Source: Takakia lepidozioides | Lineage: Eukaryota; Plantae; Bryophyta | DNA length: 64,000 nt | Direction of reading: 5' to 3' | Assembly (NCBI GenBank): GCA_030704615.1 | Contig: CM060731.1 | Coordinates: 14,322,001-14,386,000 of the forward strand | Part shown: one piece after another, positions 1-64,000 of the stretch | Position numbering within the stretch: position 1 is the stretch's first letter | Layout of the letters: each line of letters begins with the position of its first letter | Notes under the pieces: generated by a model | Seen by the model: the letters and a program-made list of their open reading frames with translations, nothing else | The model's database searches: none | Told to the model about the DNA's origin: nothing | Translations under genes and position numbers: made by a program

Positions 1-1990
1 GCCAAACGATCAAGAAGACAAATACTTGGTACAACCTAACAAGGGAGGTGTTTCTTGACTACTTGTACGCAGTGAGTTTCTCTACGGACTGCCATTCTTC
101 TTGAATTGTGGATATGTCATGTTTTTGCTTTGGTTTTGTTGTTCACGAGGGTTACATGGGTGTGTCACATCAAGAAATAGCAGAAGCGGGAGAACGAGCC
201 AAGCTGGAGTATTATGCCACTACAGATGGGGATGAGAGAACGGCAAACGGGGTGGAGGCAAAAATGAAGGCGGACATGGATACCTACAGGAAGAACGTGA
301 AGAGCGCGTTCGACAAACACATTCGAATCGCTGACCCCGGATTGGGAAAGGGGTTTCTGGAGCACGTTCGGATCCACTGGGACAAACCCACTAAGCCAGA
401 GATGACACAAAAAAAGCTCCACCGCCTTTCCGTTTCCATGGTTGACCCTGCTCAAAAAGTGAGGTGGAAATCTGGAACTTGGATCCGATCATCCGGGATA
501 CAAACAATTTCCCAAAACCAATGAAGGACGCTGAGACTGGGGTGGTGACACCTGTCAGCGACCGCGCATTTGATACTTGGTTGCACAAAACGACCTTCTG
601 GAGCCAGGTGAGACTGTAAAAACATTCTCACTGTTCCAGCAATGAGTACATGGTTTCTTATGATGAATAACTAAACATTTGGCGAATGGTTGTGCAGCTG
701 GAGAAGCGGGCAATTGATACTTTTGAGAAATCACTGCTGGACTATAAGATCACAATGACCACTCCGAGCATTAAGTTCCAGTCATACGTTCAGAAATGGA
801 GAAGAGAGTTGTGGAAGTATGAATTTTTCCGTGAGTTCGAGAAGGAAAGGAGCATTCTCTGCTTGCAGGACTTCGACCATCAGTATAACGGGGAGCAGGC
901 AATGAAACGAGTTCTGTACAGGTACTGCCTTTTATGGTGATGGTACTCCATTAAGATGTCGTTGACGACATCTTAAAACAAGCATTGTCTATGACGACAT
1001 CTTAAACAAGCATTGTCTATATTGCACATAGCAATTTTTTGGCACTAAACACAAAATTCCATGTATGAAGTGGGTCGATTTAAGGTGGCGTTGACGACAC
1101 CTTAAATCGGTGCCCTTTGGGCTCTTCAAAACTGGGTACACATGTGTTTCTTGTTCGTGTGCAGGTCTTCATTGTTTTGTTGTGCTTCCTGCAATTTAAG
1201 ATGTCATCAACAACATCTTAAAACAGGCATCATTTTCTAGTCCAGCAAGTCATTTTTCTTCAGACACAAAAAAAATACCATGTACGTAGTAGGGGTCGAT
1301 TTAAGATGGCGTTGACGACATCTTAATTGGCTGCTCTTTGGGCTCTCGGAAACAGTTCATGGCGGTTGACGACATCTTATTGGTGGCGGTTGACGACATC
1401 TTATTGGCTGCTTCTTTGGGCTCTCGGAAACAGTTCAGTTGAGCATGTCGGCTTTGTGTGGTTCTGTAGCTCTTCAATTTTTGTTCAAGTTCCCTGGAGT
1501 TTAGATGTCGTCAATGACATGTTAATGTACAGTCTGCAAATCTGCAGTCAACATGTAAGTTCTTGTGGTCTGTGGGAATATCTGCTCTTCAGGAGGAGGT
1601 ACACTTGTGTGGATGCAGGTACTTCACTTCGTTCTCTTCCAGATAAGGCTCTCAGTGAGATCCGGACTTCATTCGTGGATTGGGCGAACCCAGACGACGA
1701 CACCACTAGGTCACTACAGGAATTGTGAAGGAATGGGGTCAGGCTCATTACCGCGACTGGGGTGGTAACTTCGACTGCCCGCGGCAGTCCACTCCATGGG
1801 AGGAGAACGTCTTGAGGAATCAGAATGAGAATGCATATCCTTGGCACTCCGGACAGATGAGGATTTGTATGCTAGGTTCCTTTGCGCAACTGAGTAAGAA
1901 GGAGCCAGCAAAGACGGCCACCCCGCGGGTGGGAGAAGAAAAACAAAGGGAACCAGACTGCGGAGGTAGGTGGGTCTGCCGGTGCCGCGG
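1..1990 (+). pseudogene. ParB-methyltransferase partner gene of copy A, middle exons (frameshifted, truncated)
   Basis: TWYNLTRE, IRIADPGLGKGFLEHVRIHWDKPTKPEMTQKKLHRL, YEFFREF...MKRVLYR|gt and RNQNENA...KEPA align with copy B (21211-21600, 22294-22600) and copy C (34660-35346). Confidence 0.85.
951..1525. repeat. Intronic array of palindromes TTAAGATGTCGT-TG-ACGACATCTTAA (copy A type)
   Basis: Perfect palindrome at 951-976. Variants at ~1077-1108, 1196-1221, 1301-1326 and 1501-1525; half sites at ~992, ~1361 and ~1385. Confidence 0.9.
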
Positions 1991-3313
1991 CTGGCGTTGA
2001 TTCTGGGTTTCACTTGTGAAAGCATTTGCATCCATTCCATTTATTTTCAAACGACTACACACAAGAAAAGAAATGCCACCACATTGCACAACATAATTGG
2101 AGACCTGCATTGGCACCAAATATATGAGGGACATCAGTTCAAGTTTCAACTCTTGTGAAATCCAATAATGGAATTTGCAGATGACAAAGTGAAGAGATGC
2201 TATGTGCTCCTATCCTGTTGCATAAGTTATTCACCTCGTTGAAACTCATGGTGGCCTGGTGAATGAAGATGTCGCATCTAGGATCACAAATCCATTCTGT
2301 TCAAGAAGATAAAATACAGATGCTTGCAGGGTATAAATTTTCCTATCTTTCCCAAACTTGTTTGTAAGCATGCCAACAAAATTATGACAGGTGCAGTTGG
2401 GGAAATTTGAAACTGTGATGTCGTACACCGGTCGTGCATAGCGGATGTGGATAGGTCATCATAGTGTAGATTCATCCATACCCGGGATGTGGAACTTCCG
2501 TAGTGCCTATAAAACGACCTGAAGTCATTCGAGCGGATTCCACCTTGCCGAAATGCTCGGCAGTCGGAGGGAAACAATGAACCAACTTCCCATTTCGTTT
2601 TGTTGGCCATGCATCAGCGTTGTGGGGTGGCACTCCAGAACTTGCTGAATTAGAAGCACTTGCATGTACAGAGGGGGCTCGCTGAAGGGAGAAGCTTGCC
2701 TCCTCCAACATTGGCACTCTCGTGAGTTGTGAGATGTGTCCCCACCTTCACAGGCCAACGCTTGGTGGAGGAGGCTTCATGACAACCGATGGTCAACATC
2801 CCACGCACGCACCTACCACAGTCGTCAGGGCAGAACCAAAATTTGTGGTTCTTTGCCTCGGCTTGCCCGTAAGGCAAGAACAAACCAGTGAAGGTTGGAG
2901 TCGAAGTGCGGACCTTGCCTAGGGATATGGAGGACTTGCATTTCTCACGATTGGTTGCTCTGATTGCCGTGCACTTCACTGAAGACCCAGCAGTGGTGCA
3001 TTCTATGTGCCAGACTTCGTCGGGGCACATGGACTCCACCATAGGGGGGAGCACGTTCGCCTCCTGCCCCATTGCATTCACTGTGGGAGATGGCTGCCTT
3101 TGGCTTTGTGACAAAGGATCGTCCACACTGGATATGCCGGAAACGAACCTCTGATGAAATGGAACACAGCGCATGGAGAAGTTGTCCATGTCCGGCCTGT
3201 GGGAGTCCACATCCGACCCAGGAGGGGTGTTCAATTTCCGTTTACAAGACCCGAATTTCTCCTCACCCTCTAACTTTGGACACCAGTGGAGCTCCTTCCG
3301 CACACATGCTGAC

Positions 3314-4036
3314 TGTCGCGGCCCTTTGCCTTGAGGGCAGGGGGGGTCGAGACACATGAGGGGCTGCCCCTGTGGTGGGCAGCGGCAGCGATAGGATATG
3401 GGGGGGTGCTGAAGCACCCTTGAGTGCCCAAGGCACTCAGGAGGCGGAGGCGCTCACTAGGTGGAGCCCCGCACACCGGGTTGCGGTGGGGTGGCTCCAC
3501 AAGGGGTGGTGGTAGCTTAGCGGACTTAGTGGGGGTGGCATAGGACTCACCATGGGGGCGGAGACCTCGTGGTGGGAGTCGTGGGGAGTCTTGGGACTCA
3601 TCACGGTCCATAGGGGCCGTGGTGAGTGGGCCAAGACTCACCGCGACTCATCACCGGGAGTCGAGGGTTTTCGTGGTGGTTCGCCAAATGGCATGGCTGG
3701 TTGTGAAACCCCCGCGGACAGCTACAGAAGTATATATAGGGAGTAGTACCCCGAGAACGGGCAAGCCCGTTGGTGACCAAAGACTAGTGAGTAAGCGAGC
3801 GAGCCACAAAGCGACCAAAGAGTGGGCAGCTGTTCCAGACTGCCAACTACCAAAGGGAATTCCCGCTGGTTCCAATCGGTGGAGGATTCTTTGGGAGAAC
3901 AAAGGGGGACCGTTATGCCCGGGTGAGCAGCCGAAGCTCCAAGTTGGCCCCGGCGGCCAGGTTGGGGTCAGTCAGCGCGCATCAAAGCGAGTAACTATGA
4001 CTTGAGGGGGAGCTTACCGAAGTGAGGTGCGCGACA
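3314..4036 (+). repeat. 5' LTR
   Basis: Direct repeat of 9489-10235 with 7-bp terminal inverted repeats and a TATATA box at ~3731. Confidence 0.95.
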
Positions 4037-4038
4037 CT

Positions 4039-4050
4039 TGGTATCAGAGC
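4039..4050 (+). promoter_or_regulatory. Primer-binding site for tRNA-iMet
   Basis: TGGTATCAGAGC 2 bp after the 5' LTR; this is the canonical plant iMet PBS. Confidence 0.93.
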
Positions 4051-4089
4051 AGAGTTCAATACGCGATCGTCCTTGGGATTGGCCTCATC

Positions 4090-7000
4090 ATGGGTCGGGC
4101 AAGCCGAAGCGAAAGCGGAACGGCCCAAAAGATGATGATCCTGGTGAGCCCGATGGGGGCGACGTGTCACCGAGGCGGCCGTTTGAGGAAACGATCCATG
4201 TTTCCGATAACGAGGCCGCTCAAGAGCGGGAGGAATCCGAGGAGTCGGAGCCCGAGGAATCCTTGAGAGCTCCGACAAACCAAGAGATGCCTCCCATGCC
4301 GGCAGCCTTTTGGGAAGGGTTGTTGGCGCAGTTTGGCGGGACGTTGAAAGACGTGTTGAAGGCGGCTAATGCCACTTCCACTAAGGCAAAGTTTAAGGTG
4401 AAGCCTAAGGAACCCGGCACCTTCGAGGGCATCCGAAATCGGAAGGCACTCAACACCTGCTCCTGGAGCTAGAGCAGTACTTCCGGGGCCAAGTTGAGTG
4501 ACGAGGATCGGGTGGAAGTGGCTCCCACCTATTGAGGGGCTATGCTCAACAATGGTGGCAGAAATGCCTTCACGACCGAGGTCCAAGCCCGGAAACCTTG
4601 AACTGGAGTGGGTTCAAGGAATTGATGAAGAGACAGTTTGTGCCCTCAACGCGTCCTGGCTTGCCCGGGACAAGATGAGGAATTTGAAGCAAATAGATGA
4701 CATTCGGGGGTATGTCCAGGCTTTCAATGTGGTGTTGCTCGAAGTCGCGGACATGGCAGAACCAGAAATGGTCTTCAACTTTGTGGCGGGACTGGCCCAT
4801 GGGCAAGGGCGAAGTTGGAGGAGAAGCCACCCAAAACTTTGAACGAGCAATTGAGAGGGCTGAATGTTTCTCGGATGTCCCTAAGGGTGAGAGACAAGGC
4901 CGTACGGAGCTGAACCACAAGAAGACCCGGCGGGAAGGTGAGACTCCTTCCGACCGGAAAAGAAGTGGGATAGGCCACGCGGCGACAATGGCACGTGGAA
5001 ATCGAAGGGAGGGGCCTTCACACGTCAAGGCGGCACCCGGTGCTTCGAAAGGAAAAGCAGGTGGAGCGGCTTATGGCGGACAGAAGGCGACCTTTGATGG
5101 AGTGTGTTTCAATTGCGGGGAGCCCGGGCACATGGCCAAGAAGTGCATAATATCCGAACTAACGTGTCGTGTTGGTGGACACAGGAGGTCGCACTATAAT
5201 ATCCGAACTAACGTGTCGTTTTGGTGGACACAGGAGGTCGCACTCCTTCATGACGCAGGGCCGGCAGAAGGCGCGAAAGTTGGGACTCCGAACAAGTGAC
5301 ATAGGGGGCCTCTATGAGGGGCGTTCTGCCAAAGGAGAACCACAGTTTGGAGACCAAGGTTAGCGTTTGATGTTCCTCCTTCAACTGGGGAGTTGGGGGA
5401 CGTGAAAACTCACCATCTGGCGAGATTGATGGAGTGGAGATCTCATTTTGGGGATGACCTTTTGAAGAAATCCGGAGCGGGGCGGGCGGGGGTTTGGGTG
5501 GGGGAGGGGGGCAAATCGGGGGGGGGACGGGGGGGGGGGGGGGGGGTCATAGATGGCCGCAGAGAGTAGCACTCTGCCATGTGGGAATGGTGGCGAGGTC
5601 TTAAGGGGTTGTCGGGAAACGCCCAAATCGGTGGGAGGTGGCGAATAAACCTTATGTCAGAAGGGAGTGGTCCGTGGAGGAGGCACACGAGCCCCAGTTT
5701 TTGCTCTACATTAGAGAAGTGAAGGGAGAAGGCGAGGGGAGCGAGCCCAGATTGGATCAAGGGATTTTGGAGGAAATACCAGGATGTGATGCCGGAGGAT
5801 TTGACCAAGCGCTTGCCACCACGAAGAGGAGTTGACCACAAGATGAGGTGATACCGGGATCGGAAAACCGCCTGCCAAGGCACCCTACCGGTTGAGCCAC
5901 AGGGAGTTGGTCGAGCTGAAGACTCAGCTCAAGGATCTAATGTCAAAAGGGTATATCGGCCGAGTAAGTCACCTTACGGAGCCCCGGTGCTATTCGCAGA
6001 CAAGAGGATGGGACGCTGCGGATGTGTGTCGATTACAGGGCTTGAATAAGGTGACTATTAAAAACCGGTACCCTTTGCCAAGGATCGACGACCTCTTTCG
6101 ATCGGTTGCAGGAGCGAAGTATTTCAGCCGGATCGACTTGCGCTCCGGCTATCATCAAATTCGGGTGGCGGAAGGAGATGAGGAGAAAGACCGCGTGCAG
6201 GACAAGGTATGGTTCATATGAGTTCTTGGTGATGCCTTTTGGGCTCACCAATGCACCTGCAACCTTTAGAACGCTGATGAACAGCCTTTTTCAGGATGGA
6301 GTGGTGGGACGACTTTGTGATCGTGTACATCGACGACATCTTGGTGTACTCGAAAACCAAAGGAGGAGCACCTGGAGCACCTCAAAGGGTGTTCCAAAAG
6401 TTGCAGGAAGGGAAGCTGTATGCAAAGCTTCAAAGTGCGAATTGGGGTCACAAAAGTGGCGTTCCTGGGGCATGTGATTTACACAGGATGGGGTCAAAAT
6501 GGATGACAGAAAGGTGAGGGCAATCTTGGACTGGGAGCTCCGACTTCGGTTCCGGGGAGTGCGATCCTTCCTAGGACTCGCCTCCTATTACCGGAAGTAT
6601 GTGAGAAATTTCGCCAAGATCGCGCGGGGGCCGTTGTCGGACCTTCTGTGTAAATCCAAAGTCTGGGCATGGAACACTTTTGTGGCAAAGCTTTGGCTGA
6701 ATTGAAGCAGCGGATGCGGAAGCTCCAGTCTTGAAAATCCCGGAGTTCGATCGTCCATTTGAGATTCATACAGATGCGTCGGACTTCGCGATTGGGGGTT
6801 GTACTGTATGCAAGATGGACGTCCAGTGGCTTACGAAAGTAAGAAAGAAACTGAATGAAGTGGAGCGGGTGGCCGACACACGAGAAAGAGATGAAGGCGG
6901 TGGTGCATTGCCTTGAGCTTTGGCGCCACTATGTGGTTCCAACCCAGTGAAGGTGTTCACGGACAATGTCAACGTGAAGTATTTTGCCACGCAGCCCAAG

Positions 7001-8586
7001 TTGTCCCCAAAACAACTTAGGTGGCAAGATACTTTGGCGGTGTTCGACGTGGATATCCAGTATAAACCGGGACGGGACAATGTGGTGGCCGATGCTTTAA
7101 GTAGAAAGCAGCAGCTTTGTTGGTGTATAGGGGCGAGACGGCGCTCCAAAGGAAGATCGGAAGGCTTGCCAGAAGGATGAGCTGTGGCAAAGTCGTGATG
7201 CAAGACTGAGATGGGATTAAATCGCAGTTCCATTTGCAAAATAGACTGCTCCGGTATAAGCAAAAGCGCCTCTACGTGCTGAAGGGAGGGATCAGAGATA
7301 GTCTCTTGAGAGAATGCCATGATGGCCCGCTTGCGAGCCACGGCGGAGCCAAGCGCACTGCGGCACTCTTGAAGAAAGAGTATTTCTGGCCCAAACTGAG
7401 GGAGGAGGCAGAGGAGTATGTCAAGACATGCACCACATGCCAACAAAACCGGAGCGAGTACAAAAGCAAGCGGGGCTATTATTACAACCCTTGCGATTCC
7501 AGAGGGGACTTGGGAAAGCGTCTCGATGGATTTCATGACTGCTATGCCACTGTCAAAAAGATTGATGCAATCATGGTGGTGGTGGATAGGTTCAGTAAAA
7601 TGGGCCATTTCATCCCCACCAAGGAGACGGCGCAAAGCGCAGGAGACAGGGCGACTTTCTTCGCACGTCTAAAGCATCATGGAGTCCCGAAAGGATATTG
7701 TCTCAGACCGCGATCCAAAGTTTACGAGTAAATTTTGGAGGACACTTTGGAAGAAGATGGGGACGAGGCTGAAGATGAGCACCGCCTTCCGACTACGACC
7801 GACGGCCAAACAGAAAGAGTGAATTCCGTAGTGAAGCAGATCTTGCGGAATTACGTGTCGGCAGACCAAACAGACTGGGTGGAACACTTAGACGCGGCAG
7901 AGTTCTGTTATAATAACACAGAACACTCCGCAACGGGAGTTTCCCCTTTCGTATTGGTCTATGGAAAAGCACATCTGGTGCCGACAAGTTGGACCGCCCA
8001 GACGTTGAGAACCGGCAGTAGCGGCAGTACTGGAAGAACGCAAGCGTTTGTTGAAGCTCGCAAAGTACAACATTGCCAAAGCTAGGAAACGGTATGAAAG
8101 GCAGGCGAATCGGAAGCGGAGGGAAGTGAAGTTTGAGGCAGGCACGGAGGTCTAGTTGAACATCAAGAATTTCCGACTACCTCCGGAAGTGAGTCCGAAG
8201 TTCGTACCTCCGTATGCGGGACCCTTTCGCATTCGGAAGGTTATGAATGAGGATGTGTATGAATTGGAGCTGCCGGCAAACAGCAAGGTGCACCCAGTAT
8301 TCCATGTCTCCCTTTTGAAGCCTTACTTCAAAGATGAAGCGCGTCGAATCGGCATCAAGTGTTGCGTCCGCCACCTATGCTGTTGGATCATGAAAATGAA
8401 CCTGAGTACGAGGTGGAGGCAATACTTAAGTCGAGGAGGTTCAGGAACCGAGAAACGGAGTATCTCGTCAATGGAAGGGCTATCATCATGTGGAGGCATC
8501 TTGGGTGCGTGCCTCGGAAATGGGAAACGCATCCAGAGGCGGTCGCAGCTTTCGAAGGGCGACCTCAAAAGTGGAAGAAGCGTTGA
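4090..8586 (+). pseudogene. gag-pol polyprotein with chromodomain
   Basis: Zn knuckle CFNCGEPGHMAKKC; protease LVDTG; [23 protein letters not shown] and YIDDILVYS; RNaseH TDASDFAIG and NVVADALSR; integrase HHCC, VVVDRFSK and TDGQTERVN; chromodomain EYEVEAILKSR. Many frameshifts. Confidence 0.95.
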
Positions 8587-9488
8587 TGGGGACATCAACC
8601 TTGGAGCGTGGGGGAGGAAATGCATGCTTAGCCCGGCTTAGCTAGCTTAGGAATCCGATTGCAAAAACTTGTATTGTACAAAAACGTGCTATAAATGAAA
8701 TGGATTCCAAATGTTGTGCGTCCTATTTTGTTTGGAATGGTGATGCATGGTGGTGGCTAGTGTGTAGAATGCATGCTAGCTTATAAAAGTGGGAGAGGTA
8801 AATTGGGTTAATCGTGTGTTTGCGTAGTGCCGAAATCGGGTGACCCCCATCGAGGGGCAAAGAAACTTGCGCCTTCTTTGGGAGTTCACGTGCTAGTGCG
8901 CACCTGGCGCGTGCGCGTACTATAACTGCGCTACCGAGGGGGTTGCCTTGTAGTGCGGGCTAACGCGGGAAGCCACATGCTCCGTTCACGTACTATAATC
9001 GTGTAGCCTCGGGACGAAGTCGTAGTGCGGCTTCGGCGTGTTCCCGTACCTCAGGCCAGCATTCCAAGGCGGACCCAATTGTAGTGATTGGGGCGCACGG
9101 TTGGTTCAAGGTATTCCTAGTCAAAGAGGGTTCCATGTGAACCCTTGCTCAAGGTGATGCCAAAGCGGCATCATGAGCGGTCGCAAGCAATATTGTTGCA
9201 GTAGTAAGGCGATTCGATCCTCGGGGAGGATCGTTCCTTGGCCTTGAAGTAGGCCAAGAAGAGTGCACTGGGAGGAGCTGGAGAGGCTCCACCCTTGGCC
9301 GGGACTTGGAAGAAGTCGGCCGAACTAGCTAGTGGGAGAGTAGAGTCAAGTGTGGGGTTTGGTTCTTTGCCATGGGACGCCATGGTGCGGAAACAAACTC
9401 CTTGATGTGGGACGCCACAACTTGGATGTTCGTTTCTACAAAATGGACAAGTCGATGAGGATTTCGACTCCCTGTTGGTAGGGGTGTG

Positions 9489-10235
9489 TGTCGCGGCCCT
9501 TTGCCTTGAGGGCAGGGGGGGGTCGGGACACATGAGGGGCTGCCCCTGTGGTGGGGGCAGCGGCAGCGATAGGTATGGGGGGGGCTGAAGCACCCTTGAG
9601 TGCCCAAGGCACTCAAGGAGGCGGAGGCGCTCACTAGGTGGAGCCCCGCACACCGGGTTGCGGTGGGGGTGGCTCCACAAGGGGTGGTGGTAGCTTAGCG
9701 AGACTTAGTGGGGATGACATAGGACTCACCATGGAGGCGGAGACCTTGTGGTGGGAGTCGTGGGGAGTCTTGGGACTCATCACGGTCCATAGGGGCCGTG
9801 GTGAGTGGGCCAAGACTCACCGCGACTCATCACCGGGAGTCGAGGGTTTTCGTGGTGATTCGCCATAAAATGGCATGGCTGGTTGTGAAACCCCCGTGGA
9901 CAGCTACAGAAGTATATATAGGGAGTAGTAACCCCAAGAACGGTGCAAGCCCGTTGGGACCAAAGACTAGTGAGTAAGCGAGCGAGCCAGTAAGCGAGCG
10001 AGCCGGAAAACGACCAAAGAGTGGGAAGCTGTTCCGGACTGCCAACTACCAAAGGGAATTCCTGCTGGTTCCAAATCGGTGGAGGGTTCTTTGGGAGAAC
10101 AAAGGGGGACCGTTATGCCCCGGTGAGCAGCGGAAGCTCCAAGTTGGCCCGGCGGCCAGGTTGGGAGTCAGGCGCGCGCATCAAAGCGAGTAACTATGAC
10201 TTGAGGGGGAGCTTACCGAAGTGAGGTGCGCGACA
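9489..10235 (+). repeat. 3' LTR
   Basis: Direct repeat of 3314-4036, followed by TSD CTGAC. Confidence 0.95.
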
Positions 10236-13200
10236 CTGACAGCCCTGGCAATCTTGTTCGGATCCCCTGATCTTTTGCTGCTCGCAACATACTCAGACTT
10301 GTCTGGACCCTTGCCACCAACGCCACCCGCAAGAAACTCCCGATATCTCGTCTGTTGTAGTAGAGCTTGAATCAAATAATCTACCGTCGCCACATACAAA
10401 TCCCGACCCCGCTTTCCAGATTGCTGCAACCATACATTATACACTGTCTCCGCCAGATTGCAAGAGGGCATGTCCGCCATCTCCTCAATTGAGAAGTGCT
10501 GCAAAATGGAAAAACATATATCAGAAAGAGGACAGGCACACCCCAACACAACAGACATGATTGGAAATGGATACAAACTCAATGACATTTGCAAGTGCAC
10601 GCACCATTGACATGCATGCTCCCCATTGTCTGTACCAAAAGTGCCAAAATGCCAGCCAGTCTTCTAGCGCTCTCATACTGTCTTCTGATGCAGCCCCAAA
10701 TGAGAACCATCATGCACGAATTGTCTAGAACAATGTATTCGCCTCTGCCATGCTTTTGGCATCTTTGTACTGTTTGCATAGCCTAAGATAAACAGGCTGC
10801 ATTTCCGGTTTGATGTCTGTCTTTGTATGTTTCTCAAGGGACTGGGTCCAATGGAAAAGACATGTTCGCTCTCTTCCTGGCATTGGCACCTTTGGATCTC
10901 CTGATCCAAACACAATGCGAACAGCATTGAAATTCGCTTGAGCACTGTCGGCCATAAATCCGGCGAAATTTGGAGATGGGACACCTTGGGAGGCCATAAC
11001 GCGAATGAGACTTCTCCACGTTAGCTGCTGCGAATCCGCATCCTCTGATAACATGTCACACACTGCAATTGTCATGACTCGCTAGTAGAAAGAATCGTAA
11101 ACATGACACGCCATTGTAGTCCAGTCTTTCACTCGTTTGATGTGATCAAACATAAGGAAACAGTTCTGAAGATCGCCACCCTTCTGCATGCGCTTCACAA
11201 GACTGACTCCGCTGCCCTCCCGGCTGTGGACATTTTGAAAAGGTAGACTTTGTTCGACCCTTGACCTGGGAACACACTCTCTTGAATCTAGTCATACCTG
11301 CTCCGTCGCTTCAACTCAAAAATGTTATCAACGTACCCTCTATTAGCAGAGCCCATCCTCAATGCATTCACCTGGTTTTTAATGTTCGGCAAGCTCAAGG
11401 TAGAGAAATGATCCATAACATTGTCCAGGGCTGCCCCGTCGAGTTTCCTGCCCACAGAATCTCCTTCACTAAGAATATGGGTTTCCAGGAAAGTCTTGCT
11501 TGCTCCAAGAACAATTGTGGAGGTGGTGGCTGTTGGATTGCTCTCATACTCTTGTCTTATCAACCTGGATACTGTTTCAACACTTTCCTTGTAATCCCCC
11601 TTCGACACTGGATGGTTGTGGAACCCGAAATGCACACCAGCTCTAGTCAAGTTGGAAAAATGTGTGCACCACATAGTAACATTCTTGCTCCACACACTGC
11701 CACACAGGAAGGCGCTCGTTTGCAGAACTTGCAAACAAAAGTGTTGGAGCTTGGAGGTGCTTCACCAGGCTTGAAAGGATTCTCAACGACACCCTCCCAC
11801 TCGCTTTGGTTCTGAACCTCTGACCGCAGGAAATGTCTGCAACTCAAATGCTTGCACCTCAGGTGCCCATTGCACACCGCTCTCCTGAACACGAGCTTGT
11901 CATCAATTTAAATATTGGATGACTTTGTTCAACACCATGGGTGTCCATCGTGTCTCTTGTCCATTCCGTGCATGAGGCTTGAAACAGGTCCACCCCGCCC
12001 AGGTGGCGACATCCCCATCAAAAGACCCCGGAAGGTACTGCACACGCTCAACAGGGACAGTGTCCCAATCAATCCCCCACAATTCACTCTTGAAACCGGG
12101 CATTCCTCTGATTGACTTCAGTTTAGGAATGACACTACACAGGTCCTTCAATTCCGGCACCACGACCACCGGAGAAAGGAATTTTTGGAACGTCCTCCTC
12201 CGAGGAGTCGGAGAGCTCAACAATTTGTCTAGAAGTTGTGGGCTCCGTCTTCACGGCCACATTCCTCTTGTCTTGAACAACAGAAGCAGCAGTTCCCGGC
12301 GTCACATACGAACCAATCAACTACCGGTGAGGAGCTCCAAGGACCCTGTATCTTCCTAGAGGAACTCTCCACTGACTCACAAGTGCGTTTTCATCCGGTT
12401 TCTAGAAAGCATACTTCATCAACTTCCCATCGACACCTTAAACCTCTCTTTCGAGCCACATAGTACCATACTGGAACTCGAAACGCGTTGCTAGGAGATG
12501 TTCTTCCGCAATTGCAAAACCATTGTCATTGGTCTCCTTCGAGAAAGGTACTGGTTTCTCCACAGAGTAAAACTCCGCTTCGGAGGAAGCCATGTTGCTG
12601 CAAGAGAAATTCCCTCGCAGAAGTACGGAAGCCACAAGGTGCGGAAGCCACAACTTCTGTGTGGATTCTTGCTACAAACGATAGTGGGGATTACATTTCT
12701 CATCCTTTGCGTTTCAGACCGAAACCTAGAAGTCCGTCACCTTTACTAACGAGGTCGGAAAAGAACAACACGTCATGTATGTCCCAAACCGTTCTGAAAA
12801 GGTCAGCCAAGACCTATTTTAAAAGCTGACATACCTTTCAGAAACAGTTGTCAAAACAGTTCATAAAACAGTTGGTAAGCAGTTATGTGCCTTTACCGAC
12901 CCATTTGAAATGACGGCGGAGACCGGCATCCCATGCCATCCCAATGTGTTCAGCCACGTGGAACCCGACAATGCATTGAGTGTAGGGTTTAAGAGGAATC
13001 GGCGGCGAACGAATGGAAGATGTTGAACGGGGAGAATCCAAAAATTCTATTGAAATAAGTCATCCATCCGTATCAAATCCATGCGATGGCCATACCTCCA
13101 TAATGAAAGACGTCGGCCACTGCAGAATGGACGAGTGTGCTATTAGGAGGGGGACATGTATGCAGTGAATATATGCATAACCGCCGAGAGCGATGCCCCG

Positions 13201-13809
13201 GCTGCTACTCATCGCACGACGTCCCTCCACTACAACAGAACGCGGTATATCTGACTGCGAGGCCACGGTAGTTATGGTTTCCTGACTTTGACCACGACTT
13301 CCCTATATTTTTGGACCAAATGGGGCTTCACGTAGTCGTTGAAATGACTGCGTGACTACGTAGTCTCTGGGTGACTATGTTGGTAGACTTCATCATGACT
13401 GCATGGCTCCACTAGACGGAAGGTTGGTCAACGATGGTTGACCAGCGCGAGCTCACCACCAAATAGTCGTTGGAATGACTTCTAGTGCAAGGGTGGTAGC
13501 CAATTTTTTTTTTTTTAAAGTTTCTTATAGCCATTAGAGGGCTGGGACTTAGTTTTTTTTTCTCTTTTCTCCTGCGCAGTTTCTTAGTATCAAGCTGTTG
13601 TGTCATGGAACGCGAGGATCGCAGGATAGGGCGTGGGATGGAGGCTTTGCATTGAGCTACTGATGCGGGGCGAAGCGCAACCTGCACCACAACCGCAATG
13701 GGCTCTTGGCTCCTGTTAGTACCATGATGTGGTATTCTTCTTGATGTTTACAAGTTCTTGGGAGAGTCAGCTTGGCTTGGCAGTCCGTGTTTCAATTTTA
13801 CCTTTGTGG

Positions 13810-15540
13810 AAAAGGGTAAAAGGTCCATGGTGACATTGTCAAATTTAGGGTATCCAGAAACAGATGTGGTAGTATTGAGGATACAAAGGGAGTGTTTGAG
13901 AATATGGCTGAACGAACCTAGAGTGTGATGATCATGGGATATGCCCCAGCATGGATGCGGGATGGAGGCATTGGAGACCTATGAGCAAATGATGTGGGAA
14001 GGGTAAAGGCAAACCTGGTCACGTTCGTTTGTAGATGCAATGCGTGTGCGAGCCTGGCAGCCTTGGAAAATGGCAAAGAGGTCCATGCTGACATCATCAG
14101 AGCTAGAATTGTACGAGATGTCATTCCAAACGATACCCTGGTAGATATGTATGCCAAATGTGGCAGCATCGAAGCTGCAAAGAGAAGGCAAATACTACTT
14201 CCATTGAGCGTTTTCATCTGTCTTCCTAGTGCAAATGCTTGGGGGCAACACAGTACAACACAATCCCTGTTTTATAAACGAGCATTGATCACGTGAATTT
14301 AATGATGGTAGGATTCTTCTTCGACCTGTTTCAGCCTGGTTTGCCCTCTCATCAGACTCGGCCCTGAATTGCTCGGCATAGCAGAGCTGGCATGAGGGTT
14401 TTACAGATCCTTCACAATGGTGGGACAACCGCGATCGCAAGGTGTGGCTTTTTCTTAATGTACGATGTGAAGAAGTTTGTCCATCATGCAAATGTGGGCT
14501 CTTGGCTCTTGGCTCTTGGCAGGAAAGCTGGAAAGCAGGTGCACACTCACATTGTCCAAAGTGGATTCACGCCGAACGTTTTTCTACTCAACACCCTTGT
14601 CAACATGTATGTTAAGGGGAGCATCATGGATGATCACCAAGTGTTCAACACAGAATGCCTCAACAATCTTTGATCACGTGGAATATAATGTTGGCAGGAT
14701 TTACCAAGCATGGGCGTGGTACGAATGCCTTGGAGACCTGTGAGCAAATGATGCGCGAAGGGGTGAGCCCAACCACATCACGTTTGTTTGTGTTTGCAAT
14801 GCATGTGCAAGCTGGAAAAAGGGAAAGAGGTCCATGGCGACATTGGTCAAAGCTGGAATTGCACCAGATGTCATTCTGAACACTGCCCTGACCTAGACAT
14901 GTATGCCAAATGTGGATGCATTGAGGATGCAAAGGGAGTTTTCGACACTATGGCTAAACAAGATGTGGTGAGCAAATGATGGGGGAAGGGGTGAAGCCCG
15001 ACCACATCATGTTTGTGTGCATTAGCAATGCCTGTGCAAGCCTGGCAGCCCTGGAGAAGGGCAAAGAGGTGCATGGCGATATCATCAAAGCTAGAATTGT
15101 ACCAAATGTCATTTTGAACACTGCCCTGGCAGCTCTGGAAAAGGGGAAAGAGGTCCATGGTGACATTTCAGAGCTGGAATTGTACCAAATGTCATTCTGA
15201 ACCATACCCTGGTGGACATGTATGCAAAATGTGGGTGCATCGAGCCCTGGACAAGGGCAAAGAGGTGCATGGCGATATCATCAAAGCTGGAATTGTACCA
15301 AATGTCATTATGAACACTGCCCTGGCAGCTCTGGAAAAGGGGAAAGAGGTCCATGGCCACATCTTTAGAGCTGGAATTGTACAAGTGTCATTCTGAACAA
15401 TACCCTGGTGGACATGTATGCAAAATGTAGGTGCATCGAGGATGCAAAGGGAGTGTTCAACACTATGGCTGAACGAGATGTGGTGTCGTGGAGTGCGATG
15501 CTTGCAGGGTATGCACAGCAGGGACGTGGGATGGAGGCTT
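13810..15540 (+). pseudogene. PLS-class pentatricopeptide repeat (PPR) gene fragments, internally duplicated
   Basis: Repeated ACASLAALEKGKEVHGDII, TLVDMYAKCG.IEDA and RDVVSWSAMLAGYAQQG motifs with frameshifts. Confidence 0.9.
14380..14442 (+). pseudogene. OSB-type PDF-motif exon fragment embedded among PPR fragments
   Basis: Translates ...WHEGFTDPSQWWDNRDRK followed by GT, matching the W..FF..P..WWDNR..K half of the plant organellar SSB (OSB) PDF motif. Confidence 0.7.
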
Positions 15541-15928
15541 TGCCACTTGCTTCCCTGGTCTTTGGCAGTCTTCAGCTGCCCCTTGAGTGTATCCACCTAG
15601 TCCTTAAGTGTCTGGACCTGCTGTGAGCATTTCCACCTCTGTCTCCATTTTCCGAGATCGCTCTCTTTCTGCATCGAGGTCGGCTTGGACATGGCGTGTT
15701 TCGTCTCTCTGTCTTTGCCACTTCTATTCCCACTCGTCTCTGCGTTGTATCAAAGTGTTGTATTGGCGAAGTAAGGTCGTCTTTTGATCTTCCAACGATG
15801 CGATTATAACCTCGTGGTTACATACTGTTCTTGCTGTTGCCAATTCCCTCTGATGTTTCTCTTTGATGTGGTCTAAGATCATGCTAAGGTTCTCCGGGCT
15901 TATGATTAGAAGTTAGCTTTACTTCCAT

Positions 15929-17180
15929 GTCAGCTGCTAGCAGCAAGGCAAGGATGTATGCATGATTTGTGCAGAGTCATGGACAGCTGAAGAGCAGGGA
16001 TAGAGTGGGGGTCCAGATTCATCTAAGAAGGCCGGGTTTCAAGCTCCAAATTACCTATCATTCCCTGTGGAAGGACAAGTACAAGAAACAAATGGTCAAG
16101 TGGAAGCCGCATCAGCAGTGGCACAATTGATAAATTCAAGCATTGCTAATGAAGGCACCTTCTTCAACACAATTCACCTGTTTTTCCCTCTTATCAGAGT
16201 TGGCACTCTATTTTCATGTTGAATTCTGCAAGTTAGCTGGTGATAGTTTGGAGTGAGTGACATGATACTGCCAATATGACAACAGGTTCAAGTATCCAAA
16301 AATAGGTAACAGAGATGAGGAGAAGTTGTGGAATGAATACTTTTCTGACCCCGGTCAATGGTGGGACAACCGAGGCAAAAAGGTGAATGCCTGTTAGATT
16401 ACAGAGAGTAGCAGACGCAATTCAGCATAGGAACTAGTGGGATAAGCTGATTGGGTGTTTCCTAGAACAAATCTAGGCTGTCATTGTCAGCTGCTAGCAG
16501 CAAGGCAAGGATGAATGCATGATTTGTACAGAGGCATGGATAGCTAAAGGAGCAGGGATAGAGTGTGCGTCCAAATTCATCCAAGAGGACCCGACTTCAA
16601 GCACAAGATTACCTATGATTCCCTGTGGATCAATAGCTACAAGAAACCTGCATGGGTAGATGGTCAACTGGAAGCTGCAACAACAGCGGCGGAATTGATA
16701 AAATCAGGCACTGCTCATGAAGGCACCTTCTTCAACATATTTCACCCTGTTTTTTCCTCTTATCAGTAGCGGCTCTAAATTTTCATGTTGAATTTTGCAA
16801 GTTAGCTAGTTGAGTGAACCTTTGTAGTTTGGAGTGACTTTTGACATGATACTGCCAATGTGACAACAGGAAAGAATCCAGAAACAGGTAACGGAGACCA
16901 CAAGAAGCTATGGAGTGAATACTTTTTTGACCCCAGTCAACAGTGGGACAATCAAGGAAAAAAGGTGAATGCATGTTGGATTACAGAGAGTAGAAGATGC
17001 AATTGAGCATAGGAACTGGTGTGATAAGTTGAGTTGGGTGTTTCCCAGAACAATTTGAGGCTTTCATTGTCATCTGCTAGCAGCAAGGCAAGGATGAGTG
17101 CATGATTTGTGCAGATCAAGCATGGATAGCTGAAGGAGCAGAGATAGAGTGTGGGTCCAGAATCATCCAAGAGGGCCAGC
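15929..17180 (+). repeat. ~560-580 bp tandem duplication of an exon/intron unit encoding the OSB PDF motif
   Basis: Units start GTCA(G/T)CTGCTAGCAGCAAGGCAAGGATG at 15929, 16486 and 17069. They encode HPRGPDFKHKITYDSLW and LWNEYFSDPGQWWDNRGKK. A continuation of the third unit reappears at ~18135-18230. Confidence 0.8.
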
Positions 17181-19296
17181 AAGAGGGCAGCTCTTTTGTG
17201 TGCTTGATTCTCACTCCCATTTGGTGTTTGTTGTGGTCTCCTTGGTAGGATTTCCCACCACAGCCCCTTTCTTCCAAGCAGCCAGTTGTCAACCTTGCTC
17301 TCCTATCCTTCACCTTCTTCGTCAGTGAAGTACTCCCTTTCTCCTTTTTTATGTTCCAGCCATTTAGGTGGTTTCTCCCTCAATACTGCCTTCATTTGCT
17401 GCATTGCCATGTATTTACTCTCTGTGGTTTTAATTTTCTCATGCCCAATAGTTGGAAGAATTCCATGTGTTAGGCTGATTGCACTCTGAGCTGCAATTTC
17501 CATTCTTTTCAGTGCTTCCCACAGGCTGGCTTTTGCTGGAACAGGTGTGTCCTCTTCACTTAAGTTTTCCTCTCCTCATCATATCTTCTCCAAATCTGGT
17601 CATAGACGTCCTCATTTCCTTCTGTCTCTGGCCCATCATGCTCATCCTCCTTGACTGTCCCTTGTGGTTCAGCTCTTGTTTGTGTGTCTCCATTAAAGGG
17701 ACATCCTTCGTGTGGTGGAATGTTGCTCACAATAAGTGCTTGTTGTGGGGTTCTTTGTAGGATTTTTTAGCTCTGTTCTTCCCTCACTTTTCCTCCTTTC
17801 AGGTGATCATCCTCTCAATTCTAGTGCCTTTGTTTGCTGCATTGCAGTGTGGTTCCTCCATGTGCACATGATCCATTTCTCCACAGTGTGGAGAGACGGT
17901 CTATGGCTCCCACTCTAGGGATCAAGGGAAAGATATGGAGAGTTGTCCATAATTTGCATGCTCACACTATGGACAGAAGTCTAATGGACAGGTTAATGAA
18001 CAGAAGTCTAACTTCTATAACACAGTCCAAGGTGTGGCTCAAGGATGTACCCCCTCCCCCTTTCATGTTGAATTATTCAAGTAAGCTAATTGGGTGGATG
18101 CAACTCACATGTATGCTGAGTGCAGGAGCCTCGTGGATGTAGCAGGAAGCAACAGCAGCAATTGCACACTTGATAAAATCGGGTACCATCATCTTCAATA
18201 CATTTCAGCCTATTCTGTCCTCTTTTCAAAGTAGTCCCTAATTGTCCAGCGAAGGGGAGGATATATATGGATTATGGGTGTTGTGGTAGGGATAGCTAAA
18301 GGGGCACACAAAGTAGGGCTGGTTCTGCTTTCAGTGCACATGGTTCTACTTACAAAAGTATTCGATCAGAAATACAGGGTGCTGAACTTGTGCCCTTAGA
18401 TTGTGTTTTGAGGAGCCAAATTCTTGGACATCAGCGCTATTTTGTAAATCTGACTGGTAGTTGTTTAAGAGAATCTCTTTTTACATCTGATGTTGGCTTC
18501 GGTGTCTTTGTTATTCCTTTGCACTTTGTCACTTTGGTCTTTCTTGTGAATGATGGTGTGTTATGATTTTCCAAATAATATTAAAAACCAAATTCTCAAA
18601 CAACTAATTTGATGCCACGCCTCCAACCCAACAAACTTCTTTACAGTAGGCACCATGACTACACAACATCGCATCATACATTGACACGTGTCATATCCTT
18701 GGAAAAACACATGGCAACGAGCTCCTACAGGCATAGTCATGGGAATGATTTTAAATACATTTAAAATTTAAAGGAAACTAATCATATGACGCCAAAGGTC
18801 CAGATATCAACATGTTGGTAGTCAGGATAATGACTGCAAGGCCTCCTCATAATATGTCACGTGTCAATTTTTGGAGATGCCATATGGCGCACATCCACGA
18901 AAACCTTCCGGACTTATTAAAAAGAGACACGTGTACAATTTGCAGCAGCACATTAAGTCATGTATGGTAGAAGTACATATGACTGCCCTGATAGTGAGAT
19001 GCATCACTTGGTTCATCTTACTGCAGTCATACGTGACCGACCATCATGTACTCATTGTATTCACTTGGTTTGCACGACTTAAAGTCATTGCAGTCATATG
19101 TACCATTTATGACTACGGGATAGTCATATATACAGTCATATATACCACAATCTGTTGTAGTGCTCATTCCAGTAGATCGTAGTTTTTCAAGCTGGAGAGT
19201 AGCAGGAGACAGAGTTCCGCGCCAGACAGTGGAAGGCGTAGAAGACAGTCATTCTTTTTTACTTCAGCGCGAGAGAGGAAGAAGGGAAGAGAGAGA

Positions 19297-22200
19297 ATGA
19301 AAGGTCGCAAGCTGAACATGACACTGAAAGAGATCGCAGAGGAGAGCGCAGCCCTGGAAACCGAACACATGGCGGGGGAGGACTAGCCGCCAGCTCCTGA
19401 TGAAGTTGGGGATGAAACTGCGTCAGAGGACGACACAGACGCTATGGACACAGATGAGGCAGAAGCTCTTGCGAAGGAATCCACGCCGAAGGGGAAGAAC
19501 GTCGTGGAGGAGGAGGCGACGCCGAAGGGTAAGAAGGCTGCCCAAACTGGGAGGACGGCCGCCATTGTTGCTACATCGAAAGCATCTGGGAGTTCTTCGG
19601 CCAAAAGACCTCAGGTGATTCTCTTACTTGCCATCTTCTGTCAAGTTTCCAGGGCATGAAAATTGTGTGCGGTGGCGCACGCAATTTTCTTGCCCTCTTT
19701 TCTGCTATTTTATGCTTGATCGTTCAGAGTAAGACCACAGGGATGCAGGCAATGCACAACACCCAAACCCGGGAGTGACCCACTACTCACCCAAGTAGTG
19801 AGATTAGAGTTCGAGAAATGAGCAATTTCTGGAGGTTCTCTCTATGACATTTTCTCATTTCTCGAACGATCATTACCCTATCTCCGAAGTTACAACTGTG
19901 CTGTGTTATCAGCGACAGAAGCCTTGAAAACTCCGCAAAGTGAGTGTGAGAGAACCCCCAGAAATTGCGTGTGTCAACGCACGCAGTTTCTGGATGTTCT
20001 CTCACACTCACTTTTCTGCCTATAGTGAGATTTGATTAACTGTCTGCAGCATACTTTTATGGAAGAGAGTAGATAGACATTGGGTATGAAATAGGCAAGG
20101 AAATGAGTACCTTTCAGAGGGTAGAAAATTGCGTGTGTTGAAGCACGCAATTTCTGGCAAGTCTTTTACATTCGTAATATATCGTTTTGAGTGTAGACGT
20201 AGAAAAGGAAAGGTGCTACTCAGGTCGAGGAAGAAGTGATTGAGCAGGAACTGGTGGTTGTTGAGGAGGAGGACGATGGCAGGCCCTATGAAGACGGAGC
20301 GAAAGATCTGCTTTCCTTCTCCAAAGTGAATTCTGCCCAAGTCATCAAGGCCATGGGCGTCCCTGGGGGAATAATGATACCCCTATGCCGTCTGATCTCC
20401 ATGCCCTTCGTTCGACCAGCTCTCACGAATGACATTCAAAAGTTGGAACATGATTTTTGCCATGGGTACATAGAGGGTCAATCTGTTTTTTACGTCTCCT
20501 TGGTGGACTCCGCTGGCAGAGAGGTGTTGGTGGACGAGTCCATTGTTGGAGGCTGGGATCCTATCTGACGACAGATAAACGAGGAGTTTGAATCTGTCAT
20601 TTGCAAGAGGCTCGTCACCCAGCCTTTCTCAGGCAAGATGTTTCATGTCTGGGATGGCAACCACCGATTGCTTGCCTGGAGGAACATGATCAAGAGATAT
20701 CATAGCACCAAGGAGGAGTGGCACTACTCTGTGGCCTCAATGGTGCTGGATCCCAAGGGAAACATCACTGCACTGTTGACGGCAATGCATGACGTTAACA
20801 AGTAAGTGTCTCACCTTTTATTGTCCGCATTTTTCCCATGACTGTTTGTTTGCTTTTAGCGCTCGCTGACGACATACCATTGTATGTGACAGGGGAACTG
20901 AAACTGCCCATGTGACAACGAACCTTCTTCACACACTATTCAGGATCCAGAATATCGGCCAGATGCCCCTCAATTCATTCAAGAGCATCGTGAGTGCGGA
21001 GTCATTCAAGAAATAATTTGACATCAAAAACGTCAGATACCTGGTACAAACTGACGAGGGAAGCATTCATGGAGTACATGTACACGTTAAGTATTCCATC
21101 GCTCTAGCCTTCCATTGTCTGTTGTGATTGTCAGTAATAAGTGATCTCATTCCGGATTACGTTTTGCAGCAAGAAATAGTTGAAGCTGGAGAGGAAAAGC
21201 AGAGTACTATTTGAAAAACCCGGAGGGTATGAGAACGTCCAAGGGAGTGGCGGAAGCCATGAAGTTTACGATGCATGAGGTACGGAAGAAGCTCATGAGC
21301 GCTTTCGTGAAACAGCTGAGAATAGCTGACCCTGATTTCGGTCCCAAGTTCCTTAACCAGGTGAGGATCCACTGGAACAATAACACCAAACCGGAGATGA
21401 CACAGGAAAAGCTTCACCGGTTGTCAACTGTAGCGGTGGAAGCAGACCTGAAAGTGAAATGGTTGGAGATTTGGAATTCCGACCAAACTGTCAAGGATAC
21501 ATACTGCTTCCCTAGGGGTGAAAGAGATGAGAACATCAGGCACATCAAACCTTCAGCAACCAAGTTCTTGATACATGGTTGCACAAAGCCACCTACTTGA
21601 GCCAGGTACTTTTCAAGACTTTCTTTGCTCAAAATTTTGAGAATATCTTCCCATGCATGGAATCTAACCCATGCATATGTATACCTGCAGATTGAAGCTT
21701 GTACAAACAAGGTGCTGGAGAAACAGCTTTATGACTACAAAATTACCATGACCATGCCTGAGGACACTTTGGAGGATTACTTGAGGCAGTGGAAGGCCAC
21801 TACTTGGAGCAACTGCTTCTTTAGAGAGTTTTCCCGAGATGGAGGCATCTCCCGCACAAATGACTTTGACTAGCAGTACGGGGCGGAGGAACCATGAAGA
21901 GGGTCCTATATAGGTTCGTTGATTTGTTTTATGTTTGGAAAATATCTTTGGCAATTAGTAGACAGACAGTTTGTGGCCATGCAAAACTGCATGTGCCAAC
22001 GCACGCAATTTTGGAGGGCCACAAACCCAGATGTGTTCTCTCCTCCATCATGTCTTTCATTGGCAGTTCTGAATGGAATATCTGTCTGCCGAGAATGGGA
22101 TATCTTTCTGCATATGGAACCCTTGGTTTTCTCCTGTTCTTACATATGTTACTTGTGAGTGTATTTCAGTTGCCTCATGCTCAAGTATGTGTGCACCCCA

Positions 22201-24350
22201 AAATTGTGTGCGTCGACGCACGCATTTTGGGAGGGCCGCAATATATGTTTTTTTGCCTTCATTGTCTAAAAGTGTACCTCCTTTTTTTTGTAGGTATATC
22301 AAGAACGTGCTCATTCCGGGAAAAAACCTCAGTAAGTACCCTGCCTTCATCGATTTGTGGACCTCTGACCCCTCTAATAGTCAGACCATGTACACGGTAG
22401 CCATCCTCAGAGACTACGGAAGATATCACCTTAAAGACTGCTGCTGGTATCTTGACATTCCCAAATCAGATTGCCCCTGGTATGAGTTGCAGACACGGAA
22501 CCAGAACGACAATGCGGAGTCTTTGGCCCCTCTCACTGACAAAGAATTGCATGAGAGGAATCTGCTGAACCTCGCTGAGAAGGAACCCGCAGCCAACAAA
22601 ACTCATGTGAGAGGGAAGGGAAAGGGAAAGGATACAAAGGACGAAGGGAAGGAGAAGGCCACCCAAGGGGAGACTGCGGGGGGTGAGGTAGCGCAGACCC
22701 CAATTGCAAACAAGGAACAAAAACGTAAGGGGAAGTTTGAGCCATACGACGCAGTGGAGCACCCATCTAGAATCCAGCGAGAATGTAAATGCGAGTTTGT
22801 CAATGATTCGTTCCTTGCCATGATGGAAAGCAGAAAATCTGGTTACACTGGAGAACCCTCTCGAACTTGGGGCAAGCTGTGTGCATTCCTTGAGTCGGTA
22901 AGCCAATTCCCACTATTTGTCTCCATTAATGTTTTCCATTTTGGATAGTTATTTAATTTTTGTCGTCTGTCTGTTTTCCGGTTTCGAAAGGGCAGTGTTG
23001 GGTCAATGGTACTTAGAAACCATATGGTGCCGACATGGTGATTGTGGACATTCCGGATGGGCTGCCAGTACCGGATATTCTACCCACAGGCACCTGCCCA
23101 ACATGGAATGCATTCGATGAGAGGTACTGGCGGTGGGTCTTTCATTTTGCAATTTTTTTTTATCGGATGCAGGGGTTATTGTAATGATCCAGTCCGTCAA
23201 TACGAAATGTCGACGGGAGCTTGCAAGCTACCTCAAGGTCTTGGGGATGAAAATCATCGAAACGTGGAATGGTGTGAACAGCCTGTACTTGACAAAGGGC
23301 GACTGTCCCGGACAAATGGTAAACGACCTGCTCTTACCTGCTTCATTTGAAGTTCAATTTCACCCCTGCAGAAATGAGTGCGTCAACGCACTCATTTTCG
23401 GTGGTTTCAAGCACTGCTCTTTCCAGATGATTTTTTGGGGATTCACTAATATGTGCTTCATGTTGTCTTGTGTGTAGACCCGCCTTTTTGAGGCCGTATG
23501 CCTCGTCAGAGTGCACCTGCTTCAACTCCCACAGCAGTGAAAGAGTTCAGGCTTCATGGGGGAGGTTGTTTAATCAACGATAAGTTCGATCCAGTGGTGG
23601 ACGACATGCACTACAATTACGTGGATTCCAATGTGTGCTTGCAAAAGTTCCACACCATGGAGAGGGGAAGAAGGAGAAGAGCCCATCATTTATTCAAACA
23701 ATTGTGGAGAATAGTTCCCATCCGGGGGCGCACATCGTGGACCTCACTCTTGGCACAGGTTTCACCCCGAACCTGTTGCGGTGTTTTCTTCTTGGTGCAA
23801 AATTTGATTCATCGTCCTAAGAGTACTCTGTCTTGCAGGAGCTTCGTACCATGCTTGTAAGGCAGCGGGCACACATTTGTTTGGTATGGAAGGGGATGCG
23901 GCCATTTTCAATGACCTCCTCCATAACTTGGAAGCGCCATTGCCTGCCGCCCAACAACATGAGGGTATAGTGAATGTGGAAATCAACGAAGGGGACGACA
24001 AAGTCCTGGACGACAATTTCGCATGTGAGTAAGTTATTTTTCTATAAGTATCCGATTTCTCCCACGAAAATGGCCCCCCCTTTCTCATTCATGGTGGCTA
24101 ATGCAATTGTGGTACTTTGGGTGGCAGGATATTGGAAGCTATTCCTTTGGTCGACGTCTCTTTTCTTCACAGTGACTTGTGGTGCAGCCCTCCACGTTCA
24201 TACATCCTACCCGACTACGTGGAGGCCATTGCTCGTCAACACAGTTTCATGTTATCTCCCCCATGTGCTCGGAAGCACAACAGGCACCTCGGAGCTCGGG
24301 TTTACGTCGATGATACAGCACAAGTTTCAGGGGATAGTTCTAGTGACTGA
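19297..24350 (+). pseudogene. Spliced ParB/Srx-like + beta-class amino-DNA-methyltransferase-like gene (copy B partner, all domains present)
   Basis: Acidic/basic N-terminus; IPLCRLISMPFVRP...FHVWDGNHRLLAW (DGNHR at 20653-20667); ADMVIVDIPDG (DIPDG at 23047-23061); KEKSPSFIQTIVENSSHPGAHIVDLTLGT|GASYHACKAAGTHLFGMEGD. Premature stops at 19384 and 20566, plus frameshifts. Confidence 0.8.
19658..23397. repeat. Dispersed intronic palindromes AAATTGCGTG(T/C)GT-CA-ACGCACGCAATTT (copy B type)
   Basis: Copies at 19658-19689, 19958-19993, 20124-20154, 21982-22013, 22197-22231 and 23372-23397 (perfect AAATGAGTGCGT-CA-ACGCACTCATTT), all within predicted introns. Confidence 0.85.
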
Positions 24351-24647
24351 AATGCCAGTTTCATCATTTAGGGGGGTCTCCTGATGTTCAGAGTTTCAGA
24401 CATTCTGTGTCCCTCCAAAACTTTGTAATAAAATTTGTGCCTGTTTGTTGTAATGTCGTTAAAAGATGGTTTCTCATTTTCATGGCGTGTATGCATTTAC
24501 AACAGTGGCTTCTATGCACTTCATACAGTGGACAGTTATATCCTGGCTTGTAGGCTTTGATTGTAATGTACAGCAAATAGCTGTTTATTTGAGTCTCTCA
24601 TTCGCATCATTCTGGAAATGTGCATTTCAAAAGGTTTAAGGTGCACG

Positions 24648-25320
24648 CCTAGGGGATGATGTTTGTATTGACTCTCGGGTCCAACGCAAGTTCAAAGGCA
24701 GCCTCCTGATGCCTAACATTGGTTATGGGTCAAACAAGGAGACAATGCACCTAGGGGATGATTTGTGGACTCTCGGGCTCAACGCAAGTTCAAGGGCAAC
24801 ATCCTGATGCGTAACATTGGTTATGGTTCAAACAAGAAGACAGTGCATCTAGTGGATGATGTATGGACTCTCGGTTTCAGCACAAGTTCAAATGCGGGAT
24901 CCTTATGCCTAACATTGGTTATGGGTCAAACAAGAAGACAAGGCACCTAGGGGATGATTGGTGGACTCTCGGTTTCAGCGCAAGTTCAAGGACAACATCC
25001 TCATGCCTAATATTGGTTATGGGTCAAACAAGAAGACAAGGTAGACGTTTTGTCGATTTCTGTTACACAATGTTGAAAGACCCGGAATTCCTCCTCATGC
25101 ACAAACGAGAGCCAGATTGATTTTGTATGTTGTTGTATAATGGTCCTGATGAAAAACCATGAAAGTTGCAGTGCTCTCGTAAGATACATGAGCACATTTC
25201 TACCTCACTGGCAAGGGCCGCAATACGCATTAGAGTCCAAACCATGTTTAGCGTGGTCAGGTGGTGCGTTGCAGGAAGTATAGTGCTGAAATGGCTCACA
25301 ATGTGTCGACACTGAAGAGG
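24648..25320 (+). pseudogene. RPL32: Captured 60S ribosomal protein L32 (eL32) fragment, first part amplified 4x in tandem
   Basis: Units of ~98-102 bp at 24648, 24750, 24848 and 24946 encode [25 protein letters not shown]. They are followed by ...EFLLMHKR, an intron-like spacer ending TTGCAG, then KYSAEMAHNVSTLKR. Confidence 0.88.
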
Positions 25321-25358
25321 ACAGCTAAAGAGGAGCATATTGCACACCAGAATGTTGC

Positions 25359-26203
25359 CACTACAACATATTGCGGTATTTATGACTGTATATATGACTA
25401 TTCTGCAGTCATAAATGGTACATATGACTTCTATGACTGTAAGTCGTGCAAACCAAGTGAATACAATGAGTACAAGATGGTACGGTCCGGATGACTACAG
25501 TTAGATGAACCAAGTGATATCTCTCACTGCAGTCATATATACCATCATACTGCAGTCGCAGCTGCCGAGCCACGTGGCGAGGCGCAATTGATTAAAAATT
25601 AAATTAAATTTCAAAAACTAAAACAATTAAAAACATATGTCGGACGCCGCGTCGCACCGCATTGTGCCACGCATAATGTATTTTATAATAATGAAAAAAC
25701 CACGTGGAGCCCATCTAGGCTACCACGTGCTATCCCTAGCTCGCCTACTAACCCTAGGACCATCTTATCCATTTGATTGTACTTAGAGGAGTTTGAACCT
25801 GCAACCTCTTTACTATAAGAATTATAGTTCACTACCTGCTAACCAATACACCATTAGTCATTCATGTGATCATATGGTGTTTTAATTGTATTATACACAC
25901 CAAATTACATAATCCCCAGTAGTCATCATGACTATGTAATCTCATCCATGTACACTGTAGTCATGGAAATGACTATGAATGGTGAGCTAAATCTGGTCAA
26001 TTGTCATTGACCAGCCTTCCGCCCATTCCGGAGCCATGTAGTCATACAGACGACTACTTAGATAGTCGTTTATATGACTACAGTCGTATGAACGACTGCG
26101 GGAGGTCAATTTCATATAAAAACATGGTACAGTCATGGTCAAAGTCAAGAAAACCGTGACTACCATGGTTTGGCAGTCATAACTACCGCGATCTGTTGTA
26201 GTG
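25359..26203. mobile_element. CACTA MITE-like element of the same family as 13228-19162, opposite orientation
   Basis: CACTACAACATATTGCGGTA ... TACCGCGATCTGTTGTAGTG; TSD TGC/TGT (one transition). About 180-220 bp at each end match the reverse complement of the Pack-CACTA ends. Confidence 0.88.
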
Positions 26204-27031
26204 TGTAGTAAGCACTCGGACAAAGTCGCAAAATGAAAGATCACTCTCACATCTGCTGTGTTGTCTTTTTCTATGTTGCTGTCATCTGTCTACATTTCCC
26301 CAAATGCCAGACATTCATTAAATCTTATCAAGTGCTTCATGATGGATTTTAGGTACAATTTCTAATGTTTGTGCAAACAACATTGATCGTTGTGCTTGGT
26401 GTTCATAAATGTTAGAATGACATCCTCGCTCAATATTCATCCACTCTATCGTCCATTCACGATATTTCATCCACATTTGTCCACAACTATTCATCCCCAT
26501 TCATCCATACTCGCAGTGTCCCATCCACATTGGCTCTGCTTCACCCTCATTAACTTATCCACAACCATTCTAGACTGATGACAACAACATAAAATACCAA
26601 ATTAGCATGGCATTAAATCATTTGAGGACCATTGTAGACTGATGACCTGGACATTAATACATCCACAACCATTTCAGTCTCTACAAACACTATCATTCTG
26701 CAACATTCACCAACATTCAACTCTCTTCTGCACCTCGTCTCGTCGCCCACACATGGTTCTCTGTCTGCCAAATGCGCAATCCGCGGCTATAGACCCCCCA
26801 TTTGCCTCTTCGGTCCGCGGTTATAGGGCCATGCCTATGAAAATGATGTGGCATGACACGACGTGGCGTCGGGCACGCTGGCGAGGTCGGCTGACGTGGC
26901 GTCAGACCCGTCAGCCAACGTGGCAATAACTGATGATGTGGCGTGAGCCCGCCTATGCTCACGCGCTCTCACGCTCACGCTCTCACGCTCACGCTCTCAC
27001 ACTCACGCGCTCTCACGCGGAAGCATCCCCC

Positions 27032-27965
27032 CCATTGGCCTGTCACGAATTCGGCCTGCCAACACTCCTGCTTATGTTGGGCATTTCGACGTTTGGGGAG
27101 GAGGTCTACACATAGACCCAAATTGCGACCCAGTTGAATCTGATGTTGTTCACAACTATGTGGATGCGTCCCAGACTCTGAAAAAAACTGGAGGAATTCC
27201 ATGGAGAGGTGCCCGAAAGGAGTCGCCCGCGTTCATGCAGACCTTCATTGAGACATGCAGCCGGCATGGTGGCAAAATGGTTGACCTCTCCATGGGCACA
27301 AGTGCATGCCGAAACTCTTCTCCATTCTTCGTTGCACATGTTCCTCTCCTGTTTTGGCTTGTGACATGGTTTTGTGCTTTCATTCGCTATCCTGCAGGGG
27401 CTTCGTTCCATGCCTGCAAGTGTGTAGGAAGACATCTTTTTGGGTTTGAGGGGGACGAGGAGCTTTACTCTCGGGTCATCGCTCCACTCTATGAGGGATC
27501 CTCGCATTCGACCCAGACTGAGAAGATTGTGGAGGAGCAGGATCTGCAAGAGCCGGATGCTCTAGATGTGGATTGGGATTTTTCATGTGAGTAAGTGCTT
27601 GTTCTTTTGTGGCAACTCATAGATCCCATGACGGATCCTGTTGGCGTTCCTTTTTGTGGCTGAAGTTTGGCTTCTAGAGTATTTAAGAAGTTTACTCATT
27701 ACTGTGTGGTTGCACGAGTCATATGACGCCACGGTTTCTGTCGTTCTTTGCCAACCCGGATTTTTTCCCAAGTCCTCCAGCACAATTTCATTTGCCATCT
27801 TATGCGGAGGCTGCGGCTAAGGAGTATAGTCTGCTGGCATCTCCCCCTTCTCTGCTTCACGAAAGACATGGTTTTCAGCAGAGCAGGGCTAGCATCTTTG
27901 TGGATAGTTCTACCTTCGTCCTGAACAGTGCGTCTTGTAGTAGTGGATCTTCTTTGTCCGAATGA
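27032..27965 (+). pseudogene. 3' exons (methyltransferase motif I region and tail) of a ParB-MTase partner gene, probably copy A
   Basis: GGGLHIDPNCDPVESDVVHNYVD...PWRGARKESPAFMQTFIETCSRHGGKMVDLSMGT|GASFHACKCVGRHLFGFEGD...DFSCE and a last exon SPPAQFHLPSYAEA; homologous to 23498-24350. Confidence 0.85.
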
Positions 27966-29115
27966 ATCGATTCTTGTGAAGGGTTTGTTTAAAAACAACG
28001 AGTTCACCTGTATGCCTTCTTTATGATTGGATGTGAGCCTCTCTCTCAACCTTGTATAACTGGGAAAATGACATGTGGTCCTTCTCAATCAACAAAACAA
28101 TGTGGACTCAAAGTTTGCAATATACACTGCACCCGACATAATTGATTTTCAAGCAAGACAAGCATGGTTTCATGGATTTCGGAGCTCAAGGGTTTTGGGA
28201 GCTACCACTACAAACAACTATCTATTCTTTCATTTATGTCATTCATCCACCTCTCATTCGTTATACAGACATTCATCCGACATTCATCCCTCATTCATCC
28301 AAACAACATCCATATCCGACCTTGTGATACTGGCCACTCTGCACAGTAATAGGTCTTCTAAATCGACTGGACGTCCGCGGTTATAGGTAGGCAGGTCCTC
28401 AAGCTGAGCAGATTTCTGCTCACGCAATTTTCTGCTCGCGGGATCTGCGCACACAATAGCATCCCCCCCCAAGGTGGGTGCATTTGAGGATGCAAAGCAA
28501 GGAACTTATGTGTACTCTGCTTATGTACTGGGTGTGGCAGGGAGGCTTTGGAGATTGTGAATGGGTGATGCCTGATAGGTGAACCTCATGTGTATTCTGA
28601 TGTTTGTGCCAGTCTTTGAGCACTGAAAAAGTGCAGATGGATCTGTATGTATTTGTAAGCCTATACGTTCCGATGTGAGGTTCTCTGGTTTTATGACAGG
28701 AACAAAACAATTGTGAGCAGGAAGTGAAGGGTCATCTCCTATTGGAATTCCTCAATCAGCATAGCTGGGCTTGAATCAAACATCAATGGACCAGGCCTTT
28801 CGTCTTCACTAGGTGTTGTTGCTAAAAAAATAACCAATTGTGAGAGGGTCCCTAATCGAATGATGCTTCTAGGTACAGGTGAAGTAGAGGAATATAACAT
28901 AATATTACATCGCACTTTGCACCTAACTTCCCAACAAAACGGCGTAGCATCAACCTTGGTCTGAGAGAGAAAGCCACAGTTCTCTATATAGATTAGCGTG
29001 ATTAAATTTAAAGTCGCACTCTTAGGGTTTCATTCTCCTCAAAAACCCACCGATATATACTTTCAGCTGCACCCGCCTCTCTCTCTCTCTCTCTGCACCA
29101 TACATACAAACAACC

Positions 29116-29820
29116 ATGTCAACGTCGGAAATAGCCGACACAATAGACATTGTAACGGACCAACAAATCCAGGAAATAACCCACCAAGACATGACAAAAG
29201 AGAAATACGACAGTTTCACGTCCAATGACCATCATGTCCTAAAGGTGGGGAACACATGGAAGCGCCTGCCCTATAGTACAAACTTCCACAACGCCTTGTG
29301 GAACGTCCCTTCGGACCATGAAGAAATAGCAATCTTCGTAGGTATTGCAAAATTCCCCTACCTTGGCAAAACCGGGAATGACAGATTCGTGACTTTCGCC
29401 GAAGAACTAAAAGACGCAAAATTCACAATATTGATAGAAGAGAACCATTTCCTGTTCGACTACGCAAATACAATAACGGAATGGTCCGATAATTGGAGGA
29501 GGAGAGGCGAGGACATGAGGTGGATGGGTGGAAACAACATGAGCTTCATGAAAAAGCTCCTAAAAACTAAAGCAAACAACTCTGGCTCGACGTCCGGTAA
29601 CAACAAACGTCAAAAAACAAACAACGACGAGATGTACAATACAATAGAAGTCCTTAACGAAAATGGCCAAAAAATGGATGGAGAATCCGTATGTTCAGGG
29701 CATCTCGTTGCAGTCAAGTGTAACATCCGATATTGGATGAATTTCCGTCACAAGAAACACGGGCTTTCATTCCAACTAAAAGGGGTCAAACTGTTGGCCA
29801 AAGCACGACAGGAGACATAG
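29116..29820 (+). CDS. Intronless 234-aa protein, putative OB-fold ssDNA-binding protein (T7 gp2.5-like)
   Basis: Intact ATG-to-TAG ORF with TATA-like and CT-rich sequence upstream. GIAKFPYLGKTGNDR and VLNENGQKMDGESVCSGHLVAVKCNIRYW...GLSFQLKGVKLL follow the gp2.5-type strand pattern (recognised from memory, not searched). Confidence 0.55.
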   Translation: MSTSEIADTIDIVTDQQIQEITHQDMTKEKYDSFTSNDHHVLKVGNTWKRLPYSTNFHNALWNVPSDHEEIAIFVGIAKFPYLGKTGNDRFVTFAEELKDAKFTILIEENHFLFDYANTITEWSDNWRRRGEDMRWMGGNNMSFMKKLLKTKANNSGSTSGNNKRQKTNNDEMYNTIEVLNENGQKMDGESVCSGHLVAVKCNIRYWMNFRHKKHGLSFQLKGVKLLAKARQET

Positions 29821-30316
29821 TCAAACGACGACTATTGGAGCAAAAGCATAGCTTGGTAGAGCTTAAATTAGACACATCTAAACGTTCCATGTCAGGGCCA
29901 CCATATTTTATAAAGACCGTCCTCCTTCTCCTCTTTAAAAAGTCTACATTTTGTCCCAATGCATGCTCACAACGGATAATAAAAAAATACTGATTTATCA
30001 TAGTCCAAATCTACTTGTTGTACCAAGACGACCCATGGAAAACCCCAACCCCCCCCCCACCAATCGGAACTGCGTGACCGACATTTTGGCAGGCTGCATG
30101 ATCCGTACTCTACGATCCTCGAGTATGGCCATCCGTCCGGACGTCCTTCTCAAAAGTCGTCGCTAGTAGTGCGGAACAACGCGAAGCCCTAGTATATAAA
30201 AAAAAACTACAGTTTGTTGACAGGGAGGAGGTTGTGGTTTGGTGGTAGATCGATGCTGATGTGGCTATGTAGGTCTAGGGTTCCATTCCCTGAACATGCT
30301 TCCTTTGGTAGGCGGT

Positions 30317-30565
30317 GACTACAACTACTTACATGGAGGTGATATATAACTACTCTCATGTAGGTGGTAGTTTCAGCTTGGTTTTGCAACGCGGTGACTA
30401 CAACTACCTACATGGAGGTGGTATGTAACTACTCTCATGTAGGTAGTTTCAGCTTGGTATTGCAACTACCTTCATGTAGAAAATCCTTAAACTACCTGCG
30501 TGGAGGTAGTTGTAAATATCATATGCCAAAAAAATTCGAAGTCCTGGACGCATGAAGGTAGTTTG
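30317..30565. repeat. Degenerate tandem of imperfect inverted repeats AACTACCT.CATG.AGGT.GT
   Basis: About six related units, e.g. AACTACCTGCGTGGAGGTAGTT at ~30490; probably transposon subterminal sequence. Confidence 0.6.
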
Positions 30566-30941
30566 TTCCTATATTAATGAGACGGCGGGCCCCATCGTCT
30601 CACCAGCCTCATTACGAGGGGCCACACAAAATTCTGAGCCATATGTTATTATTAGGAGCCATATGTTATTGTTGTGAGGCTGGCTCCCACACATCCATGC
30701 TATAGTAATCTATGAGCCTTGAGGCATATTACTATTGTTAACATGTTTCAGAATTGATATTGAAGAATGGAACTCAATTTCTATTTTAATTCTTATGTTA
30801 AATGAGCAATAATATTCATGGTACTTTTTGAAGGAATGTGTCCTAAAATAAAATTCATTATTAGGATTTAATTTTATTTCAGCCAAAAATAATTTTATCC
30901 TTAATTAATCTTAATTTTCTAATTTATTTAATAAATTAACT

Positions 30942-31110
30942 AGGACCCGGATCCGAACCCGTGAACCCGCTAATATTTTCCAATAACTACCCGGACCCTG
31001 CTGAGTCCGTGTTGAGAAACCCGGACCCGAACCCGGATCCAGACCCGGACTAGGCTCCAAAAAAATACCCAAACCCGAACCCGGCGGGTTCCTTAAAAAG
31101 GCACAACCAT
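30942..31110. repeat. ACCCGG/ACCCGAACCCG cluster resembling a hAT subterminal region
   Basis: Multiple ACCCG(G/A) motifs ending near CAACCATAG after an AT-rich stretch; matching end and TSD not found. Confidence 0.4.
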
Positions 31111-32232
31111 AGTATAGAGCATGATATATATTGCCCCTAGTATCGTATTGCCTGGGCATTGGCCACCCTACCTACCAGCCAGGTAGGACCTACCCGGGTT
31201 GATATCAGTATTGATACCCGGGTTGGACCCAACGTTTTTTTTTCATTTAAGAACTTGAGCCATGTTGGCTCCTGGCTGGCCTATGAGGAAGATCAATTGG
31301 CGACTCTGTGGCATGTGATCTCGAACCGGTGGCTACTGTCAAGAATGTTTGATGAGTTTTATGCGAACTCAACTCATGTAGTGTTCGGTTTGTGGGAGCG
31401 ACAAGGGAGGTAATTTTTTCCAAGTAACAACGACACTGCATATTGCAAAGCCTAGCACAACTCTGTCACATGGATACAATCCATTGACAAATATGACTAA
31501 TCTTGTCCAAGATCAGCAACTCTGCTCAAAGCCTCAGGGATGCCTCGGCGTGAGCCTGGTCACGTGAGCGCGTGAGCACAACTGCGCTCACGCCACGTCA
31601 CCTTGCGCAAATGCCACGTCACGGGGCTCACTCCACGTCATCACACGTGAAGGCCGCGTCACCACGCGCCCAGAAAGAAGTGGAGTGTATTCCCGCGGAT
31701 TGGCACCCTTTACCGCGGAAACAAGCTGGACGACATAATAAAAGGCATTGAATAAAGGATGGATGAATGTACAGTTGGATGATAAACAGATGGATGAGTG
31801 TGAAAAATGAATGTAGATGGATGAATGAGGGATGGATAAGAGTAAAATGGATGAATGTATAATGGATGTTGAGCAATGACAAAAATTCATGACAGGAAGA
31901 TGCATGACCAAAACTTTTGACAAATGCACAACGTATATGAAATGAGTGTGGAAGGTTTGTGGGGTGGATTAAAGAGTACAGAGGATGAATGTACAATGGA
32001 TGTTGAACAAAGGAAAAAATTCATGAATGGAGCACGCATGAATACACTGTAGATGAATGCACAATGGATACGAGAAGAGTCAGGGAGGTTTGTGAGATGG
32101 ATTCATACATATTGCAATTTAAATGAAAGTTGATTCTGTGATTATTATTTGTTCTAAAGGAACAACTACGGTGGAGGAAGGGGATTCAACGTTTTCCAGA
32201 TAGTATGAAAATGAATATTAAAAGAATACAGT

Positions 32233-35200
32233 TCAGTCTGACTCGGAGTCAGTACAATGTATCCCCGCTTCCTCTGCATCTAAGTCTAAGTATTTTAGAA
32301 CACCGGATCCACGCTGGATACACCTACGGCTGGCCACTAAAAAGTCAGGGGATAGGGACTCGGCCGCGTGAAGTGCCATTGCTTCGGCATAAACAGGAAG
32401 CAGAAAATTGGAAAGGGGGCTGTCGAAAACAGACTCGCCAGAAATGGTTTATACTCGATTATAACACATTCTACTAGAGTGGAGCTGCAGAGAACATTGA
32501 AACTCATCATGAAAGCACAAGCAGAAGGGAGACGGCATACCAGCTGACCAGGGAAACCCCCTTTCACAAGGTAGAGGCTGTTCACACAATTCCATGTGCG
32601 CAAAACTTCAAACCCTGAAGACTTGAGGTATGATGCCAATGCCCGACGACTATCATTGTCACATGACTGAAAAAGCAGAAGTGTCCCTGCATCAGAGAGG
32701 AAGTTGTTACAGAACCCGAACACCCAACTCCAGTAGTTGTCCTCGAATTTGTTCCAGCCTGGCGTCTTGCCCTTTGGAAGAACTTCTGGCACAGCCTGGC
32801 CATCCGGGATGTCGAGAATGACAATGTCGGCCGCATAAGTTTTCTGCACACCGCACACGAAGGTGGGACCTGTGCTCACCTGCAACAGACATGTTTTTTA
32901 TAAGAACGATGGCAAGAATGTTTTCAAAGAACGAGACTGAAATACTGCCAACGAAACTTTCAGAGAAAAAGGAAAGAAACTGGAATTCTCACCAGATTGA
33001 GGAATGAGATTATATTGTCCCAGGTAGGGGATGACACCCCAGTGTATCCTCTCTTTCGACTCTGCATCATCGACAGCCAACCCTCATTAACAATTTTCAT
33101 CTCTCCTGCCGAATCAGAACGGGAAGGGTGTGGCTTGGCATCGAACACGCACTGAACAGTGCGGGTATATCTTCCAACAGTAAAGTCCTGCCCACTCTCC
33201 ATCTCCTTTTCTTTCTCCTTCCCCTTGTCCTTTTCCTTCTCTTTGGACTTGTCTTTGTCCTTTGGCTTTGCTGGTGAGATGGCTATGACATCAACAGCCT
33301 TGTCTTTTGGTTTGCGGCCCGCATTCTTTCCCTTCTGCGGCGTTCCCTGAGCATCAGGCTCCTTGGCAGCCAATGTTGCTATGTTTCGTTGGTACTCTTC
33401 GTCAGTCAAAGGCGCCAACATCTTAGCGTTATTGTTCAAGTATTTCATATGCTGTTCTTGAAAGGTCGTGTGCTCCGGTGGGCAGTCAAGGTACCAGCCA
33501 CAGTCTCTGAAGTGAGAAGGACTCTAGTCCTTCAATATCCTTGCAGTATACATGGTTGGATCGTTTGCAGGGTCCGACCACATGTCAAGATAGTCTGGAA
33601 ATTCCGTTCAAGTGATTTCCTTCCATAAGCACATATTTCGTGTACCTGAAAAAAAGAGATAAATCCCAACCCACAAAAGCGCTCAGTGAGTAAGATGCAA
33701 GTAGAACAGAATGAAAAAAACATAGATTGAAATGGCTCTGAGAACTGCTCCAAGGACCTTCCAGGACCACGCGACTGCTCCAGATGTGAATGTCGTCAAC
33801 GCCATTCAAAACATTCCATTCAATGATACTGTAAATACACCCTAATCCAGGTGAATGCAAACTATCGTTTTGGAATGACACAAACATAGAAGTGAATGTC
33901 GTCAACGACATTCACTAATCAAGCCTAATTATTCCTCAAGTGAAGCAAAATCACAGGATGGAAATCATAAACTCGAGTAAGGAACCCTCCAGGAAAACTC
34001 AATGCACATTCATAACGAACATATCACTGAGGACCTCACAACAACACTGTATGTGAATGGCGTCAACGCCATTCAAAAAAATACAAAAAAGAAACCAATT
34101 ACTTAGCTCCCAATCCATGTAAATTCAAAGTGTCGCTGTTGAATAATACAAACACAGAAGTGAATGTCGTCAACGACATTCACTTTGGATTTCTCATAAC
34201 AGAGCTTATCAAGCCTCCAGATTCCTCGCAAGAGGCAAAAACAATGCAGAACAACTGAGTGTCTGCATTGACATTCAGCAAAATGAAGTGAGGAACCCTC
34301 ACTGTAACCTCTATGGACATTACAAAAATTTACATAACTCTGAGGACCTCTCAACAACTCCGGATGTGAATGTCGTCAACGCCATTCAAGGACATTATCA
34401 ATTCTAATCAGGGACACTATAATTACACCCTTAGATCCTAACCAGGTGAATTCATATACTCGCTTAAGAATGACTCAGACAAATAAGTGAATGTCGTCAA
34501 CGACATTCAATCTGGATCTATGATTGCAATCCTTATGAAGCCACATTTTTTCCCAAAAAAAGCAATAGAGTTTCAAGTATGACATTGCACCTGTACACAA
34601 CTCGCATCATGGCCCACTCTCCTCCAACCTGACTGTCAAAGTCGTTGGACCGTAAAATGTTACCATCTTTGGAGAACTCCCGGAAAAAACAGTATCTCCA
34701 GGTGAGACCTCACCACTTCCTTATGTATGCCTCCAATGACATTTGGGGAGGGGAAACAATCGAAATGTTCAGGTCCTTCAAAGTCTGATCCAACACAATG
34801 ACGGCGCGCTTTTCGAGCTGCAAATAGTATATTTGTCAGAATTGCAAATAAGATACTTATCACATACTTGAAGAGAAGAAAACAACATGTTTGAATACAC
34901 ACCTGACTCCAAAATGTAGCCTTGTGGAGCCAGTTATCAAACACCAAATCACTGATTCCTTCCACCTTTGTGCCAGGCTGTATGGTGCTATTTGGGAACT
35001 GATTCAAGTCCTTTACTGTTTGATCTGAGTTCCATATCTCCAGCCACCTTATTTTTGTTTGTGGGTCGACCATCGATATGGCCAGCCGGTGCAATTTCTC
35101 CTGCTCCATCTCCGGATGCACATGCTTGTCATAGTGTGTTTTGATCTGCTGAAGGAACTCAGGACCAAGTCCAGGATCTACTATTCTAAGCTGCTTTCCG

Positions 35201-36989
35201 AAGGCGGACATCAATTTGGTTCTTCGCATTTCAAACTCCTTCTTTATTGCAACTTCCACACCCTTTGATGTCCTTAGTTCCTCTGGTGTAGTGCGGTAAT
35301 ATTCGGATTTTCCCTTCTCAGCTGCCTCTGCCAGTTCTTGCTGCATTGATTCAAGTAGTGATTAGCTCCGAAGGGACTACAAACATGTATTCGAAAAGTA
35401 AACAGAGTACAGACTCGGGCTTACCGCATACATGTATTCCAGAAACGCCTCTCGTGTCAAAGAATACCAAGTGCCTGCAGCTCTTCCTGTTTTGCACTTC
35501 TTGATGATATTGGGTGGTAGTACTGTCCGAAAATCATCCAGCTTCATCAGACCAATCCTCTGAATTCGGAATAGTGTGTGAACCAAGCTTGTTGTCACAT
35601 GCGATTTCTCTGTCGATCTGCAAAAACATTGGAAACATTGCATTCCTTAACACTGTTTTTTGAGGATTAATAAGACACTACAGAGGGAATGAAATCTCCT
35701 GGATGACTTACTTGTTCACGTCGTGCATAGCTGTAAGAAGCCTAGCGATGTCGTTTCCAGGATCCAAAACCATTGCCTCCACAGCAACATGCTTGTCTTT
35801 GTCTTTCGCATGGTGTTTCTGAATGTATCCCATCCATGCCAGCAATCGGTGGTTGTCGTCCCAGACATAGAACATGTGGTTGCAGAATTGCTGGGTGTTC
35901 TTTCCCATCATGAGGCCCAACTCGAACTCCTCATTGACATCTTTCCAGCACTCATCCCAGTTATCACTGATCTCTGGAGACACTAATGTGCTTTTCCCAT
36001 TTATATCCGTCAGTGACACATAAAAAACTTGTGCACCAAGTCTATATCCATGCACAAAATCACTCTCCAATTTTGTTATGCCATGGGAAAGAGGTGGACG
36101 CACAACAGGCATTGATATCATCCGGCATAGAGGGATGTTCAGACGCCCTCCAGATACGAGCATGTCCCTTATAACCTCCTGAGAGTTTACCTTCTAGAAT
36201 GACATGAGTTCTTTCACCTTGTCAAGGTAGTGCACTTCAGATTCATCTGCTTCATCTGTATTCTCTGAGCTTTTTGCGGACTCGTCCCCATCTCCAGATC
36301 CTCTCCCCTCTGATCCTGTAGGCTTCGACCTCACAGTTTTCTGCACGATGCCATTCAGTTCTGACTGAGTAATTTGCAAATAGTGAATGGCGGTAACGAC
36401 CATCACTCTGTCTCAAAGAAACTCACTATGAATGGTGTGAAACAATTCAGCACAATCTACACAAGCAAAGCTGATATTGCCGTATTCAAAACAAAAGCGA
36501 GAGCGATAGCGAACGGCGTTAACGACAATCACAAAAGATAAGGACCTGCCGGATCGGTGTTGTGTAATGACATCTATGTGCAACTGATTGGCGGCAACGA
36601 CATTCAGTATAGTTTAGGACGGACAGTAAGTGCAGATTATTCAGATTGACTCCACTCAATCTCTACGCATATCTTCAACAATGAAATGTAAGGTAGATAA
36701 AACTTACTGGCGCCTTCTTAGGTTTTGAAATTGGATCCCCTTCTGCAACTTTCCTCTTCCCTCTCACATCTGCTGGAATTTCTGTCTGCTCTAGGGTTTC
36801 TGGACCTTCTCCTGTGCTTCCACCTCCTTCAGTGTCCCTGCGAATCATCTTTGCCTCCAAAGGCTGGCGCAATCTTATCGCCGACTGTGTCACAGCCGCT
36901 GCCTTAGTGTCCGTCTGCTCTTCAGAATCAGTCTCCGTGTTCACCTGCTGCCTTGGCCCTGTGTTCTCCAACAAACGACGCCTCGTCAT
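32233..36989 (-). pseudogene. ParB-methyltransferase partner gene of copy C (motif I exons missing)
   Basis: IPLCRMISMPVVRP...FYVWDDNHRLLAW...AMHDVNK; QLRIVDPGLGPEFL; AADIVILDIPDG...FLSDAGTLLLF; last exon SPLSNFLLPVYAEA...DSESD. Splice positions match copy B. Confidence 0.82.
33786..34509. repeat. Intronic array of palindromes GTGAATGTCGT-CA-ACGACATTCAC (copy C type)
   Basis: Six copies at 33786, 33892, 34053, 34160, 34366 and 34487, arranged as three ~270-310 bp units of two; degenerate copies in intron 1 at ~36385, ~36512 and ~36586. Confidence 0.92.
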
Positions 36990-37845
36990 TTGCTCTCTTG
37001 CTCTGCGTCTCTCTCTAAGGGAAGTAAAATAAAGAGACTTTCTTCTCTTTCGTATTGTAGAAGGAACCCTCTCCAGCTTGACTACCACTCTCTCTCTAAG
37101 CGCGAAAAGTAGAAAAACACAGTGACTCCCGATTTCTTGCGGGATTGCCTGGGTTCTTGCGTGTCTCTAGAAGCATCGGATTCCCTCTCGCGTGACCGTT
37201 ACACATAGTCGTTCCCTTATTAGTGCACATGCCAGCAATTGGTGTACAGCTGTTTGTATTCAGTTATGGATGTCTGACGTGTGTCGCCCAAAAAAAACGG
37301 CGTGTTCTGTATTAGAACGGTTTCAATATTTAAAAATAACAGCGAATCCCAGAAATCTTGGCGCACAGTCTTACACAAATAAATGTAAATGAACGAGAGT
37401 TTGATGACAAATCTTGGAATATCATACACGGTCATCCTTGTTAGTCAAACCCCACATTCGTTTCACATTTGGAACTTTCCAGGTGCGCATGATCATTGGT
37501 AGTAGTATAAAGATACATTTACTTAATCTGCAATCCCATCCTCAGATCCTGTGGCATGCTTCCAGGAAGTCGGCTTTGTTATTGGGTTTATTGATGAGGT
37601 TCTGGTTAACGGTTTAACAGCTGCCGACACTGCTCCTAGGGATACTCTGACCACTGGGCCCACAAGAAAAGTAATTAAAATGGACGGCTGCATATCTGGA
37701 AAGAATAACATAATATGCACAGTCGTTGTCTGATCTTCCTCCGCCATATTCTCTACTCATTCTTCAACTGTGTTCTAGAGACATCAGTAAACCGATTTAC
37801 ACTAGATTTGCGATAGCAAGGTACAAACGTACGCGAGGAAGGAAG

Positions 37846-40800
37846 ATGGCTTCCTCTGAAGCGGAGTTCTTCTCTGACGACAAACCAGTGCCGCTCTCCC
37901 AGGAAGTCCTTGACAATGGATTTGCAATTGTTCTGGAACATGTCTTGGCTACCCGTTTTCAGCTGCAGAATGACTCCATCTTTTTGGAGAAAGAGGTGTA
38001 CGATCTTAAAGGGAAGTTGTTGAAATACTCTTTCCAAAACCGTGATGAGACGGCTCATATCAGCCAGTGGAGAGTGCGTCCTGGTCGATACAGAGTACTT
38101 GGAGAGCCTCGACGAAAGTCCCTTGGGTCATATGTGACGCCCGGGACTGCTGCTTCGGTTGTTGAAGACAAGAGGGAGGTGGTGGTGAAAAAAGAACAGA
38201 CGTCCTCCACTCCAATCGTTGAGCTTTCGGATTCTTCCGATGATGACATAAGTGAAATTCCAAATCCAGTCTTTCCTACTGTGGTTGGAGAAGCTGATGA
38301 AGAAGAGATTTGTAGTGTCATTCCAAAATTGTGGGCGATGGGAGGAATGGCTGGATTCAAAAGTGAGTTGCGGGGAATTGATTGGGAATCTTTGAAGCAG
38401 GTGCCTGTGAAGTTCTTGCCGGAGACTTTTGATGGCGATATCCTATTCGAGCTGCCTCCTCCTCCGCGAGTTGGAGGTGTAACAATCATGATGCATGGAA
38501 TGGACAATAAACACGACGGGCACACGTGGTGCAGAACAAAAACATCCAATATTCAGATTGATGACAAGCTTGTTTTCAGGAGGACAGTTTGCAATGGACA
38601 CCTTAGGTGTGATAATTTGAATTGCAGACACTTTCTTCAGTCTGGGGTTCATAATCAAAGCGAATGGGAGGGTCTGGCGGAAAATCCATTTCAGCCTGGG
38701 ACTGCCCCTCCACCGGCAAACACTTTCGTCTGCAAATTCTGCAAACTTGTGCCATCCTGCTTGGCGCTCTGCGGAGCAAGAATGTACTATGTTGTGCACC
38801 GTTTGAAAACAATGACAAGAGCTTGTGTGCATTTCGGATTCCATAACCATCCTGTCTCGAAGGGGGATTACAGGGAGAGTGTTGAGACAGTATCGAGGTT
38901 GATCAAACAGGAGTTCGGGAGAAACCCATCCGCAACAACATCTGCAATTGCTCTTGGCGCAAGCAAGTCCTTCTTGGAAAGCCATATTTTGAGTGAAGGA
39001 GATTCTGTGGGGACTAAACTTGACGGTGCAGCATTGGACCTGGTCATGGATCATTTCTCCACTTTAAGTTCACCTAACATTCGGCATCAGATCAATGCAT
39101 TGAGAATGGGCTCTGGGATCAGAGGCTACATAGACAATATTTTGGAATTGAAACGAGTGAGCAAGTACGATTACATCCAGGACAATGTATTCCCAGGTCA
39201 AGGTGCCATCAAAGTTTTTCTTTTCAAAATGTCGACTGTTGGGGAGGGCAGTGGGGTTAGCCTCGTGAAGCGGATGTAGAAGACTGGGGACTTGCAGAAC
39301 TGTTTTCTTATGTTTGATCATGTGAAACGAGTGAAGGATTGGACGACAATGGCTTGTCATGTCTACGATCCAGTGTACCAACGAGTTATGACAATTGCAG
39401 TTTGTGACATGCAATCCGAGGATACAGAATCCCAGAAGCTTATGTGGAATTCCCTGATACGTGTCATGGGCTGCCATGGGTTGCCATCTCCAAATTTCGC
39501 AGGTTTCATGGCGGATAGTGCTCAAGCAAATTTCAATGCTGTTCGTATTGTCTTCGGATCGGGCGACCCAAAAGTGCCTATGCCAGGAAGAGAGCGTACA
39601 TGTCTATTCCATTTGACACAATCTCTGGAAAAACATACAAAGTCGGACATCAAACCAGAGATGCAGACTCAGCACCGTAAATTGTGTAAAGAGTACAAAG
39701 ATGCTAGAACAATGAAGGAGGCGGACACTTTGTTCCAGACAATTCGTGCCTGGTGGTTCTCTTCTGGAGCTGCATCACTTGAGAGTATGAGAGCATTGGA
39801 AGATTGGCTGGCGTTTTGGCACTTCCGGTATAGACAGTGGGGAGCAGCCATGACAATGGTACGAGGCTTCTATTTCATGCTTTATTCATACATTTGCTTT
39901 CCATATTTTTGACTCATTGCTTTCTTTATGTTGTTTCCTGTGCACTGTTCTGAAGTGTGGTTATCCTCTTTGCAGAACATGTCCATTGAGGAAATGGCGG
40001 ACATGCCATCTTGCAATTTGGCAAAAACTGTGCACAACGCATGGTTGCAGCAGTCTGGGAAACGAGGTCGGGATTTGTATGTGGCAACAACAGATGATTT
40101 GATACGTGCCTTGCAACAACAAACCCGATACCGTGATTTCTTACGAGGTGGGGTTGGTGGCAAGGGTCCGGACAAATGGGAGTTGATGCTGCGTGCTGCA
40201 AACAGATCTGGGGATCCAATCAAGATAGCACGGGCGGTGAGCATGTATGCCCAGGGAACGCCACTTGTTTCTAGAGTTCCACATCTTGAAGGGGAGGAGA
40301 GATTCGGCTCCTGTAAGAGGAAATTGAACACTCCACCTGGTTCGGATTCAGATTCCCACAGGGCAGACCGTGATAACTTCTCGAAGCCTCGTGTTCCCCT
40401 GCATGACAGCTCCATGTCCGGAACCTCCATTGTGGAGGAACCTCCAACACGACGGCAAGCTCCAGCATCAAACAGTGCCACTGAAATGGTGCAGGAGAGA
40501 AACAACCCCTTGATGTGCTTGAGTCCGTATGCCCCGACCACGTTTGGCACATAGAACGCACAAGTGTAGGGTCTCGTGTGAAATGTACAGCGATCAGGGC
40601 AACTAATTTCGAGAAGTGCACTTCATCTATATCCAGAGGTGGTGCCCAAACTCCTGCTCCGACTTTCACGGGCTTGATGCGTCCATACGGTCAACCAGAA
40701 GCCAAGAACCACAAGTTCTGGTTCTGCGCAGATGATTGTGCCAGATGTGTGCATGGAACTGTGCGTCCTTCCGTAGTGATGAAGCCATCTCCTCCAACCG

Positions 40801-41360
40801 TTTGGCCCGTGAAGGTGGGAACACATCTCAGCTTTCAGGAGATTGAAATGCTGGAGGAGGCAGGTTTTTCCCTTGCGAGACAACCCCAACTCCATGCATG
40901 TGCTACTACTTCTGCATCCTCCCAGGTCCCCCCCGCAAATTCTGACTTGTGGCCAACCAAACGAGATGGAAAGCTCGTTCGGCGTTTCCCTCCAACCGCC
41001 GAACACTTTGGCAAAGTGGAGTCCGCAAGAATGCTCCAAGCTCGTGTTGGAAGCACCATGGAAGTACCCGATCTAGGATATGGTCGGGTATTCACAATCA
41101 TCACTTCCACATCTGCTGTTCATGACAGGACCTACGACATCACGGTTTCCAATTTCCCCAATTGCACATGTCCTGATTTTGTGAATATGCTATCAACCAG
41201 TTTGGGCAAGAGAGGTAAATTCATACCCTGCAAACATTTGTATTTCATATTTTTGAGGAGGATGGTTTGCGATCCCAAACGTGACAACTTCATTCATCAG
41301 GCCACTATGAGTTTCAACGAGGTCGATACTCTTTTGCAGCGGGATACAACACATGGGTAG
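37846..41360 (+). pseudogene. MULE-type DDE transposase with GCM-like domain and SWIM finger (copy C), nearly intact
   Basis: One intron at 39859-39975; LMFDHVK, FMADSAQANFNAV, RTCLFH and SWIM CTCPDF...CKHLYF. Lesions are TAG at 39277, NLAK instead of NLAE (40024-40026) and a frameshift near 40515-40550. Confidence 0.92.
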
Positions 41361-42391
41361 CATGAACTATGTAATGTGGTATGTGGATGACCATGATTTG
41401 AAATGTGTAATTCACATCAATTCGTCGGCTGTGCAATGATATGGCCTCCAACTATACGGAGTGAGCTCTGAGTGACAACTTTTAGGTAGTGCACATTTGT
41501 CATTGCACCGTTCGAAGTCTACATGTCTTGCTGTCGCTATGCACTACAATCATCTTTTGAAGATGATCCTAACTCTCATTGTTATTTGAGGAGGGAGGAA
41601 GGTCTTCCCGTGGCAGCCTTTATGGCGCACACTTTGTGAGGATATTTTGTCGTCCTCGTAATTGTAAAAGTGAAACAAGCATTTGTAATTGCACAATGTT
41701 GGATGCTGCAATTGTAGGCCTCAACGCTCGTCTTGATTATATTTAGGCAAGATTCCCTGCATTAATTCCACGGTCATAAGACCATCCACGGTTATAGGCA
41801 ACGCATGTTAATGCTGACGTGGCAGATGACGGACAGTGCCACATCATCATTTACCGCCACATCAGCATGCTGACATGACGCTCACGCCACGTCACTCCTG
41901 CGTGAGCGTACGCTCGCGCGCTCACGCGCAACGCTCACGCGCAACGCTCACGCCATTGCGTCGTTGTCAAAGCCTCATGTGCCACTGCAAAAGGCGGTGC
42001 AAGTCTGCTTAAATGGAGGTGCATGACACGGATACTAGGCGGGTAAGCGAAACCTAAATGAGAGTCCCCTCCATAGCTTGACCCCTTGGCGAAAGCGGGA
42101 AGACTTTGAACCCAAGGCTTTGCTCCTTGCGCTGGCAGGGTGGTAGGTTTTTAGAAATTGATAGGCAAGATCATCTGGATCTAACGAACCCAATTGGCAT
42201 GTGGCTCTTTCCCTGTGCGACAGTTGTATAAGCAACGTCCTCATTGCAGCGACATGATGGCATTAGGGAGGGCATAATGCGAAACAATGCCATATTTTAA
42301 CCCATAATTCCTTTGCAAATTTCGTGAGGCCAATTTCTGGATCGAAAAGTGGCAAAATTTCGCGCAAAAAAAAAAACGCTGGTTGGACCTA

Positions 42392-43215
42392 CCGTACTTA
42401 CCTAGCTTATTAGGCAATAATTAATTCAAAATCAGGTGCCTAACTATATTTAGAACATTTTTGGAAAATGTGCCTAAAACCTGGAAAAACTCCTGAGAAG
42501 TGCCTAATTGCTCAAAATTGCTCAAAATTGCTCAAAAATCCAAAATGTCCAAACATGTGGAAAAAATGCCTAAATTATTTTATTTAAAGTCCAAAAAATG
42601 GCAAAAATGCCTACAATTTAGATTTTCCATGTCCACACAACTTCCAAAGGGCCATGCGACATCTTCATAAGTCTCATCACCTACCTCATGTGAATCTTCT
42701 GATTCTGAGAGAAGGTTAAGGTCAGGAACATCACGATCCTCGATATGCATGTTTGCAAGACATCAGCTAATGCTCTCAATGACACTTCCATCAAGGTAGA
42801 TATCAAGAACATCCTCCATGGCAAGATCTCCTTCCACTTGGGTGTTTGGGTTTGAAAACAAAGAAAATGTAAAATTGGCTCTCATTGCCTCACCTTGAAA
42901 GGCATCTTCAAATGCTCGTAAAATTCCACAAAGTCTCCAACTTGACAAAATCATCTCCTGTTGGCACTTCACCTCCACCCAAGACTCATACAACCAACAT
43001 TATGTGTTTTTTTAAATAAAATAACCTCAACCATAGTTTTTGAGGGAGGTCTAAAACAATTGTTCATCGTTATCCAGGGTCGACTGAAATACATGCCTAA
43101 TATTTGGAAATTACCTAGTTGAGGTGCCTAAATAATAAAAACGAATCTGCCTAATAATATTCCATTTTAATTAATTAATAGGCGCGGAAGTGCCTAATAA
43201 GCTAGGTGAGTATGG
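42392..43215 (-). mobile_element. Non-autonomous pogo-like (Tc1/mariner) deletion derivative
   Basis: TA|CCGTACTTACCTAGCTTATTAGGCA ... TGCCTAATAAGCTAGGTGAGTATGG|TA (25-bp TIR, 2 mismatches, TA TSD). The internal relic YESWVEV...MILSSWRLCGILRAF resembles a pogo transposase C-terminus. Confidence 0.85.
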
Positions 43216-44150
43216 TATATACCAGTCCAACATTGGTATCTACATAGCACAATGTGCAAACGTGACGTGGCGTGAACATGTCATGTCAAAAATTGACTTT
43301 ACTTTGTGTATTTTTTACCGTTTGCTGTACATAATTAACCTTCTAGAAACGTAAAAAGCCAGCATTTCAAAACATTTTTGAAAAAAATGGTCCGCCAACA
43401 CAATTTTTCAATCCATAAGTGCATAATCTCAGCATTATGTGAAATGTCCAAGAGCTCATCTGAATACATGTGCACTAGACAACAACTTTGGAAGTGGGCG
43501 CTCATCTGCACAAGTAAGCTCTTAAGGTTTATTCTGGAGAGCACACTACTCTTACATACTTTGTGTGGGAGAGAAGCAAGTTTGCACTTGTTTGAAGTCT
43601 GCCTATCTTATTCTTCTGGAGTGAGCAAGTTGCTAGATTGAGCTAGTAGTTATAGCTTCTGGCAAACTGGTGCATGGAAGTGTTGGAATGTCAGTAGGCA
43701 TGGGCACTTCCTGGCCAACAATCAAAAGAAATTGAGCATGACAACAGCCAACAGCTTGAAGCAGTACACACAAACACACAAAGCATGTTCAAGACCATGA
43801 CACAAACAAACAACTCAATGACATTTAAAATAACTAGGACTACGTGATGATCCATGTTATCTGTTGGGTACTTGTGCATCGGAATGGGACTTTTCCCTTT
43901 AGGTGGGTTGAGGATCACCTCTTTGAAGATACACAGATATGAGCAAGACCACAACCAAAGTCTCATACATGGAAAGTATTCATGACACAATTAGTGTGTG
44001 CATATTTGAATTGCAATCACAAAACTTTGGCTATATTTTCTAAAGTTTAGGTGTGATGTTGCATGTCTGAGAATGTTTGCCTTCACAATGTTGCTTGCAG
44101 TAGTTATAACCATTTGAAGCAGCTTGCACAAACCATAGATGCTGCGAACG

Positions 44151-47100
44151 TTAATGCCTCCATTTCTTTGAATATCCCTCCTCCATGGCCGGCTCGAGAA
44201 ACCCTCGAAACTGCAAGTCAACCAAGGTTTCCCAATCACCATTGAAGGTCCTCCTTCACAAAACCCAAGGAGTTTTCCCTCTATCCTCACCTTATACTAC
44301 TAATGCACAATCCTTCCTTATCTTTGGGGTTCATGCAATCCTCATTAATACCCATTCGTGCATAAAGATTTATTCCTGTCCCCCCTCTTCCCTCCCCTGC
44401 TTTTGTTTCACCAAAGTAATACCAAGACATTATGTTTCTAGTAACTAAAATGCAATGAGGATCCAATCATATTTTTGTGGACAGCAATGAGGGTACCTTC
44501 TATTCAAAAAACAGAAGCTTCTGAGTACCTGACTCCCATCAGCCAGCCAGCGTGCACCATATCCCTCGATGACACGGATTTCAAAAATGGGGAAAGGGGC
44601 CTGGTGGACATTTACCCATATCGCATGCTTCATCAGGTGCTGTAGCATTGTCATTGCAAGTGCATTTTTTTCCACCTCTGCCCCGCCCCACAATAACCTT
44701 CCAAATTACTTGTGATTGAGGGTGAATGGGTGAAACTCTGAGTCATGTCCTTCCGAGCTCACTGTTGTGCCCAACATGTGAGCACTGATTTTTGAATTCA
44801 GGACAATCTCCATGCTTTCTACCGATTGATAGCAAATTTATGAAACACCATGTAGTGCAAACTAAAAACTAACAACTATCACAGATGTGTTAATTAGAGT
44901 CTTTTACGACCCCATCCCCCAATGAGAGAGTTTGCATTTCAAGCAGTTGCCATCCATTACAATGATCCTTGCTGGGAGTCTTGTAAAAAACTGTCTTTAT
45001 ACATTTATACATCAGTTCCAAGCAGGAACAAATAAAACACTTCTGATGTATTGATGGGAAACGGAAATACAATCAGGTGTACCGGTTCCAGAGATGACGC
45101 CCCACCAGCCACAGCTGCTACGGTGCACATGCTTGGCAAGTGCTCGAGCTCCCACAGTCAACCGACTGCCTGCCACCTCCAACCCTCCCAATTTGTAGAT
45201 GTCACCAATGTGCACAAAGACAGATGGGTAGAAGAGCCCTCACTAATGGTATATGCAGCAAAGCTCAGTTACCATTAACACAACCCATAGGGCTTCCCTT
45301 GTTGCTTAGCAGCTACATTGCCTATCTCTGGTGCATTGATGTGGCCTACCTCACCTAGTTACTCCCCTAAAAACATTAAGACAAGCAAGACAACATAGCA
45401 TATCTCAATGCACACATCATCGAGTGCATGGTCCAAGCCACCAAGCTCTCAAAGTGACCTACATCATTCTCCCCCTACACAAGTATTCTTTCAGATAGAG
45501 TAGGGACTTACATTTGGGCTATGCAGCATCGAAAAAGATGAAACAAGTGCTGATTTAGGAGGCGGAAGTGATTCCTTCATGGTTCCTTCTGTGGACCGCA
45601 TGCCCAACAAGGATCTAATACCATCAACACCAAGGTCCTGCTGTCCAATCCAGAATGAGGCTAAAAGTTAGCATATGATTATGTTTAACACTGCTCATCA
45701 AGTGACCGCCACAACCCTGGTAAAGATTGCCGCTGGAACACAAATGATTTCATGTCCGATTGTCTCTGGGAATCGTAATAGAAAGAAAGAATCTACTCAT
45801 AAGACGACGTTTGCCTGTTCCAGTTTGGGCAGAAGAAGAGGAACAGACACTACCTTGATGAGGGGCTCAGTCCAGTAGTGGGACATTACCTTGATATAAC
45901 AATTTGTTTGGGCTTTCCAGATTTCCTCTAGAAAGCCCTTCACATGAGCATCAAGCTGCTGTCTGCTTATCAATTGAAAGGGAGGGAGAGAGAGAGGAGA
46001 GGATTCGGTAAAACTGGAAACCAGCAACTGAACTGCTCAGAAGCACATTTCAATTTGAAGTTGGAATAGGAGACAACCTAGGATGGAAACATAATGAACC
46101 CTTAATGTCAATGATACATGGAACCTACAGTACTAACATTCAACATGTCAGACAAAAGCTCCATGGGTTGCCTTTGAACATAAGGCCGAGAAACATGAAT
46201 GGCCAACACTCCATTTGCTTGCTCCTTTTCTTCCGTGTAAAATTGCCTGTAAACCTGCACACCTACATGTACAAAGAAACCATCACTGTCATAGCAACAT
46301 ATCACGAGCTCAAACTAATTACAGCTGCTTTGTGTCCCAACTCAATGCAGTCTTAGGTGAATAAACACCTTGATACTTTTGTAGCTGCTTTACGTTTGAA
46401 CATGCAGTGTTTGCCAAAACATGGCGTCGAGTGCTGCCTATAGGTCAGGAATTCCATTTGGTGTCTTACAAGACATCATCCATGAAACAGTCTGCTGGAA
46501 AGGTGGAGTCCTGGTGATGAAGATGGTAGGACCTCATAAGAAAAAAAAGCAATGGGTATCTACCTCTGGTAATAGTTGTGATCCCAGGAAGCACTTTGTC
46601 AAGGTCGTTACTGTCCAGCATATCCTTGAATGTAGGATACCAATCTGTAGCCTGCAACATAACAGAACAACACTTACCAGATACATTTCCGGTTGACATA
46701 CAACAAAACTTACATCCAAGTCTATATCCTCATGGGCAGGGCAGTAGTTCTAGCAGTGTTCCATGGACACCCAAATGACCATTGACCTGGGAGTGGGGCT
46801 CAGTCAATGTACATTGTAGACAATGATCTGTTGCCTGGCTGGAAATGAACAGTTTACTTCTCCTACAGGCAGAGGTCGTATTGGCAGTTGGCATGCATTA
46901 ATGAGGAAGGGTGCTTGACCACCCATGAAAAATTTCCTAGTGAAGGATACGGTGAGATACAACCCAACAAACCCATGCTGCAGTGTGCAAGTGTGAACAG
47001 ATGAAAGCCCTACCAGGGCCAAGTACAAGAGGCGATTCAAATTGGGACAGATCAATTTCAGAAAGGGTAGAATCTATCATTTCCAAGAAACCCATTAGAG

Positions 47101-49268
47101 CCTGTACCATTAACCACTCAAAGTGATAAAAACGGTTCAACCTATTTCTATTTGGCTTGGGGGTACCAACCAAGAGATGCAGTCCCATACAGCTTAGTGG
47201 TGAATTTGTGAGGCAACAAGAGAATCCAAAAAAAAAGACAAAAATGAGTAAAGGGAATCACCTGAACTTGTAGCAACAGAGTTTCATTTACCAGTAGTAG
47301 GTCTCCAATCCGAAGACTGTAGAATGCACACATCAATATCTACTTATGAGGATGTAAGAAGGAACCTAATACTGAGAAGAGATGTGCATTTAGATGTGAA
47401 AAAAATGGTCAATTGTTGGGATCCTACCCACAAATTGATGACTTCTAGTCAAGAGATAAAGTAAATGCAATCACTGATTTTCCTTGCCATGGCCTGGGAC
47501 AACATGCACGAACATATGTATAAGTGAAACTCATATAGGTCAGCATGCATTTGTAGTGGTCATGGTTGATGATACATTCGTGCTTAGGCACTGCCTTTCA
47601 CAATAAACTAATCTCGCAAATCAGAGGATATATGATTCTCACCTCCTATAAGTGTTGGTAGCACATCGACCTTCAACTGTCTTTGATCCATCTGTACCAC
47701 GAACATAGTAGAATACATCTAAAGACTCACACTTCAAGACAAACAGAATAGACTTGAAAAGATCAAAACATAATCTATCTGTACTAGATTTTACTTAAAT
47801 CGCAGACACATAACCTTACCTGGCTATTAATTATTTCTGAGAAGATGGATGTAGTGTTGGGACAAAGGGGAAGTGGACCTCTGAGTGAAGAGTAGCACGG
47901 CTCCTGCACGTGCAACTGCATCGTCACTCCTTGCCACAACTGACCCACCCGAGTGAAAAACCACCAGAATGTCACGACCGCTGCAAATCAACTTGCTTTA
48001 CACACTACCGATAGAGCCCTCTGAAAAACAACAGACACTTGCAATTGATTCGTGAAGCTTTGTAGGGAAGTGAATGTAATTGCCTAGTTCAAAACAGACA
48101 TGTAACAAAGAGGGTACCTCAAGAAGCACAGAGCCCCTTGAGACCACACTTCGGGTTTTGCCATCAATGTCTGACTTCCATGATATGTCTTCCTTAATGC
48201 CCGGCATAGGAGGGAGGCTATGAGGAAAATTCCCCGTGGTGATCCAAGTGTACAAGGCAGTAGCCAGGTGAACATATAAGGGATAATCTGGGACCCCTTC
48301 TTTGATACGTCCTGTCGAGCTACCTGCAATGGCAAACACTTGGGAGTAGGCAAAGGGAGCTTCTGAATTCTAGAAATCCTCTTGTCCTTGGGAGGTCTGA
48401 AACCCTTGCCACAATCACAGCTCATGCTGCATGATCTTACTTGTAACTGCTCAACCAACCTTATACCTAGAAAACCTCAAGGCCAGTTGACGTGTCAAGT
48501 GACAAATTAGTCCATTCCAAATTCCCATACATTTCCAGCTGGGACACTGTAGGATGTAGACTTTTCGCAACACTAATTTTCTCGAGACTGGAATGGAATT
48601 GAGAGAAATTTAACAGCCCTTTGATTTTCCAAAGATTTCTTCTGTCTTAATGTCTCTCCTGTCTGACTAGGTTTTCTTTCTTGTGTGTCTCGCACCAACA
48701 TGCCCAGATAGTCAAAGCAGGGGAAGATCATAAAAATCTTAATGTGCTACGTCGTCAAAGCTTCGTCGTCAAACTAAGCTGGGCCAAAGCAGCAACTAAA
48801 GTAGGGCTTAATTACAGAAAAAAACTTTAATTTAGCTGCGCAGAGTAAACTATCACTCCACAAAAACGTGTGAAGTCTGGAATCAGAGAAACTGATATCG
48901 AGGAATAAAACACCATGGCACCAAATGCAAACATCAAAATGCGTAGGGAAAGAGGAAGAGGCCCAACCGAAAGACGAAGATAGAATGGGAGGATTCTCTA
49001 AGCATCGGGGAAAACAGGTGCCACTTGGAACAAAATCCTGACTCGAGTCACACACAGTAGTACCTGCACGATTACCATCGCCAGTGTCCAATTGCAAGAG
49101 CGCTGCACAGAACGACGCGGGGAATGCCTGAGTTCGACCCTGATGTTCCGGCGAGAGCAGCAATCGCAGAAGCGAAGTCAGAGATGCCAGGGGATCTACA
49201 GCGGGTGTCCTATGTGGAGGGGATTCAGGAACAGAATGCTCAAGAGAGGGAGAGTCATTCAGCTCCAT
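44151..49268 (-). CDS. ASCH-domain (PUA-like RNA-binding) protein, multi-exon
   Basis: Exons give GVPDYPLYVHLATAL, LHVQEP, KTVEGRC, GDLLLVN, FKDML...VLPG, VYRQFYTEEKEQANGVLAI, LTVGARALAKH, FEIRVIEGYGARW and FRGFLEP...KWRH*. Exact exon boundaries are not all resolved. Confidence 0.85.
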
Positions 49269-49573
49269 CGCGCAACCCTACCCCGGCCTCGCAAAGAGCG
49301 CTCTCTCTATTCAAGCTACTTTTAGGGCAAATTCAAATTCAAATTCAAATTGTACCGTTAGATCCTCTGAGGTTCATTTCTAGATCAAATTGTGACCGTC
49401 CATATGAATATCGCACGGCTGAAAATACATCGGAAACATAAACAATTAATATGACAGAGGGTCATGACGACCGGGTGACCGGCCAAGCCGTCGGGTGTCT
49501 CTCTCGCTGGGATCTGGTCTGTCTGGGTTGGTGAGTGTGGGTGCAGGCTCTGGAGCAGGTGCTGGTCAGTGCG

Positions 49574-52500
49574 ATGGCGTCTTCAAGGCGCCCACGTGTG
49601 AGGTTTTTAGGGCTGAGGTGCATGTGGCAAGGTCCGGTGATGGCCATACGTGACAAGCCATCTGCTCATTCGAGCTCCCTCATCTCTTGTTCTGCTGATT
49701 GTGCATATGCTTGGAATGTTTGACGTCGGCTTGACGATGTGCTTTGACACTAGGTCGTTTGTATTCCGTTTAGGTCCGATCTGTCCAACTGTTCTGGTTT
49801 GAGGAGCAGTTTTTTTGTCTTTAGTTACTGGCTTCAACGTCTCTCCAATGATTGAGCGTGTTTGAAGTTTACGTGCTTGCTTTTCAACGTATCGGATTTT
49901 GAAATAGCTTCCTCAGTAATTTCTGAGGAAGATGGTCGATCGTCTAGGCAATGCACCTGCACTGACATCGTGTCAAACATGTCAGATCTTGAAATAGCCT
50001 TCCTCAGTAATCTCTTGTCGATCGTCTGGGAGCTCATTCCAGTCGTATGTAAGAAAAACCGTCACATTTGGATTTAGAGAGGCGTTTCTCGTGGCAAATT
50101 GATTGACCTGTGAAAGTGTGAAGTCTATACACTTGCTCTTAGTGCGAAAGACAGTTGAAAAACTATGCAGCATTTCGAGTCGAAGCCATTTCGCTGATGT
50201 GAGTGGCATTGTGGAAGCATGATATTTTAGTTACTGGTTCTGATCACTGACAACTTCGTCAACGAATTGGTGCAACAGGTCGCCCATGCTTTACCACAAG
50301 CTTGGACCTGCATAGCCATCATTTTCTGTCAAGGATTGCAAGGTGAGTCTTTGACATCCTTTTGGTGATTGCTGAATGTGGATCTGATCTGAGCCAACAG
50401 ACTCAAACGGAGACTGATGTTTCCATCTTGACACTTGTTTTTGGCAAAAAAATTACTAGTAGAGGATATCTGGTTGATTGGCTTCCATGAAAGTTTTTGA
50501 AGCCTTAAGAGTCATTTGACCTTGATAGGAATGCATAATGAACGGATTGAAATCAAGGTTCAATCAAGTATCAAGGGCTCTTTTGACAGTTGGCACAGTA
50601 TGCACGAGTATTTGCACAGATCTCTATGACTCCGTTATAATAGAACACAGGCTTGTCCGAATTGCCACACACACCAGGAACACCAAGCTGAAGAGGTGGT
50701 AGTGATGTATATTTGCTTGGGTAGCAGTCCAAATGCCCATTGACCCTTGTTGGTTTTGTCCTAAAGTGTAGAGTTAGGGGCAAAACTACACATTGAGATG
50801 TTAGTTAGCTACAGACATTGGTTATAACTCAATAATTTTTCTCCAACAGGATTGCCCGCTCTACCATTGGGAGCCAGGTGTCTGTGGATGAAATAGCTTC
50901 TTCAAGGCTCACGAAGTCGCATAACATTTTCTTTGTTATTGCTAGCATCACTGTTGGATTGCTGGCTCTAGCAACACTTTTGCTTGGAGCATCTCTCTGG
51001 GGATATAGTGAGTTTTCTTTTCTTCCACATGGTTCTCTCTATCAATCAACATTAGCCATGGTATGCACATAATTTATCACCTTCTGTCCTTCTATTTCGT
51101 CCACACCCTTATGCAATCTCTTCCATAGAGATAGCCATTTGTTGAAGGTTGCTTGCTAACCGCATGTACCAAACTTCTTTGTGCCATTTGAGTTCTAGGG
51201 ATCACATAAGATTGACTGTTATTAAATCATGGTCTAATTGCTTTGAGCCCTGAATTCTAGAGTCCTTCATAATGCTCTTATTGTACACAGTGGGGACTTT
51301 GTTGTAGGATACTCATTTGGGATATCTCTTAGAGCCATACTGTCCTGTGTTCCTTTGATGCCAATGGTTTGACAGAGCTGTGGTGTATGTAGCAGTCTTT
51401 GGGGTTAAGTGTGTGTTCAAGGTGCTATGTGATCATGCTATGGATGCTCTTGAATGGCTGGTGGTCCTGCTATAATTGTGCTCCATTCCATCTCCAATAC
51501 GATATAACTGGTTGTCTTGATGTTTTGATGAAAGTGCTTCTGCGATTGAATTTCAAAATAGGCTTGCTGTGGGTGTGATATGTAGTCACTGGCAAATCCA
51601 AAAAGGACCGAGAAGCTCCTCATCCATGTCAGTGTCTCCACTCGCTCCCAAGTGGAGGGTATGTTTCATACCTTCCTTTCTAAGAGTCTAATTCTCATTT
51701 CGTGTGGTGCTGATTTATGCATTAATGTTGCCAGACTATGTCTCTTACTTTTCTTCCACATGCTGCAGGTTTTCTGTTCCAAACAAAGCGGGGAATGGTT
51801 TGAATAAATGTCGTCCATGCATCATTTCAAGTGATGTTTCCAAATAAGACAAATTCAATACTGGGGTCCTGCATGTCATACTAACACAAATGTCAGCATA
51901 GCTTAGTGGGCCTCGCTTCAACTATGAGCTCGATTGGATTTAAAAGCTATCTGAAATTGTGTATGTGAGATGGTTCCTCTTTTTGTTATATTGGCATTCA
52001 TACTTTGAACAATGATCACAGCATGCTATGATTTTTCTCCCCTGTTGACAGGTCTCGTGTTGGCGATGCTCATGCAAGTATGGCATACCAGGATTTGAGG
52101 TTGAGCGTGACACCAGCTGGAACAACAGTGTTTACGCAACCTAAACCTCACTTGTTCAGGAACTCTGAAACAGACTATCATACCTTCAATCATACCTTCA
52201 ATCATCAACAGCGACCACGCTATCAAGAGGTTTGCAGTCCTCTTTGCTCAGTGCCTTTGGGAGGTGGTCTCTTCATGGTGCACAGCTCAATGAAATTTAT
52301 TGCTTTCTAATGCAGGTGTTGGTATCTGCACTCGGCACTTTGCAATGATTTTGTGTTATTTGGTCTGAGATGTGAAGTCTCTTTCAGAGCAGTTTGTGAT
52401 TGTGTAGGTACTTGCTGAATCCCGAAAGTATGTGTCGACACCTACAACCCCTTTAAACCCTGCTGCCATCAGTAGGAAGAGCTTTCCCCCAGCCGATGGA

Positions 52501-52995
52501 GTTGCAAGCCCTCCATTTCACTTCACTTCACATGGTTCGCACCAGCTTGCTGCCGATCTACACTTCTTGGAGTTTCAGTTACCCCTGCATATGCAACGAC
52601 AGGTGGAAAGTCATGCACCAGAAAGCTTCAAACCTGGGAGATGGCATGCCTGGAAAAGCCGCCTTTTTGGGCGGCGGTCTAAGAACAACACTTTGGGGTC
52701 TTACAGCGAAAGTCCAACTCCTTTACACCCGGCATTGCAACCACGGGTGTATAAGCCCAACACAGCAGGTCCAACATCTTCAAACCATGTCTTGAAGAAG
52801 GGGACATGTGCACCTATCTACACGGATGGTTACTCACTTGCACCAGCTCAGTACCGGGCAAATCGACCGGTCTCTGGTCCAATCAGCGGGTCAAAGGTGA
52901 CAATGCCCCACCGAAGTGACATAAATACATCACCCTATGTGCCTTTGCATCGCACAAAGCGTGCGATGCCTTCTGGGCCTCTGTATCTTCCATAA
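49574..52995 (+). CDS. Putative spliced gene for an unknown single-pass membrane protein with a Pro/Ser-rich tail
   Basis: AG/GT-bounded segments at ~50279-50342, 50850-51007 (hydrophobic IFFVIASITVGLLALATLLLGASLWGY), 52052-52229 and 52408-52995. Start codon and frame linkage are uncertain. Confidence 0.45.
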
Positions 52996-53653
52996 GTCAA
53001 TTATCTTAGGTGGGGATTACTAGCCAGGGGATTACATTGGGTCAGTTCTAGAAGCATTCATTTGCACTCAAGAGTGTACTTAGGTAACAATTCGACTTCC
53101 CCGACGCAGGGGCAACATATCTGACTAGGTAGCTGCAAATTTGTGGCTGTTTGAGATGTAGAATAGTTGTAAAGGTGTGCCCCTTTCAGAGACCAGAGTA
53201 TGAAGCCTCGAGGTTGAGAGAGATCATTTGCCCATTTGATGCATGGAGATAGGCATGCTGTCAAGGATGGGATATAAATTGGAGATGAAGTTTAGTGGGC
53301 TTGTTGCTTGGTTGCATCACTCTCAGGTGGATGTTCTCTGCGCACTCTGGTCCCTCAAAATCCTTGCCAAGCACTATGTGTGATGTGATCATCTTGTCTT
53401 CAAGTTTTCATGCAATGTAGCCAGAGGTCTCTGTGGTCCCCATAGTCCCCTGCACAAACATATTATAAGAAAAGTCTGCTGTCCTCTGAACTCTTTACGT
53501 ATAATAAGAGTCAAGGTGGACTCAGACACTGTCAGACAAGGTGGACGTTAATAATGATGTTACCTCTCGGAACCCGTACTTGGGATTCCCCTGACAAACT
53601 CACGGTCACGCAATGTATTCATGTAGTATTAAGGTTGCTCGGGAGTTCTGGCG

Positions 53654-55117
53654 ATGATGGACGAGGAGCCCAAGGAGGGCACCCCATCAGCCGAGAAAGC
53701 TGTCTCCATCTCCAGGCCTGGATCTCCGAAGCTGGACGAGCAGTCCACATCCCTCCTGCCGCACTCCCCTGATGTGGAGCAGCGATGTTGCAATGGGTCG
53801 TGGAGATTTTGGTTTGGGCTGGGTTGCAGCTCGGTTGCTGCAATTGGCCTGGTGTTGGCCCTTGTCGCTTACGCAGTGGTTAATAAACAAGGCTCCGTGA
53901 AGGGAGGCTGGGGTGTAGCGCGTCCTCTGACAGTTCTTGACAAGCCCCTTGTTATCCTGATCTCCTCGGATGGATTTAGATGGGGTTACAATTGGAAAGC
54001 TCCTACTCCAAATATCAATCGCTTGCGGTTGAATGGGACAGAGGCAGAAGCAGGTATGATCCCTGTCTTTCCGACGAAAACTTTTCCGAATCATTACTCC
54101 ATCGCAACCGGTCTCTACCCTGCCTGGCATGGCATCATAGGAAACACCTTCCGTGATCCTGCCAGCACTGATAAGTTCTTTGTTGGAAATAGGGATCCAA
54201 AATGGTGGCTTGGGGAGCCAATCTGGGAAACTGTGGTCAGGTCTGGATTACAAGCAGCCACTGTTTTCTGGCCTGGCTCTGATGTTGTGAGAGGATTGTG
54301 GAAATGCGAAACTCTTTACTGTAGGAATTACAATGGAAGTGTGCCTTATGAGGAGCGTGTGGATAGTGTGTTGAGCTACATTGATATGTCTCCTGTTGAT
54401 CGCCCGAGCCTTATCACCCTTTATTTTGAGGCGCCCGATCAACCAGGCCATGACACTGGGCCCGATGCCCCGCAGATTACAGATGCGGTGGTGCGAATTG
54501 ATGCCATGATCGGCCGACTACTGGATGGTCTCGATAGGCGCGGTGTGCTTGAGGATGTCACGGTGATTTTGGTTGGGGATCATGGAATGGTAGGAAATTG
54601 TGAGAAAAAGATGATATACTTGGAGGATCTGGCGCCATGGAGTCAGATCCCAGCAGAATGGGTGGATACTTACAGCCCCGTGCTGGCTATCAGGCCACCC
54701 CCCAATGTCAATGCAGCGGACGTGGTCTTCAATATGACGCAGGGGCTTGCATCTGGCAAAGTGCACAACGCTGAGTTCCTGCAGGTCTATTTGAAGGGGA
54801 ATCTGCCGTCCCGGCTTCATTACTCAGAAAGCTCAAGAATACAGCCCATTATTGGTATGATTGCGGAGGCCTATACGGTTGCCTCGAAAAGGTCCGAGAC
54901 CCCGGAGTGTGGGGGATCTCATGGCTATGACAATGCTTTCCTGTCCATGCGAACCATCTTTATTGGTACAGGTCCTCAATTTGCAAGAGGTCGCAAGGTC
55001 CCTTCATTTGAACTTATCGAGCTTTATCATGTGATGGCCTCAATTCTTGGCTTGGATGCTGCACCCAATAATGGAACGATATCCTTTGCTGAGTCTCTTA
55101 TTCTCCCCCGCCATTAG
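53654..55117 (+). CDS. Nucleotide pyrophosphatase/phosphodiesterase (ENPP/NPP family), membrane-anchored, intronless
   Basis: 487-aa ORF with an N-terminal TM segment, ISSDGFR, PTKTFPNHYSIATGLYP (catalytic Thr), GDHGM and HGYDN. Confidence 0.96.
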   Translation: MMDEEPKEGTPSAEKAVSISRPGSPKLDEQSTSLLPHSPDVEQRCCNGSWRFWFGLGCSSVAAIGLVLALVAYAVVNKQGSVKGGWGVARPLTVLDKPLVILISSDGFRWGYNWKAPTPNINRLRLNGTEAEAGMIPVFPTKTFPNHYSIATGLYPAWHGIIGNTFRDPASTDKFFVGNRDPKWWLGEPIWETVVRSGLQAATVFWPGSDVVRGLWKCETLYCRNYNGSVPYEERVDSVLSYIDMSPVDRPSLITLYFEAPDQPGHDTGPDAPQITDAVVRIDAMIGRLLDGLDRRGVLEDVTVILVGDHGMVGNCEKKMIYLEDLAPWSQIPAEWVDTYSPVLAIRPPPNVNAADVVFNMTQGLASGKVHNAEFLQVYLKGNLPSRLHYSESSRIQPIIGMIAEAYTVASKRSETPECGGSHGYDNAFLSMRTIFIGTGPQFARGRKVPSFELIELYHVMASILGLDAAPNNGTISFAESLILPRH

Positions 55118-57998
55118 AGACATATTACCCCATTATTTGATGTCATCAAAATGATGGTGCCTGTATCATACATTGTTGTAACAAGTTGGAGTGTGAAAGT
55201 CTTCAGCTACACAAAGAAAAAGATACACCTCCATAAGCCTTTTGTGGAGACTTAACTCTGCAGGTGAGCCAATCGTGTGAGTGGTATTCCCAGCAGTGAT
55301 GCAGATTGGAGAGGAATGAACCTACTAGGTGTATGAACGTAGTCATGCATCTGATCTAGCTCCATGTTTTCCTCTTAATTATGGAGCAAGATGTGCCGCC
55401 TGTCAAATTCCAGGATTCAGCAGCAGGGTCATTGAGTGGGTTTAGATTACTCTGTACAGTGGCAAGAAGCTACTTATGCCTTCTTTGCGAGAAGGTGAGC
55501 TACTGGAAATGTCTACTGCCAGACGGCGCCAAAGCAAGAAGTCATCGCCTGGATTATCATGGCCAACCTGTCTCAGCTTAGTTGGACAGCAAGTCTTCTC
55601 TCCAAATTTTCTTCTCCTTCTGTATCTCTGTAACCATTCTTTAATTGAGAGAGCTCGACAAGTAATGAAGGAGACGGAGCCGGCCTGCTGTGCTGAAGTT
55701 ACTGGATCAGGCACTTTTTGCGTCTGATCTTGAAATGAAGGGGAACCTGACTACAATGAGTAAGCTACTAGTCCATCTCTTATTTTGGGAGTGAAGTAAT
55801 AGCTTTTACTCATGATATGAGGAGCTTTGTTTCTCTAGAAGAAGGTTCTATGGCAGCTGGAGTCAACATCACCATTTACATTCAAGTCACAGTCCCATGG
55901 ACATTTAAAGTAGTCAGAGTAAACTCTAGAGTCAGAGGTGCGCTGGTGACTATGCAAAGCTTATCGTTCGAGAGGCCTTGAAAATGTGCTTCATTGTGAG
56001 GAACCTCCTTCTTTAATTGCACTGATAGTCACATAAACAATTGTACTCGGTGCAATCCTTGTGCATCCTGTACCACCCCGGAGTCCCAGTGCTGGGCCGC
56101 GAAAATAGCTTGATGGCTGGGCAGCGACATGTTAGAGCCTGTGTGGGAAGAAATGCTGTGAGCTTGGTAGTTACAAGGGTGAGGGTTGTCAATGCCTTTG
56201 TGGTGAGTCCAAGCATGTTCCAGTGGCAAGGTAAATCCATCACTGACAGTGTGCAGGTTTTGGTAAGTTTAAATCATATACTGGATGTTCTTTTATCCAC
56301 TATGTGAACTCTGTTTCAGAGCTCTTTAGTGATTCTGTAGGTCTGTGCTGGGAGTTCAGAGTAGGTGGCACATGCAACCACCTAAATGGAGCCTGGTTCT
56401 CTTCCTGGGTACTGCCAAGGTATGCAGAATACACGGCTATTAACACTTCTGGTACATTGAGATTGACGTCCGTAGCAGCGGATAAGATCACTGACTGACA
56501 AAGGGAATAGAACCAGAGTCACTAAATAACTGCTGACCTGGAATTCCCGACGAGAGTATCCTTGCTTCGTGAAATATGGAGCAAGGTGAATATCTCTCCA
56601 GATCACTCCTACCACTAGAGAAGACTGTGATTGTGTTGTAGTCAATGGTTTCAATGTAGGGCTGTGCAGGGATCAAATTAGGTACACTTCTGTCACAGAA
56701 AATAGTCTTAACCCAGAGATTGATTTTGGGCTTTATTCCAAGAGCTGAGAAAGATATACTCTCCTACCCTCACACAAACATTGCTTCTTCCTCTCACTTG
56801 AGCTGGCAGCCCAGTGGTTGGGTATTTGTGCCCCTTGCCTGTGCATAACCAGTGTCCAATCCATCAAACATCCATGGGCCCTCGAAGGCCTGTGCATTGT
56901 GCAGTAGGCTCTGTAAATTACACACTTCAACTTCACCTTTCGCACAAGCTCCCCTGTAGGCTGATTGTAAACAAAGTTATAAAGCCTCACCTGAAAACAT
57001 TCCCATTGAGCTTTGTATTGGGGAGCCAAAAAAACTTACACAGTTTTATCTGGAGATCTAGCACTAAATCACTCTTGTACATGATTGAAAGAGACTTCTG
57101 AATGTACCCACATAATTCCCACCTTTCTAATCAACAATGAACAGAAGGCCATGATGAGTGTCCATCATTCTATCAACAATGGCACACAGGAAAACGCACT
57201 TCTTCTCCCACTTGACAAGACTTGCTACCCCAGTCCACAGATGATTGCAGTACCACGGCCCATGATCTACAAATCGGCAACACCCGTGGGCCTATGATCG
57301 TGGCTTAGCATCTTGATAGAGTCGACAGTTGGGGCCTGGGCCTTGGCTGGGCGGTCATGTATCATTCAGGATTCTGAACAGTGCAGTTGTACTCTATTTA
57401 CACATGTCAAACAACTCTAGGCACTACGGGGTTGTTGTAGATGCGTGAAGTACGAAGACGATGATGAGATCCATCATCCAAGGGGCAATAGAGCAGATGA
57501 TCAAACCTGCCGGGAAGATAGGAGCTTAAGACCGGCGATGGCAGGTGGGTCCTGGAGAAAACCGTGAGCTTGGGCCTCGAGGAGGCCGATGACGAGACCC
57601 GAAATGGAGCGGTGATTCTTGAGGAGGTGGATTCTTACTCTGTCTTTGTATCTGAAGACAAACGAGTCCTTTTGTAGTTGATTAGAATCAGAATGATGCC
57701 GCTGGAAGAGGAATTTGGTGACTGGATCTCGGAACTTAGACTCAAAGATGTCATAACTCAGGCCTGCTGCCTCTTGATACTTCAGGACGGTGTATTTTCT
57801 CTTCAGTGCTTCCTCTGGGTGTCTACAGATATAGGACGAAGTGTATGCTTTGATGTGACTCTCAGAAGCAGGGATGCGATCTTTCGAATCTACACTCGAG
57901 AAGTTCAGATTTTGGGCCTAGTGTTTCCGCAGTCCTGGTATTCGGATGTAATGTCCCGTGAAGGTTTTGAGGATTGCTGAGCAGAAAATTCTGGGAGG

Positions 57999-60900
57999 AT
58001 GGCTAAGCGCGCTTCCTGGCCTCGCGGCGTTTTGGCGCTGGTTCTCGTGAATGTCATGTCGGGGGGATTATTGACGGAAGTGGCAGCCATGCCCAAGGAG
58101 TATAGGGCCTCTCTCCGTGAGGACGTGCGGCAAATGTGAGTGTTTCTCAGCTCTATGATACTCTCTCTTAAATATAATGTATTTGATTCGTTTGGGTGAT
58201 TCTTTGGAGCAATTCTCATCTCTACATGATAGTTTCTTGGCATCTTGGTGCTTGAGGTTTTTGTTAGATGCCTCTGAAAATTGAGCAACATACTCTGTGA
58301 GAATTGAACCATTGGTCAAGTACTCAACTTTGAAGATGATTGGTGGTGGGAGAAAGCGCCCCTGACATTGAGAGGGGAGTGTTGGTTTCAGGTTCTATCA
58401 TGCCTACAATAACTACATGCGCTTTGCATTTCCGGTAAAGACTATCCCTTGTAGCCCCACACATTGTAATCACTGGAAGTGTTTTTGACATCTGCATTTT
58501 GGATTCAAGGAAGGCTCCTGTGATCACTCATAATTGGCTAAGCTGGAACACTTACCCCTAGTTGCAGCAAAGCAATTTGGGGTTGGGTTTCAGGTACTGC
58601 AGGTAAGATGAGCAGTATCCGTCACTGTTGCAAAGTTAGTAACTCCCCTCTTCAACTAAACAATGCTTGTTTGGCTGGGCAGCATGATGAGCTAAAACCA
58701 CTCTCACACACGTTTACGGACTCCCTTGGCGAACTTGGCAATCTTCAGGCATGCAAGCCTTCTCTCATTCCTGGCTGTTGGATATCTGTGTAATAGAGAG
58801 CTATGTGATTAGTGAAGAAGAAGCAGCTTCTGTGAGGATGCCAATGGGTCTGTTAAAGCTGGATGGTGCTGATGGCCTCGAATGCAAAATGTTGCTTACA
58901 GTTAAACTCTCGTTGTGCAGTTGAAGCATCTCTCAAACACGTACAATGGGACAGCTCTCACTCTTATTGATTCACTGTCGAGGTACAATGTCACTTCATC
59001 GTAGTTGGTCATGCATTGTACTATAAGCAAGCAGTTGTTACCGGTTCTACTTGGGTCAATACTGTGCCTATCTGGTAGCAGCATCACACCATTTGGATTC
59101 TAGCGAGGAGGGTTGATAGCAAACTTCTTTTAATTAGCACTGTACAGCACAGATTCAGAATCTCAGTGGAAACAATGTATATTCGCTACCCAAGTGCTTT
59201 TAAGTCTAAATCGACTTTAGAGAAATCTTAAACCCTAAAACTGAATGCCGATCATGCTATCGGAGATTTTATGTAAGAAAGTTGTTTCACAGTTTCTGAT
59301 AGAAATTTTGCTCCCTTCTTGTGCAGTCTTGCTGTCCTGGGCAACGACACAGAGTTTGAGAGTGCTGTGCTATGGCTGGGGGAAAACCTCACATTTGACA
59401 TTGATGTCCGTGTCAATGTATTTGAGGTGCTACCATCCTCTCCATTCATAAAGCATCATTGTTCAAAGTAAATAATGGAAAACTTCCTGTAAAATCATCA
59501 AAAGTGTTTTACTGTATTCATTGTACCAGTTTGAATGCAATGATGAAGAATTTGGTATAAAAATTTGGTACAATCAAGTTTTATACCGAGTGCTAGTGAG
59601 CTTTCTGCAGGCTTTGCACAAAGCCCTGACGGCCCAATTGGTAGAGCCATTGGGAGCTTCAGTCTATATGTAACACTGAAACTGGTAGTTCAATGATCAA
59701 GTTAGAGCTATGTTAGCTGTGATGAATTTCTTGTATGCTAAAATTATTCTCTATTCTTTGCTTGATTCGTTTCTTTTCTCTCTCCCTCCAAATATGTGTA
59801 CATGTATGAAGTTTGAAGAGTATATGCGTTTGTATGGGGAGGTGTTAATTACTCTACAGGGTAGTTGATACATGCAGTGCAATATAAGGTTGCTGGGTGG
59901 CCTCATCTCAGCACATTTGCTGGCCTCTGATCCAAGCCACTCTTTAATGCCGGGGGGATATGATGGCGGGTTGCTTCTGCTAGCAAATGACCTGGGTCAA
60001 CGTCTTCTGCCAGCTTTTGAGACACCGACAGGCATCCCATATGCTTGGGTAAACCTGAAGGTCTGGTATTCTTCTCTAGTGTGATCTGCTGTCCATCTGT
60101 GAGATCTTGCCATTGTCTGCTTCTGCTTCACCATCTGACATAAGTGCCTGCAAGTGTAAGTTGTACTTCTGCACTTTCTGGAGTGAAACAACAATAGACT
60201 TAGACTGGTAGCTTGTCTTTCCTCTGCAACATAATTTTGAGTAGCCCAAGATAGATGACTTTCCAGGGATGTATCTCCTCGAGTGCTGTAGGATAATAGA
60301 TGGTAAACATCTGCATATGAACCACAGACGACTCCTTCAATCGATCATCATCATTTATCATCCTTGAAGAGTTTTATATGAAGTGCTAGTTCCCAGGGAC
60401 GTTGCTTCAACATCTTGATTCTCCTGTCATTACCTCCACAATTACCATCTCAATGAGCTGTGATCCTTACAACTTCATTTGATTCATGAGGTAGTGCTAC
60501 AAGTCTCCTGTTCAGCCGAGCCTCCCTGTACTGTTGCACAATGCATCATGTCTAAACCTAGGTCTTGATTTGTTGCAGATGAGAGTGTTGCTTAATGGCA
60601 TGGCTGTGCCAGGTTGCACATTGGTTTAGAACTCTCAGAAGTGGTTTGCCTCTCCCACTGTCAGGATGAGGGTGAGCCCTTCCACTTTTAGCAAACCAAC
60701 GTTGAGTCACCTATCTCCTCTATTTGTATTATGCTACTGCAGATCCCACTACAACTAAACTTGGCTCTCACTATTTCAGGATGCTATACCTGTTTCAGCA
60801 GCATCAGTACTAGGTAACAGATGTACAAGTGAAGCTGGTTTATTTTAGAGCATAAAAGTAGCGTGCTGAATTTCATGCATTAGAATTGAACTTGCATCAA

Positions 60901-63769
60901 TATCCTTCACATGTTCTAGCTGATTAGTAAAACTCCTGATGCACAATGTGAGTCTGGTTTTCGGATAATTCCTTCTTGTGCCTGCTGAGGTGGTTTGCCC
61001 ACGTTGGTCACTCCAAAAACTATGGATTGCAGATAGTCACATGGTGTTTATCTTGGTGCCTTGCATCTATTGTGTTTTTGCAGTTTGGAGTGAGACCCAA
61101 TGAGACAACAGAAACAAGCACATCAAGCTGTGGTATGCTTGCCTGTTTCTTGACCAAGTTTTGGAGAGAGTTTTGACTTTATAACTTCCACAGGGGGCCC
61201 CGATGAGAGATAGACAATCTACTCTTGATTGTGGAAACTAGTGATTATACACCTCCCTCTCAGATTGGGCAGAACTGAAAAGAGGAAGAGAAGGGAATGG
61301 GATGGAAGAGAGGATCAGTTCCAGGAAAGTGATGAGTGTCGGGGTTGTTTTTCCAGGATACTGAGGTCAGGTGCAGGTCTATGTCTTAGTAGCAACTATG
61401 GGTCAAATTTCAGCCATGAGAGTGCAAAGTAATTTATCCCACTTACTTTCTGATTGGTCTCGTAAGTTCTTGTTGCTAGTGGGACTGCAGTTGTCAAAGA
61501 CATGTTTTTGCATCGCATGATTTGCGCCTCAGGACCCTATTACTGGCATGCATGATTTGTCAGTACGCCTGGACCTTTGGTTTGTCCTGGATATGAATAG
61601 ATGTATGGACAACTTTACCAGTAAGATTTGCAGATGAGTAGTATGGCTTCTGCTGGCATGCTGAACTCTAGTTGAAGAGGAACTGGGTGGCTATTTGGCA
61701 GGTTCTCTGATACTAGAGATGGGTGCACTATCACGTCTGACTAACAACCCACGTTATGAAGCTGCTGCCTTGGGCGCACTTAGGAAGCTATGGAGCATGC
61801 GAAGCCCTCTTAATCTATTGGGCACCACGCTGAGTGTGATGACTGGTCAGTGGATTGAGCACTCTGCAGGCATAGGTGCTGGTATGTACCCTTTTATCTT
61901 CAGGATTAGGAAGTCTTAATTCTGCATATTAGTTATGCAGACTCAAGGAATGTGAAGGATTGGGAAACCAACTCTCTGACATAGGCAGAGAGAATGTACT
62001 TATAAGACTTTGTTTGCCGCAGCCTTGTCACCATAGACCCTGACGTAGGCAGAGAGAGCCTGAGTGAAAGGATGAATGGATCATTGATTGGAAGTGTAGA
62101 CTAGATTGCGTTTCCTAATATGTAGCTATGCAAGAATTGATACCAATACCAAAAGTGCATGAATTTTCAGGTGTTGATTCCTTCTATGAGTACCTAATGA
62201 AGGCCGACATCTTGTTTGGAGGTGATGAATATTGGCACATGTTCCATGGGGCGTATTTGGCAGTACAGCAATTCTACCGGAATGGCCCCTGGTAACTTCC
62301 ACCTATGTTCATAGGCATGAGTCGCTCTTGATCTTCATATTGCAGTGAATAACCCCTTTCAAGATATCCAGGCATTATAAGCAGTCTTGTTGCCCTTGCG
62401 GGCAGGTATCATGATGCAGATATGAGGACCGGGAGAGCTACCTACTTGCAGTTCACGAGTTTGCAGGCTTTCTGGCCGGCTCTGCAAGTGAGTGCAGTTA
62501 TGTACTACATATACATGATATACTAGGGTGTATCCTCCTGCCTGAGATTCCATGGATGTCCTTTGTGGTGCATCTGAAAAATTCTTCTCATCACAGTTGG
62601 CAATTGCTCTTTCTTCCCACCATTTATCCACACAAGCTCGTTTCAGTCTTCACTCCAATCAGAGTTTCTACATAAGAGCTACAATACTGTGGAAAGACCC
62701 CTGAGGACAAATATGTTCTCTTAGGTATTTAGGTTAAATTGGACTACTATGGAGGTTGAAAACAGCAACTATGCTTCAGAAGTCATAACACTACGTTCAG
62801 GTGCTTGTTGGTGATGTGGCAGCAGCTGTAGCAACGCATCACGAGTTTTTTAGTGTTTGGGAAAAGTTTGGCATTGTTCCCGAGAGGTATGGCTCCTAAC
62901 CTTTTTCACTGATGTGACTGACTTCAACCTCACCTAATGTTCTACTGGTCTACAGACAAATTCGAGATTTTTGTCAGTAGCTGCATGATCATTAATGGCC
63001 ACAGTCCGCATGGAAACCCTCTCCTGGACTGCACTAAAGATGTTTTCTGGAAAAGTTCACTACTCCAAAGATAGCACCAAATTCATTAGATCAGAGTCTC
63101 AGCACTTCATAGTTGAAGCAGATACACAAATGGCATATGCTAATGCCACAGGTCCAAGAACATTGTCTTTTCCTTTGCTACCCCAAGTTGCTCTGATGTT
63201 GATGGTAATGGGTGGCTGCAGATATCTGTTTGATAGAGGCATAGTGCACCCAACAGAGAAGTACTACCCTCTGCGGCCTGAGCTGGCAGAATCGACCTTC
63301 TTTCTCTATCAAGCCACCAAAGGTATAAATGTACACTGATTTTCTATTCCTTTTGCTGAGACAGTTTCAAGATGTTAATTTTTTATTCAGGTTGAGACCC
63401 CCGAATATTGGAAAATGGTGGAGTTGTGGTCTGTCTGAACAGATTATGATTGATTGCAGCCGTGAACGTATTTTTGTTATCTTCTCTGCTACCTGCTCAA
63501 TGTAGACTGAGGTGACTTCCTGCTGTTCTGTTCTTGGAAATCATTGTAAGACCATTCATTGAAATGCTGAGGTACAGAGTGTGTAGAGTAATGTGGACTT
63601 GTGAATGGGTGTGACAGATCCGTGGTATCTGGAGGTGGGGGAACGCATTTTGAAGTCATTGAACGTGTTTACACGAGTTGACGGAGGTTTTGCCAGTGTT
63701 AGGGATGTAGTGACTATGGAGCTGGAAGACCACCAACACAGCTTCTTCCTTGCTGAAACGTACTTTCTG
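57999..63769 (+). CDS. MNS5: EDEM-type GH47 alpha-mannosidase (MNS5-like), continues beyond the window
   Basis: Exons FYHAYNNYM, HDELKPLS..FTDSLGELGNL, VNVFE|CNIRLLGGLISAH, TPTGIPYAWVNL, GSLILEMGALSRLT, GVDSFYEYL, SLQAFWP, YPLRPELAEST and EDHQHSFFLAET. Confidence 0.93.
61976..62057 (-). mobile_element. Very short 5'-truncated retroposon-like insertion with an 18-bp direct repeat
   Basis: CTGAC(A/G)TAGGCAGAGAGA at 61976-61993 and 62040-62057 flanks ~46 bp that recur, diverged, at ~63815-63865. Confidence 0.55.
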
Positions 63770-64000
63770 CTGCTCTTAAGTCATATTAGGTCCAAGTTTG
63801 GGGAGAGAGGAAGATAGAATGTACTCATAAGACGTTGTTGGCCGTAGCCATGTGGCCATTGACCCGCGCCCAGTTTGAGCGGAACACAAAGGGACAGAAA
63901 CTACCTTTGTCAGGGGCTGACGCCGGTAGTATGACTTACCCTGAAATGCAATGGATCCGAGTTTTCCAGGTATCCTCTAGAAATCCCTTCACACAACCAT

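Follow-up and report, generated by a model that had tools for sequence, protein, structure and literature searches.

The closest working precedent for the locus described here is the VANC/VANDAL system of Arabidopsis, in which family-specific motifs build up as tandem repeats in the introns of VANC and VANB and direct sequence-specific hypomethylation (accessible sections of Hosaka et al., 2017; PMC5735166). A second comparison is offered by parS, whose palindromes are bound by a ParB dimer with two-fold symmetry (Jalal et al., 2020, in the portion available; PMC7383237). The DNA analysed here is a plant-like stretch of 64,000 nt (the window) crowded with nested elements, in which three gene copies carry palindrome arrays in their introns; the named relatives of the gene suggest a non-seed land plant. 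By analogy with the VANC/VANDAL arrays, and judging from sequence, we consider it slightly better than an even bet (a probability of about 0.55) that these palindromes would be double-stranded-DNA recognition sites for the ParB-like/methyltransferase-like protein of the accessory gene that harbours them, itself borne by a Mutator-like element (MULE). The gene copies and the intron from which the analysis started are as follows.

1 to 2010, forward strand: gene copy A (ParB-like/methyltransferase-like), frameshifted exons 3–6 only, truncated on one side at the window start and on the other at a junction near 2010
19297 to 24030, forward strand: gene copy B (ParB-like/methyltransferase-like), with premature stops
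32300 to 36989, reverse strand: gene copy C (ParB-like/methyltransferase-like), with premature stops
922 to 1618, forward strand: intron 5 of copy A, GT–AG, with the palindrome array; probable boundaries, placed by homology with copies B and C

The three copies are diverged versions of one multi-exon gene (exon-4 peptides approximately 52–56% identical), and stops or frameshifts break all of them. A further gene copy, fragment D, is represented at 27030–28465 by the C-terminal methyltransferase exons and the right terminus, directly after the end of element B (27029); it could be what copy A lost at its 3′ end when element B inserted. Between fragment D and element C lies an open frame of 264 amino acids (29026–29820) without a significant Pfam match, and at 53633–55117 an unbroken 494-amino-acid frame corresponds to a host gene for a nucleotide pyrophosphatase/phosphodiesterase (PF01663, E 4e-99).

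The gene product joins a ParB/Srx-fold domain to a beta-class amino-methyltransferase-like domain, the catalytic motif of which is non-canonical. Relatives of exon 2 number 481 in a set of representatives clustered at 50% identity; those with names are Adiantum and Selaginella models. The predicted fold of this exon (pLDDT 95.7) finds its top structural matches in ParB, Noc, PadC, KorB and Srx (sulfiredoxin), with modest scores and consistent ranks: the top 10 Foldseek rows are all ParB/Noc/PadC (best E 0.013, probability 1.00, TMq 0.43; none at E ≤ 0.001), and the best VIA match is KorB (Z 7.8, r.m.s.d. 2.5, 90 aligned), the top nine rows being ParB/Srx-type or related. An R, a DGNHR and an N are invariant in 11 close relatives, copy C reading DDNHR, and we take these residues to resemble the CTP motifs of ParB. 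In the C-terminal exons the order is permuted, with the catalytic motif before the SAM-binding motif as read from the sequence, and the methyltransferase matches are all weak (PF01555, E 0.026; a PHROG DNA methyltransferase, E 0.0086; Atlas, 0.90). The canonical (D/N/S)PP(Y/F/W) motif did not occur in the examined copies, which read DIPD (B and C), DIPE (related locus L038), DYPE (L006), DIPS (L028), DMPD (Selaginella) and DVPF (one Adiantum model). Methyltransferase activity is doubtful because of this non-canonical motif.

The helical middle domain yielded no recognisable helix-turn-helix and no other DNA-binding fold: with a 647-residue model of partly low confidence (mean pLDDT 55.6, about 90+ at residues ~300–385), Foldseek gave no match and the best Z was 5.6. 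Pfam found neither DUF1985 nor DUF287 in the window exons or the spliced homologs, sequence searches of the PDB gave no informative match, and a word search with exon 6 of copy B gave none. Exact-pattern scans, which are insensitive, detected no relatives in viral contigs or prokaryotic genome contigs.

The intron of copy A contains five palindromes and three half-sites, listed here without strand.

951 to 976: site A1, a perfect palindrome centred on TG, with arms of 12 bp
992 to 1005: a right half-site only, inside a local duplication of ~29 bp
1080 to 1105: site A2, with a paired A>G/T>C change and an unpaired T>G variant
1196 to 1221: site A3, with a CA centre and both core CpGs decayed in the window copy
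1301 to 1326: site A4, with an unpaired T>G variant
1365 to 1403: two right half-sites (starts 1367 and 1391), from local duplications
1500 to 1525: site A5, with a CA centre, degenerate

Site A1 is exactly as a preliminary description of this DNA had reported it, and the spacing of ~105–200 bp given there agrees with the measured 105–199 bp (full sites after 951 start at 1080, 1196, 1301 and 1500, at distances of 129, 116, 105 and 199). A 22-nt pattern allowing up to three mismatches has five matches in the window, compared with 0.00 in 100 shuffles. The flanks, with which the preliminary description had proposed comparing the motif, are less conserved in copy A, at an identity of 0.56 (random 0.48) compared with 0.84 for the motif, a value inflated by the choice of members for their likeness to it. 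The copies had also been thought to lie in both orientations. Here the earlier reading fails: the intron contains a tandem unit of ~245 bp with two sites, and since the copies at 951 (TG) and 1196 (CA) lie in direct units, whole-unit inversion is ruled out and only the central two nucleotides differ. Decay of a CpG at the centre could produce this difference, and so could inversion of the spacer; CG centres occur in 7 of 101 sites, and AG/CT centres in locus L021. The decayed bases 1206 and 1212 of site A3 are G in other genomic copies of family A (four runs, one sample). In contigs of one sample, high depth over sites A1, A2 and A4 (depth not being copy number), together with unrelated loose ends, gives only a hint that the motif is present in other contexts too.

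Copies B and C carry arrays of their own, again listed without strand.

22-mers near 19663, 19965, 20129, 21987, 22204 and 23374: copy B, six sites of the TTGCGTG arm type, distributed over introns 1, 5 and 7
33787 to 34509: copy C, intron 5, six sites of the TGAATGT arm type, perfect and G-variant sites alternating as in copy A
36384 to 36605: copy C, intron 1, three degenerate sites

The 16-bp core said to be common to copies A and C, in introns that are otherwise unlike, is borne out: it is identical to three of the C sites, and BLASTN aligns essentially the palindromes only.

The arrays were followed through related loci, taken as the best 80 of 248 from one metagenome scan and reduced to 61 by removal of near-duplicates, which with the three window copies gave 64 regions. 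The common architecture is a pair of family-specific 7-bp arms flanking a CG-N4-CG core. Such palindromes number 52, in 25 of the 64 regions, compared with a mean of 0.63 and a maximum of 2 in 30 dinucleotide shuffles, and CG spacers of 0, 2, 6, 8 and 10 nt give 0, 4, 1, 0 and 1 sites, respectively. Outside the copies there are none in 79,772 nt of flank and one in 51,500 nt of the window. Among arrays with at least three members, 18 of 23 are of the CG-N4-CG type, across distant clades; of 242 half-sites, 126 have CG at offset -4 and no more than 10 have it at any other offset. Annotated exons, which make up 23% of these regions according to an incomplete tblastn annotation, contain none of the 101 array members. 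Counting decayed arrays, sites are present in all three window copies and in 27 of the 61 loci from the best-80-of-248 set; they were not seen in the remaining 34. Many of the 61 loci are short, but those without sites include 9 of the 22 with at least 1 kb upstream, two of these nine being half-site loci. A single motif is common to separate introns of one element in copies B and C and in L021, L025, L033, L057 and L062. In a palindrome-blind test the top repeated 9-mer falls in such a site in only 15 of 33 regions, or in 10 of the 33 under stricter bounds, and other repeat motifs also occur in the introns. None of the 14 family half-site consensuses was found in the flanks; MITE or Helitron ends were rejected as the source of the arrays, the flanks carrying no such motif.

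The arms are clade-specific and follow the protein tree (a quick-version tree without copy A), a pattern accounted for equally well by shared descent and by co-evolution. L004, L021, L033, L069 and copy C have lost none of their core CpGs; in loci that are poor in CpG and contain several stops, these have mostly turned into TG/CA. Dead copies are thus not immune to host methylation. Some loci depart from the common pattern. In intron 1 of L070, L074 and L080 two palindrome types alternate ~20 bp apart, both with decayed CG-N4-CG cores in L070 and L074; a six-palindrome array in L002 (1–200), the only such family seen, has its CG pair spaced by 2 nt rather than 4; and in L020 and L077 non-palindromic G-rich motifs, possibly a second recognition motif, are repeated in intron 1 and in a later intron.

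The palindromes could also act through base pairing, either in the pre-mRNA, as hairpins with a role in splicing or small RNA, or in the DNA, as cruciforms. The intron of copy A does fold more stably than 20 shuffles (z -4.0), as would any palindrome array, and the AAGGT...ACCTT change previously singled out as symmetry-preserving is real (positions 1085 and 1100), but the same copy has an uncompensated T>G at 1088, which it has in common with the copy at 1301. An excess of such paired changes is not observed: over 18 arrays, compensatory non-CpG changes number 9 against 15.5 expected under a null inflated by asymmetric families, and in the window 4 against 2.5 (P = 0.19). On the sense strand, G-U mismatches (56) are balanced by A-C mismatches (51; P = 0.70). 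Moreover, the half-site occurs unpaired, as direct arrays, in three relatives (10 copies in L008, 22 in L025 and 5 in L060), being palindromic in L004, L021 and L039, respectively. Hairpin selection is rejected on these three grounds, which indicate instead half-site recognition on double-stranded DNA. The fixed spacer length and core and the absence of Rfam matches in the window also speak against a structured RNA, and we consider base pairing very improbable. Of the selection on a dimer-binding site or hairpin suggested earlier, it is the protein-site half that stands, given a motif identity above that of the flanks and a family-wide conservation of core and location.

What is conserved is thus the sequence of the half-site itself: 13 of the 14 sites in L033 are asymmetric, the half-site recurs unpaired, and position -6, although different from family to family, is constant within arrays except in 2 of 202 half-sites. 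To judge from these sequences, the pattern fits protein readout of double-stranded DNA, not base pairing. A neutral origin must also be weighed, in which one ancestral palindrome was tandemly copied and template switching homogenised the arms and flipped the spacer. Tandem units are evident, the spacer pairs TG/CA and AG/CT are both present, and paired changes show no excess; template switching can homogenise arms and invert spacers without selection (available text of PMC8604942), and can in this way explain single paired changes and flipped spacers. Yet such a process leaves unexplained the CG-N4-CG core fixed across distant clades, the same motif in separate introns, the restriction of similarity between the A and C introns to the sites and the persistence of asymmetric sites, as in the 14-site array of L033. 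We regard it as distinctly unlikely as a full account.

The elements that carry the gene copies bear on the identity of the binder.

31537 to 41966: element C, whole, 10.4 kb, with an 11-bp target-site duplication (31526–31536 and 41967–41977) and degenerate terminal inverted repeats of ~250 bp
37847 to 41360, forward strand: MULE-like transposase with a C-terminal SWIM finger, head-to-head with gene C, with one in-frame stop and one frameshift
2211 to 12599, reverse strand: second MULE transposase, with an LTR retrotransposon inside, head-to-head with gene B, its presumed partner

Element C is a MULE by its transposase, target-site duplication and termini. The best Atlas matches of its transposase are to the PF10551 MULE set (score 0.93; 18 of the 30 matches listed), the SWIM match (E 0.0042) lies below the Pfam cut-off and a Pfam search of the window exons gave no direct MULE match. 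The 11-bp duplication, present in the window only at the two flanks of the element, falls in the size range of MULEs (9–11 bp), and the terminal inverted repeats have a local score of 134, compared with a maximum of 105 in 200 shuffles, although their extreme ends differ. Of the eight related loci that extend more than 5 kb upstream, three repeat the head-to-head layout of gene and transposase; no transposase was seen upstream in the other five.

Other insertions surround these genes. The retrotransposon within the second transposase (3314–10237) is of the Ty3/gypsy type, with LTRs 93% alike, a 5-bp target duplication and broken frames. Flanked by a target duplication of 3 bp, a CACTA-ended element of 5.9 kb (13228–19162) lies between this transposase and gene B; its cargo, read by eye, comprises apparent PPR-gene fragments, and an 845-bp CACTA-ended piece at 25359–26203 is related to it. 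The element ends at 31537–31800, 41700–41966, 26780–27029 and 28370–28465 have short subterminal repeat motifs in common, unlike the intronic palindromes, and plausibly these are transposase sites.

It may be asked whether the sites, if selected for protein binding, serve the transposase of the MULE or else a transcription or chromatin factor of the host, the array then being an intronic enhancer or boundary. The evidence for half-site recognition would suit any binder, a DNA-binding domain was not found in the accessory protein, and MULE transposases can cause sequence-specific hypomethylation (accessible text of bioRxiv 10.64898/2026.08.24.746577). The same text, however, places the transposase effects at the termini, whereas the arrays sit in the accessory gene and the termini bear different motifs; a reading of the palindromes as terminal transposase sites was rejected. 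Arms that differ wholly among families would also be unexpected in plants with common host factor repertoires. We consider another binder unlikely.

Under the reading that we prefer, recognition by the accessory protein itself, the protein would read a half-site of ~10 bp (the 7-bp arm, CG and one further position), usually in dimeric form, with an unconstrained 2-bp spacer between the half-sites. Site number would grow by tandem duplication, template switching perhaps symmetrising arms or flipping the spacer, and selection would hold core and arms alike across different introns. Following the VANC precedent, clustered binding could let the element distinguish its own copies from other genomic DNA, and could counter host cytosine methylation or regulate the divergent promoter of the element. 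A more elaborate version, speculative and on the whole doubtful, is that non-seed land plants host a Mutator lineage with a captured prokaryote-type ParB–methyltransferase: a nucleotide-dependent clamp would load at the parS-like intron palindromes and spread along the element, and the methyltransferase-fold domain would write or shield the paired CpGs (for example, as N4-methylcytosine), amounting to a self-marking anti-silencing system built from parts unrelated to VANC.

The transposon self-recognition and anti-silencing systems in the literature surveyed are those of flowering plants; were the preferred reading correct, the principle would reach non-seed plants too, built there from entirely different components of bacterial type, and a ParB/parS-like logic would operate on eukaryotic chromosomes. 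The 14 natural half-site variants, matched with protein variants, also provide material on the evolution of sequence specificity. Our literature search, which most subscription journals lay outside, found no published description of the gene family or its arrays; the main text of the 2026 preprint on transposon regulators (bioRxiv 10.64898/2026.08.24.746577) mentions neither moss, ParB nor methyltransferase.

Compared with VANC, as presented in the accessible sections of PMC5735166, the present protein has ParB-fold and methyltransferase-like domains in place of DUF1985/DUF287 and, by its predicted domains, is not a VANC. VANC motifs are 8–9 nt long and in one orientation, whereas the present sites are mostly palindromes of ~22–26 bp with a CG-N4-CG core; binding and demethylation have been demonstrated for VANC and are predicted for the present system. 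The pairing of ParB with an amino-methyltransferase recalls phage loci with ParB and a DNA methyltransferase and the eukaryotic Dam fused to ParB-HTH (Iyer et al., in the text available; PMC4738411), and this combination is likely to be of prokaryotic origin. In the same text, however, the families are algal or fungal, whereas ours is MULE-borne with a non-canonical catalytic motif, and its survey of adenine methyltransferases from eukaryotes, as far as available, contains neither of the two Selaginella homologs. MpDN4MT1 of Marchantia and N4CMT of bdelloid rotifers likewise are beta-class amino-methyltransferase folds in eukaryotes with CG-containing targets. In their available main texts (bioRxiv 2021.02.12.428880 and PMC8885841) they are host genes with a (T)SPPY motif, absent here, and the word 'ParB' does not appear; from its predicted motif, the present protein is neither of these nor a canonical N6/N4 methyltransferase. 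Finally, unlike ParB/parS in the sections available of PMC7383237, the present system belongs to a eukaryotic transposon, has a longer site and a fused methyltransferase-like domain and shows no identified ParB-type HTH, and element C contains no ParA gene. Yet like ParB/parS and Noc/NBS, as described there (Jalal et al., 2020), it has a ParB/Srx-fold N-terminal domain and multiple palindromic sites whose half-sites diverge between members.

Follow-up and report, generated by a model that had tools for sequence, protein, structure and literature searches.

An intact accessory gene of a probable DUF6570-type Helitron derivative encodes a candidate T7 gp2.5-like single-stranded-DNA-binding protein

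The open reading frame (ORF) at positions 29116-29820 of the window (the whole 64-kb stretch of DNA analysed here) is best explained as an accessory gene of a DUF6570-type Helitron, located in a probable deletion derivative and encoding what is likely an SSB (a protein that binds single-stranded DNA) of the T7 gp2.5 type. We assign this reading as a whole a probability of about 0.58. Its first part, that the ORF belongs as an accessory gene to a land-plant family of DUF6570-type Helitrons, is highly probable. Given such a gene, sequence comparison makes a T7-type SSB the somewhat favoured product.

Results

An intact ORF among broken transposons

The window consists of plant-like DNA crowded with broken transposons, among them a Ty3-type retroelement (4.7-8.6 kb) and elements bearing SWIM. 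The following features of the ORF and its surroundings are referred to below:

28700-29094 (+): upstream block; comparison with contigs of the same species finds similar sequences at about 92% identity
29054-29115 (+): leader in which a TATATA word, then a possible splice acceptor formed by AG at 29065-29066, (CT)9 and an A/C-rich run precede the ATG; it could be a promoter or a 5' UTR intron
29116-29820 (+): intact ORF of 234 codons in one ATG-to-stop frame; probable Helitron accessory-gene family member and candidate T7-type SSB
29116-29229 (+): acidic N-terminal extension, residues 1-38, with 9 D/E versus 2 K/R
29605-29616 (+): basic KRQK stretch, residues 164-167, in a loop, with similar basic stretches in the relatives P0002 and P0003
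29635-29796 (+): residues 174-227, where the model is most confident (ten-residue blocks at pLDDT 73-86), matching the C-terminal half of the gp2.5 OB fold, with conserved K201, Y206 and W207
30157-30192 (+): Helitron family 3' terminal sequence with a short GC stem-loop, ending in CTAG before T (24.1 bits, E 1.5e-6)

Base-shuffling the 4 kb around it 300 times gave ATG-initiated ORFs of at most 177 codons, and in none of the 300 was a length of 234 reached. Residues 21-231 of the protein are collinear with its relatives, both halves being matched in order, and the ORF therefore requires no intron. These results agree with the initial annotation, which had described an intact, intronless and A-rich gene; the A content is 37%, versus 22% in the host phosphodiesterase gene at 53.6 kb. 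The further statement that this was the only long undisrupted gene in the first 43 kb held for the integrity of the ORF and not for its being the only long frame: longer stop-free frames exist (for example, 521 codons at 37714-39279), and these are pieces of broken transposon genes.

The TATA-like and (CT)n leader noted earlier is present as sequence, with (CT)9 spanning 29077-29094 and the TATATA word occurring twice, at 28985 and at 29054. Upstream of it, the block at 28700-28872 has the character of an exon from a multi-copy host sequence, being preceded by AG and followed by GT, with contigs departing from the window at both borders; the TATATA words are for this reason not necessarily the promoter. 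Within the intron-like block lies a short frame (28885-28950, +) that we take to resemble a Copia integrase motif. Decayed repeats at 28466-28620 and 13850-15485, the former matched by same-species contigs at high depth over 28484-28571, presumably represent PLS-class PPR motifs, judging by their appearance.

Several other elements were recorded in the window. A broken SWIM-bearing DNA transposon, with a weak SWIM match, occupies 37714-41357 (+) and has inverted look-alikes at 10291-12139 and 2801-3041. With it go several divergent accessory frames without a Pfam match at 32340-37166 (-), and similar frames lie at 21184-22945 and 26947-27591. A nucleotide pyrophosphatase/phosphodiesterase gene at 53633-55117 (+) has an uninterrupted frame of 494 codons (Pfam E 4e-99). 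Repeats made of tandem 98-bp units and of spaced units of about 50-76 bp with a palindromic core were found at 24664-25038 and 33752-34512.

Relatives of the ORF lie upstream of Helitron genes

The ORF protein was not recognised by Pfam or PDB. A phmmer search over 1.84 billion representatives returned 19 matches (best E 5.5e-17 at 30% identity), 18 of which are fragments of one family; the remaining one, a repetitive spider protein, was dropped. The ORF's relatives share 25-45% identity with it and are interrupted ORFs that occur in multiple copies in land-plant DNA. One outcome named beforehand as counting against the initial annotation, best matches to an ordinary plant family, did not arise.

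Using an alignment of the commonest subfamily as query, a metagenome scan yielded 78 loci that reduce to 32 distinct insertions, some of which may be one insertion in sister species; as loci were selected by similarity to the ORF, the sample favours derivatives that retain it. The DNA around them is AT-rich, and plant genes (U-box/ARM, RING-H2, chaperonin) flank the insertions. All 78 loci are broken, with a longest stop-free match of 137 aa, and the scan consequently showed no active autonomous element.

Downstream of the ORF, sequence is shared between different insertions for up to about 7 kb and then ends at a common point. This shared stretch encodes DUF6570 (Pfam E 1.6e-21 in L021 and 2e-11 in L030), Helitron_like_N (E 1.4e-9), PIF1 (E 5.7e-12), Pif1-2B and an Ulp1 protease. 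At least one of DUF6570, Rep, PIF1, Pif1-2B and Ulp1 was found on the same strand downstream of the ORF in 22 of the 25 insertions with at least 2.5 kb of downstream sequence, the other seven being too short; the queries came from L021, itself one of the 22. The Rep (HUH) and PIF1 helicase domains that characterise autonomous Helitrons were found in relatives only, and all copies are broken. According to the cited sections of the HELIANO study, DUF6570 marks the HLE2 group, in which RPA and Ssb-like_OB genes occur and RPA is enriched upstream of RepHel (PMC11417382). Set against this description, the position of the ORF before DUF6570, Rep, PIF1 and Ulp1 in its relatives identifies it as an accessory gene of a Helitron family. 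Together with the family 3' end that follows the window ORF (see below), this strongly supports the earlier suggestion that the gene is cargo of a rolling-circle element.

A second suggestion had been that the gene is an endogenous DNA-virus relic. A giant virus or phage once integrated at this place, or a viral gene transferred directly and unrelated to transposons, would fit an ORF that is intronless and A-rich, and T7-type SSBs are described, in the part of the source cited, as virus-specific and present in Megavirales (PMC4889955). The searches gave this idea no support: IMG/VR, GTDB genomes and GenBank phages yielded no relative, every relative that could be placed lies on a plant-like contig, mostly beside Helitron parts, and a Helitron end follows the ORF. 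We regard the viral-relic reading of the window locus as largely refuted and give it very little probability, while the family as a whole may have a remote viral ancestry.

Additional features were noted in the related elements. In one Helitron subfamily, a second broken ORF without a Pfam match lies about 1 kb upstream of the SSB-like gene (L012, 8942-9454, +; L021, 8844-9239, +); its start looks F-box-like by eye, which is our assumption from the sequence. Extra 3' termini lie 4-5 kb upstream on the same strand in L044 (about 2850) and L065 (about 950), and second ORF copies on the opposite strand in L072 (7411-8013, -) and L075 (16403-17026, -), which suggest tandem or nested Helitrons. The Ulp1/C48 protease frame directly precedes the 3' end, in the last 600 bp of the element (for example, L021 16630-17019), and persists in short derivatives from which Rep and helicase are gone (L002, L005, L006 and L067).

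A Helitron 3' terminus follows the window ORF

The 3' terminus at 30157-30192 was absent from the initial annotation and was first found in this follow-up. Its match in the window was first spotted by eye, and we then scored it with a profile built from 10 ends in related loci, without the window sequence. The profile matched at 30156-30197, 337 bp past the stop codon of the ORF, and this was the only strong match in the 64 kb (24.1 bits, versus 6.6 for the next match in the window and a maximum of 12.8 over 50 shuffles). Seven ends that had not gone into the profile scored 18-38 bits, and the family 3' end was found downstream of the ORF in 17 of the 32 distinct insertions. In addition, same-species contigs join the window at 30147 from differing upstream sequence, which is what a shared Helitron end predicts. 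The ORF has a CpG observed/expected ratio of 1.01, exceeded by only one of 90 equal blocks; the ratio is 1.06 up to the terminus and falls to 0.43 beyond it; this lack of depletion as far as the terminus suggests a young insertion.

In agreement with the earlier observation that no Rep or helicase gene is visible nearby, neither 2853 fragments from related elements nor six RepHel/Ulp1 profiles (best E 0.78) revealed a Rep/helicase remnant in the window. Within the 64 kb, the copy lacks the RepHel of its own that an autonomous Helitron has. No 5' end was located, in the window or as sequence shared among loci, and searches for terminal inverted repeats, including an inverted copy of the 3' end upstream, returned none, the 5' ends being undefined. 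Most likely, the locus is a non-autonomous derivative left by a deletion that removed the transposase gene. Among the relatives there are short derivatives with both ORF and 3' end retained, 1.4 kb long in L050 and about 2.4 kb in L005, L006 and L067.

The gene could also be Helitron-derived and by now domesticated, as a host-selected nuclear protein that binds or anneals ssDNA, with the terminus a leftover. No other complete stop-free copy was encountered among all the relatives, no second copy of the ORF occurs within the 64-kb window, the leader is plausible and the ORF adjoins exon-like host sequence. However, the terminus is well preserved with its CpGs, as in a young insertion, one same-species contig is 94% alike over 29760-30017, which hints at a second copy, and the relatives in other plants are decayed and not conserved. 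Domestication is, on balance, improbable.

Resemblance to T7 gp2.5

A likeness to T7 gp2.5 had been proposed before any search and was here checked against the actual T7 record. When the ORF protein was compared with 38,880 PHROG families, phrog_112 (gp2.5-like) ranked first, over residues 174-229, at an E-value of 0.023 that is not significant. The family profile scored 30.5 against a 30-sequence gp2.5 profile, versus 11.9 for the reversed control and no more than 18.1 across 60 block shuffles; aligned globally, residues 66-234 pair with gp2.5 1-185. The hhalign probability of this match is 15-29%, with local significance over 54 residues only. A 10-sequence, shallow profile of the Enc34/DUF2815 branch, which itself matches gp2.5 at 95.5%, scored 12.2 against the family, inside the range of its 40 shuffles (9.5-18.4). 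Thus, the proposed likeness held as a weak signal above shuffled controls and did not extend to the DUF2815 branch. Among 87 family fragments searched at E up to 1, two matched phrog_112 and none matched RPA or Ssb-like_OB in Pfam; seven unnamed PHROGs were matched by three to four fragments each, and phrog_112 consequently does not stand out in the family scan.

Of the structural checks that had been recommended, the AlphaFold model reached a mean pLDDT of 54.8, with the N-terminal half under 50 and a barrel that is not closed, and fold searches with this low-confidence model gave no fold match. ESM Atlas look-alikes, flagged as weak evidence, are Basidiomycota clusters (score 0.94-0.95). A predicted helix at residues 111-129 (pLDDT 56-69), followed by basic residues, aligns with the hallmark helix of gp2.5 in the global alignment, the confidence of this region and of the strands preceding it being low. 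K201 is a lysine in 31 of 33 alignment rows. W207, at a position that is aromatic in 27 of 29 rows, aligns with gp2.5 Y158 in the local alignment, and the polar partner N161 of gp2.5 is not clearly placed. The acidic C-tail of gp2.5 is absent, as initially noted: the last 20 residues hold 1 acidic and 4 basic residues. The protein has an acidic N-terminus instead, a property shared with P0002 (16 D/E versus 2 K/R in 50 residues) and P0009 (14 versus 4 in 45). The KRQK stretch may be a nuclear localisation signal, which we presume from a pattern match. Because the acidic C-tail is absent and the OB fold is putative, we describe the protein as one that most likely works like a T7-type SSB and not as a member of that class.

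For T7-type SSBs, the cited sections give the long helix after strand 2 as the hallmark (PMC5686142, PMC2896510), and Y158 of gp2.5, the counterpart of which in Enc34 is W150, is reported in the cited part to be needed for ssDNA binding (bioRxiv 10.64898/2026.02.22.705581). The ORF could instead be a Helitron accessory gene that does not encode an SSB, either with another fold or as an old captured gene whose beta-rich C-terminal half resembles gp2.5 by chance. Such a gene would explain the absence of any Pfam match, the DUF2815 branch not replicating the gp2.5 match, and PHROG results that are not significant for the single protein and at noise level for the family. Against it, gp2.5 came first among 38,880 families after having been named in advance, its profile scores far above shuffles, and the helix position, the basic residues and the aromatic are all in register. 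Moreover, HLE2 elements are known to carry SSB genes upstream of RepHel, as far as the cited sections go (PMC11417382). We consider a product other than an SSB less likely, and retain a T7-type SSB as the preferred reading.

Discussion

A model for a possible role of the protein in transposition

During rolling-circle transposition, RepHel (HUH nuclease and PIF1 helicase) would nick the element and peel off one strand. We suggest that the ORF protein coats the peeled strand, blocking re-annealing and nuclease attack, a task that would parallel the one assumed for the RPA genes of other Helitrons. By analogy with gp2.5, as described in the cited part of PMC2553585, it might also aid strand annealing. 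Its acidic N-terminus would then substitute for the acidic C-tail of gp2.5. Having no RepHel of its own, the window copy would presumably move or act only with transposase supplied in trans. A wider and more tentative proposal, which we rate at slightly below even, is that land-plant DUF6570-type Helitrons carry their own SSB of the T7/giant-virus type as a standing part of transposition, with an N-terminal acidic arm and a nuclear signal, and that they are the first home in eukaryotic chromosomes of a 'virus-only' class.

If the assignment is true, a separate, conserved SSB from a class described as virus-specific would point to repeated selection on Helitrons to supply an ssDNA-handling protein of their own, and would bring a connection to viruses into the debate on where Helitrons came from. 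Annotation based on Pfam is blind to this ORF family. The intact 234-aa copy offers a reagent to test ssDNA binding and a boost of Helitron transposition by an SSB; should the fold not be confirmed, the ORF would be an orphan transposon gene of modest interest.

Comparison with known systems

SSB genes in Helitrons are already known in the form of RPA or Ssb-like_OB, and the cited sections of the HELIANO study treat them as dispensable RPA fragments captured from hosts (PMC11417382). T7-like SSBs, in turn, are described as virus-specific in the cited part of PMC4889955. Among the publications searched, we found none on a T7-type SSB in Helitrons.

In size, and tentatively, by alignment, in the order strand-strand-long helix-strands, the protein resembles T7 gp2.5 (PDB 1je5) and Enc34 ORF6/DUF2815 as the cited sections describe them (PMC5686142, PMC2896510, PMC2553585). 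It also appears to share with T7-type SSBs the basic residues after the helix and the aromatic at the Y158 position. In contrast to gp2.5, it has about 65 extra N-terminal residues with an acidic start and a basic loop insert, and lacks the acidic C-tail, its OB fold being putative; its family shows no detectable match to the Enc34 branch.

Among transposons, the relatives resemble HLE2 (Helitron2/Helentron), as set out in the cited sections, in carrying DUF6570, Rep, PIF1 and Peptidase_C48, in the separate accessory ORF upstream of RepHel and in non-autonomous copies that keep their ends (PMC11417382). In contrast to the SSB genes of HLE2, the ORF family matches neither RPA nor Ssb-like_OB; no terminal inverted repeats were found, the 5' ends being undefined, and the 3' end resembles the canonical hairpin-plus-CTAG type. 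Ends of this canonical type, and Helitron-only accessory genes of unknown function, are shared with the HELPO1 Helitrons of Pleurotus ostreatus as described in the cited part of PMC4289320, whose cap genes lie downstream of RepHel, whereas the ORF of the present family lies upstream. By architecture only, the closest counterpart of the window copy is helpo1.3 of Pleurotus, which the same source describes as a 1.5-kb non-autonomous Helitron with one expressed orphan gene (PMC4289320).

Follow-up and report, generated by a model that had tools for sequence, protein, structure and literature searches.

In the Takakia genome, a transposase gene and a second, divergent gene (the partner gene) lie side by side in a stretch of 64 kb, which was analysed as a whole and is called the window here. 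Did these two genes move together as one element, and what might the partner gene do for it?

Ends and mobility of the element

We found the left end of the element at 31535, where contigs of run X6 start and run X7 has a loose end, and the right end at 41966, a position given by the register of the terminal inverted repeats (TIRs) and by a skip of 10,441 bp. The TIRs are short and imperfect (31535..31555 on the + strand and 41946..41966 on the − strand). Recomputed from these ends, their identity is 15/21, the value that the initial annotation had given for a TIR of about 21 bp. The element had also been likened to non-TIR MULEs; its TIRs are indeed short and degenerate, but they are imperfect rather than absent. 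The left TIR matches the end of a sister element at 27031 in 16 of 21 positions, and 16 sites in the window, the left end itself among them, match the left end in at least 14 of 21. Taken alone, the likeness of the TIR sequences would give weak support for the ends. Subterminal repeats occupy 31548..31650 on the left (from motif positions) and 41815..41953 on the right (from repeat analysis, including a 13-bp tandem unit repeated 2.7 times). Inside the element, GCCACGTCA occurs four times and CTCACGC eight times, none of them more than about 160 bp from an end, which agrees with the earlier description of these repeats as backing the TIRs; outside it, the motifs recur at the termini of two related elements, with one further occurrence at 43263 in the window. 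The left subterminal repeats would likely serve as transposase-binding sites.

The 9-mer TCAAAGCCT flanks the element at 31526-31534 and 41967-41975 (31526..31534 and 41967..41975, both +), with no other + strand site in the 64-kb window and one reverse-complement copy at 24552. Two fixed ends would share a 9-mer by chance with a probability of 4e-6, and with ±3 bp of slack 69 of 200,000 random pairs gave such a match. The direct repeat extends by two further bases at both flanks to 11 bp, an extent missed by the initial annotation. In the public run X2, two contigs join 31525 to 41967 (60 letters on the short side). The 10,441 bp skipped by this joint correspond to the element plus one 9-bp target copy, and a single copy of the 9-mer is retained. 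This is the kind of empty site that the initial annotation had suggested looking for, and it spans the whole interval. Since X2 contains many single-contig joints of similar depth, a chimera formed at the 11-bp repeat or a paralogous flank could also have produced this joint. In three of the four runs, the interval has sharply higher read depth than its surroundings, with a step at each end, and in two runs (X6 and X7) the match of the contigs breaks off at exactly 31535. The empty-site joint, the depth steps and the breaks support 31535..41966 as the real boundaries of one 10.4-kb mobile unit, in which transposase and partner moved together as had been proposed.

A target-site duplication (TSD) of 9 bp, as originally annotated, is likely at these ends. 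Because the repeat itself is 11 bp, this reading depends on the left end at 31535 and on a symmetric TIR register. Misplaced ends, with a TSD of 10-11 bp or of less than 9 bp, or with a flanking repeat that is a chance match, might be suspected from the 11-bp repeat, from the related elements, which start with GG whereas the focus element starts with CA, and from a right end set by the TIR register and the skip. However, the two runs that break at exactly 31535, given the 10,441-bp skip, limit the TSD to at most 9 bp, and a shared GGCGTGAGC block is equidistant from both ends only if the right end is 41966; we regard misplacement as highly improbable. For the sister element, we looked for a TSD in the window and found none, and its far end is apparently deleted.

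The transposase gene and its lesions

The transposase gene (37846..41360, + strand, intron 39859-39975) encodes a protein with an N-terminal GCM-like Cys/His finger and a C-terminal SWIM. The best Foldseek matches of its model are with the ISCth4 transposase (E 4e-4), presumably a prokaryotic relative of the IS256 family. The VIA comparison with ISCth4 gave Z 9.4 (rmsd 4.7, 182 aligned), which is lower than the Z of 9.5 for an unrelated helical chain. The model also matches the GCM domain 1odh (Foldseek E 0.014, prob 0.99). The catalytic D490 (39316) and D556 (39514), as well as H588 of the CxxH (39601-39612), are conserved in 27-28 of the 28 aligned rows; C585 is conserved too, and the finger Cys/His residues are invariant in the alignment. 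The position of the catalytic E (40024) is K in the focus copy, and E is present, in the second exon, in the sister copy and in all three loci fetched. The Pfam MULE profile matched none of the window ORFs and none of four transposase relatives, and the only Pfam match for the transposase is SWIM (E 0.004, below the cut-off). As modelled, the transposase is a DDE enzyme of the Mutator/IS256 fold with CxxH, a GCM-like finger and SWIM. From two runs that may be RNA, the contigs were short or diverged, and none gave a spliced joint across the transposase intron. The three fetched loci, all outside this genome, are two metagenome contigs and one contig from a cyanobacterial genome bin. Since the latter keeps the transposase intron, we read it as eukaryotic DNA and rejected a bacterial copy. 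No partner match was found in these three loci, which are too short to count (2.3-5.5 kb, of which no more than 1.9 kb is upstream).

About three lesions had been noticed in the transposase gene, and all are present in the focus copy: a TAG at 39277, the K codon at 40024 and a frameshift near 40505. In other copies, 39277 is C (134.4/134.4 depth in X5 and 32.2/32.2 in X6), 40024 is G (364,000/365,461 in X2, and depths of 132.8/132.8 in X5, 33.8/33.8 in X6 and 13.1/13.1 in X7), and one extra C stands behind 40505 (all depth of X5, X6 and X7; 148,639/307,044 in X2). Thus, intact transposase relatives are likely, as the stop, the E-to-K change and the frameshift are missing from most or all of the other-copy depth. 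The suggestion that intact relatives may exist holds for these three lesions in the short contigs of other copies rather than for a whole copy. A fourth lesion, missed so far, is likely to be W589L next to the CxxH: W is found in 26 of the 28 aligned rows, and 39614 differs in all X5 and X6 depth. The focus element is one decayed member of a transposon family with many near-identical copies in the genome.

The partner gene

The partner gene (32233..36989, − strand) is divergently oriented to the transposase gene and has at least eight exons, predicted at 36989-36708, 36340-35712, 35617-35425, 35340-34903, 34817-34591, 33645-32993 and 32879-32541, with a remnant at 32446-32233. Its identity, like that of the palindromes in its introns, was absent from the initial annotation. 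The order of its predicted domains is a ParB/sulfiredoxin (Srx) domain, a helical middle and an amino-methylase-like C-terminus. In the focus copy, the gene is broken by stops near 36196, 34707 and 33526 and by an extra base at 33599. It also lacks the SAM-binding (motif I) exons, which are present in two related window elements; an internal deletion took them out at 32446..32455, where X5 and X6 show loose ends (32446 and 32455). The partner gene of the focus copy is more damaged than its transposase. Three diverged elements in the window (35-59% identity in exon matches) share one exon series. The linkage between transposase and partner is seen in the Takakia genome only, in the focus and sister elements.

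The model of the ParB domain (35712..36193, − strand) has a pLDDT of 95.5, and a fold search against 48,161 chains gave 12 at Z of at least 2, eight of them at Z of at least 5. The best matches are KorB (Z 7.5, rmsd 2.6 over 89) and PadC (Z 7.3, rmsd 2.9 over 94), and further matches among the rows listed include ParB-N, sulfiredoxin, SerK/SbnI and related chains. Foldseek found no match for this domain at E<=0.001. Sequence comparison with solved structures gave no useful match. The fold scores, here and for the transposase, are of middling strength. According to the model, the N-terminal region of the partner is a ParB/sulfiredoxin fold. The focus copy has DDNHR where the family motif is DGNHR (G in 62, N in 72, H in 66 and R in 59 of 72 rows), and N114 is invariant in all 72 aligned ParB-exon rows. 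Clustering at the 50% level gives 478 relatives of this exon. An atlas search with it returned unnamed clusters, in one of which 11% of the members carry ParB_N, a weak lead; Pfam gave no consistent family for the 72 rows, with DndB in two of them (E 0.066).

Partner relatives are found in a liverwort (Riccia) and in ferns. The partner exon profile found 24 Riccia gene models, two of which give PF01555 matches (E 1e-5 and 8e-4); these scores (25.9 and 19.9 bits, against a Pfam cut-off of 26.7) come from relatives and not from the window. Conversely, a profile of the Riccia relatives matches the ParB, middle and motif-IV exons of the window in order, the last of these (32541..32879, − strand) at E 4e-4. 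Motif IV precedes motif I in the Riccia relatives and across the window elements. It reads DIPDG in two copies in the window and [DN]-[MIL]-P-[TS]-G in all ten covering rows of the 15 aligned for Riccia, so the aromatic residue of DPPY/SPPY is missing in both and the catalytic (D/N/S)PP(Y/F/W) is not found; one fern relative carries DVPF. A SAM-binding-like motif is kept in the sister, in the third element and in four of the 15 aligned Riccia rows, and there is a weak PHROG match to 'DNA methyltransferase' (E 0.006). These sequence features make it very probable that the C-terminus has a methylase-like fold of the permuted N6/N4 type with a non-canonical catalytic motif. None of the 159 candidates that a word index gave for the motif-IV exon was a relative, nor was any of 274 pattern matches in viral contigs.

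Palindromes in the partner introns

Six 26-bp palindromes with 12-bp arms and a 2-bp spacer lie in one partner intron (33785..34511), and the first partner intron holds three more with this motif (36382..36608); all nine palindromes of the focus element are intronic. The window contains nine palindromes with at least 11 of 12 pairs, where 20 shuffles gave 0.35 on average, and eight of these nine fall in partner genes. Two related window elements each carry their own palindrome variant. In other copies, part of the intron that bears the palindromes is apparently repeated (X5 joint 34192->33915).

Possible roles of the partner

We lean towards a two-gene Mutator-like transposon, of which the predicted partner would bind its own intronic palindromes and help its subfamily to escape host silencing. 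The ends, the empty site, the near-identical copies, the transposase and ParB/Srx folds, the palindrome clusters and the subfamily differences, on which this reading builds, are held with high confidence. The DDE transposase would very probably act on the subterminal repeats and move the element by cut-and-paste. That the partner protein binds the palindromes in its own introns as a dimer is an evenly balanced proposal. More tentatively, self-specific chromatin or transcription control might result, by analogy with VANC, so that host silencing is escaped, and the methylase domain might serve DNA or SAM binding and not standard enzyme work.

The sites on which ParB proteins load, parS, are palindromic, and the ParB/Srx fold of the partner could accordingly be that of a transposition cofactor, which would load at the palindromes, aid end pairing or integration and offset TIRs of just 15/21, much as MuDR insertion needs MURB. 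This is unlikely, as the palindromes are 2-5 kb inside the element, in introns and away from the ends, the methylase-like domain is left unexplained, and the family motif is DGNHR whereas CTP-clamp ParBs carry GxxRxxA. In favour of a cofactor, mudrB is apparently required for integration (PMC6446971, in excerpt). The order of motif IV and then motif I, as in permuted (beta) amino-methylases (PMC8885841, in excerpt), would also suit a catalytically active DNA methylase, specific for N6-adenine or N4-cytosine, with which the element would mark itself, perhaps at the GTYRAC-like core of the palindromes. The SAM-binding-like motifs, the weak PHROG match and the DVPF of the fern relative point the same way. 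Such activity is quite unlikely with [DN]-[MIL]-P-[TS]-G and DIPDG, in which the aromatic residue of DPPY/SPPY is missing; changing SPPY to APPA abolished N4CMT activity (PMC8885841, in excerpt). We give little credence to a tamed bacterial ParB-methylase fusion that writes 6mA/4mC on its own element via parS-like palindromes and thereby counters 5mC silencing, a reading that concerns a Mutator lineage in non-seed plants with a non-canonical active site and subfamily-specific palindromes in its own introns. MULEs often capture host gene fragments (PMC6446971, in excerpt) and the partner of the focus copy has several stops and a deletion, but a passive, Pack-MULE-like cargo, with palindromes as RNA hairpins or remnants of small insertions, is very unlikely when three diverged elements keep one exon series, each with its own palindrome variant, and the ParB exon has so many relatives with N114 invariant.

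Comparison with known systems

The element shares with MULE/MuDR a TSD in the 8-11 bp range (at one locus), a DDE transposase, an extra ORF, a WRKY-GCM1-type N-terminal finger and a C-terminal SWIM (PMC6446971, PMC1702500, both in excerpt). It differs in having no Pfam MULE match, in the extra cysteines of its GCM-like finger, and in its ParB/methylase-like partner, where the extra ORFs described for MULEs are PMD, FAR1, SET and MutB (PMC6446971, in excerpt). Short degenerate TIRs, a 9-bp TSD and a spliced accessory gene are also features of VANDAL (PMC5735166, PMC6446971, both in excerpt). The targets of VANC are subfamily-specific motifs clustered in non-coding parts, including accessory-gene introns, and are gained and lost as tandem repeats (PMC5735166, in excerpt). 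In the same excerpts, VANC has DUF1985/DUF287 and 8-9-bp motifs in one orientation, whereas the element has 26-bp palindromes and a ParB/Srx and methylase-like protein. We found no Pfam row for DUF1985/DUF287 in the partner or its relatives and no homology between VANC and the partner, nor was any expected. The likeness to VANDAL/VANC self-recognition would be a functional one, reached from unrelated parts.

KDZ transposons carry TET/JBP, and ParB/parS systems have repeated palindromes. A DNA-modification-type domain is also carried by DIRS elements (Dam-like) and by the Symbiodinium and Klebsormidium DNMT retrotransposons, and likely inactivity is noted for the DIRS copies (PMC4738411, PMC5890265, both in excerpt). 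As excerpted, these are of another methylase and element class, without a ParB/Srx fusion or palindrome arrays. Bdelloid N4CMT and Marchantia MpDN4MT1 have the PF01555-type permuted order in a eukaryote, like the partner (PMC8885841; bioRxiv 10.1101/2021.02.12.428880; both in excerpt). According to these excerpts, they are host genes with an intact SPPY/TSPPY that write 4mC, whereas the partner is transposon-borne and ParB/Srx-fused, with a non-canonical motif IV. In phage ParB-methylase loci, a ParB/Srx fold adjoins a methylase, as in the partner (PMC4738411, in excerpt). Unlike these loci and ParB/parS, the partner is a spliced eukaryotic gene with a DGNHR motif and with no ParA or terminase. 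In our literature search, no paper described a MULE that carries a ParB/methylase gene; Repbase/Dfam, beyond this search, may list the family.

Implications

Detailed knowledge of how DNA transposons escape silencing comes mainly from VANDAL/VANC in Arabidopsis. The Takakia element repeats the VANDAL layout (weak TIRs, a spliced accessory gene and subfamily-specific intronic motifs) with bacterial-type parts. Because near-identical copies without the transposase lesions of the focus copy exist in the same species, the idea of silencing escape is directly testable. A large ParB/methylase-like protein family of liverworts and ferns, so far unannotated and with 478 clusters at 50% identity for one exon, may be transposon-borne. 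If the self-marking reading were true, co-evolution of protein and palindrome would have produced a natural library of sequence-addressed epigenetic writers. The element is possibly another route by which bacterial-type base marks enter plant genomes.

Ends of the element and its empty site

We found the 9-mer TCAAAGCCT at both flanks of the 10.4-kb Mutator-like element (31535-41966), as the single + strand pair within the window. The initial annotation had described a 9-bp flanking repeat and a TIR of about 21 bp backed by subterminal repeats. All three were borne out: the full direct repeat is 11 bp long, the 21-bp ends are identical at 15 of 21 positions, and GCCACGTCA and CTCACGC repeats are grouped within about 160 bp of either end. 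The chance of a 9-bp match is 4e-6 at fixed ends and 69/200,000 with a slack of ±3. The TIR is weak on its own, as 16 window sites match at ≥14/21.

The ends were tested by comparing region 30900-42600 with contigs of four public sequencing runs from four studies (4 of 12 runs; X2, X5, X6 and X7). Summed depth in the outermost two bins was 17 and 7 in X5 (interior bins, 115-364), about 11,000 and 12,800 in X2 (interior, 166,000-458,000) and 0 and 0 in X6 (interior, 1.4-53); it was patchy in X7 (1.5 and 0.8; interior, 0-113). Our data suggest that near-identical copies of the element number in tens, summed depth not being equal to copy number. At the left end, an X6 contig starts at 31535 and an X7 contig has an unrelated flank up to 31535. 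In X2, a joint from 31525 to 41967 skips 10,441 positions, that is, the 10,432 of the element plus 9; it is found in two contigs with a short side of 60 letters, and is the deepest among the X2 joints listed (15 of 53). This empty-site joint, the depth steps and the breaks at 31535 support the earlier proposal that transposase and partner gene moved as one unit. X2 also contains two imprecise flank-to-flank joints (31520 to 42004, and 31535 to 41980 with 9 other letters), which may be excision footprints, paralogous flanks or chimeras.

Since the left end lies at 31535, the TSD is at most 9 bp. The right end is placed at 41966 by TIR symmetry, because no other right end gives a symmetric TIR. 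The sister element has an end at 27031 in the same register as the focus end (16/21). Such boundaries are an ordinary MULE feature; 9 bp falls within the MULE TSD range given in PMC6446971.

Transposase

The transposase gene (37846-41360, + strand) has one intron (39859-39975), which is kept in the fetched relative loci. Relatives were found in 62 of 7,994 scored candidates, the best showing 40-55% identity over about 700 aa, which corresponds to the first exon in size. An alignment of the 27 with the longest cover shows conserved D490, D556, C585, H588 and a Cys/His cluster. Each of these 27 relatives carries Q at the position of the TAG in the focus copy. The structure model (mean pLDDT 77.5, pTM 0.43) best matches the transposase of ISCth4, which we take to be an IS256/Mutator relative; in the VIA structure comparison this match (Z 9.4) is level with an unrelated helical chain. 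The GCM domain is more weakly matched, and SWIM is also weakly matched. This is the same WRKY-GCM1, transposase and SWIM layout as described for MULEs in PMC1702500.

In X5 and X6, none of the depth carries the stop, E>K or W589L; the frameshift is missing from all X5, X6 and X7 depth and from about half of that in X2. Because these lesions are missing from the read depth of other copies, intact transposases likely exist among them, with no single contig covering the whole gene; the suspicion that intact relatives may exist thus gained support for the stop, E>K and frameshift. A cyanobacterial genome bin also contains a transposase relative with the intron, on a contig of 4.1 kb (L003:17-3521) that is likely eukaryotic DNA within the bin.

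Neighbouring elements

The sister element (2211-12599 on the - strand, 19170-24350 on the + strand, end at 27031) shares 72-75% DNA identity with the focus element over the transposase. It contains a partner gene with motif-I exons and its own palindrome variant; its far end was not found. Its transposase is interrupted by a Ty3/gypsy-like LTR retrotransposon (3314-10237) whose LTRs (3314-4038 and 9489-10237) are 93% alike. A third related element (1-1990 and 27032-28467) has its own palindrome variant and a terminus-like GGGATGC near 28467. Its partner exons flank the sister element, which therefore seems, from this arrangement, to have inserted into it.

Two CACTA-like insertions (13228-19162 and 25359-26203) have the ends CACTACAAC...GTTGTAGTG; the former shows a 3-bp duplication, CTC, and degraded PPR-like repeats at 13800-15500. 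Four 98-bp tandem units (24648-25039) lie downstream of the sister partner gene, and in each of the three elements CATTCATCC-rich repeats (31750-32110, 26430-26560 and 28240-28310) are located between the terminus and the 3' end of the partner gene. An intronless 234-codon ORF (29116-29820, + strand) weakly matches phage Gp2.5-like ssDNA-binding proteins (PHROG 112, E 0.023) and is possibly of viral or mobile origin. A 494-codon ORF (53633-55117, + strand) looks to us like a nucleotide pyrophosphatase/phosphodiesterase host gene.

Partner gene and palindromes

The partner gene (36989 to about 32233, - strand) is transcribed away from the transposase gene. GT/AG sites and homology to the two related elements indicate at least eight exons, and this copy is damaged by three in-frame stops and one frameshift. 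A search of 1.84 billion representatives with one exon gave 478 relatives at E≤0.001; 8 named proteins among the 10 relatives checked, picked mostly by length, come from Adiantum. A profile of the window exon and 71 of the 150 listed relatives retrieved 24 longer proteins, all Riccia sorocarpa gene models. Judged by these named relatives, the element's host is likely a land plant outside the seed plants. The exon model (pLDDT 95.5) adopts a ParB/sulfiredoxin fold. No Foldseek match reached E 0.001, the top ranks being Noc, ParB, PadC, Srx and KorB; VIA reported 12 chains in all, KorB and PadC first. A rival explanation is that the partner is a ParB-type transposition cofactor.

Another is that it is an active 6mA/4mC writer. 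A profile of 15 Riccia proteins recovers the window partner exons in order (motif-IV exon, E 4e-4); PF01555 is matched by 2 of the 24 Riccia proteins, both below the cut-off. The canonical form of motif IV is SPPY/DPPY (PMC8885841); its aromatic residue is missing from both the window and the Riccia sequences but is found in one fern protein. The SAM-binding exons are present in both related elements but absent from the focus copy, and at 32446 and 32455, where these exons are missing, X5 and X6 contigs continue into sequence unlike that of the focus copy. We consider it unlikely that the partner is an active methylase marking its own element.

Two partner introns of the focus element hold a 26-bp palindrome nine times in total (≤6 mismatches to the best copy), and no exon contains it. 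In the sister element a different palindrome occurs six times (≤7 mismatches), and in the third element yet another is present as five close copies. The best copies from the three elements have a GTYRAC core in common, with arms that differ. The window holds nine near-perfect palindromes, compared with a mean of 0.35 (maximum 1) in 20 dinucleotide shuffles, and eight of the nine lie in partner genes. A further rival is that the partner is passive cargo. An X5 back-joint from 34192 to 33915, within the palindrome region, suggests that the number of units differs between copies.

Proposed mechanism

Accessory genes of MULEs are already known, as are methylases inside retroelements (PMC5890265 and PMC4738411) and host beta-class methylases in Marchantia (bioRxiv 10.1101/2021.02.12.428880). 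In the literature searched, with repeat databases and supplements outside its scope, no MULE carrying a ParB/Srx-methylase-like gene with palindrome arrays was reported, and a term search in PMC7466625 and bioRxiv 10.64898/2026.08.24.746577 gave no match.

The element is a mobile two-gene unit with recognizable folds and motif clusters. We propose that the transposase binds the subterminal repeats and moves the element by cut-and-paste, leaving 9-bp TSDs. The partner, probably a dimer because its palindromic sites are two-fold, is predicted to bind the palindromes of its own subfamily. VANC serves as the model: according to PMC5735166, it targets motifs that are specific to a subfamily, are found in introns and non-coding regions, and change through tandem repetition. 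By analogy, partner binding would keep palindrome-bearing copies transcribable.

Follow-up and report, generated by a model that had tools for sequence, protein, structure and literature searches.

The window, the whole 64-kb stretch of DNA analyzed here, carries three copies of a transposable element, here named A, B, and C, all of which are broken. Element C is laid out as follows:

31537-41966 (no strand): element C, a Mutator-like DNA transposon (MULE) of 10.4 kb with head-to-head genes (from the sequence and empty-site contigs)
31526-31536 and 41967-41977: 11-bp target duplication of element C (from the sequence)
31548-31613 (no strand): left sub-terminal CTCACGC/GCCACGTCA repeats (from the sequence)
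41881-41953: right-end repeat set of the CTCACGC/CACGCGC type
32300-36989 (minus strand): accessory gene, a broken copy (from exon models, fold, and relatives)
exon 1 of this gene (minus strand): disordered
35712-36192 (minus strand): exon with the ParB/Srx fold (predicted)
35423-35617, 34903-35361, 34591-34817, and 32992-33645 (minus strand): helical exons
32541-32879 (minus strand): N-terminal half of the methyltransferase-like part
37846-41360 (plus strand): transposase, broken (MULE-type DDE core and SWIM finger)
33785-33810, 33891-33916, 34052-34077, 34159-34184, 34365-34390, and 34486-34511 (no strand): six C-type palindromes, 26-bp spans
36382-36608 (no strand): C-type palindromes of intron 1, three decayed sites centered at 36394, 36520, and 36595

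The empty-site joint of element C (31525 to 41967, with 11 letters in common) was found in contigs X1 and X2, which stem from one sample that is possibly the source of the window. MULE target site duplications measure 8 to 11 bp, and non-TIR MULEs exist (PMC6446971); the 11-bp duplication of C lies within this range. A search for terminal inverted repeats found short, imperfect ends with shared CTCACGC repeats. Taken together, the sequence supports the classification of C as MULE-like. Summed contig depth is steeply higher within the element than in its flanks, which fits a many-copy family and gives no copy number. Across 31000-42500, the window copy differs from other copies mostly by A>G and T>C readings, an excess that agrees with C-to-T decay in the window copy. 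The exons for methyltransferase motif I are deleted from C near 32446-32455, and other copies show loose contig ends at 32446 and 32455 with extra sequence there.

The transposase of C matches Atlas MULE clusters at 0.92 to 0.93. It gave no match to the Pfam MULE profile, and its SWIM finger scored below the Pfam cut-off (E 0.004). Judged by eye, its N terminus appears to be a GCM/WRKY-like zinc domain. The sub-terminal repeats differ from the intron palindromes, are common to the end of B, and are candidate transposase sites. The CTCACGC/CACGCGC repeats presumably resemble the FHY3/FAR1 binding word, which would suit a site for a MULE transposase.

Copies A and B and the insertions nested in B occupy the left part of the window:

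1-1990 (plus strand): accessory gene fragment of element A, exons 3 to 6, cut off by the window edge
951-976, 1080-1105, 1196-1221, 1301-1326, and 1500-1525: five A-type palindromes in an intron of this fragment
2190-12600 (minus strand): transposase of element B, 72 to 75% identical in DNA to that of C
3314-10237: LTR retrotransposon interrupting the B transposase
13228-19162 (no strand): CACTA insertion with a 3-bp CTC duplication, dividing the shared promoter of the two B genes
19297-24350 (plus strand): accessory gene of element B, with all exons present but disrupted by stops and frameshifts
19661, 19963, and 20127 (intron 1), 21985 and 22202 (intron 5), and 23372 (intron 7): six B-type palindromes
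26780-27032: right end of element B, with CTCACGC repeats (26941-27018), terminating in GCATCCC like the accessory-gene end of C
27033-28470 (plus strand): methyltransferase C-half exons and right end of another copy

Once the CACTA insertion is taken out, the B accessory gene and the transposase at 2190-12600 stand head to head, and this transposase is therefore assigned to B and not to A; a single element made of the A fragment and this adjacent transposase was rejected. The segment at 27033-28470 is probably the far part of A, interrupted by the insertion of B, and together with the fragment at 1-1990 it probably represents the two halves of one older copy. The LTRs of the retrotransposon are about 740 bp long and 93% alike, and its interior shows zinc knuckle, integrase, and Tf2-type SH3 matches. 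Tandem PPR-gene fragments (13874-15600) and a repeated fragment (15928-17177) lie within the CACTA element, and a related short CACTA is present at 25359-26204. Within element B, a 98-bp fragment of ribosomal protein L32e is also repeated four times in tandem (24648-25039). Host-like genes in the window are a nucleotide pyrophosphatase/phosphodiesterase (53633-55117) and a GH47 fragment (62989-63339).

The N-terminal domain of the accessory protein, encoded by the second exon, is predicted to adopt the ParB/sulfiredoxin fold. The model of this exon has a pLDDT of 96, and its top matches are KorB, PadC, ParB, Noc, and Srx (structures compared were 8qa8, 6ryk, 7bnr, and 7ol9). The best Z-score was 7.4, with an rmsd of 2.6 over 89 residues, and the top eight ranged from 7.4 to 5.2; Z-scores below 8 are middling, and a common fold shows no function. 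In Foldseek, ParB-family chains occupied the top ranks with a best E value of 0.0085. The exon belongs to a set of 478 protein clusters related at 50% identity, and named long relatives of the protein occur in Adiantum ferns and Selaginella. Its median dN/dS of 0.13 (81 non-independent pairs) indicates purifying selection.

In the accessory family, the ParB box reads DGNHRxxAW and AMHxxN (in the former, N is conserved in 99%, H in 91%, and R in 81% of 102 rows) and not GERRxRA with the EN motif of ParB. GERRxRA is described as the CTP-binding form of the box (PMC7333895). We identified no helix-turn-helix in the all-helical region that follows the ParB domain; this region is modeled with low confidence (mean pLDDT of 54 outside the ParB domain in the full-length model). 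Pfam searches returned no ParB or methyltransferase match for the window exons or full-length relatives; as to a VANC-like protein, Pfam gave no relevant match in the 102 ParB-exon rows, and the predicted N-terminal fold is ParB/Srx. PHROGs gave no match, and PDB sequence searches gave nothing relevant. Word-based searches from a single exon or the exon-4 alignment found no long homologs, and no viral relatives were found.

The C-terminal part resembles a beta-class amino-methyltransferase, on weak but concordant matches: PF01555 was hit with E values of 0.003 to 0.006 in two relatives, below the cut-off, Atlas matches reached 0.90 to 0.91, and weak matches to beta-class folds agreed. As in that class, for which PF01555, bdelloid N4CMT (PMC8885841), and Marchantia DN4MT1 (10.1101/2021.02.12.428880) served as N4C/N6A comparators, motif IV appears to precede the candidate SAM-binding motif I, which has a D-x-x-x-G-T-G-like sequence. 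The difference lies in motif IV, given as the catalytic SPPY/DPPY in the bdelloid comparison (PMC8885841): it reads D/N-x-P-x in all six aligned rows that cover it (DIPDG, DYPEN, DIPSN, DIPEN, DVPRN, and NIPRN), the same D/N-x-P-x form is also found in B, L081, P0048, and P0161, and (D/N/S)PP(Y/F) is absent from all rows covering the motif. Methyltransferase activity is doubtful for this reason. Of the ParB-methyltransferase proposed in the original prediction, the first half thus holds as a predicted fold, while the second lacks the DPPY/SPPY motif.

The palindromes were first noticed in the intron after the "MMRVVYR" exon, and they are real. This intron 5 of the minus-strand gene (33646-34590, 945 bp) holds six sites with at least 9 of 11 pairs, centered at 33797, 33903, 34064, 34171, 34377, and 34498, against 0.12 on average and at most 2 across 1,000 dinucleotide shuffles. 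Their consensus is GTGAATGTCG-TCAA-CGACATTCAC; they lie in three tandem units of about 250 to 310 bp with two palindromes each, and all six point one way, whereas orientation is mixed in A and B. The claim that A and B share this pattern was borne out for A (three sites versus 0.10 expected at the strict cut-off, five at a looser one); in B, intron 5 alone is not significant (1 versus 0.06 expected, p = 0.065). Additional palindromes do occur in other introns, as had been noted: three in intron 1 and one in intron 7 of B, and the three decayed ones in intron 1 of C. At the strict cut-off, intron 1 of neither B nor C retains a site, and the B palindromes are largely deaminated.

A and B have arms that differ from those of C around the same consensus center. 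The common CGT(CA/TG)ACG center stands as a consensus and is intact in only one of the six B sites. Tests of motif enrichment covered the 64 kb of the window together with the related contigs. In the window, the A motif matched five times, the B motif six times, and the C motif nine times (at up to five mismatches), in each case only within the introns of its own copy; the C motif has seven further matches at six to seven mismatches. Since the consensus motifs were built from these same sites, only their absence elsewhere tests specificity; on this test, the arms are copy specific, and at these cut-offs the motifs do not occur outside their own elements in the window.

The C palindromes are kept better than their own spacers. 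Between units, the 22-bp cores are identical at 43 to 44 of 44 positions and the spacers at 64 to 72% (130/132 versus 225/336 in total; Fisher p 2e-16). The six cores also contain none of the 40 variant sites listed, out of 70, among genomic copies (about 5.9 expected, p ~0.002), although such contig data can overlook variants where repeats are collapsed or contigs end. In B, one motif recurs in separate introns, with homologous flanks in 0 of 10 site pairs. The simultaneous change of both arms noted earlier at 34054 is weak evidence for compensation: units 1 and 3 carry a fixed G-A mismatch, and the site is one step from these asymmetric sister sites. Among 84 sites in 15 families, we counted 12 both-arm changes versus 58 one-arm changes.

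A scan of metagenome contigs gave 178 related stretches, of which 80 were kept and, together with copies B and C, grouped into 61 clusters at 93% identity. Many relatives have palindrome clusters of their own, located either 5' of the ParB exon or inside introns farther downstream, with 15 sites in tandem units at one locus (L004), 7 at another (L022), and 6 each at three more (L015, L053, and L057). A candidate motif was found in 35 of the 61 clusters, and most of the remaining 26 have short upstream cover. Where at least 900 bp upstream was available, 17 of 26 clusters had a repeated family of even palindromes, and 9 had none. Two distinct palindrome families share one locus at L015 (1-1600) and at L072 (170-810), possibly through nested elements or a motif in transition.

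These relatives share one geometry: the palindromes have even symmetry and a loose center between arms of about 10 bp, mostly with CG-N4-CG. Non-exonic palindromes near the gene were even in 98 and odd in 32 cases across the 61 clusters (p 6e-9, with sites within a family non-independent). Families of at least three sites near the gene, counted with redundant loci and the three window copies, were even in 20 cases, odd in 3 (one redundant motif), and mixed in 2; far from the gene there was a single family, an odd one (173 kb of near versus 70 kb of far sequence in representative loci). Arm pairing was 0.51, 0.72, and 0.78 at positions 1 to 3 and 0.90 to 0.96 at positions 4 to 10. Positions 3 and 4 read CG in 22 of 35 clusters and CA/TG, its deamination products, in 6 more, and the central letters vary. 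Arms stood out against flanks in 14/14 comparisons, a partly circular result, as families were chosen by arm similarity.

Co-variation of motif and protein phylogeny, which the original prediction had put forward as a check, is present but weak. Close proteins differ in 2.3 to 3.1 of 8 arm letters and distant ones in 5.6 to 6.0, and Mantel tests gave a rho of 0.23 (p 0.014, n = 16) and 0.14 (p 0.018, n = 35), with a protein tree built by a quick method and omitting copy A, whose ParB exon lies outside the window. The arms thus appear to track the protein tree weakly, and plain co-inheritance would give the same. One relative, L081 (1-4178), is an apparently intact family member with GT-AG introns and four palindromes on a contig in a cyanobacterial genome bin. 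It is most likely plant DNA contaminating the bin; it was the sole match in prokaryotic collections, and no bacterial donor was found there.

In our view, the palindromes are probably docking sites for the accessory protein, likely keeping cognate copies active. Two-fold geometry, a loose center, variable arms, better conservation than the spacers, and recurrence in separate introns argue for a dimeric DNA-binding protein. The accessory protein is the likely binder, judging from its predicted structure, because no other protein of the element has a fold associated with palindromic sites.

It is quite unlikely that the palindromes are neutral by-products, in which inverted duplication or template switching creates hairpins, tandem duplication copies them, and arm-to-arm conversion keeps them symmetric. 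The sites do lie within tandem units, the co-variation with the protein is expected from shared descent, and the well-covered clusters without arrays fit this origin. Against it stand the constant even parity, arm length, and CG register across very different arms, the far better conservation of cores than of spacers from the same duplication, the occurrence of one motif in introns whose flanks do not align, and the scarcity of such families far from the gene.

Binding by the element transposase through its GCM/WRKY-like zinc domain, with the sites acting as internal enhancers or autoregulatory sites, is just as improbable. The TTGAC in the window cores, which we take to be a W-box-like word, counts in favor but is not kept in relatives. 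A further point for it is a preprint describing a MULE transposase that activates cognate copies sequence specifically (10.64898/2026.08.24.746577). The palindromes nevertheless point away from the transposase because the CTCACGC terminal repeats are common to B and C while the palindromes differ, and the sites are concentrated within the accessory gene or immediately 5' of it.

We consider it very unlikely that the palindromes work at the RNA level, as pre-mRNA hairpins that control splicing or the production of small RNAs. Their intronic position, strong complementarity, and uniform orientation in intron 5 of C would suit this role, but orientation is mixed in A and B, the G-A mismatch of C is fixed, and no Rfam match was found. 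On the sense strand, G-T mismatches (21) equal A-C mismatches (20), which argues against selection at the RNA level. Recruitment of a dimeric host transcription factor, with the accessory protein acting elsewhere, is highly improbable. TGACG-like words in the window cores, which we presume to resemble bZIP sites, speak for it, yet arms and centers are wholly different, both from one subfamily to another in a single genome and from relative to relative, which a single factor would not track. Independent insertion of each palindrome as a MITE is largely refuted, since 16 of the 17 window sites tested lack a flanking duplication (one shows a 3-bp match) and the sites belong to tandem units, and the palindromes were multiplied by tandem duplication.

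Under the docking explanation, the accessory protein would sit on each palindrome as a dimer whose two subunits each contact one half-site, probably through the helical region after the ParB domain. Each subfamily would maintain its own arm sequence and so recognize its own DNA, and the protein may accumulate on cognate copies. The most likely benefit would be that the element stays expressed despite host 5mC silencing; second in line is regulation of the gene by its own product. The weakest steps of this scheme are that the protein would slide as a nucleotide-gated clamp and that its degenerate beta-class domain would transfer methyl groups; this domain may do no more than recognize or protect the conserved C in CG-N4-CG. 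Unlikely as a whole is a more far-reaching version, in which the ParB-fold protein of a large MULE lineage in seed-free land plants would be loaded at the intronic palindromes of its subfamily, there forming a nucleotide-gated clamp, and its divergent amino-methyltransferase domain would mark or shield the cytosines of the element (e.g., 4mC at CG-N4-CG), as a bacterial-type, diversifying lock-and-key anti-silencing system independent of VANC. The lock-and-key self-recognition originally proposed is partly supported.

With ParB-parS, Noc, and KorB, the family shares an N-terminal ParB/Srx fold and clustered palindromic sites, parS being a palindrome. It differs in having no GERRxRA box, no helix-turn-helix identified in its low-confidence helical region, no ParA, and a fused methyltransferase-like domain; its sites are clustered like parS, as had been suggested, but measure 22 to 26 bp and not 16 bp. 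In Arabidopsis VANDAL elements, VANC proteins recognize non-palindromic motifs of 8 to 9 bases, with binding and hypomethylation shown (PMC5735166). Both systems join a MULE to an accessory gene and have family-specific motifs, spread via tandem repeats in introns or intergenic parts, that co-evolve with the protein. The palindromes and the predicted ParB-type fold described here set the present family apart.

The idea of self-binding by ParB-like transposon genes is already in print for algae. PAG3 of red-algal EnSpm/Plavaka elements combines an N-terminal ParB-like domain with a 2OG oxygenase, tandem inverted-repeat arrays adjoin its gene, self-binding and self-modification were proposed, and homologous accessory genes occur in Chondrus Mutator elements (Petroll et al., 10.1101/2025.02.11.637652). 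Our family resembles PAG3 as a transposon accessory gene with a ParB-like N terminus and nearby repeat arrays. In that system, the methylase is encoded by a separate gene, PAG2, whereas here the ParB domain is fused to the methyltransferase-like domain; the repeats adjoin the gene, whereas the land-plant MULE palindromes lie within introns; and the accessible text of that preprint reports no analysis of subfamily-specific motifs, the counterpart of the subfamily-specific arms found here. Sola1-1_Ec32 of Ectocarpus encodes a 1104-aa protein with ParB-like and N4C/N6A methyltransferase domains on the strand opposite the transposase, for which self-modification was proposed (PMC12477816, which cites Iyer et al. 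2011). It is likened to our family by domain description and belongs to a Sola element of a brown alga, not to a land-plant MULE; the string "palindrom" is absent from the main text of that paper. Iyer et al. 2015 (PMC4738411) listed ParB-linked methylases in algae and chytrids and only a few enzymes of this sort in land plants. Our literature search, which reached few subscription papers, found no report of a land-plant MULE family with intronic, subfamily-specific palindromes.

Numerous proteins of this plant family come with a natural partner motif, all of one fixed geometry, so specificity, nucleotide use, and a DNA mark are testable by cross-binding. According to the Bostrychia preprint, no transposon other than VANDAL is known to bind its own sequence and modify it (10.1101/2025.02.11.637652). 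If the docking explanation is true, the present family would represent a second and unrelated means by which transposons recognize themselves, and would be a source of orthogonal DNA-targeting pairs.
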